Shown: positions 1 through 64,000 of the stretch, piece after piece | Layout: every line of letters begins with the position of its first letter | Position numbering within the stretch: the stretch's first letter is position 1 | Origin: Mesotaenium endlicherianum | Lineage: Eukaryota | NCBI GenBank assembly: GCA_009602735.1 | Contig: WELA01003054.1 | Coordinates: forward strand, 460,952-524,951 | DNA length: 64,000 nucleotides | Direction of reading: 5' to 3' | Position numbers and translations under genes: made by a program | Notes under the pieces: generated by a model | What the model was told of the DNA's origin: nothing | What the model saw: the letters and a program-made list of their open reading frames with translations, nothing else | Databases searched by the model: none

Positions 1-413
1 CCGACAGATGGGGGCGGGGGGGGGTTGGGGGGGGCAAGAGAGTAGGTGCTGGAATGCTTGGGCTGGAGGCGGGCTCTACAAAGCGCACCTCAAGGACATG
101 CTCACATCTGTCATTCATTGACAATGCACCGACAATGCATGTCGGCAATGTCTACTACTGCTAGGCCGTTGTCACACTCGGCGCATTCGGCACTGCCTGT
201 GCTGCACGCTGCACGCTGCTCCCCGGAAGGGGGCCATGGAGGTACGTAGCGCTCGTGCCCGCAAGGAAGAGGTCCGCAGCCTGAGGCCACGCGGCCTGAG
301 AAAGGACCGAGCAAGTCTCGCACTCGGCCCCGCCACCCTACTGTGCGCTCGTCGCTCACCGGACAAGACGCCGACGGTGCAGCCAGAGAAGGCACACCGT
401 GCTATTCTCGAGT

Positions 414-585
414 GCCAGCACCACCGCCAGCACCAGCACCAGCAGTGGCAACGCCAGAACCAGCACCAGCAGTGCAGCACCAGCACCAGCACCTGCGGTG
501 GCAGTGACAGTACCAGCACCAGCACCAGCGCCAGCACCACAGCCAGTGCCCCAGAGCCGGGACTGGCAGCGGCAGCACCAGCATC
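414..585. repeat. Degenerate (CAGCAC)n / (CCAGCA)n hexamer repeat
   Basis: Visible runs such as ccagcaccagcaccagc; gives poly-ST, poly-AP and poly-QH translations in several frames. Confidence 0.85.
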
Positions 586-673
586 AGAGTTTGCATCCGA
601 CACTGCACGATAGCATGCACTCCCCACGCCCGGGGGGGGGCCTGTGCTCGTGCAGGGTGGCGTGCCAGCTCAC

Positions 674-1053
674 CTGTCGAGAGCTCGCCTGCTGATGGCG
701 TCGGGCCAGTCGGCACCTTGATCACCAGCTGTCACCCGGATGAGCTGGAGTACAAAGTCAACAGCCGTAGCGGACAGGTTGCCACAGCCCACCCCAAACT
801 GCAGAGGCAGGGAGAAGTGCACTTGTCCTCCTCCTCCCCCTCCTCCTCCGCTCATTCCCCCCTGGACTCCCCCGTCAGCGCTCGGGCTAAGCCAAATGGC
901 CCCAGGCTCTTCCAAGGCGCCAAGTGGCAGCCTGTCCTGGATCCAGGCGCAACGGGCCAGTTTCGGGAAGAAGCTCTGCTGCGGGCCCGGGCGGCAAGAA
1001 GTGAAGCGTGCGGCCGGCTTGCCTGACAGCTCTGACACTGCTGCCTGCCATTC
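674..1053 (-). CDS. Candidate GC-rich host exon, unknown product
   Basis: On the minus strand only one frame is open (EWQAAVSELSGKP...SRRALD). It is bounded by a TGCAG acceptor (1054-1058) and a CAG|GTGAGC donor (673), and the ORF's stop codon falls inside the donor. No recognisable domain. Confidence 0.35.
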
Positions 1054-2439
1054 CTGCAGCTGTTGCAGTCAAGGTCAAAGACAAGGAACCATGGGTCTTC
1101 TGAGATGTCAGTATAGCACAGCATGCATGCTGCCTTTTGAGGGTAGTCTGTACAGAGATTACTCTGTGCTGTACTTTTTCTGACACCGAGTTACGTCCTC
1201 TCTCCACTCACTAGGACTGCACCCAAAGAGGAAAGTAGACCCTTAACAATTTGAAAGAGTTATATTTCCTGAAATGTCCATCTCTAAGCAGTAACAAACA
1301 CTTTCCTTCCAAGCCAATGATGTGGTTTATCTTGGCAAGTGCCCTTCCCCGAGAGCCAAGGACACACACGACCCGGCCTGCCTGTCCTCAAAAAGGGTGA
1401 GCCTTATATTGTTTGTCTTTTAGTACATCACCTTCATACAATCAAGAGTTTAGCATGCATAAACCGGGGAAGCCTGGTTCCCGTGTGATAATGTCAGAGA
1501 ACAGCAAGCTGCTGTGGTCTACAGTCTCCTGCGTACTCCTTGACGTTTGCTAACGTTGAAGGAATGACATGAAAATGCTGCTGATCAAGTGCCAAGATCG
1601 GACTAAGTCAGAGTCAAACCCACCTCCCTATGCGCCATAAGTCATGCCCGTTAAAATGTGTTGATAACTTCCTCACGCGTGGCTATCAGCTCCATTGCCC
1701 TCCAACCTTCATACAGAAACCCTTCTCTTTCACGACAGAGCCAAGCCTCTTCCATGCGCTTTGTGTGGATCCGTTTGAGACACTCGCACTATGACAGGAG
1801 AAGGCGTTGTCATTTACTCTGTCGCACTCGACGAGCTCACCTCTGCCTCAGCTCACCGGAGCATTTCTAAGCCCTGGGAGTGACTGGGACATGAGTGACG
1901 GGGAGTGTGCTTAAGAGTTGGCCGGGAGTGATTCAAACCCGCATGTTGCTGAGACGCGGGAGTGGATGTACACCAGATGAACAGGCTCGGATGGGTTAGG
2001 GGAGGTCTGGGCCAGGCTTGAAACTGGTTAGGACGCAATCCCAGGCGCGTTGCCTGCAGGCTGCGATGGGCCGTGACCGGCCAGTACTCGAGCTTCTCGA
2101 CCCGGACGTCACAGAGGTGTCGACATGTGTCAAGAAGGAGATCGTCGTTCTCATCAGGGCATGCGCTAGGGAAGGTTTCCCGATCGAGACATCCTGAAGT
2201 TACAACATCAAGTCGATTTAACCCCGAGTTTTGTCGTGCTCAAGTTCCCATGTCCGGCCTCTTCTAGAGCGCCTTATGCCCGCCCAAACAAATTCACTCT
2301 TAGCGGTCAACCACAGGACTTCTCTATTGCGCCATGAAAGTTGGCCGGTCAAACACTTTCGTCTCAAGTCGTCCTTGTCGTCATTTCCTCTCAACTTACA
2401 GACTTAACACTTAGTTTCAATCCCATGTTGAGCTGAAAA

Positions 2440-2950
2440 GGAAACAAAGGCGACCCACTTTAAAAAGCTAATGCATTGCTTATCCTTGATGGAAAAACAT
2501 GGCAAATTGGAAAGTTATGGTCATGAAAGCATTCAAGGTTGTTTTGTGATAACAAAAAAGTTGAGAAGAAAATGTCTCCGCTTGCCAACGGCCTATCTAT
2601 GCACAAAGAGTTGTTTACGAACTCTAACAACGTTTTGTGAGATGAAACCATCCAAATAGTATACCCTCAAATTTATCCATCGGCGCAGTTCAAATCGCAC
2701 TTGGCTTTTCTGAACATCACACTTTTAGAATGGTGCACCAAGCGCGACAAAGCGTTTCTCAACAGATGGCTGAGAAGTGCTCACGAACCCTTCCCAACGA
2801 ATTATAACAAAGTCTGGATCTCCAAAGTCCTAGGGTCTACTATTCCACAAGTTAAAGACACATGTGGTATCTTTGTTGCCCAAAATAGATTGTCATTAAT
2901 CTTCAAATGTAAAATCGATGCCTGCAAGTCTCTTACTTTTGGTCGTTAAT
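2440..2950 (+). pseudogene. Possible degenerate hAT-like transposase remnant
   Basis: Frameshifted pieces VYEL*QRF ... IVYPQIY ... FKSHLAFL resemble the ELxxRF..IVYPQY..FxxHL pattern I recall from hAT-like transposases of non-seed plants. No TIRs found. Confidence 0.25.
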
Positions 2951-4027
2951 TTGTCAAAGATTTCAAAGTTCTTAGTTCGATTGCCGGGCGTTTTTAATAC
3001 CTCTTTCTAATGGATCTAGAAATTTTCACGTGTAAGATATATTATGTTGCAATCTTTAATATTTATAATAGTATAAATTGGTGTGAAAAATGTCTACATA
3101 CTCGTTTTTAATATATAGCATATACATTGTTATGAATATGTAAGAAACATTTTGGTTTGACACGTCTTTCTTCCGACACCACAATTATTCCCTTTCCAAC
3201 TTTTTATTTTGCCGCCATCTATATGTGGTTGCAAAGCGATTGTCAATAGTAAAATTGGACATTTTTTAAGGACCAATAATCCGTGCCCAAATTATCAAAA
3301 GCCAAAAATCATCAGAATGGATCAAATTGACACATATAGCCTTCACTTTTTGACATCTACTCGTTTATGACTTACCATATTGGGCGTTGTTATAACAAAG
3401 GTGAGAGATTGAAAAAGGCACCAAGAGCACGGGAGAGGGTTTAGATGTCATCGATTGAGAAAATGACACGCTGATTTGAGCGTAAGGGAACAAGAATGGT
3501 GGAGCAAAAATTATAGTCGGGAAGGCAGTAGGCCTTTGACCCCAAATATGCAACCACCAAAGTGAAAAGGGAAAAGGGCGGATTAAGTCCTAAGACGAAT
3601 TATGATGAGCACTGGCATACACGCCGGTTAATCAAAAGTTGTTGGTAGGAGGCGTTTGGTCAACGCGCGATGCTACTAAATAAATACCAAAGTTCACTTA
3701 ACGTAACTTAAATCTTAAACAACTATTATATTTAACTGAATATATACATCTAATAATATACTGGTTCATTACATATGCCGCGCTTTGATTCGAGAGGTGG
3801 AACAGGTGGACGAGGTACTGTGTCGTCGTTGAACACAAACTGTGCACCCTTGGAAACAGAGCTGCCCCGTGATGCATGGTTGGCAATATCGCAGCGAGCC
3901 TGCCTGAGAGCCTGCTTTTCCAAGGTGGTGGTGCGCGGCATGTTGTCGGCGGATTTATAGGGCAATGCCGTGTGTGAAAATATGTGCATGTTGACCTCCA
4001 TAATAGTCCCCACGGGCACAGTATGCC

Positions 4028-4533
4028 TGTGTTGATATAATTTATAATATATTAGTTTGTTATTATATTTTAATGCTTTTGAACATTTTAAGAGTAGTTT
4101 TGTGTGGATTCAAATGTGAATAGATACTCTAGTGACTTGATTTATGTCCTTTTAACCTTCTAAGGCATTTTCAAAAGTAGAAGAAAGACCTAGAAGGACT
4201 CCATGTGGCAAAAGGCAAATATGCCATTTTTTAGGTCAAAAGGACGTGTGCACATTATTCTAGAAAGAGGTGGCAAGTTTTAAGATATGTTGGGTGCCAA
4301 CACATCAACATGCACTTTCCTAGAAATTACTTATGTATCAAGTATAAAAACAAGATCGAGAACATAGAGAGGCATTCTAGAATTGCTCTTGTACTTTCCA
4401 AGTTTGAGAAGTATATTACCTTTCAAGAAACCATATCTCGTTCAAGAAGCTATCACTTGTGTTCAAATATCTTTGTCTTGAATAGATAAAGTATTCTATT
4501 TTATTAAGTACGTTATTTATCTGTTTCACTACA
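4028..4533 (+). repeat. A1 5' LTR
   Basis: TG...CA ends (...gtttcactaca); similar to the other A LTRs; PBS TGGTATCGGTGC at 4535-4546. Confidence 0.9.
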
Positions 4534-4570
4534 GTGGTATCGGTGCTAGGCACTATGGTAGCACAAGAAG

Positions 4571-5350
4571 ATGGGCGATCCTCGATATCAACAAAAAGCT
4601 TTTGAAGGTAGCACTTCATCTCCAACGCCAACGAGAGAGCATACTCGAGAAAATTTGCCACCACACAGAACACCACAAGGAGGAGCACCCATCAGATCCC
4701 GTGGTAGCCGCTGTGGCAAAGTTGACCCCACCACAAGGAGTTTTGAGTGGGCAGCCTTTCTAATGCCTATCCACAACCAAGTGGGCTTGGCCACCTATGA
4801 AGCAACCGTGCAAGCGTCAAGACAAGCAATGGTTGCCATGGCTGCCCCTACTTCAAGCAATGCTCCAAATCCAGCCCCGGCTCTTACGCCTCCACAAGAG
4901 CCTACCAGAGCAAGGAAATTCATCAAGCCCGGCAAACTCGACACTTTCAACCCCGGGAAAGGAGCCCACCTGAATTTATGGCTCTACCAAGTGGAGACGT
5001 ACCTCGCATTCGTTGAAGTACCCAAGGAGGACTACGTTCCCTTTGCCGTGACATTGCTTAGAGGAGCAGCAATATCATGGTGGCATAACTATCAAGCGAC
5101 TGTATATCAAGCTATGGCGCACCCCGTGCCCGGCCAAGAATCCCCACCATTATATGCAAGATGGGCAGATTTCTGTGAAGCCTTCGAGAAGCAGTTCATG
5201 CCCATCAATGGGGAGAGATTGCCCGAGGAAAGCTCCACCATCTCAAGCAAACTACATCCGTTCAAGAGTATACATCCAGATTTCACGCCCTCACTCTTGA
5301 GATCCCAACATGTCTCTCGAGGAGAAGATTAATAGCTATATCTTTGGCCT
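4571..5350 (+). pseudogene. gag: A1 gag, 5' part, frameshifted and cut by a B insertion
   Basis: KPGKLDTFNPGKG..LNLWLYQVETYL..FAVTLLRGAAISWW retrotransposon gag motif; homologous to 61884-62820. Confidence 0.9.
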
Positions 5351-6694
5351 TGAAATGAATCGACTTACCAAATAGGCGATTAACAATTAATGAAGTTCTT
5401 TATATTAGCAAGTAATCTTTATGGTATTTTTTGTTAATTGATTAAACAACAAAGGACAACACACTAGCAGTGGACAATACTCGCAAGTCAAATGCAAGTT
5501 AACTAGCATCAATAATGCAATCAGTAAACTCATACATAAGCAAGGCTAGAAGACAGTGCATATCAATGGCTTCTCGCCTTGGATCCTTGGATCTCTCAGT
5601 AAGCAGTACAAGAGAGTTGGCCTCGTTTCCGAATGCCGAACTCGAGGGCAATCCCTAGCATATGTACATGGAATGAGTATACTGTTCAACGGCCAGTGCG
5701 ATGGCACCGCCTACCCGAGATTTAACCACGTTGGTAGGACCTCGATAACCAAATCCACCGCCATCTCCCATCATCCCGAATCGCCATCCATCCTAAGCAT
5801 GTCATATGGCCATTCATCTAGCACACCACACTTAGATGCATATTTAGGCAGTTCGCTGCGATCGAGTACGGAAGTCAGCTGGCTGTCAAAGAATGTGTCA
5901 GCAAGCTGACTTAAGTTGACTTCAACCTGCTGCTTTCGGCTGAGTCATTAAACTGATATTTTCATAAAGGCCAGCAGACTGAATATTAATTAGAGTTCAA
6001 CAAGCTGAACGTTTTTAACTACCATATATAAATAAATATTATGTCAACCAACATAGTGATTCATTACAATCCCTCCAACTTAACATGTTGGCGCCTCGAC
6101 AACATTAACACTGGGTGCATAATTTCTCTAGTTGAAAGTACTGATCTGCCTCCCACCACCTTTTGCTTCAACACTGATACCTAACAGTGGGGATCACTAG
6201 TAACAGCATGCTGTCCCTTCCGCCCTCAGCCTGCTACCATTAGGAGGGAGATGTCCCTGGGGCCCTATGGTCAGGGGAGCCAAACCTCCTCCTGTCTTGG
6301 GGTCTCCTGAAGCCTAGGGGATCCGCGTTGGGGCCCCGGGGAGAGCGCAATAACTGGCTGTTTCCTCCTGCACAGTCTGAAACTGAATGGAGGCAGCCTT
6401 CTCCTGGGCAGCCCTCAAACCGACAGGTACATATACCGGCATCCCAGAAGGATGTTGCATGACATGAGCCAAGGGCACATGCCCTCTCTGCGAGGGAGAT
6501 GCTGGCAGGCCTCTGGCTATTTCTCTAGCAGCCCTCCTGTCTGCCCTGTCTGACTGGGTCTCCGTGCCTGCAGATGGGAACTGTCCTCTGGCAGTTCCTT
6601 GCCAAGTGATATTTTCCTCTTCAACGAGCTGATGCAGGGTCAACCCAGTCTTCTCCCTTACAATGGATGTGGCAGGTGTCAAGATCACAGCGGA
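5351..6694 (-). mobile_element. Family B copy B0, 3' end only (3' LTR 5351-6068, PPT 6069-6080, ORF3 tail)
   Basis: Reverse-complement B LTR (tgaaatgaatc...gattcattaca), followed by atccctccaact (PPT) and sequence homologous to 36282-36800. Confidence 0.9.
6240..6694 (-). pseudogene. C-terminal fragment of family B accessory ORF3 (variant a)
   Basis: ILTPATS...GLPASPSQRGHVPLAHVMQHPSGMPVY nearly matches ORF 36282..36740; truncated by the A2 insertion. Confidence 0.85.
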
Positions 6695-7234
6695 TGTAGT
6701 GAAACAGATAGATAAAGTACTTAGTAAAACAGAATACTTTATCTATTCAAGACAAGGATCTTTGAACACAAGTGGTAGCTTCTTGAAAGAGAGATGGCTT
6801 CTTGAAAGTTAATATATTTCTGGATTTTGGCAAGTACAAGAGTGATTCTCGAATGTCTTTCTATGTTCTAGCTCTTGTTTATATACTTGCTACATAAGTA
6901 ATTTCTAGGAAGGTGTATGTTGATGTGTTGGCACCCAACACATCCCAAAACTTGCCACCTCTTTCTAGAATAATGTACACATGTCCTTTTGACCTAAAAA
7001 TGGCACATTTGACTTTTGCCACATGGAGTTCTTCTAGGTCTTTCCTCTAACTTCGAAAATGCCTTGGAAGGTTCAAAGGACATGAACCAAGTTACTAGAG
7101 TACCTATTCACACTTGACTCCACACAATACTACTCCAAATATATTTGAAAACATTAAAATATATGCAAACTAATATATAATAACTCAAATCACTACATCA
7201 CCCCCCCGATAGAAAAAGCGACGTCTCGGCGCGT

Positions 7235-7359
7235 CAAGTCAGGTCTTACACATGTGGAGCAAACTAGTCAACAGTTTCAAGTCAGATGCCACACATGTGA
7301 AGAGGACTAGTCAAAGGCGCCAAGTCAGGTGCTACACATGTAAGGTAGACTAGGCAAGG
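7235..7359. repeat. Three tandem ~43-bp units in the family A 3' UTR
   Basis: CAAGTCAG.T...ACACATGT......ACTAG.CAA starting at 7235, 7278 and 7321; also present in A1 (~13325-13452) and A4 (~44766-44890). Confidence 0.85.
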
Positions 7360-7966
7360 TCGTAGGTGGTGTGACCTTATTGGCTAGCCTACTCCTTAAT
7401 GATAAAGAAAATTGTACAAGTTGGCCCAGAATCTGCCACGAACTCAAAAATTCATAGCGGCCACAGAACTGCTCCAAATCTGAAAATTCGAGTGCCAGAC
7501 GGACCGCGTCGGAGAACTCTACCGGGTCACCAAATTTGAGAGCATTCTCATTTCTGGAGTGTCGTTGAGAGCTGAGAGAGTAGGCACTCCTCCAAATCTG
7601 TGCAGAAACTTCTGAAAATCATAAGTCCTTCTATACTTCTCCAAATTCTGCAAACTAAGTCTCAAACTGGGCGCTGTAAGATGTTCTACCAGAGTCTTGA
7701 GTTTCAGAGCATTCCAAGTTCAGGGGAAGGCACAATGTCAGAAGGCATATTCTGTCCTAACAATGCCAGCAGCCTGACCCCCTTCTACTTAGAGCATCAT
7801 ATCTCTCTCACCAGTGCTCCAAATTGAGCAAACTTGGACTCTAAATGACCGGCTACTCATGGACTACAGCCAGGTAAATTTTCAGAATTTATTATGCAGA
7901 GACCTATTACCAGTAGCAGTTTTAGTTTTCTGTCCAGAAACTGCGAGAAGAGAAGAGTGTCTAATG

Positions 7967-10900
7967 TCAATTTTTCCTCTTTCTTGTTCTTGCAGGCTGC
8001 CTCCAAGGGGTCTTCTGCTGCTTCTTGATGGTGGCAGGCTGCCTCCCTGAAGTCTTCGGGCTTCTAGTAGAGAGACTTGGGGCTGGTCCAAGATGGGGGT
8101 TGGCGGCATGGAAGCGCTTCAACTTTCTCTGAACTTTGTCAAGGTAGTGCGCCGCCACCCAACTATTCTCCGAATCTGGATATCCTTTCCACTTGATCAA
8201 GTATTGCTGCTGTCTCCTGAAATTTCTCATAGCCACTATGTCTTCCACTTCGTACTCCAAATGATCATCCACTATTGTTGGGGCTGGTGGGGTTGTCACA
8301 CGTCCTGGGAACTTGTTGTCGGGTTGCACATATGGCTTGAAGAGGGAAGCGTGGAATACGGGGTCGATGTGCATAGTCTGGGGAAGTTCTAGCTTGAAAG
8401 CAACGGGGTTGACTTGCTGGATAATCTTGAAGGGTCCCAAATACTTGGGAGAGAACTTGCTGCCGGCAGGCCTGTTGTTCAGGGAAATGTTCTTGGATGA
8501 TAGTAACACGTTGTCACCCACTCTGTACGTAATTTCTCTTCTGGATCTGTTCGCCACTCTTGCTTGAGCATCTTGCGCGTGTTGTAGAGCTTTCTTCGCT
8601 GCTGTAAGGGCTGCTTCTAATGTCTCCATAAAATCTGTGGCTGCAGGTACTTCATCATGGCCAGCCGTGAAGCTCAGTGGCGTGGTCGGATGGAAGCCAT
8701 AGTTGAGGAAGAATGGGGACTCTTGGGTAGAGGCCTGCGTAGTGTTGTTGTAGGCAAACTCGAGGGGGGTCAAGTACATGTCCCAGTCTTGCTCGAGGGT
8801 AGACACGTAGGCCTTTAGAGAGGTCTTTAGGGTACGATTCATACGCTCGGTTTGCCCATCTGATTGTGGGTGGTAGGCAGTAGACATATCCAGCGATGTA
8901 CCCAAGTTCTTGAAGAGATTTTTCCAGAAATGGCTTGTGAATTTTGGATCTCTATCCGACACAATTCTTGATGGTAGTCCATGGAGTCGGGAGATGTTGT
9001 CAAAGATGAGTCTTGCAAGTTGTGGTGCTGTAGCCTTAGTCGTCGTGGGAATAAAATGAGCCATCTTGGTAAGTCTGTCCACCACCGTGAGTATTGCATT
9101 ATGGCCTCGAGGTGTCACGGGCAAGTCCACGATAAGGTCCATTGAGATGTCCGTCCATTGTCTTTCGGGGATTGGTAGTGGTTGGAGGAGTCCTCCCGCC
9201 TTTTGCGATGATGGCTTGATTCTTTGGCATGTGTCACAGCTCCTGCAGTACTCCTTGACTTGCTTAGACATGCCTGGCCAACAATATGTCCTAGCTAGAA
9301 CGCCCGTGGTCCTTAGGATTCCAAAGTGTCTTCCAAGAGGGTTGTCTTGTGCTTCTCGTAGAAGCAAGAGGCGGAGGTCTAAGTCATTAGGAACACATCT
9401 CTGGCCCGTATCTTGCCTCACCCAATAATTGCCTTCTTGCTTCTTGCATGGGTCCAAGGCTGCTTCTCCGTTCTTGTAGTAAGGGTCTCTTTCATAGGCG
9501 GCTAAAAATCGAGCTTCCAGATCTGTCTTCAGGGATACCATCACTGCATTTAATTGCAGTCTTGAGAGGGGGTCAGCCGGGTTTGTCTTGCCGGGCTGGT
9601 ACTGAATCGTGATGTTGTATTGTTGCAAGTATCCGCTCCATCTTGCTTGTCTCCTTGAGAGATACGGCTGCGTTTGGAGGTGCTTTAACGCCTCGTGGTC
9701 CGTGGTGACCAGTACTTTGCGTCCTTCAACGTAGCAGCGCCAAACCTTCAAGGCATGTACAATCGCCAATGCCTCTCGCTCCGTGGTTGTATAATTTTGC
9801 TCGGCTGGATTTAGCTTCCTTGACTCGTAGGCGATGGGCTGCAGTCCCTTGCCTTGGTCTTGAAGCAGGATTGCTCCTATTGCATAGGAAGATGCATCGG
9901 TGATGACGTGGAAGGGCCAATCTGGGTTTGGACTTGGGAGTGTGAGCACCGGGGATGTGGTCAATCTTCGCTTTAACTCTTGAAATGCCTCTTCCTCTTT
10001 CTCGGTCCATGTATATAGCCTGTCCTTCTTGAGTAGATCTGTCAGGGGGGCTGCTATGTGCGAGAAGCCTTGGATGAATTTTCTGTACCAATTGGCAAAT
10101 CCCAAGAATGACTGGAGTTCTTTCTTGGTCGTGGGGGTTGGCCATTCCTCCACCACCGTGGTCTTCTTGGGGTCCATCTTGATGCCATCAGCAGTCACGT
10201 GGAGACCTAGGAACTCCACTTCTTGTTTGGCAAACTCGCACTTTGACTCCTTCGCAAATAGCTTGTTTTGCTTCAATACTTCAAGGACTTCTTTCAAGTG
10301 TCTCGCATGCTCTTCAAGGGTCTTGCTGTAGATAAGGATGTCATCGATGAATACCACCACAAATCTGTCCAACATGGGCTGAAATATGGTGTTCATCATA
10401 GTCATGAAAGTTGCTGGCGCGTTGGTGAGTCCAAATGGCAGGACCATGAACTCAAAATGTCCATATCTTGTCCTGAATGCCGTCTTCTCTATGTCCGGTT
10501 CTGCGATGCGAATCTGGTGGTAGCCGCTCCGTAAGTCAATCTTCGTGAAGTACTTGGCTCCAACCAGCCGGTCCATGAGCTCATCCATGCGCGGCAGCGG
10601 GTATCGATTCTTGATGGTGATCTTGTTGAGGGCGCGATAGTCCACACACATCCTCAAGGTACCATCTTTCTTCTTGACAAATAGCACCGGGGCTCCAAAT
10701 GGCGACTTGCTAGGTCGAATGAAGCCATGCTCCAGTAGCTCCTTGATTTGCTTCTTGACTTCGTCTAGCTCCGTGTATGACATTTTGAACGTAGGCCGAG
10801 AGATGGGCTTGCTTCCGGGCTCCAACTCTATCTTGTGGTCTACGAATCTTTTGGGGGGTAGGCCCTTGGGCAATTCCGGGGAGAACACTTCTTTGTAGTC

Positions 10901-11575
10901 CTCTAAGACTTCTTGTATCTCCTTGGGAACGGGGCTGCCTTCTTGACTCTCGATGTCTTTCTTGATGTCTTTTGGCGTGATCAAGGCCAAAAGAAGCTCG
11001 TGTCCCTTCCTCACAAGTCTCTTGAGTTGGAGGGCGGACAATAGTATCTCGTGTGCCGGCTTCTGGATGTCTTGGGTCTGGATATTCTGGATTGCGCGCA
11101 AAATACAGATTCTTGAAGTGATGTCATTCTTGATCTTGATAGTACCGGTCCTCCAATCAACTTGGGGGTTGTGCTTGGTCAACCAAGGCGTCCCTAGGAT
11201 GACGTCGTACTTGCCCAATTGCATGGGGGAGAACACTACTCTATCCTTGAAGGACTTGATAGAGAGTGCCAAGGGGTACGTCTTCTTGGAAGGGGTAGTA
11301 TAGGAGAATCCATCGGGCATCATAATCTCCTCGTCGTGGTCAAGAGTTCGCATAGTAATACCGTGCTTGGTGGCAAAATCTGCAGCAATGAAGTTGCCTT
11401 GAGCTCCGCTATCCACCAAGATGTGGACCTTCTCTCCTCCAAGGTAACCTCTCAAACTCATTGGGGCTGGAACGTCGTCTTCAACGGGGGTCTCCACCTC
11501 ACTTGGCGTGTTGCCTTCTCGTGAAGTGGGTCTTGGGGTGGTAGGCTCCTGGCCTACCGGCGCTGTCCGTTTTTT
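7967..11575 (-). CDS. pol: Intact Ty3/Gypsy Pol: protease, RT, RNase H, integrase, chromodomain
   Basis: LVDSGA (protease), [11 protein letters not shown] and FIDDILIYS (RT), [12 protein letters not shown] (RNase H), [22 protein letters not shown] and QSDGQTER (integrase), YLGPF (GPY/F), [20 protein letters not shown] (chromodomain). No stops over ~1200 aa. Confidence 0.97.
11540..11575 (-). promoter_or_regulatory. Family A -1 ribosomal frameshift signal
   Basis: A_AAA_AAC heptamer (11575-11569) in the gag/pol overlap, followed by the hairpin GGTAGGC-CAGGA-GCCTACC; pol lies in the -1 frame. Confidence 0.75.
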
Positions 11576-11895
11576 GACAACTTTTTGGGGCATGAAAGTG
11601 CACGATGGCCCTTTTCCTTGCAATAGAAGCATAGTCCAGCCGTCATGAGAGCTTCTTTTTCAGCCGGGGAGAGTCTTGCTTTCACTCCTTGCTGGTTTCT
11701 TGCATCATAAGTGTCATTGGAGGGTCTTCCACTCTTTCGGGCAGCCGCGGGGTCCCTTTTAATAACTCCGATTTCCATGGGTGTGGGTCCAGATTCGGAT
11801 GTGGAAGGAGTTGCGTACACCCGCGTCGTCGGTACCCGTGAAGATGTAGGCATGGAGTGCTTGAAATCCAAGGTATCCACCTTTTGGGCCACTTC
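11554..11895 (-). pseudogene. gag: A2 gag C-terminus with zinc knuckle
   Basis: GPTPMEIG motif and [14 protein letters not shown] (CCHC). Confidence 0.9.
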
Positions 11896-12234
11896 GTTAA
11901 TCCGAAATTGGTGATTGTGCATTACTCAAAATAATAACAATCTAATAATTTTATCAATCCATAATTGAGTAGATTATCATCTCATAGCTAATCAAAGTAA
12001 TTTATGAATAATTATGTCGTACTATTGCAAAGTAGTCAAATTATTTTACGGCGCTTTTTGCAATAGCATCTCGGTTGTTTTGCTAATCGACCATGAAGTA
12101 ATGGCACACGTGAATGACAATTAATTGGTCAAGATGCAATCATTTATCAAATAATATGTTTATAAATAGCGTAAAGTATTTTAGGTAATTTGAAAAACGT
12201 CCCAAATACGCTTAGAATAGCTCAAATCGTTACA
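11896..12234 (-). repeat. Truncated LTR of family D
   Basis: Minus strand starts TGTAACGATTTGAGC and resembles 22437-22750 (for example cctaaaatac, tactttgcaatag); abuts the A1 integrase. Confidence 0.6.
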
Positions 12235-12735
12235 ACAACAGGCCAGCAAGTTCTCTCCCAAGTATTTGGGACCATTCAAGATTATCCAACAAGTCAATGC
12301 CGTTGCTTTCAAGCTAGAGATCCCCGAGACCATGCACATTAACCCGAGGTTTCATAGTTCTCTATCCAAGCCTTATGTGCAACCAGACGACAAGCTCCAA
12401 GGACGAGTGACAACCCCACCAGCCCCCACAATAGCGGATGATCATTTGGAACATGAAGTTGAAGACATACTGGCTATGCAAAATGTCAGGAGGCAACAAG
12501 AATGTCTCATCAAGTGGAAAGGATATCTAGATTCGGAGAATAGTTGGGTGGCAACGCACTACCTTGACAAAGTTCAAGGAAAGCTGAAACGCTTCCATAC
12601 CGCCAACCCGCATCTTGGATTAGCCCCAGACTCTGCTCTAGAAGCCAGACAACTTCAGGGAGGCAACCTGCTATCATCAAGAAGCAGCAAAATACCCCTT
12701 GAAGGCAGCCTACAAAGACCAGGAAGAGTAAAAGT
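12235..12735 (+). pseudogene. pol: A1 integrase C-terminus and chromodomain
   Basis: [10 protein letters not shown]...EHEVEDILAM..CLIKWKGY..ENSW; homologous to the end of A2 pol. Confidence 0.9.
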
Positions 12736-13486
12736 TGACATTAGAGACTCTTCTTTTCTCGCAATTTCTAAACAAAATCGTAGACTGCTACTCTTGATAG
12801 GTCTGTGCATGTTAATTTTTAAAATTTTACCTGGCTCTAGTACACAAGTAGGCAATTCTTTAGAGTCTAAGTTTGCTTAATTTAGAGCTCTGGTCAGAGA
12901 GATGAAAATCTCTGAACACAAGGAGGTCAGACTGTTGGCATTATATGGGCAAAATATGCTTTCTTACATTGTGCTCTCCCCTAAACTTGGAGTGCTGTGA
13001 AACTCAAGACTTTGGTAGAAGACATCTTTGCGCTCATTTAAAGACTAATTTTGTAGAATTTGGACTTCTGATTTTCAGAAGGTTCTGCACAAATTTGGAG
13101 AAGTGCCTATCCGCTCTTGACAACACTCCTGAATTTGGAATGCTCTCAAATTTGATGCACTGGTAGTTGACTTTGACGCGCTCCGTTTGGCACTAAAATT
13201 TACAGATTTGATGCAATTTGGTGGATGCTATAAAGTTTTGAATCCGTGGCAGGTTCCGTACCTACTTGTACCATTTTCCTTATTATCAAGGAGTGACTAG
13301 CCAATAGGATCACACCACCCACGACCTTGCCTAGTCTACCTTACATGTGTACCACCTGACTTGAAGCCTTTGACTATTCTTCTTGACATGTGTGGCACCT
13401 GACTTGAAGCCTTTGACGATTCTTCTCCACATGTGTAAGACCTCACTTGACGCGCCGAGACGTCGCTTTTTGTGTCGGGGGAGTGA

Positions 13487-13991
13487 TGTAGTGATATAAG
13501 TTAGTATATATTAGTTTGTTTTTATATTTTAAAACTTTTGAATTATTATTAGAGTAATTATGTGTAGATTCAAGTGTAAATAGATACTGTAGTGACTTGG
13601 TTCATGTCCTTTGAACCTTCTAAGGCATTTTTGAAATTAGAAGAAGGACTTAGAAGAACGCTATGTGGCAAAAGTCAAATATGCCATTTATAAGTGGTAA
13701 AAAGGACATGTGTACATTATTCTAGAAAGAAGTGGCAAGTTTTGGGATGTGTTGGGTGCCAACACACCAACTTGCACCTTCCTAGAAATTACTAATGTAG
13801 CAAGTATAAAAAGAAGAGCTAGAACATAGAGTGGCATTCTAGAATCACTGTACTTGCCAAGTCCAAGAAATATATCAACTTTCAAGAAATCATGTCTCTT
13901 TCAAGAAGCTACCACTTGTGTTCAAAGATCCTTGTCTTGAATAGATAAAGTATTCTATTTTACTAAAAAATAATCTATCTGTTTCACTTCA
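13487..13991 (+). repeat. A1 3' LTR
   Basis: tgtagtgat...gtttcacttca after the PPT; followed by TSD ATGCC. Confidence 0.9.
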
Positions 13992-13996
13992 ATGCC

Positions 13997-14924
13997 GAAG
14001 CTCGTTGCGAGAGCAATCAGTGTACAATCCATATCTCTTGGATGTAGGCGCTGGACGTGCAGCAAGCAGCCTGTCCAGCTCATAGGTGTACAGACGCGTG
14101 AAGTTGCTCCCACATGAGCGCCAATTGCTCCTCCAGCTTGAGGTGCAGCTCTACGTTGGCTAACTGAGGTACCTTATCCTGAGGCTGCAACAAATCTGCT
14201 CCGATAGATCGATGTCGTCATCCTTGGGTTCCTCCTTGACGGTCCAAATCACCCAAGAGTCGTCACTAAATGTTATGAAGCCATAAAGAGTGGCTGCTGC
14301 CGATTGCGGGTCCACAATCTTATGCGAAAGAATGGCAGCGCGACTGCCTCCTGTGCGTCACTTTGGCCGGTAGAGAACGCACTTCGTCCAATTGTCACTT
14401 GCGACACCAATTAGGAAGAGGACGTCAAAGGTGTCGGAGCGGGTGGCTAGTCCCTGCTTGTGGATGATCATCTCTTTCTTTGTACCCACTTGGAATTCAA
14501 AGCGTAACGACAGTTGTGTGCGTCCAGTGACAAGCTCTAAAATGCATGCCGCGGTGTTGATCCATGTTGGAGACTTCTCCAGGTCGGCCGTAGAGAGCCC
14601 TAATTGTCAAGGGTAGGTCTGGATGCGCACTAAGTGTCAAACATGATATGTTGTAGAGCTTGCGTGTTGACGAGGAAAATGCCTTGCACGTTATTCAAAA
14701 AAGAGGCGCTGATCTTGCGCTTGCACAAAGATCGCGCGAGCGCAAAGAGAACTACAATGGCCCCAAGAGGCGCTGTTGCGTCGGGTGCCAGCATGCTGTT
14801 GTCGTGCACTGGGTTGTAGCCCGTTGCGATGTTGCCATGTGGCATTCACATAAGACCTGAGCTGCACTGCGGGGCAAGAGCCGCAGCTAGGAGGCGTCTT
14901 GTCGTCTCTAGCGTGACACCGAGG
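13997..14924 (-). pseudogene. Older degenerate Ty3-like gag-protease remnant (family E), target of A1 and C1; probably continues at ~3750-4022 and beyond 21210
   Basis: Minus-strand pieces IFLVNTQA ... LSTADLEKSPTWINTAACILELVTGRT..FEFQVGT..LATRSDTFDVL fit a retropepsin pattern (DTGA ... TAxG ... xDVLLG), with stops and frameshifts. Confidence 0.5.
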
Positions 14925-14929
14925 ACGGC

Positions 14930-15673
14930 TGAAAGGGGCAAAGTGCCCCAGTGGAAGCGTAGTAACTCACGAGGAAAGGAACTAGTTGCAATCATACTAA
15001 AGAGTGCAGCGGCATATTGCTAAGAAAGCTTAGGAAGATTACTTGACATTTTGGGTGTCAAGAAACTGCTCACAAATGAACTAGGATGAAAGGCCTTGTC
15101 ATTACAAACCCGTAGAAATTTACAGAAGTGAAAACTGATAAGAAACAAAGAAGTTATGCCTATTTATAATTTTCTGCCTAAGTGCTCCTCTCTAGAAGGG
15201 AGCTACGGATTTTCCTAAGTGTTCGTCAAATCGTCCCTTCCAGAATATTCGTGAGAAAGCCAGATCAGTCTAATCTGACGTGTAGGGCCAAATTGACGTC
15301 CACATACATGCATCGACATTACTAGAATATTCTATCTTAGACGCGCTAGGCTAAACCAAAACTTCTAGGTAAATCGACCTAGTCGGCACTCCGCGTCAGC
15401 CGAACTTACGTGAAGGTTCGAGTTCATTCTAACGGGCCAGATCGCTCGACGCTGTCGGTCAATCCGACGGTCGCGCTCACCGCAAATTAAGGACAGTCGT
15501 CAACCGACCTCAAAACTAATTAAACTTCGGAAATCCATGACTCTCCCAATACTTGACCAAATTCGATAAAATTTATATCAAAATGACCACAAAAATGCAC
15601 TCTATACTACTATACAATCAAAACATACTTTCATGAAACTCAAAAATGCACTTTATAAATCCATGACCTTACA
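14930..15673 (-). repeat. C1 3' LTR
   Basis: Minus strand tgtaaggtcat...gcccctttca; nearly identical to 20462-21204. Confidence 0.95.
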
Positions 15674-18600
15674 TCATCCCCCTCCTCAAGATGCGACGTC
15701 CTCGACGCATTCTGCAAATAACGCCTCAACTTACTCTTACAATGAGTCAAGTTAGCCTCTGGCTCCCAAGTGTTGTCGTCCGCATGGTAGCCTTTCCACT
15801 TGACCAGATACTCTTGGACAAATCGTTGACCTCGCTTGACTCGTCGATCGCCAACAATCGCCTCCACTTCATACTCCAATACATCATCGATCTCGACCGG
15901 TGGTGGCGGTGTAGGTAGTCGTCCTGAATGTCCTTCATTCGGTCAACGTATGGCCGCAAACAACTGACATGGAACACATCGTGGATACGCCAGCCTGAAG
16001 GAAGTTCCAACTTGTAGGTCACTGGATTCACCTGCTTGAGCACCACAAAGGGACCTCTAAACCGTGCCCGCAGTTTCCTCTTGCCTGTGAAAGGTAGGTT
16101 CTCTGTTGACAAGAGTACTTTGTCGCCCACATGGAATGTCACTTCCCTCCGATGCTTGTNGACCTGCTCTTCTTGTGCCTTCCGTATAGATGTCTTAGCC
16201 ATGTCCCAAGTCTTGGCCATCTGCTCCATAAACGCTTGTGTAATAGGAACCTGAGTCTCCTTGGCCTTCTCCAACAAGATGTTCCCTGTATGATATACTT
16301 CTCTCCCATAAACCATGGTGAATGGTGACTGCTTGGTGGATCCCTGCATGCTGTTGTTGTAGGCAAACTCCAATCCTGGCAGCTTCTTGTCCCACTCTGA
16401 AGGGTCCTCCATAGTGAAACTCCTGAGCACCTCTTGCAGAGTTCTGTTGAGCCTCTCACTCTGCCCGTCTGTCTGAGGATGATAGGAAGTGCTCATACTC
16501 AGCTTGGTCCCCATCAAAGTAAACAATGATCGCCCAACGTTGCTAGTGAACCTTGGATCCCGATCTGAAACAATCACCTTCGGCAACCCATGTAGCCTGA
16601 ATATGATCGAAGAATAGTCGTGCCACATATGCTTCCGTAGAAGTCTTCTTCATGGGAATGAAGTGAGCCATCTGGCTGAGTCTATCAGACACAACCCATA
16701 TTGCATTGTGCCTCTTGGTGTCCTGTATGATTGCAACTAGCTTTGTTCCTCGTGAGTCACTACGCTTCCACTAGGGCCCTTTGCCCCTTACAATTTTGCT
16801 GAATCTATCAGGTACAACCCAAATTGCATCGTGGCCTTGACCACTCGCTGGTAAAGACGTAATGAAGTCCATAGCAATTTGCTCCCAAGGATACTCTGGA
16901 ATAGGCAGGGGCTGCAATGTACCTCCCTTCTTTTGATTTGGTGTCTTGTTTCTCTGGCACGCATCGCAACTCCTGATCCACTCCTCGATGTCCTTGTCCA
17001 TATTTCTCCAGTAGTACTCCCGTTTCAGCACGCTTGCCGTCTTCTCGCTTCCAAAGTGTCCAGCATATAAGCAGTCATGATGCTCCGCAAGTAGTAAGTC
17101 TTGTAGCTCCTTGATGTCAGGTACCACCACTCTCTTGAAATCACCATAATATCATATGCCGTCCTTCTTCTGCATACTCGAGTTGGACTCAGCTGCTCCA
17201 CCATCAGCAAACTCTGGGTCCTCCTCATAACCTCTTTGAAGCTTCTCCTTGAAGTCCGTACTCTCCTTGATGACCGAGACAGCTGCAAGGTCACACCTCC
17301 TGGATAAAGCATCTGCAGGGTTGATCTTCCCAGGTAAGAACTCAATCTTGTGGTCGAACTGTTGCAGAAACTCCATCCACCTTGCTTGTCTTGGTGTCAA
17401 CGTTGGCTGCGTCATGAACTTCTCCAAGCTCTTGTGGTCGGTCTTGATGAACACCTTCCGCCCGTCCACATAACGTCGCCAAATCCTCAAAGCCTGGATA
17501 ATAGCCAACATCTCCCGCTCGTGTGCTGCATAGTTTTGCTCAGCAGGACTCAACTTCCTGCTCTCATATGCCACTGGCTGCAATCCTTTGCCCTGGTCCT
17601 GGAGAAGAATAGCTCCCATTGCAAAATTTGATGCGTCCGTGATGATGGTGGAAGGAAGCTCTGGACTTGCAATTGCCAACACAGGTGCCTGTGTCAACAG
17701 CGCCTTAATCTTCTCAAATGCTTGCTGCTTCTTGTCACCCCATAGCCACTTCTCCTGCTTCTTCAAAATGTCCGTCAGCGGTGCACATATCTTGGCAAAT
17801 CCTTCAATGAAACGTCGATAATAATTTGCCATGCCGAGGAAACTCCTGAGTTGATGAATATCAGCAGGTACCGGCCAATCTCTGACTGCTTGCACCTTCT
17901 TCTGCTCCACCTTGACTCCTTCAGCTCCCACTATGTGTCCAAGAAACTCCACCTCCTTGAGACAGAAGTCGCACTTGCTCATCTTCCCATACAGCTTCTG
18001 ATCTCTCAAGACCTCCAACACCTTCCTCAGATGCCCCACATGCTCTTCCAAGGTCTTCGAATAGATCTGGATGTCGTCCAAAAATACCACCACAAATTGG
18101 TCCAAGTAGGGTCTGAAGATACTATTCAAGAGTCCCATGAATGTAGCAGGTGCATTAGTCAATCCAAAAGGCATGACTGTGAACTCAAATAAACCGTAAC
18201 GAGTCCTGAAAGCAGTCTTTTGAACGTCTTCTTCCGCAATCCGTACCTGGTGATAGCCACTCCTCAAATCGATCTTCGAGAAATACTTTGCACCGACAAG
18301 TCTGTCAATTAACTCGTCCACTCGTGGAAGTGGGTACCTGTTCTTGATGGTGACCTTGTTGAGAGCCCGGTAGTCGACACACATCCTCATAGTCCCATCC
18401 TTCTTCTTCACAAATAAGACTGGCGTTGCAAATGGAGACTCGCTGGGTCGGATGAATCCCTTCTCCAATAACTCTGTCAGCTGCTTCTTCAACTCGTCCA
18501 ACTCCGTAAACGATTGACGATAGGCGGGTCTCACTGGTGGCTTGCTCCCTGGTTCCAACTCAATCTTGTGCTCCATAGCTCTCTGTGGAGGTAATCCTGT

Positions 18601-19392
18601 AGGTAGCTCCTCAACAAATACGCACTTGAACTCCTCCAACAGCGCCTTAATTTGGGCAGGCATCTCAGCAGGCTTCTTCTCTTGAGCAGTTGGGCTCTGC
18701 TCCTTCTGAGCAAGGGGATCAGACACCACTACTTGCTCCTCCGGCGATGTACATTCGCCCAGGCTGTTAGGATTCACGCTTGCTCCATCTGATGACCTGG
18801 CCAGGGCCACCGAAACAAGGTACATCTCCTTCACCTGATTTGCCCTGCATAGCTTCTTAACTTGCAGGCTCGACAGAAGACAGTTACTTGTGGTCGTATC
18901 TACCTCCACCTGTTTCGCTGTCTCCATTCGACCATCACGCCCTTGGACTTTCACTTGTCCTGTGCTCTAGTGCACTTGAGAGTTGGCTTTCCTCAGCCAT
19001 GGTCGGCCCAATATCACCTCATGGTGACCCACCTCTGCCTGCTCCATAACTTCCTTACTCCGATGCCCCCCTACTTCCACGTGAATAGCTTCCGTAGGTG
19101 CACCACACTTGAGTCTCTGCCCGTTCGCCAAAATTGCCTCCTTAGGCTCATAATGCTTTTGCACAGGCATTCGCCACTCTTTCACTTGCTTCTTGTGCAC
19201 AAAATTTGCACTTGCGCCACTGTCGACCATGCACTTCGCCTTGTTGTCGTCGACCACTCCTTCCACGATGATAGGCTTGTCAACGTCTCGTCCTTTGCTT
19301 CTCGGCAGGCTCCTGGGGATATCCTCCTTGTGAGTTCTCGTCTTCACGCCAGTAGACACTCCAGAACGACGGACTGGCAACCTCCTTTTTCC
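15640..19392 (-). pseudogene. pol: C1 pol (protease, RT, RNase H, integrase, chromodomain), broken by stops, a frameshift and an insertion
   Basis: [73 protein letters not shown]-derived stops at 18967 and 17152. Confidence 0.93.
16725..16792 (+). repeat. 68-bp C-like LTR U5 end inserted in reverse within the C1 integrase
   Basis: gtatgattgcaactag...cgtgagtcactacgcttccactagggc...gccccttaca matches the C LTR 3' terminus. Confidence 0.85.
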
Positions 19393-20424
19393 TGCTGTTG
19401 AGGTTGCTTCGCCTTCACATGACAGTCTCGAGCCAGATGTCCAAGCTTGCCGCAATTATAGCAGGGTCCTCTCGGCTTGAGATTCTGCTGCCTGCGCTGG
19501 TACTGCACAAGTCCCAACTCCATAGGTACTGGACCTTGAACACTCGTGCTTGGCGCTTGAGATCCAAAGTGTCGATATCCTCCAAAGGTGTGGCTGCCCC
19601 ACTGCCTCTGACTATACTCCACAACGTCGACCCTCGTTGCCAATGCCATCATTTCTCCAAGACTGGTAGGGTCCTTGAGCGCCACTTCCTTGGCCACAGT
19701 TGGCTTGAGTCCTCTCTTGAACTTGCCCATCATCTCTGACTCGTGCATGGATGGACATTGAAGCACCAGCTCGTTGAAGCGCGAAACATACTCCTGAACG
19801 CTTCCTCGTTGACGAAGGCGCACCAATAGATCTCGAGCGGTAGCCTCGGGTGCAATAGGTTGAAATTGCCTCTTCAAGCCTTCAAATAGCTGATCAACAG
19901 TAGCAGGAACTCCAGACAGCTGCTCTTCTTGTTCATACCAAGCTCCAGCACTCTTCTGCAGCAAAGTTATGACAAAGGCGACTTGCCTGTCGGGCGTGAG
20001 CGCAGAATACTCCATAAACTTCTTCACTCCAAAAATCCACTGATGAACAGGCGGCGATCCACGCTCTCCAGTATAAACTTCAGGCTTAGGCGCACGCACT
20101 CCTGATGCGGGTGGAATAACTGGTTGCACCACTGGGTTAATATGAATCGGTGGCACAACAGGTGCAGGTGCCGAACTCGTCGAAGCGGCGTTCCCCATAA
20201 CAACTCGCACCATTCTCTCCACCTCCGCGCGNCATTCTCTCCACCTCTGCGCGCATATTTTGTTGAAACTGGGTGTAGACTTCTCCTCCAATTGCATTTG
20301 TTATTTGCCTTAGCATTGCCTGCATCTCTTGTTGCTCTCTGGTCATTGTTGGTGCTGCCTGCTACCCCGCGCGCTCAACATGCTCAACACGTTCGCTTCC
20401 TCCAGCTGCCGGCTGCGACTCCAT
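19344..20424 (-). pseudogene. gag: C1 gag with zinc knuckle
   Basis: PKPEVYTGERG..QWIF..FVITLL..AGAWY, GPVPMELG, CYNCGKLGHLARDC. The apparent frameshift coincides with the N at 20232. Confidence 0.92.
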
Positions 20425-20461
20425 AATATAATATGCAAACTAGCCCAGCTCCGATACCAGA

Positions 20462-21204
20462 TGAAAGGGGCAAAGTGCCCTAGTGGAAGCGTAGTGACTC
20501 ACGAGGAAAGGAACTAGTTGTAATCATACTAAAGAGTGCCGCGGCATATTGCTAAGAAAGCTTAGGAAAATTAGTTGACATTTTGGGTGTCAAGAAAGTG
20601 CTCACAAATGAACTAGGATGAAAGGCCTTGTCATTACAAACCCGTAGAAATTTACAGAAGTGAAAATTGATAAGAAACAAAGAACTTATGCCTATTTATA
20701 ATTTTCTGCCTAAGTGTTCCTCTCTAGGAGGGAGCTACAGATTTTTCTAAGTGTTCGTCAAATTGTCCCTTCCAGAATATTCGTGAGAAAGCCAGATCAG
20801 TCTAATCTGACGTGTAGGGCCGAATTGACGTCCACATACATGCATCGACATTACCAGAATATTCTATCTTAGACGCGCTAGGCTAAACCGAAACTTCTAG
20901 GTAAATCGACCTAGTCGGCACTCCGCGTCAGCCGAACTTACGTGAAGGTTCGAGTTCATTCTAACGGGCCAGATCGCTCGACGCTGTCGGTCAATCCGAC
21001 GGTCGCGCTCACCGCGAAATAAGGACAGTCGTCAATCGACCTCAAAACTAATTAAACTTCGGAAATCCATAAGTCTCTCAATACTTGACCAAATTCGATG
21101 AAATTTATATCAAAATGACCACAAAAATGCACTCTATACTACTATACAATCAAAACATATTTTTATGAAACTCAAAATGCACTTTATAAATCTATGACCT
21201 TACA
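20462..21204 (-). repeat. C1 5' LTR
   Basis: Matches the 3' LTR; followed on the minus strand by PBS TGGTATCGGAGCTGGG. Confidence 0.95.
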
Positions 21205-21465
21205 ATGGCAAAGGAGACCACTGGCATGCGGTGCAGCACCATTGAGATGACATTGTTTCGCAATTGAGGTTGTCGAGGTGCTAGTTAACGTCGTGACTGA
21301 GAAGTCACAGGCAGTGGGTAAAAACCCCCCAAGTCTATGTGGGGGAAAAGTCCACTGCCCTTCTTGGGAAGGACAAAACAAAAATTGCCAAATGCAAAAA
21401 AATATCGATGTTATTATACAACAAATTACCTTAGAAGGAGAGAGCACCTCTATGCTAAGAATCTG

Positions 21466-22368
21466 TCCTGGTTGGAAGGACTATGAAACAAGGAGGGATG
21501 CGTCCCGGAGCTACGCCTCACACTGGCTAGAATGCAAGAGTTTTCACGCTTAGTGATTTTCATTTTTATCTGAGTCCAGATATTAAGTAAGATTAGAAGA
21601 CAGAAGACAAGACAAAAGGGAATTCGGGGTATTCAAGAAATGCTTGTGCAGACATACAGAAGAAATGCCTAACTGAGCATTAGTGATGAGCTTTTGTAGC
21701 TCGGCCCTAGATGGATTCCTACCTAGTACTCTCTCTCTTTCTCTACCTTGAGTAAACTTTAACAGGGACGGCGTAGAAGGCGCGTGAGAATCCACGCGTC
21801 TATTTTGCGAAACGTGGTACATGAAAATGAACAGTGACGCAAGAATGTATGTGGATGGCGCTCACCTACGCTCCCTAACCGATGGGGTGGGCCAGTGGTG
21901 ACGCGGCCCTATCTTATCACCCTCTCTCCTAACTAATGACCATGTAGCAGTGGTCGGTAGTTGCTATGGGAAGTCAACTGGTCTATACATGTCCCATGAC
22001 TGGCGGTGGCGAGGCGCACGTGAGAATGATTGGTGGGCACGTATGAGTTCGGGAGCGTCCCATGGTAGCTCAAAAGTGGCTGCATGGGCGGACTGAGAGA
22101 CCAAGCTTACTTACTTCCAGCAACGCCTAATAGTCTAACCCTCACCTATCGTCCCACCCATTCCCACTCTTAGCATCAACAGAGTGTAATCACTTGGCAC
22201 GACCAACAACTAAGACGACAGGTTTGGGCTTGACACTCGGCGCTAAGCTGCACTGTAGTGATCTGCAAGGCAAAAAAGTGTATGATGGATGCGACTGGCG
22301 CGCGCGACATCTCCACTACGCGGCCTGAGGTGGCATTAGGATGTGCCCCTTGTTGTTGCTGACAGATG
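21466..22368 (-). repeat. Possible 5' LTR and PBS of old family E
   Basis: Minus strand ...ccttgtttca (LTR end at 21484), then TAGTCCTTCCAACCAGGA, resembling a decayed TGGTCCTTC-type PBS. Far boundary uncertain. Confidence 0.3.
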
Positions 22369-22373
22369 TCAGT

Positions 22374-24034
22374 TGTAAAGAATCAATGTATTTGTAAATA
22401 TAATATTTATTTAATTTATTTAGTTCAGTCTCTTGATATAATGATATGAGCGTTTTAGGCGTACTTCAGATATTTCCTTAAAATACCTTTAAATCGTTAT
22501 ACTTTTTGTTTGTAATTGCATAATAGCAATTTTATTGAATTGTCGCCACACACGCGTGTCGACTAATTGGGTCGAACGGCGCACGACCAAGAGGTGAATT
22601 GCAATTAATGGTACAAATTACTGCATTTACTTTGCAATAGGTAAAATTTAATCAATCATAACTTGATTAATTATAAAAGATTGAGTGAATCAATCAGCAA
22701 TTAATTACTTTTATTTGACTTTCATTGTTTTGCACAATGATTGTCATGGTTTTTGAGTTAACGACAATTGTTAACTCGACTGAAAACCAAACAAGGACAG
22801 TCCAAGTGTGTCGCCAGTCGGAATCAAACCCGAGACCTTAGGGCCGGGTCACTGCAATTCCGCGACACTCGCAAATCAACTTTGTATTTGTGGGGTTTTG
22901 GACCCCCGTCCCTCGATTAATTCCATCACATTTGACCGATTGGCCAAATGATTATTTATAACCAGTGGCTCATGCCAGATAATGTGTACGCGACCGCGCA
23001 AATAGTAGCAACTTTTTGAAAGTTGCGAGATCGCGAAAACGCCCGATTGGCGTGAAACAATTTTTCAGAAATCGTCGCGTAACCTTCAAACGGCCAAACG
23101 GCCTGTTTCGAGTATTTGGCCGAACGGGTTACACCCGTTTGCCCATTTTCCTTGAACGTGAACCAGTGCCCTAGCAGGTGACTCGAAGCACTCCAGTGCC
23201 TCATGTTGTGCAAGTATACATACTTGCAAGAGTCATTGTGAGTGCAACTTTTACAGCACGCATTCTCTACTTTGGATTTCTCTCACTAATGTATTCCAAG
23301 TAGTAGTACTTTTGCAAGTTGTCGGTATTTTCTCCCATTGAGCTATTATATACACTTGACTGCCGAGAAAAGATTCTTGAGATAAGCATAAACGTTGCAG
23401 TTGAACTTTAGTTAATATTAAGTTTGCTAAACTTTTTAGTAATATTTAGTATAATGACTCAGCCGGGTACGGTAGGCTGAGTCCACCAGAGGTCAGCTTG
23501 CTGACACATTCTTTGACGGTCAGTTGACTGCCGTACACGGAATCAATGAACTGCCCGTTATGCATCTAAATGTGATATGCTAGACGAGTACGCAGATGAC
23601 ACCCTTGGGTGGATGGCCATTCGAGATGATGGAAGATGGCTGTGGATTTGGTTAGCCGAGGTCCTACCGACGGGTAGGTGGTTCCATCGCACTTGCCATT
23701 GAACAGTAAACTCATTCCATGCACATAGGCTAGGTAATGCCCTCGAGTTTGGCATTCGGGAACGAGGCTAACTCTTTGTACAACTTACTGAGAGAACATC
23801 TGAATCCAAGGCTGCAAGACGTTACAGAAAGTGCTTACTATTCTTGCTTACGTATGAGTTTACTAATTGCATGATTGATGCTCGTAACTTGCATTTGACT
23901 TGTGAGTATTACTCTTGCTAGTTGTGTGGTCTTTACTGATTAATAAAATTAACCAAAATACCATGAAGATTACTTGCTGATATAAAGATCTTTTATCAAT
24001 TGTTAGTCGCCTATTAGTAAATCGATTCAATTCA
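22374..24034 (+). mobile_element. Diverged B-related solo LTR with nested D solo LTR
   Basis: tgtaaagaatca...gattcaattca; TSD TCAGT at 22369-22373 and 24035-24039; 23400-24034 aligns by eye with B LTRs. Confidence 0.85.
22437..23399 (+). mobile_element. Family D solo LTR (~960 bp)
   Basis: Interrupts the B-like LTR; ends tataatgat.../...cgttgca; TSD CTTGA/GTTGA; related to 11896-12234. Confidence 0.65.
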
Positions 24035-25069
24035 TCAGTGCAGGATGCACTGGGGTGCGACAGAGGCCAGACAAAGGGGCAATAGCCGCAGCCTAGCAGC
24101 TTGTGACACAAAACGTCACATAGCACTGTGGCAGCAGGTGGTCAACACATATCAAAAAGTAGCTAATATTGGAAGGGCGGATGTGACCAGCCAGACGCAG
24201 TTAACAAACAGCAGCATGTACGGGTGAAAGGAAATCAACAACATACAAAAATTCACCTCTAAGAGTTAAAGAAGAAAAGGGGAGGAGGGAGGAACATGGC
24301 ACCTACTGCGCATGTCAAGAGACAATCGCAAGTGAAGATTAAAGACTTCAACAAAGAGGGACCACAAATTACTGAACACGTATACGAGCAAGAACATGCA
24401 AGAGCAGGTAGGTAAGCAAGGTCAATGAAGGAACTTACAAAAATATGGTGGAGCCGAATGATAACAACATGGCAAAAGGCCTGTCATATAGCCCTCAATG
24501 CTGGCCTCAAATAGTGTTTGTGTCTGTTGTTCCAACTGCAAATATGCATACGAAGTTAACGCCAAAAACTTTGGCGAACAGATTTAGCAATTTTTTAGAG
24601 TTTACGCTCTTGCTGCCAAAAAATGAGAAGATGTACTTTAGTATTCCAACCTTGTCGATTGACGCATTGAACCAGCCTGACGGTGGTGGCGTCAACGACT
24701 TTGAGCCATTTATGGGCTACACGCACGCGTGAAGTAAGGTTTGTACGCTTTGTTCGTGCACACTGACTCAGTACGCTTAATTAAGCGTACGAAGAGCGGC
24801 TAGTTCCCGAACAGCGTAACTGTGCTTTGTATTATTGTCGATAAACTCTGCCATTACGGATAGGCATGTGTTGCAAATCCTAGGTATTTGCTGTGTTGCA
24901 AATCCTAGGTATTTGCAAGCATAGGGAGATCTTTTCAAAGTAAAGAAGTTTGCACTAAATCCCAGTGAACAATAAAACTTGGAAAAAGAACAAATAACGA
25001 GCTATGGCTCAAAAGATCTCTAATAGCACATTGGAAGAATTCTCTTGAAGTAGTCTCTGAAGGATTAAA

Positions 25070-28000
25070 CACCAGATAGCCCAACGGAATGTATGCTCTT
25101 TGGCCCAACAACTACCTGCACTAGATATTTTTCTTAAAGCTCATTAATGGTCCAAATGACTTGTCTCTTATAGATTCTAGAAGGTCATATCACAATCTAG
25201 GTCACTATGCTTTTTATTTTCAAGGAGATGTTTTTTCTGCCCAAAAAACTTCAAAAAAAAAAAATATTTCAAAAAACGATCAAGAAAATTGCATACTTTG
25301 AGTGACTACCACACCCAATAGACTTGATTATAGAGTTTTTGATTTTTGCCAGAGTTGCCTATATGGGTAAGGACTGTACTTATAAAAATTCACAGTTTAA
25401 CTTCAACATCCTAGGAGTTGTAGCATTTGGGAATTGGAGGTCCCATTTGGCCCCTTGCTTTTTGCATGGCCCAACAAGAGAATTATTATCAGCTTCACAA
25501 AACACACTCTATCAAGCTCAATACAAGATCTTTGAATATGAAATTGAAGGATATGGTATGTAAGATAGCACTGTTTTTTAATAATATTTAATTTAAATTA
25601 ATTAAACAAGAAATACATTAAATAAGTCATTTCATCATATTTCAGGAGCAAATAGGAGCAATTTTTTATTTTTCATATAAAAAAATGGTCTGAATTTAAG
25701 AAGGCAAAACAAAGTTATACTACTGCTTTATAGACATAGCAAGAAGAAAATAAAATTGTTATAAAAAAGAATAGAAGTCGGGTAAAATCTACGACAAGTG
25801 CGCGTTATCGCCTACTTCTGCCCTTAATCCCTGACCTCCCTCTTATCTCCAACATCAAGGTGGTCTATCTGCCTCTCTGTATGATACCTCTGAAAGCACA
25901 TAGAGGGACACAAGAATACATTGCAAGGCTCACACATGAAGTGAACCTTAGGAGCTCTCAAGCCAGATGCACAAAGCCCAAAATTGCCTGTTGTACACAC
26001 TACGCATCGTTTCCTGTCCTTCACCTTTGCACGAAAATGCTTGTGAGTCCACCTTGCACCTGCAGCAATTGGGGTTGGGATAGTTTGGGTCACCACCTTG
26101 CTAGGGCCTTCATCATGGGGCCTGAAGTTGCACATGGCATCCATGATCTCCAAGTAGTTGTCAAACCTGTCTTCGTCGGGATGTGCCATCTTGTACAAGA
26201 TGCACACATTAGCAAGTAAGCCATCAAAGATTTTTCAGTAGGCCCTATGCCACCACTTTCTATTCACCAACACCCTCTCAATACTATAGTTTCTAGCTAG
26301 ACACATAGCATCAATTTGATCAACTGCATCCTTGTACAAGTTATAGTGTCCTACTAACTCTGGAGCTGGCAAAGACACTCTCCCTTTTCCAACACACCTA
26401 AGCTGAGTTTTGGGAGCCAGCCCCTTTGCTGTAGATAAAAATGCACAAGGCCTTTAATCATTCCATACACATGCAACCATAGAGGGGTGCTCATTGTATG
26501 CAGCTATTGAGTGGCCTGGATGGTGTGCATCAGGCTTCATCCACAACATGCCAGCAGGATAGTCCTTCCTATTTGTAACAGCAGTGCCTGTAGCTGCATG
26601 TCCCATCTTAGCTAGTAGTGCAAATAGAGGAGGTGAGGTGAAGCCTCTGTCTACCACTAAATTGAAGAAAGTACTTACGATAGTATACTCACTAAGTCTA
26701 GTACAACTTGTGTCTTTTGACCAGGAAACTTGATTCTGTCGTAGATTATGAATGCATAACAAAAGTCAGTAATGGCATCACAGATTGTGAATACTTTCAT
26801 GCCATACTTGTATGGCTTAGAAGGGTTGTACATTTAAATGGGGCATTGTCTTTTCCTGATGGAAATTGTTCTTTCATCTACATATAGATTGAGTCCAGGG
26901 CTGTAATACTGTGCAAAAGTTTTGTGGCAAAGGTCTGTGAAAGGATGCAATTGCCAAAGCTTATACTCTCTAGACTCTCTAGAAAAGCAATCACTGTACT
27001 TATTATCCTTCACATGAAAGTATCTTCTTATATCTTTGAACCTGTTTCTACTCATGAACCTACCAAAACTAGGAAGAGGAAGAGGGCCCTTCACACTCTT
27101 CTGCCAGTATTTACTGAGTCTTGGCAATGCATGCAGCTCCATAGCCATGCACAGGCCATGGAAAATGTCAATCTTTGTGGTAGTAACAGGCAGTCAACCT
27201 TTGGCACCACTCACAGAGGCATACCTATTGGTCTCAACAGTTAGGTGCTCAAAGATCCAAATAGGCATGAGCAGACAAAAGACTCCAAATGTAGAGAGAG
27301 CTCGAAACCTTCTATCCGAGATGCCAAATAGCCATGATGATTGCTCTTACTCAATTGCAGCAGCTTCTCATCATAGGAATGTCCAGCAGCTGCTGGCTGC
27401 CAGTCCCATACTTCTTCAACTTCTTCCTCCTGGGCCTCCTCCACTTCCACCATGCTAACAGCAATTGGAACATTGTCATCTTCTACCTCCTCGGATGAGC
27501 TGTCTCCAGATTGATCACTGCTCGCATCAGAGTCAGAATCTAATGCTACTCCCTTGCCCTTCTCACTCATGCTAGCCTTTTTGGTCTTACTCATAAACTT
27601 GCTCCTGAAAGCAGGAGCAATGATGTTCCTACTTCCAGATGGCCTGCCTCTCCTTCTAGGGCCCTCGGATTCAATAGTTTGACTGTCACCCAAGCTGAGG
27701 GGAGTGAGCTCTTCCTCCTCATGCATCTCAGTGTCAAGAATAGCTGTTTGAGACTCTCGGAATAAGGCCTTAGAGTCACGCTGAGAATCCGGCTGGGTCT
27801 CATCAGAAATCTGCTTGTAAACACCTACACTACTCTTCTCAAAGCCCACAGTAAAATCCCTCAAGTTCGTCAAGAGAAAAGACTTCAAATACTTGGGTCT
27901 AGTCTTGTCATAAGGGAAGAAAAGAGTGTAACTATCCTCTTGCCCTTTCTTTTGCTCACACTTCTTCTTCACATTTCCGCCTAAGAAAATGTCCTCACAA

Positions 28001-28400
28001 TCGTCCTTTAAATGGTCATACGCCCATGTCCGGCCAAAGAACACGGCCGGTACTAAGATTATGCACCCTAATAAGACGTCGCGAGAGCTGTCGTCGTCAG
28101 CCATGGTGGAAATACAAGAAGACACACAAAGAAGAAGAAGCTATTTCGGGTTGAACAGAGCTACTTTTGTTCAAAGACATTGATTTCTGCTATGTACGAA
28201 AAATGACCTCCCATGCACGCAATTTGTCGGTTGCCTCTCGCAATTTAATGGCAGATACCTTGTGATATAGGCTACCGTTCTAGACTATTTTCATAGAAAA
28301 CGAATAAATATTGAAGAATTCCGAGCATGTGCTAGAGGGCCAAGTAGTTAGGCCAAAAAATGACATATGGGCCATATGCGCCCCTCCGGGCCATCTAGTG
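25070..28400 (-). mobile_element. piggyBac DNA transposon, degenerate
   Basis: TIRs CACCAGATAGCCC (25070) and CACTAGATGGCCC (reverse at 28388-28400), 11/13 match; TTAA at 28401-28404 and TTAAA at 25065-25069; transposase inside. Confidence 0.8.
25824..28104 (-). pseudogene. piggyBac (PGBD-type) DDD transposase pseudogene
   Basis: FGRFMSRNRF..I.RYFH, YVDERTI (D1), KPYKYGMKVF, VVDRGFTSPPL..GT..NR (D2), YNLYKDAVDQID (D3), C-terminal RCVVC..MCEPCNVFLC..CFQRYH Cys-rich domain; several stops and frameshifts. Confidence 0.92.
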
Positions 28401-28728
28401 TTAAACTGTGACTTTGCTTACCACTTGTGAAGTTCTTTAAGTGACTGAAATCCAATTTAAGAGAGGTCGGATTGCTCCTCATAAGAGAGACTTGTGGCCC
28501 TAAATATACAAGAAAAAAAAGTGTCAACTTCATTAATACCTCTGTTACTTATAACTTGCCAACAAAGACTTATAAAATATGTTAAACTATGGACATCTTT
28601 AGAGCTTTAATCTCGGATAACCGGCAAGTGAGGCGCGGATTGAATGCCAGATCACTTTAAGAGGCCTCTCCTACGTCCACAAATGTGTTCAAAGGTTGTA
28701 CTAGCACTCAACTAAGTAGCTAAGTTGC

Positions 28729-29448
28729 TGTAATGAATCAGTATATTAGTTGATATAATATTCATTTAAATAATAAATTTAAATAAGTTCAGCCTGCTGA
28801 ACTTTAGTTAATATCGAGTCTGCTGGACTTTATTAAATCATCAGTTTAATGACTCAGCCGGAAGCAGCAGGCTGAAGTCAACTTCGGTCAGCTTGCTGAC
28901 AAATTCTTTGAAAGTCAGCTGACTTCCGTAGTCGGTCGCAGCAAACTGCCTAGATATGCATCTAAGTGTGGTGTGCTAGATGAATGGCCAGATGACATCC
29001 TTAGGATGGATGGCGATTCGGGATGATGGGAGATGGCGGTGGATTTGGTTAACCGAGGTCCTACCAACGTGGTTAACTCCCGGGTAGGCGGTGCCATCGC
29101 ACTGACCGTTGAACAGTAAACTCATTCCATGTCCATATGCTAGGCATTGCTCTCGAGTTTGGCATTCGGAAACGAGGCCAACTCTCTTGTACAGCTTACT
29201 GAGAGAGATCTGAATCCAAGGCGAGAAGCCATTGATACGCACTGTCTTCTAACCTTGCTTATGTATGAGTTTACTGATTTGCATTATTGATGCTAGTTTA
29301 CTCGCATTTGACTTACGAGTATTATTCACTGCTAGTGTGTTGTCCTTTGCCGTTAAACCAGTTAACGGAAAATACCATAAAGATTACTTGCTGATATAAA
29401 GATCTTTATTAATTGTTAATCGCCTATTTGGTAAGTCGATTCATTTCA
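28729..29448 (+). repeat. B1 5' LTR
   Basis: tgtaatgaatc...gattcatttca terminal inverted repeat; PBS follows. Confidence 0.95.
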
Positions 29449-29482
29449 GTGGTATCGGAGCTGTTATCACAGTCTTCTTTGT

Positions 29483-30961
29483 ATGGTAAGGACAAGGTCT
29501 CAAACTAGCAACTCCCGAGACATGGAGAACCAGGATAACGAGAATGTCAAAAACCAGGCGGAAAGCCATGTAGCGGGAACCCGTACCTATTCTGAAGCAG
29601 TGGCAGATAGTGCAGCTAGAGAGGCTGCAAATGAGGCACCTGCTATTGCCGCAGTCTCAGCACAGCGAGTTGAGGAGGAGAGAGCCAGATTAGAAGCTGA
29701 ACAATTAGCAAAGGCCGCTGAAGATACAGAAAGGAGGGAAAGACAGCCAGCTGACGAGCGCACTGTTGAAGAACTTATGGCATCAAGGGCCAATGTTCTG
29801 AACTCACCTCCTGTTGTACAACTCAGTGTACCCCTAGGTCAAATACGTGACCGGCTGAATGCGGCAGGAATTGCTGCTGCAGGAGCGAGAGGGACTGTTG
29901 AGGACACTACTCAGCGAGTAGAGGCCAATGCTGCTGCTGCATATGCTAATCTACCACACCAGAGTGTAGACTTGGGAGCATTGTTCGTTTAGATGCAGTC
30001 GCAAATGGCGACCATGTATCAGTCCCAACAGGAGGACAAAAGAATCATAATGTCCCTACTGCGGGACAGAGACCAACTGGGGTCTCAAACCACTAGTGGT
30101 GGTGGCCGAGGGCCTAGTAAGCCCAAGCCGAAACCTCCCCAGGACTATGATCCTGACGGAAACAAAAAATATCACCTGATCAAGTTTCTCGCGGATGTTG
30201 AGCAGTGGCTGGAGAACTACCCAGAACTGCAAGATTACGAGAAGGTCAGGCACACCGGTGCGCTACTGAAAGGCAGTGCCGCAGACTGGTGGCTTTACTG
30301 GAAGGAAGAGCGTAAGGCTCGGCAACTCGGTGACCCTACGTGGGTAGAGTTTGTCGAGAAGTTGCATGAGAAGTTTGATGTCATCAACCAGCAGGAGAAA
30401 GCTATCTATGCGATGATCTCCCTGACACTGAAGCAGACCACTTCAGTTGCTGAGTTTGCTCAAAAGTTCCAAGAGAACATGATGAAGCAGCCTGATTTGC
30501 CAGAACGGTATAGGATAGCATACTTCAGGTATGGCTTGAAATCCGAGGTCTCTGGTCATTTTGCTGAGAAAAAGTATGAGAAACTGGCTGACTTGATCCA
30601 GGATGCTGACGCCTGGGATCAGCAGCAGTTCAATCACAAGCGCCAGAGTAACGCTTTGGTGTCTAAGATTGTCAAAAAGCCCCACGGTTCCTACAATGCA
30701 GTTGAAGGAGACCAGGCTGAGGATAATCAGGGTGATGAATATGAGTATGAGTACAATGCTATTCAGTCTAGAGGTAGAGGTGGTCCCTCTCGAGGTGGCT
30801 ATGGAAGGGGTGGTGGTAGGACTAAGCCGAGACCAGCCTCAGCAAAATCTACTTGCTACCATTGTCAGCAGAAAGGCCACTACAGAGAACAGTGTCCGGT
30901 CAAGCACCTGCCTAAGGTCGAGAGAAAAGACCAGCCTTTAAAAGACAGCAACAGTCAGTAA
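29483..30961 (+). pseudogene. gag: B1 gag (one internal stop at 29990)
   Basis: KPKPPQDYD..LLKGSAADWW..LKQTTSV, CYHCQQKGHYREQC knuckle. The stop codon is CAG in copy B2. Confidence 0.93.
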
Positions 30962-30984
30962 TCCAGTCTACTGACTGTGAGGAT
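30937..30984 (+). promoter_or_regulatory. Family B -1 frameshift signal with probable pseudoknot
   Basis: T_TTA_AAA (30937-30943), 7-nt spacer, perfect 10-bp stem ACAGTCAGTA/TACTGACTGT; loop ATCC can pair with GGAT at 30981-30984. Identical in B2 (56407-56454). Confidence 0.8.
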
Positions 30985-33900
30985 GCTAGAGATAGTGAGT
31001 CGTCACTAGCTGCCCTCGTAGCAGGTATTATGGGTCCTGCTGAACTGGATTCACTATGCATGCCTGACAACCAGATAAAGGAGACCATCAGCAATATAGA
31101 CGTCCAGAGAGTGCACACTCTGGATGCTCTTGTTCCACCTGATGTCCAACATTTCTTTGCTACGTCAGGAGAACAATGCGAAAGTCAGGAAAAGACAGTC
31201 CCCCCTATCCTACTGCATTGCATGATTGCAGGTAGGAAGGTGAGGGCATTTGTTGACGGAGGGGCGTCACATACTTTTATCCACAAGGACTTAGTTAAGC
31301 GGCTAAGGCTGCCTACTGTCACCCAAGGGAATAGAAAAATATTCCTTGGAGATGCCTCAAGTATCCCGGGAGGAGTTATAACCAAGCCTATTGAGGTCCA
31401 GTTAGGTTCTGGCATTGCAGTTCTAACTGAAACGCTTACATTTGAGGTACTCAACACTGGCTTTTATGATCTCGTGCTAGGCAGGTCCTGGCTTAATAGA
31501 CATCAAGCTGAAGTGTGTTGGAGCAGAGGTACAGTTAAAGTGAGAGGAGCCAGTGATGGGCAGACTGACTTGGCACCCACCAGTGCTCTTCCTCTTGTCC
31601 TGTGTGGATGGCAACTGAAGGAAAAGAAGAGGCTTCCAGAAGGATGCAAGTTGCTGAATGCAATGGAGTTCGTCAAAAGCTGGAACCAGAAGGAAGACAG
31701 AATGTTTTGTCTGCTGCTAAAAGAGGTACCTCCTCAACCTGAACAAGTGGTTGCGAAAAAGGTAAGCCCTCCGGAGCACCCTATTGCTGCAAAAATTGTT
31801 GCTCAGTACACGGATGTATTTGATATGCCTCCAGGACTACCCCCTAAACGGGAAGTAGATCATAGGATTGATTTATTACCTGGTAGTCAGCCACCCTGGC
31901 AACGCACTTATGGCTTGTCCTATGTGGAAAGCGAGGAGTTGAAAACACAGATTGCAGAGCTTGAGGAAAATGGTTATATTTCTCCCAGTATATCACCTTA
32001 CGGCGCACCCATCCTATTTGTTAAGAAAAAGGACGGCAATATGCGGATGTGTGTGGATTACAGAGCTCTGAACAAAATTACGGTAAAGAACAAGTATGCC
32101 TTACCCAGAATCGAGGACTTGCTTGATACCCTGTCTGGTGCTAAAGTGTTCAGTAAGATAGATCTCAAGAGTGGTTATCATCAAATCAGAATTCCTGAAG
32201 GTGATGAACACAAGACTGCCTTCCGCACACGCTATGGACACTATGAGTTCAACGTGATGCCATTTGGACTGACTAATGCTCCTGCTACCTTCATGGGTGC
32301 TATGAATGACATTTTCAGACCTTATTTGGATAAGTTTGTGCAAGTTTTTCTAGATGATATTTTAATTTTCTCTAAAGATGAAGCTCAGCACACTGAACAT
32401 TTAAAGACTGTCCTGGACTCTCTGAGGAAGAATCACTTATATGCTAAAATGAGCAAGTGTGATTTCTTTAAGGAAAGTATTGAACTCTTAGGCCACGTTG
32501 TAAGTAAAGAGGGCATCAGTGTGGATCCTAAGAAAGTCCAGACCATAAGGGACTGGCCAGTACCACAGTCGGTCTCTGAAGTTAGATCCTTCCTCGGGTT
32601 GGCTAACTACTATAGGAGATTTATTGAGAATTATTCCACAAAGGCCAGTAAACTGACTGACCTTACTAAGAAAGACATAGGGTATGTGTGGGGGGAAGAG
32701 CAGCAGGCTGCCTTCCAAACCATTAAAGATGCCCTTTGTTTTGCCCCAGTGCTAGCCGTGTATGACCCCAGCAACCCCGTGCAGGTGGTCACTGATGCCT
32801 CTGACTTTGCCATGGGTGCTATTTTGTTGCAGCTTGCTGACAAGACCACAAAGGATGGTAAGGTACGGCAGGAGTGGCATCCTGTGTTGTACGAGTCTAT
32901 GAAATTTAATCCAGCAGAGATTAATTACTCAGTGCATGATAAGAGCTGCTAGCTATCATTCATGTGCTCAAACAGTGGAGAGCATACTTACATGGTAAGG
33001 CCTTTAAGGTGATTACAGATCATCTAGCTCTGACCCACTTTCAGAAGAAGTCCAAGCTGTCGAGGAGGGAGAACCGCTGGAGCCAGATGCTGGAGCAGTT
33101 CCAAGTCCAGATCGACTACAAACCAGGGAAGTTGAATCCTGCTGATGCACTCTCTAGAAGACCTGACTTGCAAGATACGAACTTTAGTCAGCATGCTGTA
33201 GATAAAGTCCTGTGTGCACTCACTTCACTACAGGTGAAAAAGTCCTTCCTTGAACAACTTAGGAAAGCCTACCTTTCTGATCCAACATTTGAGCCCAACC
33301 CCACTACTGGTGTGTGTTGTGCTACTGCACTCGGGTATAAGCTGAAGGGAGGGGTCTGGGTGACTGAAACCACATCAGGCAGGCTGAAGCTGGTCATTCC
33401 TAATAACTTGGAAATAAGGTCTCTCTTACTGAGTCAAGCGCATGACAGTCTCCTGGGGCAGGCCAAAACTGTTGGCAAACTGGCAAAACATTATCATTGG
33501 GAGGGATTACCCTGGGAGGTCTTGAAATATGTCAACACCTGTGACCAGTGTCAGAGAAATAAGTCTCGGCACACACCACCCGGAGGTCTCTTGCAACCAC
33601 TGTCCATCCCAGCTGGACGCTGGGAAACTATATCCATGGACTGGGTGGTCTCACTACCAAGAACTGCCAATGGGCATGATTCCATACCGGTAGTCGTGGA
33701 TAAATTGACAAAAATGGTCATTTTTATCCCCACAACTGTCAAAGTGACTGCACTCGAAACAGCGAGACAGTTCTACAACCATGTAGTATGCCAACATGGG
33801 CTCCCTTCTAATATCATCTCAGACAGAGACTCAAAATTCACCTCTAAGTACTGGAGAGCTTTAATGGGGTTAATGGGAGTCCAACAGCTGCTCAGCACAA

Positions 33901-34750
33901 CAAAGCACCCTCAGACTGATGGCCAGACTGAAAGAACTAACCGAGTTCTGCAGGATGTGCTGAGAGCATATATTAACCAAAAACAAAATAATTGGGATGA
34001 CCTGTTGCCTCAAATTCAGTTTGCGGTCAACAGTGCGGTGCACGCGTCAACGGGCAAGACTCCTTTTGAACTCAGCCTGGGTAGAGTCCCTAAGTCCCCT
34101 CTAGATGTTCTGGGGGAGTCTTTAACTCACCCTGAAGGGATTGACAATCCGGTCTCCCTCCAGTTAACCCAGGAGTTTGCTGACACCCTGTCAAAAGTCC
34201 AACAAAACCTGCACAGAGCCCAAACAAACCAACAAAAATACGCTAATCAACATCGTCGGGAGCTGACATTTTCTAAAGGCGATTTAGTCAAACTGCATTC
34301 TCAGCACCTGTACCTCCCTGGTGTGGTCAAGAAAAAGCTTGGCCCTGTCTGGGTCGGTNCCCTGTGTGGGTCGATCCATGTTCGGTGGTGCGTCGTGTCG
34401 GTCAGAATGCTTACAAACTGAACATGTCAGCCGAATACAAGGGTCACCCGGTCTTTAATGTCTCCTTCCTGAAACTCTATATCAAAGGTGATACACTGTT
34501 CACAGGTCGGTTACCTGTCCAACCGGGAACGGTCCCCGCTGTCCGGGACGGCGATCCTGAGGAATATGAGGTCGATGAGATTTTTGACGCTCGCTCGATC
34601 CGTCGATCGTCTAAACATGTCATGAAGTACCTCATCCGATGGAAGGGTTACGGTGCCTCTGGGGACACTTGGGAATTTAAAGACCAGCTGACCAATGCCA
34701 AAGGGGCGTTAAAACGGTTCCACCTTCAGGCGGCTGGGGCACCGCCCTAA
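30940..34750 (+). pseudogene. pol: B1 pol (protease, RT, RNase H, integrase, chromodomain) with frameshifts
   Basis: [72 protein letters not shown]. Confidence 0.95.
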
Positions 34751-34954
34751 CTGTCCCTTCAGTAGACATGGGAAGGTGACAGGAGGTCCTGTCTCCATAT
34801 AAGTGGAGGGGAATGTGACAGTTGTGACAGGCAGCCCACCTTTAAAATTAAGTTGGAGGGAGTGGTAGTCTCTGATCACCATGTTACCCACTCAACCTGC
34901 GCTCACACTCACTTGCTCTCCAACTCAATTTTTCCTTATATTCGCTCACACCAG

Positions 34955-35062
34955 GTATTCCACTCTAGGAACTCTCCCGATCGCGTCCCTCTTCATCAAG
35001 GGCACTCAGTAGCGGCAAAATATCATGACTTCACTAACTGCATTGTGTTTATGATTGAGCAG
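34955..35062 (+). promoter_or_regulatory. Putative intron / splice acceptor upstream of ORF3
   Basis: CAG|GTATTC donor, CACTAAC branch point (35032-35038), CAG|G-ATG acceptor. Same layout in B2 at 60482-60583. Confidence 0.6.
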
Positions 35063-35063
35063 G

Positions 35064-36740
35064 ATGACTCAAAAGTCGGAACTCAAGAGGAAGAGAAGGG
35101 CGGAAGAGGCACATGCAGAATACTTGCAATTCCGTGGAGACATCGAATCATCTTCCATCACCGCTCGGGAATCACAACGACTCCAACAACAGCGGGAGGC
35201 ACAGAAGAAGAAGGAGGAGGAGGAACAGGCCAGACTGAGGCAGGAAGAAATGGACAGAAAAGCTGCAGAGGAGGCCAAGAAAGCAGAGGAGGAGAGGCAA
35301 GCTGAGGAGAAGCGGAAGTAGCAGGCTGAAGAAGAGGAACAGAGGAGAATCAGCAGCTACCGCTACACAGTGCTGGGCAAGGGCTTTGATCTACTGGAGG
35401 AGGCCTTCAAGTATGCCCAGAGAAGTCGCAGTGAGTCGCAGAAGGAAATCCTCCAGAGGGAAGGGGAGACATCCGAAAACTTTGACAAGTATATAGAGGT
35501 TAGCACGGGGCTCCTCCTCTACCATGATTATGCCAGGATGGTAGGGTATACGGTCAGAGAGGCCAAGGCAATGGCCCAGGTGAACGAAGCAGGGGCTGTC
35601 TCGATTCCTGGTATCTGGGGGGAAGATAGGGTCATCAGGATGATCCCCATGGACGCGGACAGCTTCAAGGACTCAACACCCCATAACAGGTTCGAGGCCA
35701 TGTACAATGAGGTGGAGAGGAGGAGCTGGGAATTCTTGGCCAGAGAAACCAGTCAGCTGGACTTTGCAGGGCACTGGTACCCTTGTACTCTTAAAAGGAC
35801 AGACCCTGCCTTCTTCCAAAAGCCCACCGATTGGCGGTGGATGACCATCAACATGAGGGACCGGCAGAATGACAGGGCGACGGATGAGGATTTCCTGACA
35901 GACCTAAAGGGGAACATAGTATTGCCCCCTCACATTGCGGCTTGGGACCCAAGATTGGATGGAGTCAGAGACTGCATGAGCCAAGAGATGCAGGGGGACA
36001 GAAGCTGGGCCCGAGAGTCATTCTCAAAAGGGAAGCACGCTTATGCCAAATAGGCAAGTAAGCAGGGGGAAAAGGACCTCTATGCGGTCCGGACTCAGCA
36101 ACCCCCACCAGCACCCAAAAGGGGAAGGTCCGTAGGATNCGTAGGATATTCTTTATCTCGGGAAGAGCTGGAGCAGCTGACAGAAGAGACCCCAGAAGTC
36201 TCAGAGGAACCCGGGGACGGCGAGGAGGAGGAGTCAGAGTAAGACGAGGAGGAAGGCGAGGAGGAGGATACTAGTCCCGTCGTGATCCTGACACCTGCCA
36301 CATCCCCTGTAAGGGAGAAGACGAGGTTGGTCCTGCAGCAACTCGCTGAAGAGGAGGATATCACTTGGCTGGGAACTGCCAGAGGACAGAGCCCATCTGC
36401 AGACACGGAGACCCCGTCAGACAGAGCAGACAGAAGGGTTGCTTGGGAGATAGCCAGAGGCCTGCCAGCATCTCCCTCGCAGAGAGGGCATGTACCCTTG
36501 GCTCATGTCATGCAACATCCTTCCGGGATGCCGGTATACATACCTATCAGTTTGAGGGCTGCCCAGGAGAAGGCTGCCTCCCTTCAGTTTCAGACTGTGC
36601 AGGAGGAAACAGCCCAGTTACTGCGTTCTCCGCCGGGTCCTTACACGCAACCTCTCTCTCTGACAGGCTTCAAAAGACCCCAAGACAGGAGGAGGTCTGG
36701 CTCCCCTGAGTATTGGGCCTCAGGGACATCTCCCTCCTAA
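35064..36740 (+). pseudogene. Family B accessory ORF3, variant a (~555 aa, unknown function)
   Basis: A single reading frame across ORFs 35055, 35370 and 36282, with only point stops (35319, 36051, 36240); homologous to variant b in B2. Confidence 0.85.
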
Positions 36741-36825
36741 TGGCAGTAGGCTGGGGACGGAAGGGACAGCACGCTGTTATTAGTGTTAGTGTTGTCGAGG
36801 CGACAACATGATATGGTGGAGGGAT

Positions 36826-37539
36826 TGTAATGAATCAGTATATTGGTTGATATAATATTCATTTAAATAATATAGTTAAATAGCTTGCTGAACTCTAGTT
36901 AATATCGAGTCTGCTGGACTTTATTAAATCATCAGTTTAATGACTCAGTCGGAAGCAGCAGGTTGAAGTCAACTTAGGTCAGCTTGCTGACAAATTCTTT
37001 GACAGTCAGCTGACTTCCGTAGTCGGTCGCAGCGTACTGCCTAGATATGCATCTAAGTGTGGTGTGCTAGATGAATGGCCAGATGACATCCTTAGGATGG
37101 ATGGCGATTCGGGATGATGGGAGATGGCGGTGGATTTGGTTAACCGAGGTCCTACCAACGTGGTTAACTCCCGGGTAGGCGGTGCCATCGCACTGACCGT
37201 TGAACAGTAAACTCATTCCATGTACATATGCTAGGCATTGCTCTCGAGTTCGGCATTCGGAAACGAGGCCAACTCTCTTGTACAGCTTACTGAGAGAGAT
37301 CTGAATCCAAGGCAAGAAGCCATTGATACGCACTGTCTTCTAACCTTGCTTATGTATGAGTTTACTGATTTGCATTATTGATGCTAGTTTACTCGCATTT
37401 GACTTACGAGTATTATTCACTGCTAGTGTGTTGTCCTTTGCCGTTTAACCAGTTAACGAAAAATACCATAAAGATTACTTGTTGATATAAAGATCTTTAT
37501 TAATTGTTATTTGCCTATTTGGTAAGTTGATTCATTTCA
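36826..37539 (+). repeat. B1 3' LTR
   Basis: Nearly identical to the 5' LTR; follows PPT GGTGGAGGGAT. Confidence 0.95.
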
Positions 37540-37839
37540 GTTGCTCAGCTAAGCACAACTCAAACCAATTGACACTAGATGCAAGAAGATGCCAAGAGCT
37601 CCTCAATGGTTAAGTTTATTTTGACAAACGCTTCCTAAATAGTGCCTAAAAAGTGAATCTAAAACTTGGGGAAGTTTTCTTAGCGGTAGGTGATGCAACC
37701 ACCATTTTATAGCTAGTTTGGTGCACTTCAACTATGAAAATAGAAGAATAATGTGTCGTAGGGAGCTCGCGGATTTCTGCGTAAGTAGAGAGCCTCCTTT
37801 GAGATCGCAAATAGCCCAAAATGTGACCTTGGTGCAAGT

Positions 37840-39806
37840 TGAAATGAATCTTGCTTATTCAAGATTGATATACTTCATTTAGATATATAAGATCAGAGAT
37901 AGGTGGAAGCGTGTGAAATCAGGGAGCGATCTTCGCCCTTATAATGAATCCCGTTTACTCATCTATAACCCTTGACTCACTTACCGTACTGTGCCACAGT
38001 TGCATACTGTAATGAATCAGTGTATTGGTAGATATAATATTCAATTAAATATAATAGTTAAATAAGTTCAACATGCTGAAATTTAGTTAATATTGAGTCT
38101 GTTGCACTCTATAAAACAATTAGTTTAATGACTCAGCCGGAAGCAGCAGGCTGAAGTCAACTTAGGTCAGCTTGCTGACACATTCTTTGACAGCCAGCTG
38201 ACTTCCGTACTCGGTCGCAGCGAACTGCCTAAATATGCATCTAAGTGTGGTGTGCTAGATGAATGGCCAGATGACATCCCTAGGATGGATGGCGATTCGG
38301 GATGATGGGAGATGGCGGTGGATTTGGTTAATCGAGGTCCTACCAACGTGGTTAACTCCGGGGTAGGCGGCGCCATCGCACTGGCCGTTGAACAGTAAAC
38401 TCATTCCATGTACATATGCTAGGTATTGCTCTCAAGCTTGGCATTTGAAAACGAGGCCAACTCTCTTGTACAAGTTATAGAGAGACATTGAATCCAAGGC
38501 AAGAAGCCATTGATACGCACTGTCTTCTAGCCTTGCTTATGTATGAGTTTACTGATTGCATTATTGATGCTAGTTTATTTCCATTTGACTTGCGAGTATT
38601 GTCCACTGCTAGTGTGTTGTCTTTTGCTGTCTAATCAATTTGCAAAAATACCATAAAGATCTTTATTAATTGTTAATCGCCTATTTGGTAAGTTGATTCA
38701 TTTCACACACTAATACAAGGCACAAGAAAGAGGCAAGCTTGAGGACTAGAGCTTCTCTTTTAGAAACTCATGGCCTCTTGCCTACCAGACATACAAGCAT
38801 GTATAAGCACATACACATCATCAGGGGACTGAGTAGCAAAGGCGCTCTCATTCGGATGACCATAAAGTAGCTAAAAGACATCCCACTAACTTAGGTGCAA
38901 AACCATAGAATCTGTCCGCTGTGTGACCCCAAAATGTCAGAGGACATAACTCTGTCAATACTACTCCAAATTGAGCAAACTTAACAACAACGATTGCATC
39001 TTGACGAGACCTTTCTGAAAAGTCCTAGTTCGTTCCGTTTGAGGCACAGACGAAGCAACCATGTCAATTTTTGTGAAGGCTAGTCATTAGAACGAACCCA
39101 AAAGTGCACACATGACTTGCAAGTAGAAATCCGACTGTACAGCCTACTGTCCAGAATGAGGGACCACAAGATCCCAGCCTGCTATGTACCTAGTGACCAC
39201 CTGGTTGACCACGGCGCAAGGTGCGCCGATTCGTGGAAAACCCGTTAAGCTGGGACCCACGGATCTAGGTATAACGACCATATTAATTGGTCAGTTGACT
39301 GAAGTCCTAACTGTTCAGTTGACTGACGACGGCTCCACCTACCCAGAAGTCAACCACACTAGTAGAACATCGGCTTACCGAATCTTGGTCAACCTCTCGA
39401 CTTTCAATATACTCTGGTCACATGTGCCATACTTTGGTCACATGTGCCAATCTATAAATAATTATCTATCCTCAGCGCACTGAGTCCAAGTATACTCACT
39501 ATTATTATACGAGCTTACTCCATATCAACGTACTAGTATTATGTCCTACATATATAGAGGTTATCTCAGCAACCTATACTCTGATACAAAACGTTATCCT
39601 GCTGACCTTTTCGACAAAGTCAGCAAACCACAATATAATACAAAAGTCATCGTGGTGACCTTTTCGACAAAGTTAGTAAACTCGCATTCTATCGACAAAC
39701 ATTCATTTAGATGAACTCGCACATGTGACTATATTGACATAATACATATTTAGTGTTGTATTTATATATGCAATTAATCAAATAAATAATGAACTGTTTC
39801 ATTACA
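37840..39806 (-). mobile_element. Family F solo LTR (~1.26 kb net) with nested B solo LTR
   Basis: Termini tgaaatgaatc.../...gtttcattaca; TSD CAAGT at 37835-37839 and 39807-39811. Strand assigned by analogy with B termini. Confidence 0.75.
38008..38705 (+). mobile_element. Family B solo LTR
   Basis: Complete B LTR, no PBS or PPT; TSD CATAC/CACAC. Confidence 0.92.
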
Positions 39807-39827
39807 CAAGTCTAGTCACACGTTGGC

Positions 39828-40329
39828 TGTAGTGAAACAGATAGATAAAGTACTCAGTAAAATAGAATACTTCATCTTTTCAAGACAAGGATCTTTGAAC
39901 ACAAGTGGTAACTTCTTAAAAAAGAGATGATTTCTTGAAAGTTGCTATATTTCTGGAATTTGGCAAGTACAAGAGTGCTTCTGAAATGCCTTTTTATGTT
40001 CTAGCTTTTGTTTGGGGTTTGTTACGTAAGTAATTTCTAGGAAAGTGCATGTTGATGTGTTGGCACCCAACACATCTCAAAACTTGTCACCTCTTTCTAT
40101 AATAATGTACACATGTCCTTTTGACCTAAAAATGACATATTTGAGTTCTGCTACATGGAGTTCTTCTAGGTTCTTCCTCTAACTTTGAAAATGCCTTGGA
40201 AGGTTCAAAGGACATAAACCAAGTCACTTGAGTATCTATTCATACATGAATCCATACAATACTACTCCAAATATATTCAAAAGCATTAAAATATAAGCAA
40301 ACTAATATATCATAACTCAGATCACTACG
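39828..40329 (-). mobile_element. Family A solo LTR
   Basis: Complete A LTR; TSD TTGGC at 39823-39827 and 40330-40334. Confidence 0.92.
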
Positions 40330-40599
40330 TTGGCCTTTGGGGACTTTTTGCTAAAGACCGGTAGGTGACGCGGATTTAAACGTAAATATTTCCTCGAAAA
40401 TGATCCAAACGACGCGAAAGCAATCCCATCCAAAAATTGACTCAACGCTCCACACCTTCATGGCTTTGAAATTTAACAATGAGCATCATCTATAGATGTG
40501 TAAATTCAAATACAAGATAATTTTCCTGGATTGACCTTTCATCCACTTGTAGCGTCATTTTGTGCATCGATTTTGACTGAGTAAATCATGACATACTTT

Positions 40600-40960
40600 T
40601 ATCATTCAATGGCTTAATGCGATGGCACTGCCTATCCGAGCATTAATCACAACGATAGGATCTCGGCTATCCAAAAGTACAACCAATTTCTATCATTTTG
40701 TATCGTTATCTGCCTAAGGCGTCATTTGGTCCTTTCATTTAGCATATCAAAACAGATGCATTGCTAGACAGGTGGCCACTTCCGCCAAGAAAGTAAGCTG
40801 GTTTTTAAGGAATGTGAACAAGCTGACTCAAATAGACTTCAGCCTGCTACCATAGGTTGAATAATTATATTGAGTCATGAGTAGAGTTCACCCGACTAAA
40901 CCCATTTAAGTAATATATTTAGCTGAATCAATTTTCCTAACATTGTTATGATTCATTTCA
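40600..40960 (-). repeat. Old B-related LTR remnant
   Basis: Patches such as gcgatggcac.gccta.ccg, caagctgact and gacttcagcctgct match the minus-strand B LTR. Confidence 0.5.
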
Positions 40961-41095
40961 AATATCGATGGATTGTTGAGCACAAACATATGTAAAATAT
41001 ATGTGGTTATATTTCGTTTATATGCATCAAATATCGCATATCGAGTAATCTCTAACACGGCGGATAGATGGTCATTAAACGAAATTGACTTTCAT

Positions 41096-41798
41096 TGTAA
41101 GGTCATAGGTTTATAAAGTGCATTTTTCAGTTTTATGAAAGTATGTTTTGATTGCATACAACTCTATAATGCATTTATGTGGTCATATTGATATAAAGTT
41201 CATCGAATTTGGTCAAGTATTGAGACAGTTATGGATTTCCAAAGTTTAATTAGTTTTGAGGTCGGTTGACGACTGTCCCTAATTTGCGGTGAGCGCGACC
41301 GTCGGATTGACCGACAGCGTCGAGCGATCTGGCCCGTTATAATGAACTGGAACCTTCACGTAAGTTCGGCTGACGCGGAGTGCCGACTAGGTCGATTTAC
41401 CTAGAAGTTTCGATTTAGCCTAGCGCGTCTAAGATAGAATATTCTAGTGATGTCGATGCATGTATGTGGACGTCAGTTCGGCCCGACACGTCAGATTAGA
41501 CTGATCTGGCTTACTCACGAATATTCTGGAAGTGACGATTTGACGAACACTTAAATTCCGTAGCTTCCTCCTAGGGAGGAGCACTTAGGCAAAAAATTAT
41601 AAATAGGCAAAACTTCTTTGTTTCTTATGAGTTTTCACTTCTTTACATTTCTACGGGTTTGTATTGACAAGGCCTTTCATCCTACACCATTTGTGAGCAG
41701 TTTCTTGCCACTCAAAATGTCAAGTAATTTTTCTAAGCTTTCTTAGTGATATGCCACTGCACTCTTTAGTATGATTGCAACTAGTTCCTTTCCTCGTG
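41096..41798 (+). repeat. C2 5' LTR, main part (remainder now inverted at 54089-54126)
   Basis: Starts tgtaaggtcatagg and stops ~40 bp short of the U5 end at TSD TCGTG. Confidence 0.92.
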
Positions 41799-42477
41799 TG
41801 AAAGGGGCAGAGTGCCCTTGTGGAAGCGTAGTAACTCACGAGGAAAGGAACTAGTTGCAATCATACTAGAGAGTGCAGCGCCATATCACTAACAAAGCTT
41901 AGGAAAAATACTCAACATTTTGAGTAGCAAGAAACTGCTCACAAATAAACTAGGATGCAAGGCCTTGTCATTACAAACCCGTAGAAATTTACAGAAGTGA
42001 AAACTCATAAGAAACAAAGAAGTTTTGCCTATTTATAATTTTCTGCCTAAGTGCTCCTCCCTAGGAGGAAGCTACGGAATTTAAGTGTTCGTCAAATCGT
42101 CCCTTCCAGAATATTCGTGAGTAAGCCAGATCAGTCTAATCTGACGTGTCGGGCCGAATTGACGTCCACATACATACATCGACATTACTAGAATAGTCTA
42201 TCTTAGACGCGCTAGGCTAAACCGAAACTTCTAGGTAAATCGACCTAGTCGGCACTCCGCGTCAGCCAAACTTACGTGAAGGTTCGAGTTCATTCTAACG
42301 GGCCAGGTCGCTCGACGCTGTCGGTCAATCCGACGGTCGCGCTCATTGCGAATTAAGGACAGTCGTCAACCGACCTCAAAACTAATTAGACTTTGGAAAT
42401 TCATAACTCTCTCAATACTTGACCAAATTCGATGAACTTTATATCAAAATGACCACAAAAATGCACTCTATACTACT
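41799..42477 (-). repeat. C solo LTR inserted antisense in the C2 LTR (its first ~67 bp now at 54132-54198)
   Basis: tgaaaggggcag...ctatactact; cut by the B2 insertion at TSD CTACT. Confidence 0.92.
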
Positions 42478-44225
42478 TGAAATGAATCAACTTACCAAAT
42501 AGGCGATTAACAATTAATTAAGATCTTTATATCAGCAAGTAATCTTTATGGTATTTTCCGTTAACTGGTTAAACGGCAAAGGACAATACACTAGCAGTGA
42601 ATAATACTCGTAAGTCAATTGCGAGTAAACTAGCATCAATAAAGCCAATCAGTAAACTCATACATAAGCAAGGTTAGAAGACAGTGCGTATCAATGGCTT
42701 CTTGCCTTGGATTCAGATCTCTCTCAGTAAGCTGTACAAGAGAGTTGGCCTCGTTTCCGAATGCCGAACTCGAGAGCAATGCCTAGCATATGTACATGGA
42801 ATGAGTTTACTGTTCAACGGTCAGTGCGATGGCACCGCCTACCCGGGAGTTAACCACGTTGGTAGGACCTCGGTTAACCAAATCCACCGCCATCTCCCAT
42901 CATCCCGAATCGCCATCCATCATAGGGATGTCATCTGGCCATTCATCTAGCATGCCACACTTAGATGCATATCGAGGCAGTTCGCTGCTACCGAGTACGG
43001 AAGTCAGCTGGCTGTCAAAGAATGTGTCAGCAAGCTGACTTAAGTGGACTTCAGCCTGCTGCTTCCGGCTGAGTCATTAAACTGCTATTAAATATTAAGT
43101 CCAGCAGACTGATTATTAACTAGTGTTCAGCAGGCTGAACTTAATTAACTATTATACTGAATATTATATCAACTAATATACTGATTCATTACAATCCCTC
43201 CAACTTAACTTGTTGTCGCCTCGACAACGTTAAACTGCAAAGCCTTAAATAAAGTGATTGAACCTGACCAGCCTCCCTTACTGACTGCCTCTTCAGCCTG
43301 TCACCTTAAGGGGTTGTTCCTGGGGCTTCAGGATCAGGAGACGGAGATCTGGACCTGGATCTGAACAGCCCTCTAGGTCTGTCAGCTGACCTTCTAAAGA
43401 ACCCTGTTTGCTCTAAAGTTGGACCTCGAGGAGAACGAAGGATAGTAGCCTGCTCTTCACCCACTTGGGTGTTGATCCCCACATAGACAGGCATTCCAGT
43501 AGGATGCTGAAATACATTGGCTAGAGGTACATGCCCTTGAGCGGAGGGGGAGGCCGGCATACCTCTGGCCCACCCGCGTGTCCCTCACCTGGCACTCTTG
43601 TCCTCTGGGGACTTCTGCCTGTGTCTGCTGCCCAGTACAGTCAGATCAGCTTCTTCCCCTGCTTGGGCAGGTGGGCTGGGGGAGCGAGCGCGGGGTCCAG
43701 TAGTCGCCATAACGGGGATCACATTCCAAATACCTGATCGTGGTTCTTTAAGAGGCGCCCCTACCTGTCCCTGGGTATCCTGAGTACCTGCTGCTGATGC
43801 TTCTCCTCTGCCCTGTTCTTCTTCCTCAGCCTCCTCATCCTCCTCCTCGGAGACAGTAGGGGTCTCGTCCACTAAGTCGTCCTGCTCCCTAGTAGACATG
43901 GAGTAGTCTACCGACCTCTCTTTCTTAGGGCGCGCTGGAGGTTGCTTGGCCTTCAGCCTGCTGATATCTATCCGGCCTGCATTCTTTGCCCATTTGACAA
44001 AGGCATGCTTTCCCTTCGAGAAGTAGTCTCTTCCCCTCCTCCTATGCTCCTTGGTCTCTGCATTCATATTGCTCAGGCATCCATTCAGCCTCGGATCCCA
44101 AGGGGCAATGGGAGGTGGTAGGATGAGATAGCCGTCTAGGCCATAGTGGAAGTCATCTGGTTGGGCTCGGTCACACTCCTGCTTCTTATTTGTGACGGTC
44201 ATCCACCTCCAGTCTGTTGGCTGCT
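42478..44225 (-). mobile_element. Family B copy B2, 3' part (3' LTR 42478-43193, PPT, ORF3b C-half)
   Basis: B LTR plus PPT; TSD CTACT pairs with AGTAG at 54194-54198. Confidence 0.92.
43306..44220 (-). pseudogene. ORF3 variant b, C-terminal half
   Basis: PTDWRWMT..LPPPIAPWDPRL..FSKGKHA..GMPASPSAQGHVPLANVFQHPTGMPVY; joins in frame to 60585-61343. Confidence 0.85.
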
Positions 44226-45497
44226 TGTAGTGAAACGGATAGATTAAGTACTTAGTGAAATATAATACTTTATCTATTCAAGACAAGGATCTTTGAACAC
44301 AAGTGGTAGCTTCTTGAAAGAGAGATAGCTTCTTGAAAGTTAATATATTTCTGGATTTTGGCAAGTACAAGAGTGATTCTAGAATGTCTTTCTATGTTCT
44401 AGCTCTTGTTTATATACTTGCTAAATAAGTAGCTTCTAGGAAGGTTTATGTTGATGTGTTGGCACCCAACACATCCCAAAACTTGCCACCTCTTTTTATA
44501 ATAATGTACATATGTCCTTTTGACCTAAAAATGGCACATTTGATTTTTGCCACGCGGAGTTCTTCTAGGTCTTTCCTCTAACTTCGAAAATGCCTTAGAA
44601 GGTTCAAAGGACATGAACCAAGTCACTAGAGTACCTACTCACACTTGAATCCACACAATACCACTCCAAATATATTTGAAAACATTAAAGTATATGCAAA
44701 CTAATATATAATAACTCAAATCACTACATCATCCCCCCGATAGAAAAAGCGACGTCTCGGCGCGTCAAGTCAGGTCTTACACATGTGGAGCAAACTAGTC
44801 AACAGTTTCAAGTCAGATGCCACACATGTGAAGAGGACTAGTCAAAGGCGCCAAGTCAGGTGCTACACATGTAAGGTAGACTAGGCAAGGTCGTAGGTGG
44901 TGTGACCTTATTGGCTAGCCTACTCCTTAATGATAAAGAAAATTGTACAAGTTGGCCCAGAATCTGCCACAAATTCAAAAATTCATAGCGGCCACAGAAC
45001 TGCTCCAAATTTAAAAATTTGAAGGCCAGACGGACCGCGTCAAGAAACTCTACCGGGTCACCAAATTTGAGAGCATTCTAATATCTGGAGTGTCGTTGAG
45101 AGCTGAGAGAGTAGGCACTCCTCCAAATCTGTGCAGAAACTTCTGAAAAGCATAAGTCCTTCTATACTTCTCCAAATGCTGCAAAATAAGTCTCAAACTG
45201 GGCGTTGAAAGATGTTTTACCAGAGTCTTGAGTTTCAGAGCATTCCAAGATCAGGGAAAGGCACAATGTCAGAAGGCATATTCTGCCCTAACAATGCCAG
45301 CAGCCTGACCCCCTTCTACTTAGAGCATCATATCTCTCTCACCAGTGCTCCAAATTGAGCAAACGTGGACTCTAAATGACCAACTACTCATGGTCTACAG
45401 CCAGGTAAATTTACAGAATTTATTATGCAGAGACCTATCACCAGTAGCAGTTTTAGTTTTCTGTCCAGAAACTGCGAGAAGAGAAGAGTGTCTAATG

Positions 45498-47283
45498 TCA
45501 ATTTTTCCTCTTTCTTGTTCTTGCAGGCTGCCTCCAAGGGGTCTTCTGCTGCTTCTTGATGGTGGCAGGCTGCCTCCCTGAAGTCTTCGGGCTTCTAGTA
45601 GAGAGACTTGGGGCTGGTCCAAGATGGGGGTTGGCGGCATGGAAGCGCTTCAACTTTCTCTGAACTTTGTCAAGGTAGTGCGCCGCCACCCAACTATTCT
45701 CCGAATCTGGATATCCTTTCCACTTGATCAAGTATTGCTGCTGTCTCCTGAAATTTCTCATAGCCACTATGTCTTCCACTTCGTACTCCAAATGATCATC
45801 CACTATTGTTGGGGCTGGTGGGGTTGTCACACGTCCTGGGAACTTGTTGTCGGGTTGCACATACGGCTTGAAGAGGGAAGCGTGGAATACGGGATCGATG
45901 TGCATAATCTGGGGAAGTTCTAGCTTGAAAGCAACGGGGTTGACTTGCTGGATAATCTTGAGGGTCCCAAATACTTGGGAGAGAACTTGCTGCCGGCAGG
46001 CCTNAGAGAACTTGCTGCCGGCAGGCCTATTGTTTAGAGAAATATTCTTGGATGATAGTAACACGTTGTCACCCACTCTGTACGTAATTTCTGTTCTGGA
46101 CCTGTTTGCGACTTTTGCTCGAGCATCTTGCGCCTGTTGTAGAGCTTTCTTCGCTGCTGTAAGGGCCGCTTCTAATGTCTCCATAAAATCTGTTGCTGCA
46201 GGTACTTCATCATGGCCAGCCGTGAAGCTCAGCGGCGTGGTCAGATGGAAGCCATAGTTGAGGAAGAATGGGGACTCTTAAGTAGAGGCCTGCGTCGTGT
46301 TGTTGTAGGCAAACTCCAGGGGGGTCAAGTACATGTTCCAATCGTGCTCCGGAGTAGACACTTAGGCCTTTAGAGAGGTCTTTAGGGTACAATTCATACG
46401 CTCGATTTGCCCATCTGATTGCGGGTGGTAGGCAGTGGACATATCCAGCGATGTACCCAAGTTCTTGAAGAGATTTTTCCAAAAATGGCTTGTGAATCTT
46501 GGATCTCTATCCGACACAATTCTTGATGGTAGTCCATGGAGTCGGAAGATGTTGTCAAAGATGAGTCTTGCAAGTTGTGGTGCTGTAGCCTTAGTCGTCG
46601 TGGGAATAAAATGAGCCATCTTGGTAAGTCTGTCCACCACCGTGAGTATTGCATTATGGCCTCGAGGTGTCACGGGCAGGTCCACGATAAGGTCCATTGA
46701 GATGTCCGTCCATTGTCTTTCGAGGATTCATAGTGGTTGGAGGAGTCCTCCCGCCTTTTGCGATGATGGCTTGATTCTTTGGCGTGTGTCACAGCTCCTG
46801 CGGTACTCATGGACTTGCTTAGACATGCCTGGCCAACAATAAGTCCTGGCTAGAACGTTCGTGGTCTTTAGAATTCCAAATTGTCCTCCAAGAGGGTTGT
46901 CGTGTGCTTCTCGTAGAAGCAAGAGCCGGAGGTCTAAGTCATCAGGAACACATCTCTGGCCCGTATCTTGCCTCACCCAATAATTGCCTTCTTGCTTCTT
47001 GCATGGGTCCAAGGCTGCTTCTCCGTTCTTGTAGTAAGGGTCTCTTTCATAGGCGGCTGAAAATCGAGCTTCCAGACCTGTCTTCAGGGATGTCATCACT
47101 GCGTTTAATTGCAGTCTTGAGAGGGAGTCAGCCGGGTTTGTCTTGCCGGGCTGGTACTGAATCATGATGTTGTATNATGATGTTGTATTGTTGCATTTAT
47201 TGGCTCCATCTTGCTTGTCTCCTTGAGAGATACGGCTGCGTCTGGAGGTGCTTCAACGCGTCGTGGTCCGTAGTGACCAGCAC
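45498..47283 (-). pseudogene. pol: A4 end of RNase H, integrase and chromodomain, decayed
   Basis: ORFs 46728..47165, 46362..46697 and 45498..46184 are homologous to A2 pol. Confidence 0.92.
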
Positions 47284-48108
47284 TGTAATAAATCAGTATA
47301 TGGGTAGATATATTATTCATTTAATTATAATAGTTAATTAAGTTCAATTTGCTGAACTTTATGTAGTATTGAGTTTGCTGGACTTTATATGATTATCAGT
47401 TTAAAGGACTCAGCCGGGGGCAGCAGGCTGTAGTCAACTCAAGTCAGCTTGCTGACTCATTCTTTGACAGCCAGCTGACTTCCGTACTCGGTAGCAGCGA
47501 ACTGCCTCGATATGCATCTAAGTATGGTATGCTAGATGAAAGGCCAGATGACATCCCTATGATGGAAGGCGATTCGGGATGATGGGAGATGGCGGTGGAT
47601 TTGGTTAATCAAGGTCCTACCAACGTGGTTAACTCCCGGGTAGGCAGTGCCATCGCACTGGCCGTTGAACAGTAAACTCATTCCATGTACATATGCTAGG
47701 CATTGCTCTCGAGTTCGGCATTCGGAAACGAGGCCAACTCTCTTGTACCGCCTACTGAGAGAGCGCTAAATCCAAGGCGAGAAGCCATTGATACGCACTG
47801 TCTTCCAACCTTGCGTATGTATGAGTTTACTGATTGCAATACTTATGCTAGTTTACTTGCATTTGACTTACGAGTATTGTTCACTGCTAGTGTGTTGTCC
47901 TTTGCTGTTTCATCAATTAATGAAAAATGCCATAAAGATTACTTGCTGATATAAAGATCTTTAATAATTGTTAATCGTCTATTTGGTAAGTTGATTCATT
48001 TCAGTGGTATCGGAGCTGTTATCACAGTCTTCTTTGTATGGTAAGGACAAGGTCTCAAACTAGCAACTCCCGAGACATGGAGAACCAGGATAACGAGAAT
48101 GTCAAAAA
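47284..48108 (+). mobile_element. Family B copy B3, 5' stub (LTR 47284-48003, PBS, first ~70 nt of gag)
   Basis: B LTR, TGGTATCGGAGC, MVRTRSQTSNSRDMENQDNENVK, then an abrupt switch to A sequence. Confidence 0.92.
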
Positions 48109-48327
48109 GTCTGTCCACTACCGTGAGTATTGCATTATTCCAAAGTGTCCTCCAAGAGGGTTGTCGTGTGCTTCTCGTAGAAGCAAGAGCCGAAGGTCTA
48201 TGTCATTAGGAACACATCTCTGGCCCGTATCTTGCCTCACCCAGTAATTGCCTTCTTGCTTCTTGTATGGGTCCAAGGCTGCTTCTCCGTTCTTGTAGTA
48301 AGGGTCTCTTTCATAGGCGGCTGAAAA

Positions 48328-51300
48328 TCAAGCTTCCAGATCTGTCTTCAGGGATACCATCACTGCATTTAATTGCAGTCTTGAGAGGGGGTCAGCCGGG
48401 TTTGTCTTGCCGGGCTGGTACTGAATCGTGATGTTGTATTGTTGCAAGTATCCGCTCCATCTTGCTTGTCTCCTTGAGAGATACGGCTGCGTTTGGAGGT
48501 GCTTTAACGCCTCGTGGTCCGTGGTGACCAGTACTTTGCGTCCTTCAACGTAGCAGCGCCAAACCTTCAAGGCATGTACAATCGCCAATGCCTCTCGCTC
48601 CGTGGTTGTATAATTTTGCTCGGCTGGATTTAGCTTCCTTGACTCGTAGGCGATGGGCTGCAGTCCCTTGCCTTGGTCTTGAAGCAGGATTGCTCCTATT
48701 GCATAGGAAGATGCATCGGTGATGACGTGGAAGGGCCAATCTGGGTTTGGACTTGGGAGTGTGAGCACCGGGGATGTGGTCAATCTTCGCTTTAACTCTT
48801 GAAATGCCTCTTCCTCTTTCTCGGTCCATGTATATAGCCTGTCCTTCTTGAGTAGATCTGTCAGGGGGGCTGCTATGTGCGAGAAGCCTTGGATGAATTT
48901 TCTGTACCAATTGGCAAATCCCAAGAATGACTGGAGTTCTTTCTTGGTCGTGGGGGTTGGCCATTCCTCCACCACCGTGGTCTTCTTGGGGTCCATCTTG
49001 ATGCCATCAGCAGTCACGTGGAGACCTAGGAACTCCACTTCTTGTTTGGCAAACTCGCACTTTGACTCCTTCGCAAATAGCTTGTTTTGCTTCAATACTT
49101 CAAGGACTTCTTTCAAGTGTCTCGCATGCTCTTCAAGGGTCTTGCTGTAGATAAGGATGTCATCGATGAATACCACCACAAATCTGTCCAACATGGGCTG
49201 AAATATGGTGTTCATCATAGTCATGAAAGTTGCTGGCGCGTTGGTGAGTCCAAATGGCAGGACCATGAACTCAAAATGTCCATATCTTGTCCTGAATGCC
49301 GTCTTCTCTATGTCCGGTTCTGCGATGCGAATCTGGTGGTAGCCGCTCCGTAAGTCAATCTTCGTGAAGTACTTGGCTCCAACCAGCCGGTCCATGAGCT
49401 CATCCATGCGCGGCAGCGGGTATCGATTCTTGATGGTGATCTTGTTGAGGGCGCGATAGTCCACACACATCCTCAAGGTACCATCTTTCTTCTTGACAAA
49501 TAGCACCGGGGCTCCAAATGGCGACTTGCTAGGTCGAATGAAGCCATGCTCCAGTAGCTCCTTGATTTGCTTCTTGACTTCGTCTAGCTCCGTGTATGAC
49601 ATTTTGAACGTAGGCCGAGAGATGGGCTTGCTTCCGGGCTCCAACTCTATCTTGTGGTCTACGAATCTTTTGGGGGGTAGGCCCTTGGGCAATTCCGGGG
49701 AGAACACTTCTTTGTAGTCCTCAAAGACTTCTTGTATCTCCTTGGGAACGGGGCTGCCTTCTTGACTCTCGATGTCTTTCTTGATGTCTTTTGGCGTGAT
49801 CAAGGCCAAAAGAAGCTCGTGTCCCTTCCTCACAAGTCTCTTGAGTTGGAGGGCGGACAATAGTATCTCGTGTGCCGGCTTCTGGATGTCTTGGGTCTGG
49901 ATATTCTGGATTGCGCGCAAAATACAGATTCTTGAAGTGATGTCATTCTTGATCTTGATAGTACCGGTCCTCCAATCAACTTGGGGGTTGTGCTTGGTCA
50001 ACCAAGGCGTCCCTAGGATGACGTCGTACTTGCCCAATTGCATGGGGGAGAACACTACTCTATCCTTGAAGGACTTGATAGAGAGTGCCAAGGGGTACGT
50101 CTTCTTGGAAGGGGTAGTATAGGAGAATCCATCGGGCATCATAATCTCCTCGTCGTGGTCAAGAGTTCGCATAGTAATACCGTGCTTGGTGGCGAAATCT
50201 GCAGCAATGAAGTTGCCTTGAGCTCCGCTATCCACCAAGATGTGGACCTTCTTTCCTCCAAGGTAACCTCTCAAACTCATTGGGGCTGGAACGTCGTCTT
50301 CAACGGGAGTCTCCACCTCACTTGGCTTGTTGTCTTCTCGTGAAGTGGGTCTTGGGGTGGTAGGCTCCTGGCCTACCGGCGCTGTTCGTTTTTTTGACAA
50401 CTTTTTGGGGCATGACAGTGCACGATGGCCCTTTTCCTTGCAATAAAAGCATAGTCTCGCCGTCATGAGAGCTTCTTTTTCAGCCGGGGAGAGTCTTCCT
50501 TTCACTCGTTGCTGGTTTCTTGCATCATAAGTGTCATTGGAGGGTCTTCCACTATTCCGAGCAGCCGCGGGGTCCCTTTTAATAACTCCGATTTCCATGG
50601 GTGTGGGTCCAGATTCTGATGTGGAAGGGGCTGCGTACACCCGCGTCGTCGGAACCCGTGAAGATGGAGGCACGGAGTGCTTGAAATCCAAGGTATCCAC
50701 CTTTTGGGCCAAGTGTCCAGCATATGAGCAATCATGATGCTCCGCAAGTAATAAGTCTCGTAGCTCCTTGATGTCAGGTACCACCACTCTCTTGGAATCA
50801 CCATAATACCATATGCCGTCCTTCTTCTGCATACTTGAGTTGGACTCAGCTGCTCCACCATCAGCAAACTCTGGGTCCTCCTCATAACCTCTCTGAAGCT
50901 TCTCCTTGAAGTCCATACTCTCCTTGATGACCGAGACAGCTGCAAGGTCACACCTCCTGGATAAAGCGTCTGCAGGGTTGATCTTCCCAGGTAAGAACTC
51001 AATCTTGTGGTCGAACTGTTGCAGAAACTCCATCCACCTTGCCTGTCTTGGTGTCAATGTTAGCTGCGTCATAAACTTCACCAAGCTCTTGTGGTCGGTC
51101 TTGATGGATACCTTTCGGCCGTCCATATAACATCGCCAAATCCTCAAAGCCTGGATAACAGCCAACATCTCCCGCTCGTGTGCTGCATAGTTTTGCTCAG
51201 CAGGACTCAACTTCCTGCTCTCATATGCCACAGGCTGCAATCCTTTGCCCTGTTCCTGGAGAAGAATGGCTCCCACTGCGACATTTGATGCTTCCGTGAT

Positions 51301-52632
51301 GATGGTGAAAGGAAGCTCTGGACTTGCAATTGCCAACACAGGTGCCTGTGTCAACAGCTCCTTAATCTTCTCAAAGGCTTGCTGCTCCTTGTCACCCCAT
51401 AGCCACTTCTCCTGCTTCTTCAGCATGTCTGTGAGCGGTGTACATACCTTGGCAAATCCTTCAATGAAACGTCGATAATAATTCGCCATGGCGAGGAAGC
51501 TTCTGAGTTGATGAATACCAGCAGGTACCGGCCAATCTCTGACTGCTTGCACCTTCTTCTGCTCCACCTTGACTCCTTCAGCTCCCACTATGTGCCCAAG
51601 AAACTCGACCTCCTTGAGACAGAAGTCGCACTTGCTCATCTTCCCATACAGCTTCTGATCTCTCAAGACCTCCAACACCTTCCTCAGATGCCCCACATGC
51701 TCTTCCAAGGTCTTCGAATAGATCTGGATGTCGTCCAAAAATACCACCACAAATTGGTCCAAGTAGGGACTGAAGATACTATTCAAGAGTCCCATGAATG
51801 TAGTAGGTGCATTCGTCAACCCAAAAGGCATGATTGTGAACTCGAATAACCCATAGCGAGTCCTAAGAGCAGTCTTCTGAATGTCTTCTTCCGCAATCCG
51901 TACCTTGTGATAGCCACTCCTCAAATCGATCTTCGAGAAATACTTCGCCCCGACAAGCCTGTCAATCAACTCGTCCACTCGTGGAAGTGGGTACCTGTTC
52001 TTGATGGTGACCTTGTTCAGTGCCCGGTAGTCGACACACATCCTCATAGTCCCATCCTTCTTCTTCACAAATAAGACTGATGCTGCAAATGGAGACTCGC
52101 TGGGTCGGATGAATCCCTTCTCCAATAACTCTGTCAGCTGCTTCTTCAACTCGTCCAACTCCGTAAACGATTGACGATAGGCGGGTCTCACTGGTGGCTT
52201 GCTCCCTGGTTCCAACTCGATCTTGTGCTCCATAGCTCTCTGTGGAGGTAATCCTGTACGTAGCTCCTTAGGAAACACGCACTCGAACTCCTCCAACAGC
52301 GCCTCAATCTGGGCAGGCATCTCAGCAGGCTTCTTCTCTTGAGCAGTTGGGCTTTGCTCCTTTTGAGCAAGGGGATTAAACACCACTACTTGCTCCTCCG
52401 GCGATGTATATTCGCCCAGGCTGTTAGGATTCACGCTTGCTCCATCTGATGACCTGGCCAGGGCCACCGAAACAAGGTACATCTCCTTCACCTGATTTGC
52501 CCTGCATAGCTTCTTAACTTGCAGGCTCGACAGAAGACAGTTACTTGTGGTCGTATCTACCTCCACCTGTTTCGCTGTCTCCATTCGACCATCACGCCCT
52601 TGGACTTTTACTTGTCCTGTGCTCCAGTGCAC
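48328..52632 (-). CDS. pol: Chimeric 1434-aa ORF: C RT-RNase H and start of integrase zinc finger, fused to A gag tail, protease, RT, RNase H
   Basis: Two RT motifs (FLDDIQI, FIDDILI), two RNase H domains, junction [18 protein letters not shown] at 50710/50711. Product of the inversion; expression doubtful. Confidence 0.85.
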
Positions 52633-54126
52633 TTGAAGGTTGGCTTTTCTTAGCCATGGTCAGCCCAATATCACTCATAGTGACCCAACTCTGCCTGCTC
52701 CATAACTTTAGTACCCTGGTGCCTCGCTACTTCCATGTGAATAGCTTCCGTAGGTGCACCACACTTGAGTCTCTGCCCATTCGCCAAAATTGCCTCCTTA
52801 GGCTCATAATGCTTCTGCACAGGAATTCGCCACTTTTTCACCAGCTTCTTGTACACAAAGTTTGCACTTGCGCCACTGTCGACCATACACTTCGCCCTGT
52901 TGCCGTCGACTACTCCTTCCACGATGATAGGCTTGTCCACGTCTCGTCCTTTGCTTCTCGGCAGGCTCCTGGGGATAACCTCCTTGTGAGTTCTCGTCTT
53001 CACGCCAGTAGACACTCTAGAACGACTTACTGGCGTCCTTCTTTTTCCTGCTGTTGAGGTTGCTTCGCCTTCACATGACAGTCTCAAGCCAGATGTCCAA
53101 GCTTGCCACAATTATAACAGGGTCCCCTCGACTTGAAGTTTTGCTGCCTGCGCTGGTACTGCACAAGTCTCAACTCCATAGGTACTAGACCTTGTCCACT
53201 CGTGCTTGGCGCTTGAGATCCAAAGTGTCAATAACCTCCAAAGTTGTGGCTGCCCCACTGTCTCTGACTATACTCCACAACGTTGACCCTTGTTGCCAAT
53301 GCCATCGTTTCTCCAAGACTGGTAGGGTCCTTGAGCGCCACTTCCTTGGCCATAGTTGGCTTGAGTTCCCTCTTGAACTTATCCATCATCTCCGACTCGT
53401 GCATGGATGGACATTGAAGCACCTGCTCGTTGAAGCGCGATACATACTCTTGAACACTTCCTCGTTGACGAAGGCGCACCAATAGATCTCGAGCAGTAGC
53501 CTCGGTTGCAAGAGGTTGAAATTGCCTTTAAGCCTTCAAAGAGCTGATCAACAGTAGTAGGAACTCCAGACAGCTGCTCCTGTCGCTCATACCAAGCTCC
53601 AGCACTCTTCTTCAGCAAAGTAATCACAAAGGCAACTTGCCTTTCGGTTGTGAGCGCAAAATATTCCATAAACTTCCTCACTCCAAAAATCCATTGATGA
53701 ACAGGCGGCCATCCACGCTCTCCAGTATACACTTCAGGCTTAGGCGCACGCACTCCCGATCCGGGTGGAATAATTGGTTGCACCACTGGATTAAGATGGA
53801 TCGGTGGTACAACAGGTGCAGGTGCCAAACTTGTCAAAGCGGCATTCCCAACAACAACTCGCACCATCCTCTCCACCTCCGCGCGCATATTTTGTTGAAA
53901 TTGGGCGTAGACTTCTCCTCCAATTGCATTCGCCATTTGCCTCAGCATCGCCTGCATTTCTTGTTGCTCTCTGGTCATCGTTGGTGCTGCTTGCTGCCCC
54001 GCACGCTCAACATGCTCGACATGTTCGCCTCCTCCAGCACTGCGACTTTATAATATGATATGCAAACTAGCCCAGCTCCGATACCAAATGAAAGGGGCAG
54101 AGTGCCCTAGTGGAAGCGTAGTGACT
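50711..54126 (-). mobile_element. Family C copy C2, 5' part (U5 stub 54089-54126, PBS 54075-54086, decayed gag, protease, RT, RNase H)
   Basis: Collinear with C1 ~17053-20500. Confidence 0.93.
52999..54040 (-). pseudogene. gag: C2 gag, frameshifted
   Basis: ORFs 53379..53978 and 53228..53482 are homologous to C1 gag. Confidence 0.88.
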
Positions 54127-54953
54127 CACGATGTGAGGTCATAGGTTTATAAAGTGCTTTTTTGAGTGTCATGAAAGTATGTTCTGATTGTACAGTAGTG
54201 TAATGAATCAGTATATTAGTAGATATAATATTCAGTTAAATATAATAGTTAATTCAGTTCAGCCTGCTGAACACTAGTTAATAATCAGTCTGCTGGACTT
54301 AATATTTAATAGCAGTTTAATGACTCAGCCGGAAGCAGCAGGCTGAAGTCCACCTAAGTCAGCTTGCTGACACATTCTTTGACAGCCAGCTGACTTCCGT
54401 ACTTGGTAGCAGCAAACTGCCTCGATATGCATCTAAGTGTGGCATGCTAGATGAATGGCAAGATGACATCCCTATGATGGATGGCGATTCGGGATGATGG
54501 GAGATGGCGGTGGATTTGGTTAACCGAGGTCCTACCAACGTGGTTAACTCCCGGGTAGGCGGTGCCATCGCACTGACCGTTGAACAGTAAACTCATTCCA
54601 TGTACATATGCTAGGCATTGCTCTCGAGTTTGGCATTCGGAAACGAGGCCAACTCTCTTGTACAGCTTACTGAGAGAGATCTGAATCCAAGGCGAGAAGC
54701 CATTGATACGCACTGTCTTCTAACCTTGCTTATATATGAGTTTACTGATTTGCTTTATTGATGCTAGTTTACTCGCATTTGACTTACAAGTATTATTCAC
54801 TGCTAGTGTCTTGTCCTTTGCCGTTTAACCAGTTAACGGCAAATACCATAAAGATTACTTGCTGATATAAAGATCTTAATTAATTGTTAATCGCCTATTT
54901 GGTAAGTCGCTTCATTTCAGTGGTATCGGAGCAGTTGTCACAGTCTTCTTTGT

Positions 54954-56431
54954 ATGGTAAGGACAAGGTCTCAAACTAGCAACTCCCGAGACATGGAGAA
55001 CCAGGATAACGAGAATGTCGAAAATCAGGCGGAAAGCCATGTAGCGGGAAACCGTACCTATTCTGAAGGAGTAGCAGATACTGCAGCTAGGGAGGCTGCA
55101 GATGAGGCAGCTGCTATTGCCGCAGTCGCAGCACAGCAAGATGAGGAGGAGAGAGCCAGGCTAGAAGCTGAACAATTAGCAAAGGCCGCTGAAGATATAC
55201 AAGGAGGGAAAGACAGCCAGCTGACGAGCGCACTGTCGAGGAACTTATGGCATCAAGGGCCAATATTCTGAACCCACCTCCTGCTGTACAACTGAATGTA
55301 CCCCTAGGTCAAATACGTGACCGGCTGAATGCGGCAGGAATTGCTGCTGCAGGAGCAAGAGGGACTGTTGAGGACACTACTCAGCGAGTAGAGGTCAATG
55401 CTGCTTCTGCATTCGCTAATCTACCACCCCAGAGTGTAGACTTGGGAGCGTTGTTCGTTCAGATGCAGTCGCAAATGGCGACCATGGATCAGTCCCAACA
55501 GGAGGACAAACGAATCATAATGTCTCTACTGCGGGACAGAGACCAACTGGGTTCTCAAACCACCGGTGGTGGTGGCCGAGGGCCTAGTAAGCCCAAGCCG
55601 AAACCTCCCCAGGAATATGATCCTGACGGAAACAGAAAATAGTACCTGATCAAGTTTCTCGCGGATGTTGAGCAGTGGCTGGAGAACTACCCAGAACTGC
55701 AAGATTACGAGAAGGTCAAGCACACCGGCGCGCTACTGAAAGGCAGTGCCGCAGACTGGTGGCTTTACTGGAAAGGAGAGCGTAAGGCTCGGCAAGTCGG
55801 TGACCCTACGTGGGTAGAGTTTGTCGATAAGTTGCATGAGAAGTTTGATGTCATCAACCAGCAGGAGAAAGCTATCTATGCGATGATCTCCCTCACACTG
55901 AAGCAGACCACTTCAGTTGCTGAGTTTGCTCAAAAGTTCCAGGAGAACATGATGAAGCAGCCAGATTTGCCAGAACGGTATAGGATAGCATACTTCAGGT
56001 ATGGCTTGAAATCCGAGGTCTCTGGTCATTTTGCTGAGAAAAAGTATGAGAAACTGGCTGACTTGATCCAGGATGCTGATGCCTGGGATCAGCAGCAGTT
56101 CAATCACAAGCGCCAGAGTAATGCTTTGGTGTCTAAGGTTGTCAAAAAGCCCCACGGTTCCTACAATGCAGTTGAAGGAGACCAGGCTGAGGATAATCAG
56201 GGTGATGAATATGAGTATGAGTACAATGCTATTCAGTCTAGAGGTAGAGGTGGTCCCTCTCGAGGTGGCTATGGAAGGGGTGGTGGTAGGACTAAGCCGA
56301 GACCAGCCTCAGCAAAATCTACTTGCTACCATTGTCAGCAGAAAGTTCACTACAAAGAACAGTGTCCAGTCAAGCACCTTCCGAAGGTCGAGAGAAAAGA
56401 CCAGCCTTTAAAAGACAGCAACAGTCAGTAA
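54954..56431 (+). pseudogene. gag: B2 gag (frameshifts, stop)
   Basis: Nearly identical to B1 gag. Confidence 0.92.
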
Positions 56432-59400
56432 TCCAGTCTACTGACTGTGAGGATGCTAGAGATAGTGAGTCGTCACTAGCTGCCCTCGTAGCAGGTATTA
56501 TGGGTCCTGCTGAACTGGATTCACTATGCATGCCTGACAACCAGATAAAGGAGACCATCAGCAATATAGACGTCCAGAGAGTGCACACTCTGGATGCTCT
56601 TGTTCCACCTGATGTCCAACATTTCTTTGCTACGTCAGGAGAACAATGCGAAAGTCAGGAAAAGACAGTCCCCCCTATCCTACTGCATTGCATGATTGCA
56701 GGTAGGAAGGTGAGGGCATTTGTTGACGGAGGGGCGTCACATACTTTTATCCACAAGGACTTAGTTAAGCGGCTAAGGCTGCCTACTGTCACCCAAGGGA
56801 ATAGAAAAATATTCCTTGGAGATGCCTCAAGTATCCCGGGAGGAGTTATAACCAAGCCTATTGAGGTCCAGTTAGGTTCTGGCATTGCAGTTCTAACTGA
56901 AACGCTTACATTTGAGGTACTCAACACTGGCTTTTATGATCTCGTGCTAGGCAGGTCCTGGCTTAATAGACATCAAGCTGAAGTGTGTTGGAGCAGAGGT
57001 ACAGTTAAAGTGAGAGGAGCCAGTGATGGGCAGACTGACTTGGCACCCACCAGTGCTCTTCCTCTTGTCCTGTGTGGATGGCAAATGAAGGAAAAGAAGA
57101 GGCTTCCAGAAGGATGCAAGTTGCTGAATGCAATGGAGTTCGTCAAAAGCTGGAACCGGAAGGAAGACAGAATGTTCTGTCTGCTGCTAAGAGAGGTACC
57201 TTCTCAACCTGAAGAAGTGGTTGAGTAAAAGGTAAGTCCTCCGGAGCACCCTACTGCTGCAAAAATTGTTGCTCAGTACACGGATGTGTTTAATATGCCT
57301 CCAGGACTACCCCCTAAGAGGGAAGTAGATCATAAGATTGATTTATTACCTGGTAGTCAGCCACCCTGGCAACGCACGTATGGCTTGTCTTATGTGGAGA
57401 GCGAGGAGTTGAAAACACAGATTGCAGAGCTTGAGGAAAATTGTTATACTTCTCCCAGTAAATCACCGTACGGCGCACCCATCTTATTTGTTAAGAAAAA
57501 GGATGGCAGTATGCGGATGTGTGTGGATTACAGAGCCCTGAACAGAATTACAGTAAAGAACAAATATGCTTTACCCAAAATCAAGGACTTGCTTGATACC
57601 CTGTCTGGTGCTAAGGTGTTCAGTAAGATAGATCTCAAGAGTGGTTATCATCAAATCAGAATTGCTGAGGGGGATGAACACAAGACTGCCTTCCGCACAC
57701 GTTATGGACACTATGAGTTCAACGTGATGCCATTTGGACTGACTAACGCTCCTGCTACCTTCATGGGTGCTATGAATGACATTTTCAGACCTTGTTTGGA
57801 TAAGTTTGTGCAAGTTTTCCTGGATGATAATTTAATTTTCTCTAAAGATGAAACTCAGCACACTGAACACTTAAAGACAGTCCTAGACACTCTGCGCAAA
57901 AATCACTTATATGCTAAAATGAGCAAGTGTGATTTCTTTAAGGAAAGTATTGAATTCTTAGGCCACGTTGTCAGTAAAGAGGGCATCAGTGTGGACCCGA
58001 AGAAAGTCCAGACCATAAGGGACTGGCCAGTACCACAGGCGGTCTCTGAAGTTAGATCCTTCTTCGGGTTGGCTAACTACTATAGGAGATTTACTGAGAA
58101 TTATTCCACAAAGGCCAGTAAACTGACTGACCTTACTAAGAAAGACATAGGGTATGTGTGGGGGGAAGAGCAGCAGGCTGCCTTCCAGACCCTTAAAGAT
58201 GCCCTTTGTTCTGCCCCAGTGCTAGCCGTGTATGACCCCAGCAAACCGGTGCAGGTGGTTACTGATGCCTCTGATTTTGCCATGGGTGCTATTTTGTTGC
58301 AGCCTGCTGACAAAACCACAAAGGATGGTAAGGTACGGCAGGAGTGGCATCCTGTGTTGTATGAGTCTATGAAATTTAATCCAGCGGAGATTAATTACTC
58401 AGTGCATGATAAAGAGCTGCTAGCTATCATTCATGTACTCAAACAGTAGAGACCATACTTACATGGTAAAGCTTTTAAAGTGATTACAGATCATCTAGCT
58501 CTGACCCACTTTCAGAAGAAGTCCAAGCTGTCGAGGAGGGAGAACCGCTGGAGCGAGATGCTGGAGCAGTTCCAAGTCCAGATCGACTACAAACCAGGGA
58601 AGTTGAATCCTGCTGATGCACTCTCTAAAAGACCTGACTTGCAAGAAAGGAAGTTTAGTCAGCATGCCGTAGATAAAGTCCTATGTGCACTCACTTCACT
58701 AAAGGTGAAAAAGTCCTTCCTTGAACAACTTAGGAAAGCCTACCTTTCTGACCCAACATTTGAGCCCAACCCCACTACTGGTGTATGTCGTGCTACTGCA
58801 CTCGGGTATAAGCTTAAGGGAGGGGTCTGGGTGACTGAAACAACTTCAGGCAGGCTGAAGCTGGTCATTTCTAATAACTTGGAAATAAGGTTTCTCTTAC
58901 GGAGTCAAGCGCATGACAGTTTCCTGGGTGGACATTTGGGGCAGGCCAAAACTGTTGGCAAACTGGCAAAACATTATCATTGGGAGGGATTACCCCGGGA
59001 AGTCTTGAAATACGTCAAGTCTTGTGACCAGTGTCAAAGAAATAAGTCTCGGCACACACCACCCGGAGGTCTCTTGCAACCACTGCCCATCCCAGCTGGA
59101 CGCTGGGAAACTATATCCATGTACTGGGTGGTCTCACTACGAAGAACTGCAAACGGGCATGATTCAATACTGGTAGTCGTGGATAAGCTGACAAAAATGG
59201 TCATTTTTATCCCCACAACTGTCAAAGTGACTGCACTCGAAACAGCGAGATAGTTCTACAACCATGTAGTATGCCAACATGGGCTTCCTTCTTATATCCT
59301 CTCAAACAGAGACTCAAAATTCACCTCTAAGTTCTGGAGAGCTTTAATGGGGTTAATGGGAGTCAAACAGCTGCTCAGCACAGCAAACCACCCTCAGACT

Positions 59401-60255
59401 GATGGGCAGACTGAAAGAACTAACCGAGTTCTGCAGGAGGTGCTGAGAGCATATATTAACCAAAAACAAGATAATTGGGATGACCTGTTGCCTCAAATTC
59501 AGTTTGCGGTCAACAGTGCGGTGCACGCGTCAACGGGCAAGACTCCTTTTGAACTCAGCCTGGGTAGAGTCCCTAAGTCCCCTCTAGATGTGCTGGGGGA
59601 GTCTTTAACTCACCCTGAAGGGATCGATAATCCGATCTCCCTCTAGTTTACCCAGGAGTTTGCTGACACCCTGTCAGAAGTCCAACAAAACCTGCACAGA
59701 GCCCAAACAAACCAACAAAAATACGCTAATCAACACCGTCGGGAGCTGACATTTTCTAAAGGCGATTTAGTCAAACTGCATTCTCAGCACCTGTACCTCC
59801 CTGGTGTGGTCAAGAAAAAGCTTGGCCCTGTCTGGGTCGGTCCATATTCGGTGGTGCGTCGTGTCGGTCAGAATGCTTACAAACTGAACATGTCAGCCGA
59901 ATACAAGGGTCGCCCGGTCTTTAATGTCTCCTTCCTGGAATCATACATCAAAGGTGATACACTGTTCACAGGTCGGTTACCTGTCCAACCCGGACCGGTC
60001 CCCGCTGTCAGGGACGGCGACTCTGACGATTATGAGGTTGAGGAGATTTTAGACGCGCGCTCGGTCCGTCGATTGTCTAAATATGTCATGAAGTACCTCA
60101 TTCGATGGAAGGGTTACGATGCCTCTGGGGACACTTGGGAATTTAAGGACCATTTGACCATTGCCAAAGGAGCGTTGAAACGGTTCCACCTTCGGGCCGC
60201 TGGAGCCCCTTCAAAACTGTCATTTCAGTTGACACGGGAAGGTGACAGGCGGTAG
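56410..60255 (+). pseudogene. pol: B2 pol with several nonsense mutations
   Basis: Protease, RT, RNase H, integrase and chromodomain motifs as in B1; stops at 57226, 58447, 59251 and 59644. Confidence 0.94.
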
Positions 60256-60584
60256 TGTCTCCATTTAAGTTGGAGGGGAAAATATATGACAGTTAGTGAG
60301 TGAGAGCGATGAAGGGACAGTTACGTGAATCCTAAGTGTCAGCATAGTGACAGAGGGGACAGCCTGGCCCACATAAAGCACCTTAAGCGGAAGGAAGGAA
60401 CTTAACTCACCCTCAAACACATTCATATGTTTATGCTTAGCGCACCGCAATTACGTCAACTTTTAGCAATCACCCTGTAAGGTAAACAGGAGCAAATCCA
60501 CTATACTAATACTAACATACTTCCTGCAATCCCTATGACAAAGGTCCATATCCTACTAACTTGTGCCCTGGTTACATGTGCAGG

Positions 60585-61343
60585 ATGGCTCCCAACACAC
60601 AAAAGGAGGACAGAAAGCGCAAGGCAGGATAAGTCAGGAGGACAATGGAGCAATACCAGAAGGAGCTGGCGGCGACGTCCCTCACCAGGAGAGAACAAGA
60701 AAGGGTCCGCAGACAACAAGAGGCGGCAGAAGAAGCACAGAGGAAGAAGGATCAGGAAGCGGAAAACCTCAGGAAAGCTGAGGAGGCGAGACGGAAGAAA
60801 CAACAAGAAGAAGCGGCAGCGGCAGAGGAGGTGAAAAGGAAAAAGATTGAAGCGGACAAATAGAAGAGCTTGGGCACTTACAGGTATACTGTGGTGGGTG
60901 GCCAAAACTTTGATAACCTGAAGGAAGCATTACTGGCAGCCCAGGAGATCAACAAGCGGGAACAGACAACACTGCTACAGAGGGAAGGAGCTACAGCACT
61001 GGACAGGTACATCGAGACACACACCGGCGTGGTCCTTTACGAAGATTATGCTAAGATGGTGGGCTATACAGCAGAGCAGGNATACCTTGCAGATGATTCA
61101 GAAGACAAGCCGGTCTCCATACCAGGAATAGTGGGAGATCAGAGACTCATCCGGATGGTGAGCATGCGACCCGATAGCTTTAAGGATACGGTATTCTACC
61201 TCACACTACTGCCAGCTTACAATGAAGTGGAGAGAAGGAGCTGGGAGTACTTGGCCAGGAAAGCAGGACAGCAGATGTTCTCTCCCCACTGGTTCCCGTG
61301 TAAACCGAGGAAGACTGAGCACGCACCCCAGTACTACCAGCAG
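60585..61343 (+). pseudogene. ORF3 variant b, N-terminal half
   Basis: MAPNTQKEDRKRK, E/K/R/Q-rich helix, YRYTVVG..YIETHTG..LYEDYAKMVGYT..SIPGI..DSFKD..YNEVERRSWEYLAR; one frame, stops at 60630 and 60861. Confidence 0.85.
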
Positions 61344-62820
61344 TGTAGTGATTTGAGTTATTATATATTAGTTTGCATATACTTTAATGTTTTCAAATAT
61401 ATTTGGAGTAGTATTGTGTGGATTCAAGTGTGAATAGGTACTCTAGTGACTTGGTTCATGTCCTTTGAACCTTCTAAGGCATTTTTGAAGTTAGAGGAAA
61501 GACCTAGAAGACCTCCCCGTGGCAAAAGTCAACTGTGCCATTTTTAGGTCAGAAGGACATGTGTACATTATTCTAGAAAGAGGTGGCAAATTTTGGGATG
61601 TGTTGGGTGCCAACACATCAACATACACCTTCCTAGAAGTTACTTATTTAGCAAGTATATAAACAAGAGCTAGAACATAGAAAGACATTCCAGAATCACT
61701 CTTGTACTTGCCAAAATCCAGAAATATATTAACTTTCAAGAAGCCATCTCTCTTTCAAGAAGCTACCACTTGTGTTCAAAGATCCTTGTCTTGAATAGAT
61801 AAAGTATTCTGTTTTACTAAGTACTTTATCTATCTGTTTCACTACAGTGGTATCGGAGCTAGGCACTTTGGTAGCACAAGAAGATGGCCGATCCTCGAGA
61901 CCAACAGCAAGCTTTCGAAGGAAGCCTTTCCTCTCCAAGACACCCTCCTCTAGCGCCGATGGGAGAGCCCACTCAAGAAAATCTGCAACAACGAGAAGCA
62001 CCACAAGGAGGAGTACACCCTCCTCCAGCGTCGATGGGAGAGCCTACTCAAGGAAATCTGCAACAACAAGAAGCACCACAAGGAGGAGCACTGTCAAATC
62101 CCGTGGCAGCCGCTATAGCAAAGTTGACCCCACCACAAGGAGTTCCCGCAAATGAGTGGGCAGCCTTCCTAATGACCGTCCACAACCAAGTGGGCTTGGC
62201 CACCTATGAAGCAACCGTGCAAGCGTCAAGAGAAGCTATGGCTGCCATGGTTGCCCCTATTGCGAGCAATGCTCAAAATCCAGCCCCGGCTCAAGCGCCT
62301 CCACAAGAGCCAACGAGAGCAAGGAAACTCATCAAGCCCGGCAAACCCGACACTTTCAACCCCGGGAAAGGTGCCAACCTGAATTTATGGCTCTACCAAG
62401 TGGAGACGTACCTCGCGTTCCTTGAAGTACCCGAGGAGGACTACGTTCCCTTTGCCGTTACCTTACTTAGAGGAGCAGCAACATCATGGTGGCGTAACTA
62501 TCAAGCGGCTATATATCAAGCTATGGCGCACCCCATGCTCGGCCAAGAGCCCCCACCATCATATGCAAGATGGGCAGATTTTCGTGAGGCCCTCAAGAAG
62601 CAATTCATGCCCATCAATGCGGAGAAGATTGCCCGAGGAAAGCTCCACCATCTCAAGCAAACGACGTCCGTTCAAGAGTATACATCCAAATTTCACGCCC
62701 TCGCTCTTGAGATCCCCAACATGTCTCTCGAGGAGAAGATTGACCGCTACATCTTTGGCCTGAAGCCCAAGGTGGCAAAGGAAGTGGAATTACGCGACTT
62801 AACGGACTTCTCAAGGATCA
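61344..62820 (+). mobile_element. Family A copy A4, 5' part (5' LTR 61344-61846, PBS 61848-61859, gag 61884-62820)
   Basis: A LTR, TGGTATCGGAGCTAGG, gag open up to the inversion breakpoint. Confidence 0.93.
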
Positions 62821-64000
62821 TTGGAATCGAGAAGACGGCAAGCGTGCTGAAGCGGGAGTAGTACTGGAGAAATATGGACAAGGACATCGAGGAGTGGATT
62901 AGGAGTTGCGATGCGTGCCAGCGTAACAAGACACCAGAGCAAAAGAAGGGAGGTACATTGCAGCCCCTACCTATTCCAGAGTATCCTTGGGAGCAGATTG
63001 CTATGGACTTCATCACGTCGTTACCAATGAGTGGTCAAGGGCACGATGCAGTATGGGTTGTGTCTGATAGACTCAGCAAGATGGCTCACTTCATTCCCAT
63101 GAAGGAGACTTTTACGCAAGCAGATGTGGCACTGCTATTCTTTGATCATATTTTTGGGCTACATGGGTTGCCGAAGGTGATTGTTTCAGATCGGGATCCA
63201 AGATTTACTAGCAACTTCTGACGGTCATTGCTTACTTTGATGGGGACCAAGTTGAGTATGAGCACTTCCTATCCTCCTCAGACAGACGGGCAGAGTGAGA
63301 GGTTCAACAGAACTCTGCAAGAGGTGCTCAGGAGTTTCACTATGGAGGACCCTTCAGAGTGGGACAAGAAGTTGCCAGGGTTGGAGCTTGCCTACAACAA
63401 CAGCATGCAGGGATCCACCAAGCAGTCACCATTTGCGATGGTTCATGGGAAAGAAGTATATCATCCAGGGAATATCTTGTTGGAGAAGGCCAAGGAGACT
63501 CAGGTCCCTATTACACAAGCGTTTATGGAGCAAATGGCGAAGACTTGGGACATGGCGAAGACGTGTATCCGGAGGGCACAGGAGGAAAAGGTCAAGTATG
63601 CCAACAAGCACTGGAGGGAAGTGACATACCACGTGGGTAACAAAGTACTCTTGTCAACAGAAAATCTACCTTTCACAGGCAAGAGGAAACTGCGGGCACG
63701 GTTTAATGGTCCCTTTGTGGTGCTCAAGCAGGTGAATCCAGTGACCTACAAGTTGGAGCTTCTTTCAGGCTGGCGTATCCATGATGTGTTCCATGTCAGT
63801 TGTTTGTGGCCATACGTTGACCCGAATGAAGGACATCCAGGATGACTACCTACACGCCACCAACGGTCAAGATCGATGATGTATTGGAGTATGAAGTGGA
63901 GGCGATTGTCGACGATCGACGAGTCAAACGAGGTCAACGACTTGTTCAAGAGTATCTGGTCAAGTGGAAGGGCTACCATGCAGACGACAACACTTGGGAG
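62821..64000 (+). pseudogene. pol: C2 integrase and chromodomain (3' part of C2, runs off the window)
   Basis: [59 protein letters not shown]; continues where the C sequence at 50711 stops. Confidence 0.93.

Follow-up and report, generated by a model that had tools for sequence, protein, structure and literature searches.

Plant LTR retrotransposons commonly carry extra open reading frames (ORFs). Those of Ty3/gypsy elements have been sorted into 314 groups that are dissimilar to one another, and a known domain is matched by only 21% of all extra-ORF proteins (PMC6317226). Reviews call the functions of extra ORFs in plant LTR retrotransposons unknown, and for many of these ORFs any function at all has been questioned (Neumann et al. 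2019). Among 782 Tekay chromoviruses, sense 3' extra ORFs of 250 codons or more occurred in 18% and 5' ones in 33%; in the portion of that survey on which we draw, eORF-3'F is recorded in Tekay only among the chromovirus clades (PMC6317226). A 3' ORF with a tested function comes from Cer1, a Ty3/gypsy element of C. elegans, whose env position is occupied by CERV, a protein of 517 aa with no homologues outside the genus in the account cited here (Sun et al. 2023, PMC10309623). CERV has a KRKK nuclear signal, a leucine zipper, and S/T-P phosphorylation and is needed for export of genomic RNA (gRNA); its mRNA is spliced, and a consensus acceptor precedes the AUG (PMC10309623). In barley, the envelope-like ORF of Bagy2 is likewise expressed from spliced RNA (PMC7264820).

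Here we describe ORF3, the third ORF of a chromovirus family in a 64,000-nucleotide stretch of Mesotaenium endlicherianum DNA (the window; contig WELA01003054.1), to which all coordinates refer. The original prediction for this locus, which was made from the DNA letters alone, held that chromoviruses normally carry only gag-pol. That statement is too strong in view of the sense 3' extra ORFs in 18% of 782 Tekay elements (PMC6317226), and because of this frequency we regard ORF3 as a further example and not as a new kind.

The element and its third open reading frame

Element B1 lies on the + strand and is complete as a Ty3/gypsy chromovirus: it has paired LTRs, a primer binding site, a polypurine tract, a target-site duplication, and the domain order of this group. 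Its 5' LTR (TG...CA; 28729 to 29448) follows the left copy of the target-site duplication GTTGC (28724 to 28728; the same five bases stand at 37540 to 37544) and is 96.4% identical to 36826 to 37541 over 722 columns. Directly after it comes the primer binding site TGGTATCGGAGC (29450 to 29461), which we take to be tRNA-Met-like. The gag-pol region (29483 to 34750, defined by Pfam matches and the ORF list) is broken into several frames; the gag and pol frames of the element overlap. Pfam matches, with E values of 7e-11 to 7e-41, were obtained in the order Ty3_capsid, zf-CCHC, aspartyl protease, RVT_1, RT_RNaseH, Integrase_H2C2, rve, SH3_Tf2-1, and Chromo. The chromodomain (~34565 to 34723; Pfam E 2e-8) is located at the integrase C-terminus and presumably keeps all three aromatic-cage residues. 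In a database of 5.8 billion proteins, the best matches to B1 pol were unclassified proteins of Closterium, Chara, Tanacetum, and Solanum, at 45 to 60% identity; an Rfam search of the whole window returned no family. At the 3' end, a hairpin that is part of the backbone (GTTGTCG-AGG-CGACAAC; 36791 to 36807) is followed by the polypurine tract GGTGGAGGGA (36815 to 36824), the 3' LTR (36826 to 37539), and the right copy of the target-site duplication.

ORF3 (35064 to 36740) lies between the chromodomain stop, at 34750, and the polypurine tract, on the same strand as gag-pol; it is read in a different frame, which opens at 35055, and fills most of the gap between these two landmarks. An ORF of ~555 aa had been predicted here, and we found 558 codons plus a terminal stop. 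That length is reached only when three in-frame stops (35319 to 35321, 36051 to 36053, and 36240 to 36242) are read through, the longest piece without a stop being 243 codons; there is one codon with an N (36138 to 36140) and no frameshift. Over this stretch, the five remaining frames each contain 13 to 21 stops, compared with the three in the ORF3 frame. The sole tandem repeat is a unit of 18 nt present 2.5 times (35265 to 35309; 45 nt), and the open frame is therefore not a repeat artefact. GC3 is 0.62 (0.68 in the core described below), compared with 0.45 to 0.56 for gag-pol. Once its stops are repaired, B1 ORF3 has the properties by which sense 3' extra ORFs were delimited, namely, at least 250 codons and a sequence not made of tandem repeats (Neumann et al. 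2019).

The encoded protein begins with a basic patch (KRKRR) and a long E/K/R/Q-rich helix (35064 to 35357; residues 1 to ~98), a region that is 36% identical between the two versions of ORF3 found in the window and is alike in composition. An aromatic-rich conserved core (YRYTV ... FSKGKHA; 35346 to 36050; residues 95 to 329) is 45 to 50% identical to that of the second copy, B2, with invariant blocks. The linker that follows (36054 to 36270) was delimited from the charge profile and holds a second basic patch (PKRGRS) and an acidic tract with a net charge of -19 over 40 residues, with basic patches on its flanks. A C-terminal block (G.PASPS..GHVPLA.V.QHP.GMPVY) and an R/S/P-rich tail (36384 to 36737) are common to B1, B2, and a third copy, B0. 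The B1 translation contains every motif previously listed for the locus, and B2 has those that are shared. Membrane helices usually exceed ~1.6 in a 19-residue hydropathy scan; the maximum Kyte-Doolittle 19-residue mean for B1 and both halves of B2 was 0.64 to 0.73, with no transmembrane-grade stretch, and the N-terminus is polar and charged, not signal-like. These values agree with the earlier reading that the protein has neither a signal peptide nor a transmembrane segment. Since there is no membrane segment, the protein is not an envelope, as that reading had also held.

When the window was searched by tblastn with B1 ORF3, the two halves of B2 (E 6e-45 and 2e-53) and B0 (E 3e-55) were recovered, and there was no fourth copy in the window. 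A match to the C-terminal block inside the pol of another family (E 0.03 to 0.08) was weak and was put down to chance. The search bears out the claim that ORF3 is present in all three window copies that retain the region, and all copies in the window are broken. B2 carries the second version of ORF3: its first 253 codons lie at 60585 to 61343 on the + strand, where a nested LTR element cuts in at 61344, and its last 304 codons and stop lie at 43306 to 44220 on the - strand, followed by the B2 3' LTR (43193 to 42470). These pieces are one ORF, split by the nested element exactly between YYQQ and PTDWRWMT with a 5-bp target duplication (AGCAG). In-frame stops are found at 60630, 60861, and 43585, along with one N and no frameshift; as predicted, both full variants have only point stops, three each. 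The ORF attributed to B0 is real, but it lies on the minus strand (6243 to 6694), which had not been stated, and is a C-terminal remnant of the B1 type. A nested LTR truncates it at 6695, and just the last ~150 codons remain, with one frameshift near the end and 87% DNA identity to 36282 to 36785 of B1.

Cassette exchange and selection on the protein

The gag-pol regions of B1 and B2 share 94.9% identity over 6120 columns, with a dS of 0.08 to 0.09. ORF3 occupies the same position in both elements, at 45 to 50% protein identity and 56 to 57% DNA identity. Sliding identity drops from at least 0.85 to 0.2 to 0.6 past ~34806 to 34840, and similarity comes back at 36791; these positions are the breakpoints of a cassette (34806 to 36790, + strand) within which B1 and B2 DNA is not alignable and outside of which the flanks are 93 to 95% identical. 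Because gag-pol is ~95% identical and dS in ORF3 is saturated, ORF3 must lie within a swapped cassette. The exchanged segment also carries ~230 nt of its own sequence upstream of ORF3. A contig assembled from run X6 is B1-like up to 34804 and then continues as exact B2 sequence (60271 to 60300), and this junction indicates that both cassettes are also present in coded organism B. At the level of alignment, these data show that ORF3 moves as a cassette between near-identical backbones, leaving two very different alleles on the same gag-pol and LTRs as a natural experiment.

Substitutions between the two alleles were concentrated at silent sites. For B1 versus B2a (238 codons), synonymous differences affected 108.9 of 147.8 sites (pS 0.74) and non-synonymous differences 195.1 of 566.2 (pN 0.345); for B1 versus B2b (272 codons), pS was 0.78 and pN was 0.33. 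Indels between B1 and B2 were whole codons throughout. Synonymous sites are thus saturated (pS 0.74 to 0.78) while pN stays at 0.33 to 0.35, which points to long-term purifying selection; the dN/dS comparison suggested for a selected protein came out in favor of one. Contigs from four other coded organisms (runs X5, X7, X9, and X13) have a sense codon at all three B1 stop positions, and the stops are private to the B1 copy. The original prediction mentions neither these private stops nor the cassette exchange. Among the differences from B1 listed for these contigs, the sole indel is an in-frame one of 9 nt, and the 37 differences within ORF3 comprise 17 synonymous and 17 non-synonymous changes and 3 at the stops, with no new stop. 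The synonymous share of the listed substitutions (17/34) exceeds the expected 0.22 to 0.28 (binomial p 0.003), and the excess is at third positions. Depth of B1-type ORF3 contigs was ~1/5 of that of gag-pol in X5 and X6, depth being a poor measure of copy number. Within the B1 lineage, constraint on the C-terminal tail seems weak: omega between B1 and B0 was 0.6 (124 codons), and 2 synonymous versus 8 non-synonymous changes were among the listed differences beyond residue 440.

Taken as sequence evidence, the B1-B2 comparison shows ORF3 to be a real gene, kept as a protein while its silent sites saturated. With two versions saturated at silent sites on 95%-identical backbones, selection on the protein can be separated from mere recency of the copies, which makes an unusually clean argument for one orphan extra ORF being a working gene.

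Relatives, structure, and expression signals

The ORF3 protein has no known relative in the databases searched. Pfam returned only noise down to E 1, and NCBIfam and PHROGs gave no match, nor did PDB sequences searched with a profile and a C-terminal piece at E values up to 10. A word-indexed search with the core through 5.8 billion proteins, in the size ranges of 30 to 305 and 306 to 977 residues, found nothing; judging by the pol matches, that database includes plant and algal proteomes. In the ESM Atlas, two pieces of ORF3 gave no usable match and low recognition scores (1606 and 1129). Pattern matches did occur in metagenome, viral, and prokaryote genome contigs, and none was upheld by tblastn. 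There was no similarity between ORF3 and the gag of its own element. No recognizable RNA-binding, double-stranded-RNA-binding, DNA-binding, or histone-chaperone domain was found with Pfam or PDB sequences. AlphaFold2 models of the core (3-row alignment) and of the full-length protein (4-row alignment) had mean pLDDT values of 35 and 44, respectively, and the latter was confident only for the N-terminal helix, modeled as a single long helix over residues 1 to ~98 (pLDDT 75 to 92). Because there is no relative and only this helix was confidently modeled, a function for ORF3 is something that we infer.

Just before the AUG, the two cassettes share ACTAAC ... GCAGGATG, and the other upstream sequence is not conserved in the alignment, a comparison of two sequences. 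Here we predict ACTAAC as a candidate branch point and GCAG/G as a candidate 3' splice site (35033 to 35063, + strand), both kept in the two cassettes. Pyrimidine content ahead of the B1 candidate acceptor is only 0.5, and GCAGG could equally be a translation-start context, with A at -3, instead of an acceptor. Near the LTR end, GGTAAGT is present in 7 of 8 LTR copies. Another donor, ATG/GTAAGG at 29485, right behind the gag AUG, was dropped because joining it to the acceptor would put an out-of-frame AUG before ORF3. In two poly-A RNA runs from coded organism A, of which ~6% and ~12% were read, ORF3 depth was 0 to 3.4, from few and low-complexity-like reads; in these runs, which barely cover ORF3, no read joined a leader donor to 35063. 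No RNA data set was listed as holding ORF3.

Possible functions and comparison with known systems

We tentatively favor the reading, at a probability of about 0.35, that ORF3 is a selection-maintained accessory gene whose soluble, non-envelope product is likely nuclear and acts on the RNA of the element in a CERV-like manner, with a predicted spliced subgenomic mRNA. The protein would handle the element's own RNA in the nucleus, as CERV permits export of unspliced genomic RNA. Two conserved basic patches, the acidic tract, S/T-P sites, and the R/S/P tail suggest a nuclear location; the ~98-residue charged helix may serve multimerization or spacing, and ACTAAC ... GCAG/G before the AUG of both cassettes suggests that translation would be from a spliced subgenomic mRNA. 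We chose an RNA-handling role because CERV is the only non-envelope Ty3/gypsy 3' ORF with a tested function that we found in the literature searched and because it matches ORF3 in position, size, and feature set.

A chromatin or anti-silencing protein would be compatible with the same features too. That ORF3 counters host silencing by small RNA or DNA methylation, with the diverged cassettes as arms-race alleles, is possible: at least two coded organisms have both ancient cassette types on backbones that are nearly identical, the features look nuclear, and the sunflower study (PMC11728184, in the part cited) proposes that a Tekay extra-ORF protein modulates RNA silencing and refers to a protein with an anti-silencing role in VANDAL DNA transposons. 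However, the sequence gives no hint of a silencing target, Pfam found no double-stranded-RNA-binding or other domain, and the divergence between cassettes has been mostly purifying and not diversifying, with pN far below pS. As a cofactor of chromatin or integration, ORF3 would bind histones or the pre-integration complex and, with the chromodomain, aid nuclear entry or target choice, a reading that we consider doubtful. The strongly acidic tract between basic patches would suit such a role, as would an element that already devotes a chromodomain to chromatin targeting, but Pfam and PDB sequences revealed neither a histone-chaperone nor a DNA-binding domain and conservation is highest in the aromatic core, not in the acidic tract. 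Similarly doubtful, to our minds, is the wider proposal of a complex retrotransposon in which the product of a spliced subgenomic RNA, ORF3, is either a regulator of the Rev/CERV kind or an antagonist of silencing, with two ancient alleles kept circulating on one backbone and swapped as a self-contained cassette; if true, ORF3 would be a modular host-interface gene, comparable to the swapping of retroviral envelopes.

The remaining explanations meet more direct contrary evidence. ORF3 is unlikely to be a passenger host gene, transduced long ago and conserved through its host function or its time before capture, even though its GC3 is above that of gag-pol and LTR retrotransposons are documented to capture genes (PMC7264820); no cellular homologue turned up among proteins of 30 to 977 residues in the word-indexed search of 5.8 billion, and two cassette types at the same site have both been kept as protein across saturated silent divergence within the element. 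The broken state of all window copies, the low ESM Atlas scores, and the uncertain AlphaFold core are what a chance or decayed non-coding stretch would give, but this is very improbable when more than 500 codons show a pN far below pS, synonymous changes are in excess at third positions, the stops are private to B1, and indels are whole codons only. An envelope-like protein, as in Athila, SIRE, and errantiviruses, is scarcely credible: ORF3 has an N-terminal helical region, but this reading is contradicted by the hydropathy scan and by a charged N-terminus without a signal peptide. The envelope-like ORFs of those elements resemble ORF3 as third sense ORFs after pol and differ from it in having transmembrane segments.

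With Tekay sense 3' extra ORFs, ORF3 shares position, orientation, and size class (at least 250 codons), as well as an origin other than tandem repeats and the lack of a recognizable domain. In contrast, ORF3 matches nothing in the databases searched, the published extra ORFs having been compared by description only, and demonstrated purifying selection and cassette exchange on a single backbone are not reported in the cited portion of the Tekay survey (PMC6317226). Further points of difference are the overlap of the gag and pol frames and a chromodomain that presumably retains all three aromatic-cage residues. Like the ORF3 product, the 5' extra-ORF proteins of Tekay elements (sunflower Tekay 13-2 and grasses) are extra chromovirus proteins that are conserved in the family; a nuclear signal is predicted, helices are few, long regions have low confidence, and between species there is no similarity in sequence. 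They differ in being encoded upstream of gag and in being proline-rich and mostly disordered (PMC11728184, as far as cited). ORF3 is instead downstream of pol and has an aromatic-rich conserved core of ~240 residues.

The comparison with CERV is one of descriptions, not of sequence or fold (PMC10309623, in the sections cited). CERV has five exons and an N-terminus shared with gag, whereas ORF3 runs in a single continuous frame from an AUG of its own, and the cysteine loop and GTPase-like domain of CERV have no visible counterpart motif in ORF3 (PMC10309623). Both are non-envelope proteins of ~520 to 560 aa in the env slot, with a K/R nuclear-signal-like patch, S/T-P sites, an N-terminal helical or zipper region, globular middle domains, fast divergence, and homologues only in a narrow range of hosts; both also have a consensus acceptor just before the start codon, that of ORF3 being only predicted (PMC10309623). 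If the CERV-like reading of ORF3 is correct, RNA-export regulators would be a recurring solution among Ty3/gypsy elements, in animals as well as in the plant lineage.

Element B1 and its third open frame

The window is a nest of Ty3/gypsy retrotransposons with a chromodomain; its Pfam-positive long ORFs all encode gag, protease, RT, RNase H, integrase, or chromodomain, and an Rfam scan of it returned 0 families. At 48328-52659 (minus strand), a 1,443-codon frame without interruption contains RT and RNase H domains twice over (Pfam finds two stretches of each). Because this frame crosses a junction near 50711 where one chromovirus family gives way to another, it represents a chimeric or recombinant pol. 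Two open frames without a Pfam match, 27241-28140 (−; 299 codons) and 25740-26219 (+; 159 codons), lie in an AT-richer stretch left of B1, one of the family B chromoviruses.

B1 is a complete element, with LTRs at 28729-29448 and 36826-37539 (96.4% identical, each TG...CA), a flanking target duplication of 5 bp (GTTGC), a purine tract that precedes the 3′ LTR, and, after the 5′ LTR, a primer site that we take to be tRNA-Met-like. In gag-pol, the expected Pfam domains follow one another in the expected order, the chromodomain last, and the coding region is disrupted into several frames. Its gag shares 46 bases (30916-30961) with pol, which is read in the −1 frame; such an arrangement is the Tcn1-type “GAG:o:PROT” layout but is combined with the presumed tRNA-Met-like primer site rather than self-priming. 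In the chromodomain (34565-34723), the three residues of the aromatic cage, placed as in HP1, all appear to be retained (Y, W, Y). As described by Neumann et al. 2019 (PMC6317226), the “GAG:o:PROT” layout prevails in Tcn1, and all three cage residues are kept only in chromoviruses of non-seed plants and algae. Searches with pol returned thousands of protein relatives, the best 45 to 60% identical (from Closterium, Chara, Tanacetum, and Solanum); the database thus contains plant-lineage retrotransposon proteins but none closely related to family B.

The B1 pol stop (34750) is separated from the 3′ LTR by 2,075 bases, of which 1,677 belong to a sense frame, ORF3 (35064-36740, plus strand). Its 558 codons include three in-frame stops and a single N but no frameshift; the remaining five frames over this stretch hold 13 to 21 stops. 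B2, another family B copy, has a homologous ORF at the same site, now in two halves, 60585-61343 (+) and 44220-43306 (−), which a nested LTR element, flanked by the duplication AGCAG, has separated after ...YYQQ and before PTDWRWMT.... B0 retains the last ~150 codons (6243-6694, minus strand) with one frameshift. The original prediction of a sense ORF between chromodomain stop and purine tract in three copies was borne out, and tblastn found no further copy in the window; the motifs listed for the protein are present, and both full versions (B1 and B2) carry point stops only. The element nested in B2, seen at 61339-61846 and 44221-44728, comes from a different family of chromoviruses; its LTRs are 61344-61846 and 44226-44728. 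The B2 halves lie in opposite orientation ~17 kb apart, which could reflect an inversion inside the nest or an assembly effect.

The ORF3 protein and selection on it

The ORF3 protein begins with a basic patch (KRKRR), followed by ~90 residues in which E, K, R, Q, and A abound and by a ~240-residue core where many aromatic residues are invariant. A second conserved basic patch (PKRGRS/PKKERS), an acidic tract, an S/P-rich block that is also conserved (G.PASPS..GHVPLA.V.QHP.GMPVY), and an R/S/P tail come next. The only tandem repeat inside the ORF is an 18-nt unit present 2.5 times. AlphaFold2, given a four-row full-length alignment, was confident for one long helix only (residues 1 to ~98; pLDDT, 75 to 92); residues 100 to 133 were marginal and the remainder fell below 50, and the core alone gave a mean pLDDT of 35. 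ORF3 has no membrane segment or signal-like N terminus (maximum 19-residue hydropathy, 0.64 to 0.73), so, as had been proposed, the protein is almost certainly not an envelope. No relatives were found in Pfam, NCBIfam, PHROGs, PDB sequences, the ESM Atlas, metagenome, viral, and prokaryote contigs, or a word search of 5.8 billion proteins (two length classes, up to 977 residues); ORF3 is an orphan at the sensitivity of searches that covered proteins up to that length.

The B1 and B2 versions align over 516 codons at 45 to 50% protein and 56 to 57% DNA identity. Synonymous sites are saturated (108.9/147.8 and 149.8/191.0 differ), nonsynonymous sites differ at 0.345 and 0.333, and every indel is of whole codons. 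Under free drift to such depth, neither the frame nor half of the residues would have survived, which argues that ORF3 is a gene. We also compared B1 over 35000-36800 with contigs from four runs of four other coded organisms. All three B1 stop positions are sense codons in 4/4, and the sole indel among the differences listed is an in-frame one of 9 nt. The listed differences in the ORF number 37 (17 synonymous, 17 nonsynonymous, 3 at stops, and 0 new stops); as 38 more exist beyond those listed, the lack of new stops holds for the listed positions rather than for whole copies; the listed synonymous excess is significant (chance expectation, 22 to 28%; binomial P = 0.003). In the B1 lineage, constraint on the C-terminal part appears weaker (omega of 0.6 for B1 versus B0 over 124 codons, both copies being dead). 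We conclude, with a probability of about 0.9, that ORF3 is a genuine accessory gene kept by selection, as originally suggested.

An old cassette in a young backbone

Over the LTR and gag-pol, B1 and B2 are 94.9% identical (6,120 columns; dS of 0.08 to 0.09 and omega of 0.2 to 0.33), and within each element the two LTRs match at 96.4% (B1) and 96.8% (B2). Similarity is lost ~60 to 90 bases 3′ of the pol stop (34806-34840) and resumes at 36791, at a small hairpin just ahead of the purine tract, so that the older block comprises ORF3, ~230 bases upstream, and ~50 downstream. The low ORF3 identity against a near-identical backbone indicates that this block diverged far earlier and was placed in a young shared backbone; the simplest reading is a cassette swap through recombination between copackaged RNAs. 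A contig from run X6 (coded organism B) is B1-like to 34804 and continues as the exact B2 sequence 60271-60300, and both cassette types are therefore present in that organism too. In runs X5 and X6, contig depth over B1-type ORF3 is ~1/5 of that over gag-pol, a poor measure of copy number that fits several cassette types on one backbone.

The hairpin is a perfect 7-bp stem (GTTGTCG AGG CGACAAC) common to B1 (36791-36807) and B2 (43212-43228, minus strand); B0 differs at this site. Another LTR, 23402-24034, is 76 to 79% identical to family B LTRs and belongs to an older or sister family; tblastn found no ORF3-like sequence beside it.

Expression, possible function, and known extra ORFs

Both cassettes keep ACTAAC, ~25 bases, and GCAG/GATG immediately ahead of the AUG in otherwise unconserved surroundings. 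In these two sequences this resembles a candidate branch point and 3′ splice site, with a weak pyrimidine tract before the candidate acceptor in B1; GCAGG could equally be a translation start context. GGTAAGT, found 13 to 19 bases from the LTR end in 7/8 LTR copies, could be a candidate splice donor. In two poly-A RNA runs, with the internal region almost uncovered, no leader-to-ORF3 joint was seen. Poly-A RNA of coded organism A is concentrated in the leader and the 3′ portion of the LTR (29269-29547; depth, 26 to 41). At 29448, where the LTR ends, 39 and 58 reads switch to unrelated sequence, and 21 and 11 exit at 29547. The pattern resembles transcription that reads through from particular LTR copies or from variant elements, rather than full-length element RNA. 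A site resembling the 5′ splice consensus also occurs in RT (AAG/GTAAGC at 31759-31767 in B1; AAG/GTAAGT at 57229-57237 in B2). In run X24, nine RNA reads break off immediately after 31761 and go on into sequence absent from the window; since X5 and X6 contigs also end at 31764, the break may stem from variation in the DNA and not from splicing.

The original interpretation is supported in part: selection and a nonenvelope nature hold, and the nuclear location proposed for the protein is an inference from its sequence. We tentatively propose that the protein would act there in handling RNA. This is the most likely single mechanism, at less than even odds, chosen because of CERV, the protein of the Caenorhabditis elegans Cer1 element and the single experimentally studied precedent that we found for such a protein in the env slot. 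CERV is described as a nuclear protein of 517 amino acids with a KRKK signal, a leucine zipper, S/T-P phosphorylation, a spliced mRNA, and no homologues beyond its genus, and export of unspliced genomic RNA requires it (PMC10309623). Among the alternatives, a factor that counters host silencing is unlikely and a cofactor of chromatin or integration somewhat more so; that ORF3 is a host gene carried passively seems improbable.

Many plant LTR retrotransposons have been documented to carry extra ORFs, and the class is thus already known. Neumann et al. 2019 report ORFs of ≥250 codons outside the polyprotein in 3,372 Ty3/gypsy elements, in 314 mutually dissimilar groups, with known-domain matches for only 21% of the proteins overall (PMC6317226). 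The rarity of such ORFs in chromoviruses had been overstated, since Additional file 5 of that study gives sense 3′ ORFs for 18% of 782 Tekay elements; it gives none for Reina, Galadriel, CRM, Chlamyvir, or Tcn1. Sense 3′ ORFs are treated mainly as envelope-like in the review PMC7264820, and conserved 5′ ORF proteins with a nuclear signal are described for Tekay elements (PMC11728184). As far as our searches of the published descriptions show, the ORF3 family, its selection, and its cassette behavior have not been described. Like CERV, the ORF3 product is a soluble, nonenvelope protein that shows nuclear-type features and is encoded where env would lie in a Ty3/gypsy element; the case matters chiefly for its clean selection signal and its swapped cassette.

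Follow-up and report, generated by a model that had tools for sequence, protein, structure and literature searches.

Two copies of one high-copy retrotransposon family in a 64-kb stretch of DNA from Mesotaenium endlicherianum raise the question of how elements that are nearly identical through LTR, gag and pol can carry open reading frames (ORF3) whose products agree at only about half of their residues. The whole stretch of 64,000 nucleotides is called the window here, the two copies B1 and B2, and a further fragment of the same family B0. The original prediction, made from the letters of the window, had allowed for two answers: old ORF3 alleles exchanged by template-switch recombination, or diversifying selection on a host-conflict gene. 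We consider it highly probable that ancient ORF3 alleles (a and b) share one nearly uniform gag-pol backbone, on which they were likely placed as reverse transcription switched repeatedly between co-packaged RNA templates. The predicted exchange of old alleles was supported by silent-site saturation, by a tree conflict with B0 and by the partition of depth in public sequencing runs.

Family B elements in the window

Three Ty3/gypsy families are nested in one another across the window. Family B has the features of a Ty3/gypsy chromovirus, namely LTRs (720 bp), TSD, PBS, PPT and gag followed by PR-RT-RH-IN with a C-terminal chromodomain. Its gag and pol frames overlap, and the PBS is presumably of the Met type, judging by the end of the initiator tRNA. 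Translation of B1 and B2 placed Y/W/Y aromatic cage residues in both chromodomains. ORF3 is sense-oriented and lies between pol and the 3' LTR, an env-like position (Table 1). In B2 it is cut by an A element, and the predicted joining of the B2 halves across this insertion was upheld by matching 5-bp TSDs in both cases (AGCAG and AGTAG). In our own reading the layout would be accounted for by one inversion, 50711-62820. At the left join of this inversion, C-family RT/RH runs in frame into A-family PR-RT-RH; the resulting ORF of 1,443 codons (48328-52659, minus strand) holds two RTs and is either real or an assembly error. Within the integrase of the C element, a 68-bp inverted piece of its own LTR end (16725-16792) resembles an autointegration scar.

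Table 1. Positions of family B features and of the nested A element in the window
Feature	Position	Strand	Evidence or remark
B1, whole element	28729-37539	+	TSD GTTGC
B1 5' LTR (28729-29448), then PBS, gag, pol (overlapping frame)	to 34750	+	
B1 chromodomain	34541-34750	+	Pfam PF00385, E 2e-8
B1 shared block, two internal PPT-like tracts (~34800; 34849-34860), allele-a spacer	34751-35063	+	
B1 acceptor-like site	35034-35062	+	motif match
B1 ORF3 allele a, ~555 residues	35064-36740	+	stops 35319, 36051, 36240; N gap 36139
B1 terminal hairpin, PPT, 3' LTR (36826-37539)	36790-37539	+	
B2, whole element	54199-61343, resumes 44225->42478	+, then -	copy of TSD at 44225-44221
B2 5' LTR	54199-54919	+	TSD AGTAG at 54194-54198
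B2 PBS	54921-54932	+	tRNA-Met-type (presumed)
B2 leader, gag, PR-RT-RH-IN, SH3, chromodomain	54921-60255	+	Pfam, alignment to B1, translation
B2 SH3 and chromodomain, Pfam span (chromodomain 60007-60255)	59647-60255	+	PF00385, E 7e-9
B2 block common to both alleles, ending in internal PPT-like tract (60266-60277)	60215-60278	+	
B2 allele-b spacer	60279-60584	+	not alignable to allele a
B2 branch-point and AG splice-acceptor-like site, spacer end	60556-60583	+	motif match
B2 ORF3 allele b, codons 1-253	60585-61343	+	stops 60630, 60861; N gap 61081
A element insertion in B2 ORF3	61339-61343	+	TSD AGCAG
A element 5' LTR, inside B2 ORF3	61344-61846	+	partner LTR 44728-44226 (-)
B2 ORF3 allele b, last 304 codons and stop	43306-44220	-	internal stop 43587-43585; TSD 44225-44221
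B2 terminal hairpin, PPT (43207-43196), 3' LTR (43193-42478)	42478-43228	-	TSD AGTAG 42477-42473
B0 fragment: allele-a ORF3 tail, PPT (6082-6071), older-type 3' LTR (6068-5351)	5351-6694	-	

Divergence of ORF3 and of its backbone

Identity between B1 and B2 was measured in 250-bp sliding windows. Leader, gag and pol were 93-100% identical in nucleotides, the chromodomain 90%, and the spacer and ORF3 56-65%; the 250-bp segment that includes the hairpin and PPT had 80% identity, the LTR start 88% and the later LTR 95-100%. This profile bore out the predicted near-identical backbone with a drop at the chromodomain end and a recovery at the hairpin and PPT. Backbone mismatches numbered 189 in 4,904 columns (96% identical), and both alleles are joined gap-free to the same integrase end. 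Divergence sets in gradually from ~34470 rather than at a single point, and the first 278 LTR columns, which hold 26 of the 28 diagnostic sites, also split B1 from B2.

The ORF3 proteins share 246 of 510 aligned residues (48%) and the gag-pol proteins 95%. Identities in two pieces of ORF3 were 109 and 137, and shuffles reached at most 58 and 72 (30 each). The count of 36 of 65 identical residues in the best block was obtained again on recomputation. The near-equal lengths were also confirmed, with ~555 residues in B1 once a 9-nt gap duplicate was discounted and 253 plus 304 codons in B2, and the reading frame is maintained along the whole of each allele, apart from three internal stops apiece. 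B0 had been assigned to variant a, and its tail protein was 81% identical to B1 (119 residues) and 52% to B2 (56 residues).

Silent sites were compared between the two regions. For ORF3, pS was 0.73 and pN 0.34 (510 codons), as against 0.079 and 0.024 for the backbone (1,589 codons), with the chromodomain intermediate (pS 0.28). Fourfold sites differed at 65 of 104 positions in ORF3 vs 43 of 663 in the backbone (p 6e-38), and the local score of the 5' spacers, a against b, was equalled by 417 of 500 shuffles. With the silent sites and the spacer most diverged, the ancestor of the cassette is far older than that of the backbone. The dN/dS of a vs b was 0.16 overall and reached 0.24-0.26 in the portion with estimable dS; these values come from two full alleles, in which a few positively selected sites could escape notice. 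Within allele a (B1 vs B0) dN/dS was 0.49. Low dN/dS and open frames show that ORF3 was kept functional over that time. By this substitution pattern the ORF3 alleles are to be regarded as old, with saturated silent sites, and as under purifying selection rather than fast-evolving.

These values bear directly on a host-conflict arms race, in which ORF3 would have diverged fast by diversifying selection along the same genealogy as gag-pol. ORF3 proteins at 48% identity beside gag-pol at 95%, and the coexistence of both alleles at high depth, are what such a race could produce; for a host-conflict gene as such, this coexistence is the one piece of evidence. However, a higher pS cannot come from selection on the protein, so diversifying selection fails to explain an ORF3 whose silent sites are saturated and ~ninefold more diverged than the backbone, whose spacer is unalignable and whose dN/dS is low both between the alleles and within allele a. 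We regard this explanation as extremely unlikely, and the fast evolution put forward in the original prediction did not survive, silent sites and spacer having diverged beyond the amino-acid sites. The high divergence of extra ORFs, often taken as fast evolution, can thus be age combined with module exchange, which RT-based classification conceals.

Movement of the cassette among copies

Groupings of the three ORF3 copies in the window were compared between the ORF3 tail and the LTR, as B0 lacks gag-pol and RT could not serve. Across 418 columns of the ORF3 tail, B1 agreed with B0 at 175 sites, B1 with B2 at 13 and B0 with B2 at 15. From LTR column 279 onward (441 columns) the counts were 30 for B1 with B2, 5 for B1 with B0 and 3 for B0 with B2, a conflict with p 6e-22. 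Eight LTR sites set B1 and B2 apart from B0 plus two further LTRs. B0 therefore sides with B1 in ORF3 but is itself the outgroup in the later LTR, and allele a has thus sat on two LTR backgrounds, one of them home to both alleles. The two recombination steps of reverse transcription, as set out in part of PMC6894440, fit this LTR/ORF3 pattern.

Part of the chromodomain-ORF3a stretch was present in 20 of the 24 public runs listed (organisms A-E), and five of the 20 were examined closely; X1 is from organism A and may derive from the source of the window itself, and X8 (organism D) and X12 (organism E) are from other organisms and studies than X1. In X8 the RH-integrase region formed a single 1,142-bp backbone contig at depth 94.3, with allele-a contigs at 25.9 and 22.3 and allele-b contigs at 61.1 and 67.6 (range 61-69). 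The X8 contig differed by ~2.6% from each window copy. Bin means in X1 were ~850k for the backbone (17 bins), 301k for a (6 bins) and 451k for b (7 bins). In X12, where b and the backbone were measured, b stood at 47-69 vs 50-64 for the backbone, with an a-type branch at 60278 in addition; in both X8 and X12 the alleles branch there. Alleles a and b summed to about 90-100% of backbone depth in X8 and X1, summed contig depth being a rough measure rather than a copy number. This leaves little room for a third allele or for ORF3-less copies, and it makes the two-allele pattern family-wide and not a local misassembly. No single run contig spans integrase to ORF3, and the longest bridge on the b side covers 60242-60384 (X1). 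Between 60925 and 61080, allele b occurred in X8 as two sub-variants at depths of 50.2 and 18.7.

Where the runs depart from B2 in the chromodomain region, they carried B1's letter at all six sites checked, and at four U3 sites B2's letter was found on 88-100% of depth. The runs are mostly B1-like at the chromodomain start and B2-like in U3, so crossover positions vary among copies.

An assembly chimera, with gag-pol of one subfamily stitched to ORF3 of another, was also considered. The window contains seven single-N joins (16160, 20232, 34359, 36139, 46004, 47176 and 61081), five of them with duplicated flanks and two of those with mismatches, which result in false frameshifts and indels. The N at 34359 is an overlap artefact whose flanking duplicates disagree at two positions, and just past it B1 and B2 differ at 2 of 85 sites. 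In the protease region B1 and B2 are identical over 701 bp (30914-31614), where LTR ages predict 15-20 differences; divergence is ~4% elsewhere and the longest run in 2,000 permutations was 310. The LTRs of the nested A element differ at 21 of 503 sites and B2's own by 2.2%, which runs against the expected age order. These joins, the identical run and the LTR divergences would suit a chimera. On the other hand, the pol-ORF3 junctions are free of N (54199-61080 and 34360-36138), the TSDs match, the two LTRs of any one element are of the same type (28 diagnostic sites), and the single backbone contig of X8 is as deep as a and b together. We consider a chimera very unlikely. A B2 gag-pol mis-assembled from another subfamily had been named in the original prediction as a refutation; run depth gave no sign of it at the family level, and the one backbone stretch that looks homogenised, the 701-bp run, points to gene conversion or assembly collapse.

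The same run could be a B1/B2 conversion tract if there were two old families, with gag-pol homogenised by chromosomal gene conversion or a backbone sweep and the alleles carried as neutral passengers. That organisms A, D and E have both alleles may then reflect no more than bursts before the lineages split. A backbone that is uniform family-wide together with several crossover positions nevertheless fits reverse-transcription recombination, which also predicts the tree switch seen near the U3/R region, and open frames with low dN/dS mean an ORF3 kept functional rather than a passenger. Homogenisation seems to us quite unlikely.

Template switching, the reading we prefer, would proceed as described in part of the review PMC6894440. 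Reverse transcriptase would be unable to switch inside the 60%-identical cassette, and crossovers would fall in the homologous flanks: the chromodomain and the internal PPT block before ORF3, or the hairpin, PPT and U3 after it. Confined to these flanks, switching would move the cassette as a unit while the linked flanks erode. The terminal PPT 12-mer has four matches in the 64 kb, all at cassette ends, and the internal tract directly behind the chromodomain is identical to it, with the alleles diverging just after. This internal tract probably served as PPT in an ancestral element without ORF3 and would now provide the last homology for switching. An ORF3-less form joining both PPTs was absent among the 15 joints listed out of 232. 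The terminal hairpin gave z scores of -2.4 (B1), -3.4 (B2) and +0.5 (B0). A hairpin at the internal PPT is not proposed, with z -2.1 in B1 but +0.5 in B2.

Expression and product of ORF3, and known systems

The two spacers have a single motif in common, a branch-point/AG site located one base ahead of the ATG. An acceptor pattern, composed after both sites had been seen, matched twice in the 64 kb, both times at an ORF3 ATG, and none of 100 shuffles reached two. Splice-donor candidates were found at 29430 and 29485 as motif matches. From the acceptor-like site at both ATGs, we think it probable that a spliced subgenomic RNA encodes ORF3, as happens with env. RNA depth was at most 3.5 for allele a and, in X24, zero for allele b, and at this very low depth the 15 joints listed out of 232 held no spliced read. 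Low-depth RNA reads (X23, X24) over 33600-35000 have an orientation that suggests antisense transcription over the integrase and chromodomain (at most 9.5-fold). At 29448 and 29547, RNA reads exit the element at the LTR end and ~100 bp beyond it into unrelated sequence; a copy at 47284-48108 stops near the same point, and the reads are possibly host transcripts or a short derivative.

The N-terminus of ORF3 is charged and helical, its core is conserved and its tail is rich in Pro/Ser, with a conserved motif; the protein also has basic clusters and an acidic run. Its highest 19-residue hydropathy was 0.73, with no membrane helix, and Pfam searches with eight pieces gave nothing above cut-off and no env or fusogen match; judged by its sequence, ORF3 is not a membrane envelope protein. 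A phmmer search against 1.84 billion representatives returned as its only match an unrelated repeat protein (P0001, E 2e-4), an alignment A1 search against longer proteins only matched ORF3 to none of 7,980 candidates, and two Atlas searches gave no usable match. An Obc1_C identity was rejected, the weak Pfam match occurring in one allele only, and AlphaFold on a four-row ORF3 alignment gave an unusable model (pLDDT 35.8). VANC is an anti-silencing factor that acts by sequence-specific demethylation of its own element. VANC-like homology was absent from ORF3 in phmmer, in alignment A1 against longer proteins and in Pfam. Our best single guess, tentatively held, is that the product may be a soluble nuclear accessory factor that aids its own element's transcription or escape from silencing. 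The guess draws on composition and on analogy to proposals in part of PMC7264820. Co-adaptation of ORF3 and U3 was rejected, as most depth carries B2-type U3 letters whichever allele is present; a U3 type not tied to the allele counts against ORF3 acting on a matching promoter of its own.

A bolder and doubtful possibility is that ORF3 represents an accessory gene of a new kind, whose two alleles form an ancient balanced polymorphism in which each is favoured when rare. If true, the pair would have persisted through several turnovers of the backbone and through splits of the host lineage, with recombination keeping one backbone; the rare allele might gain, for example, in resisting sequence-specific silencing, or both alleles might act together in one particle. 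Two natural ORF3 versions on the same backbone, together covering roughly all backbone copies, provide a built-in comparison for ORF3's role.

Family B combines the aromatic cage, overlapping gag and pol frames, a Met-type PBS and a sense ORF3. In an RT tree built from database matches, without REXdb clade references, its nearest proteins were 66-67% identical with support of 0.40, and the best integrase matches were 31-46%. According to the available text of PMC6317226, cage-type plant chromoviruses are confined to non-seed plants and algae, and the corresponding text of PMC3350952 places cage-type chromoviruses in fungi and animals too. In the REXdb table of supplement 3 of PMC6317226, Tcn1, Galadriel, Chlamyvir, Reina and CRM are all entered without an extra ORF, none being listed for the cage-bearing clades. 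Sense extra ORFs are described for SIRE (eORF-3'F, 74%), Tekay (18%), TatII and Retand, with their function called an open question, in portions of PMC6317226 and PMC7264820; in those portions, two alleles on one backbone are not described for plant extra-ORF elements. The passages of PMC11963269 add nothing on module exchange, and titles and abstract openings, from a literature that covers few subscription papers, gave no case of a cage-type chromovirus with a two-allele orphan ORF3.

Module exchange itself is known, from env and from Ty1 gag, and the mechanism is ordinary; what is unexplained is the orphan ORF3 and its two-allele state. Retroviral and ERV env, in the part of PMC10536682 concerned, likewise sits at the 3' end, after pol and before the 3' LTR, and is swapped on a shared gag-pol by template switching, whereas ORF3 has neither membrane helix nor env match and is carried by a chromovirus. 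Ty1 and Ty1', as far as PMC7055915 is excerpted, resemble family B as coexisting subfamilies defined by one divergent recombined module. That module is gag, horizontally transferred and of known role, in contrast to an orphan accessory ORF at 48% identity. In SIRE, Tekay, Tat and Bagy2, as in family B, a long and highly divergent sense ORF follows pol ahead of the 3' LTR, and in Bagy2 this ORF is spliced, but the aromatic cage that family B has is nearly absent from Tekay (1.6% in the figures available). The ORF3 of bdelloid LTR retrotransposons comprises diverse modules, some coiled-coil and reportedly expressed from spliced messages (PMC5408684, in part). Those modules are described there as family-specific, and several are enzymes or fusogens, whereas family B carries two homologous alleles within one family.

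Follow-up and report, generated by a model that had tools for sequence, protein, structure and literature searches.

The question raised by this locus is how a third open reading frame (ORF3), lying in the sense direction after pol and ahead of the 3' LTR of two retrotransposons, is expressed. The window, that is the whole 64-kb stretch of Mesotaenium endlicherianum DNA that was analysed, is a nest of LTR retrotransposons, and the two elements concerned are referred to here as B1 and B2. An initial annotation had proposed that ORF3 is an env-like gene translated from a spliced RNA.

Pfam matches gave the same domain order in both elements, namely Ty3_capsid, zf-CCHC, protease, RVT_1, RT_RNaseH, Integrase_H2C2 and rve, with a chromodomain at the integrase C-terminus (PF00385, E 2e-8 in B1 and 6e-9 in B2) accompanied by SH3_Tf2-1. 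The three aromatic cage residues of the chromodomain are present by eye, and the available text of PMC6317226 describes the cage-type chromodomain as restricted to non-seed plants. The best reverse transcriptase matches were 45–62% identical and came mostly from land plants, Chara and green algae. Both features point to a non-seed green plant as host. TG...CA LTRs, a primer-binding site (PBS), a polypurine tract (PPT) and a 5-bp target duplication are all present. Both B1 and B2 belong to the Ty3/gypsy chromoviruses and carry a third ORF on the sense strand. B1 is complete (28729-37539), with a gag-pol region interrupted by stops and frameshifts. B2 is interrupted within ORF3 by an A-family element (in the region 61339-61847), and its 3' half lies inverted about 17 kb away. 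The 5' LTR of B2 and the LTR at 43193-42478 (minus strand) are both flanked by the target duplication AGTAG; both target duplications, AGTAG and AGCAG, agree for the split element, and the arrangement may be a real inversion or a misassembly. The parts of the two elements are as follows.

28724-28728 and 37540-37544: 5-bp target duplication GTTGC of B1
28729..29448, plus strand: B1 5' LTR, 720 nt, TG...CA, with an 11-nt terminal inverted repeat
29450..29461, plus strand: B1 PBS, probably of the tRNA-Met type
29522..34750, plus strand: B1 gag and pol (capsid, zinc knuckle, protease, RT, RNase H, integrase, SH3, chromodomain)
35064..36740, plus strand: B1 ORF3, 558 codons long, the present copy carrying three in-frame stops and a single N
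36826..37539, plus strand: B1 3' LTR, with a hairpin and the terminal PPT 5' of it
54199..54919, plus strand: B2 5' LTR, with a donor-like GT at 54902
60585..61343, plus strand: 5' part of B2 ORF3, 253 codons, with two stops and one N, truncated by the A-family LTR insertion
42478..44224, minus strand: 3' part of B2 ORF3 and the B2 3' LTR, displaced and inverted, with the AGCAG duplication in common with 61339-61343

The B1 integrase tail carries a 17-nt insertion from an N (34359-34376) that is missing in B2 and in the X1 contigs, and several single Ns in the window suggest assembly scars. Elsewhere in the window, a broken piggyBac-like transposase with a C-terminal cysteine-rich stretch was found at 25900-28140 on the minus strand (Pfam DDE_Tnp_1_7, E 2e-28 and 1e-13), the piggyBac superfamily being uncommon in land plants. 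A 1443-codon open frame at 48328-52659 (minus strand) has two RT and two RNase H matches and is likely a nested or duplicated pol join. At 41170-42465, two D-family LTR-like copies lie back to back as a 1.3-kb inverted repeat.

The two ORF3 versions proved to be very distant from one another, with an amino-acid identity of 46–51%, dN of 0.40–0.47, dS from 1.5 to saturated, and 33–38% identity at fourfold sites (8/27, 11/33, 24/63 and 7/21). These substitution patterns mark ORF3 as a genuine gene, with purifying selection acting on both versions. The gag and pol regions of B1 and B2 differ at a dS of only 0.07–0.20 (87–97% identity). Because such ancient ORF3 versions sit on near-identical gag-pol, comparison of the two elements indicates that the two ORF3 versions are far older than the gag-pol on which they sit and that spacer and ORF3 were exchanged together as one cassette. 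The exchanged segment extends from a PPT copy just behind pol to the hairpin before the terminal PPT, and B1/B2 homology stops near the internal PPT copy of B1.

34801..34813, plus strand: internal PPT copy of B1, directly behind pol, with a second copy at 34850-34861
60267..60280, plus strand: internal PPT copy of B2, behind pol

All three internal copies lie directly behind pol and are followed by TG; they may have been left behind when the cassette was captured, or may prime the plus strand a second time in the manner of a central PPT. At the 3' edge of the cassette, the hairpin before the terminal PPT folds better than shuffled sequences (z of -2.6 and -3.1), and RNA folding of the introns and leader described below was no better than shuffles. 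The hairpin occupies 36791-36811 in B1 and 43228-43208 (minus strand) in B2, and is also kept in the ORF3 fragment near position 6 kb described next.

A third, C-terminal ORF3 fragment of the B1 type (6069-6694, minus strand; 85% amino-acid identity, dN/dS 0.48) adjoins two LTRs, one of the A family and one of B; it comes without a spacer and is therefore uninformative on the motifs discussed below, the conservation of which was judged on two independent ORF3 versions only. As a rough measure, summed contig depth in X1 came to about 21 for B1-type ORF3, 70–200 for gag-pol and 240–320 for the LTR, and X1 contigs aligned to 28729-36825 had loose ends at 34804 that correspond to other spacer types. 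B1-type cassettes are probably a minority among the copies. A search for related loci gave none among 9 candidate stretches in viral contigs and none by pattern in metagenome DNA, and a protein search with the pol end returned four distant loci (28–31% identity or 22-residue matches) that are not relatives of the B family.

Stops are present in all three frames of both spacers, so that ORF3 requires an mRNA of its own; pol read-through or frameshifting into ORF3 was ruled out on the same ground. An in-frame N-terminal extension from an upstream ATG is available in B1 only (34881) and absent in B2, and was rejected as a conserved feature. Directly before ORF3, both spacers hold the donor, branch point and acceptor of a putative intron.

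34955..35062, plus strand: predicted 5'-UTR intron of B1, 108 nt, AG/GTATTC ... CACTAAC (35032-35038) ... GAGCAG/
60482..60583, plus strand: predicted 5'-UTR intron of B2, 102 nt, AG/GTAAAC ... TACTAAC (60554-60560) ... TGTGCAG/

The acceptor runs into the start codon as CAG/GATG at 35060-35066 in B1 and 60581-60587 in B2. The branch point, the CAG/G-ATG and the upstream AG/GTA donor before both ORF3 versions had been described in the initial annotation, and every coordinate was verified. Its remark that the spacers are mostly unalignable was borne out as well, since the intron interiors align no better than shuffles (p 0.73); alignment of the whole introns is barely above shuffles (p 0.026), owing to their ends. 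Within the 64 kb, with both strands searched, ACTAAC followed by CAGGATG 12–35 nt later occurs at two places, each of them the start of an ORF3. Each spacer was dinucleotide-shuffled 20,000 times; a strict pattern, requiring ACTAAC, a YAG no more than 5 nt from the ATG and an AGGTR donor, arose at a frequency of 0.0008 for B1 and 0.002 for B2, and a looser CTRAY pattern at 0.012 and 0.017, the patterns having been chosen post hoc with the data already seen. The only words of 7 nt or more that B1 and B2 have in common in register are ACTAACT and GCAGGATG; at saturated divergence neutral DNA would lose them, which argues for selection on the 3' splice site.

The GT donor, branch point and YAG acceptor of a U2-type intron are thus kept in both versions; the spacing of 21–22 nt from branch point to acceptor, together with CAG/G, fits the spliceosomal consensus in each. 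All three signals lie within the segment exchanged with ORF3, and the distance from donor to acceptor is kept (108 versus 102 nt). The internal donors match the consensus at 6 of 9 positions; that of B1 is the best site of its spacer, and that of B2 ties with a GT 5 nt upstream (60477). The predicted introns are not U-rich (26–29% T), and the B2 spacer holds extra TACTAAT/TACTAAC words at 60504-60516. Removal of the intron would also delete two upstream ATGs in each version. Upstream of the donors, the search pattern found one TATA-like word per spacer, a second B1 word (34798) falling outside the pattern.

34841..34848, plus strand: TATA-like word of B1, 114 nt above the internal donor, candidate internal promoter
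60372..60379, plus strand: TATA-like word of B2, 110 nt above the internal donor, candidate internal promoter

RNA over B1 was examined across 28729-36825 with the X1 contigs and with three raw RNA runs, X10, X13 and X16, from which 254, 935 and 542 reads aligned, 6–24% of each run being sampled. The five joints listed with at least three reads in these runs did not include 29430^35063 or 34954^35063. Sense depth over the body of B1 ORF3 was at most 0.08 in X10 and at most 0.99 in X16, equivalent to about 0 and 6 reads and giving little power for junctions, and B1-type ORF3 was almost silent in all three runs. RNA over 33300-35200, which covers the integrase end and the spacer, was mostly antisense in the two stranded runs. 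The unstranded run X13 contained a 306-nt CT..AC joint (34209-34514) with 8 reads, which corresponds to a GT-AG intron on the minus strand; its acceptor ends in TGTGCAG, and it falls in a stretch whose X10 and X16 reads are first-mate-plus, in agreement with the strand assignment of these runs. The host accordingly uses acceptors like that of B2. An opposite-strand joint at 33493/35126, with 5 and 3 reads, suggests that a rearranged copy is transcribed from another locus. X13 also had unspliced reads across the B1 intron; these were discarded as evidence against splicing, as the library is unstranded and the region mostly antisense in the stranded runs. A poly(A) site suggested by a coverage drop near 29270 was also discarded, as the loose ends at 29279 look like an older variant of the LTR below the likeness cut-off.

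For B2, reads were aligned to 60290-60880 at a likeness of 80, which gave 8 reads from X14, 36 from X17 and 0 from X11; among these 44 reads there was no joint and no read over 60584-60589. None of the four junctions predicted in the initial annotation (29430^35063, 34954^35063, 54901^60584 and 60481^60584) was therefore recovered from the six raw RNA runs, at low read depth. All 36 B2-type reads of X17, a stranded run, are sense and start at or after about 60599, with none over the spacer or acceptor. Depth in X17 was 0 over 60290-60589; it stood at 0.55 over 60590-60609, had risen to 7.4 by 60710-60729 and reached about 20 beyond. Extended backwards, this ramp meets zero near 60591, which is the start codon and not a point some 80 nt upstream. 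At the depth of the ramp, a read-through RNA would give about 9 spacer reads and a long LTR first exon 5–14 junction reads at depth 7–20, none of which were seen, and a short-exon model about 2 junction reads at depth 3 (P(0) about 0.12); these expectations treat reads as independent, which overstates the odds. The X17 coverage fits a short ORF3 RNA of its own, beginning near the ATG, better than read-through or a long LTR exon. Since 24 of the 36 reads fit only partly, with loose ends at 60726/60730, much of this signal may come from another variant or locus.

A contig of 363 nt from X5 (depth 52.7) spans 60415-60775 with 17 other letters. The 13 of these 17 differences that were listed include no change in donor, branch point or acceptor, an outcome expected by chance in 27–35% of cases at 4.7% divergence. 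The two stops in the 5' piece of B2 ORF3 in the window are absent from the X5 contigs covering them, and the B2 ORF3 frame looks open in the family.

Candidate donors for a longer transcript starting in the LTR were found in the LTR itself and in the leader.

29428..29436, plus strand: LTR donor-like site TTG/GTAAGT, GT at 29431, 18 nt from the LTR end and 36 nt behind the TATAAA at 29395
29483..29491, plus strand: second donor-like site ATG/GTAAGG behind the PBS, GT at 29486 (54957 in B2)

The initial annotation had assigned a G/GTAAGT donor near the 3' end to every young B LTR. This site is present in 7 of 8 aligned B-type LTRs, the oldest of them (about 78% identical) being without it, and its consensus score is 7/9. 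GGTAAGT arises in 6.4% of shuffled LTRs, and four more donor-like sites of 7–8/9 lie within gag-pol of each element. Because B-type LTRs share one ancestor and are conserved along their full length, and given this chance frequency, the LTR donor is weak evidence. The site behind the PBS matches 6/9 of the consensus and is identical in all three leaders. The TATAAA at 29395 may be a TATA box, which would leave a first exon of about 5 nt, or else a poly(A) signal; in the A-family LTR a comparable word lies about 50 nt from the end, in addition to a mid-LTR TATA box. As to an LTR donor removing both PBS and gag-pol in the manner of retroviral env, this comparison did not hold. The order in MLV is U5, PBS, donor in the available text of PMC3185771; in that of PMC3694450, the major donor of HIV-1 lies 195 nt behind the poly(A) signal and a donor inside the LTR is given for foamy viruses only. 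MLV and HIV-1 donors are thus behind the PBS or LTR and env splicing retains the PBS, as these sources describe it. The donor behind the PBS (29486, 54957) is a better retrovirus-like candidate than the LTR donor.

The predicted ORF3 protein does not resemble an envelope protein. In B1 its layout comprises a basic N-terminus, a coiled-coil-like stretch, a globular core and an acidic, S/T-P-rich tail. In both versions the first 13 residues include NLS-like basic clusters (KRKRR and RKRK); more basic clusters come after the core, followed by an acidic tail rich in S/T-P and RS. No transmembrane segment was found, the best 19-residue Kyte-Doolittle mean being 0.66 in B1 (558 aa) and 0.64 in the 5' part of B2; no signal peptide was found by pattern, the N-termini being charged and basic, and none of the three ORF3 pieces contains an NxS/T glycosylation sequon. 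Pfam gave no family above noise, protein searches (one of them limited to lengths 306–977) gave no homologue, and the ESM Atlas gave none that was usable. Two matches from a 1.84-billion profile search were repeat proteins retrieved through summed weak repeats and were rejected as artefacts. An AlphaFold model of the core had a mean pLDDT of 35 and was unusable. The env-like label was dropped on the basis of the missing transmembrane segment, signal peptide, glycosylation sequon and homologue. Judged from these features, ORF3 does not encode an envelope protein, and its product is probably an orphan nuclear accessory protein.

Taken together, we favour an internal promoter and a 5'-UTR intron of about 105 nt feeding this orphan, probably nuclear accessory protein, with a probability of roughly 0.5. 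A promoter in the spacer, marked by the TATA-like words, would start the ORF3 RNA about 80 nt above the internal donor; the intron of 102–108 nt would be spliced out, leaving the ATG one base past the acceptor, and the RNA would end within the 3' LTR. We infer the promoter, the start site, the use of the intron and the nuclear location of ORF3. The original proposal of a spliced ORF3 RNA thus stands in part: a selected gene start lies behind a conserved branch point and acceptor, and its dedicated mRNA is probably spliced, although no junction read was recovered. Of the two routes that had been offered, the one from the LTR donor is set back by the X17 signal, which tapers to zero at the start codon, and the internal promoter with a 5'-UTR intron is the better option. 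An RNA driven by the LTR, in which a donor at 29431/54902 (foamy-like) or at 29486/54957 (MLV- or HIV-like) is joined to the ORF3 acceptor with removal of gag-pol, appears unlikely. The occurrence of the 7/9 donor in 7 of 8 LTRs and of the 6/9 donor in all three leaders would agree with it, a strong branch point would suit an intron of 5.6 kb, and spliced subgenomic RNAs are described for the ATHILA env and Bagy-2 in the available text of PMC7197481 and PMC7264820. However, no such joint was seen where 5–14 junction reads were expected, the LTR motif has a chance frequency of 0.064 and is rivalled by the four sites within each gag-pol, the first exon would shrink to about 5 nt if TATAAA is the TATA box, and there would be no explanation for an internal donor that both versions keep about 105 nt upstream.

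The internal promoter could also produce an unspliced RNA starting at the ATG, with ACTAAC and GCAG serving as promoter or initiator or as translation context, or occurring by chance. The X17 ramp reaching zero at the start codon with no upstream read would be expected from such an RNA, the introns are not U-rich, and the additional words at 60504-60516 indicate that branch point-like sequences are not rare in the B2 spacer. We nevertheless regard it as improbable, as both versions, at saturated divergence, conform to the spliceosomal consensus in the branch point, its spacing and CAG/G. RNA-seq covers 5' ends poorly, and a short first exon is easily missed; this under-coverage could hide it here. 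Lastly, the signals could be relics, ORF3 having been captured with the end of a host intron or with a second non-autonomous element, and the sites being unused or trapping upstream host transcripts. The PPT copy and TG start directly behind pol resemble the join of an older element end, and the near silence of B1-type ORF3 in X10, X13 and X16 would agree with unused sites. This explanation is very unlikely, since unused sites would not survive saturation of synonymous sites, both ORF3 versions are under purifying selection, and no host-gene homologue was found.

To place the preferred arrangement of internal promoter and 5'-UTR intron, the B elements were compared with known systems. The plant chromoviruses Tcn1, Chlamyvir, Galadriel and Tekay, as presented in the available text of PMC6317226, have the same gag-PR-RT-RH-IN-chromodomain order, the 5-bp target duplication and the cage residues. 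In the same text, gag and pol frames overlap in most Tcn1 members, as in the B family; Tcn1 is mostly self-priming, whereas the PBS of the B family is tRNA-type. An extra 3' ORF on the sense strand is given there for Tekay only (18%) and for none of Tcn1, Chlamyvir, Galadriel, Reina and CRM, although exceptions may exist. Additional ORFs of unknown function are mentioned for some fungal elements in the available part of PMC2864245. The portion of PMC7264820 at hand describes extra ORFs as common in plant LTR retrotransposons, with origin, expression and function mostly open, and reviews sense ORFs that follow pol ahead of the 3' LTR, env-like RNAs made by splicing, as in Bagy-2, and Grande gene23, an accessory gene transcribed from a promoter of its own.

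The env-like ORFs of ATHILA, Bagy-2 and SIRE share with ORF3 the sense orientation, the position between pol and the 3' LTR, the need for an mRNA of their own and an upstream acceptor, as far as described in the available text of PMC7264820 and PMC7197481. However, their elements are non-chromoviruses or copia, often with transmembrane segments and splicing from the LTR transcript, whereas ORF3 has no hydrophobic segment or Pfam match and probably its own promoter. The closest functional model is maize Grande gene23, an accessory gene of the 3' internal region that has a promoter to itself and yields a nuclear product (PMC7264820, available text). It differs in being antisense, in a Tat/Retand element and in having no 5'-UTR intron described there, and the likeness to ORF3 is by description only. 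Foamy viruses combine an LTR donor, an internal promoter for the 3' accessory genes tas/bet and an internal PPT copy, like the proposed B layout (PMC3694450, available text), but they are animal retroviruses without homology to B elements and provide an analogy of layout only. The Ty3/gypsy element Cer1 of C. elegans makes a nuclear accessory protein, CERV, from a spliced RNA (available text of PMC12786077 and PMC10309623); this RNA is derived from the LTR transcript, and the comparison with ORF3 is again by description only. No match to the B element was present in the available text of PMC12786077, PMC2864245, PMC13547354, PMC11963269 or PMC1142308, and the literature searched, from which subscription journals were mostly absent, did not describe any chromovirus whose sense ORF combines an internal promoter with a 5'-UTR intron.

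A broader possibility, which we put forward tentatively, is that the cassette acts as a plug-in accessory module in a foamy-like layout, bounded by two PPT copies, equipped with its own promoter and 5'-UTR intron, older than gag-pol and swapped in the manner of alleles. Its product could be an orphan nuclear protein with an anti-silencing or RNA-regulating role, and the turnover of the module would suggest an arms race. For the clades of cage-type chromoviruses, the available text of the 2019 survey (PMC6317226) lists no accessory gene on the sense strand. The two ORF3 versions at saturated divergence would serve as a natural footprint that marks the exact splice sites, and the fact that old cassettes were swapped onto young gag-pol suggests that the accessory protein itself is under selection.
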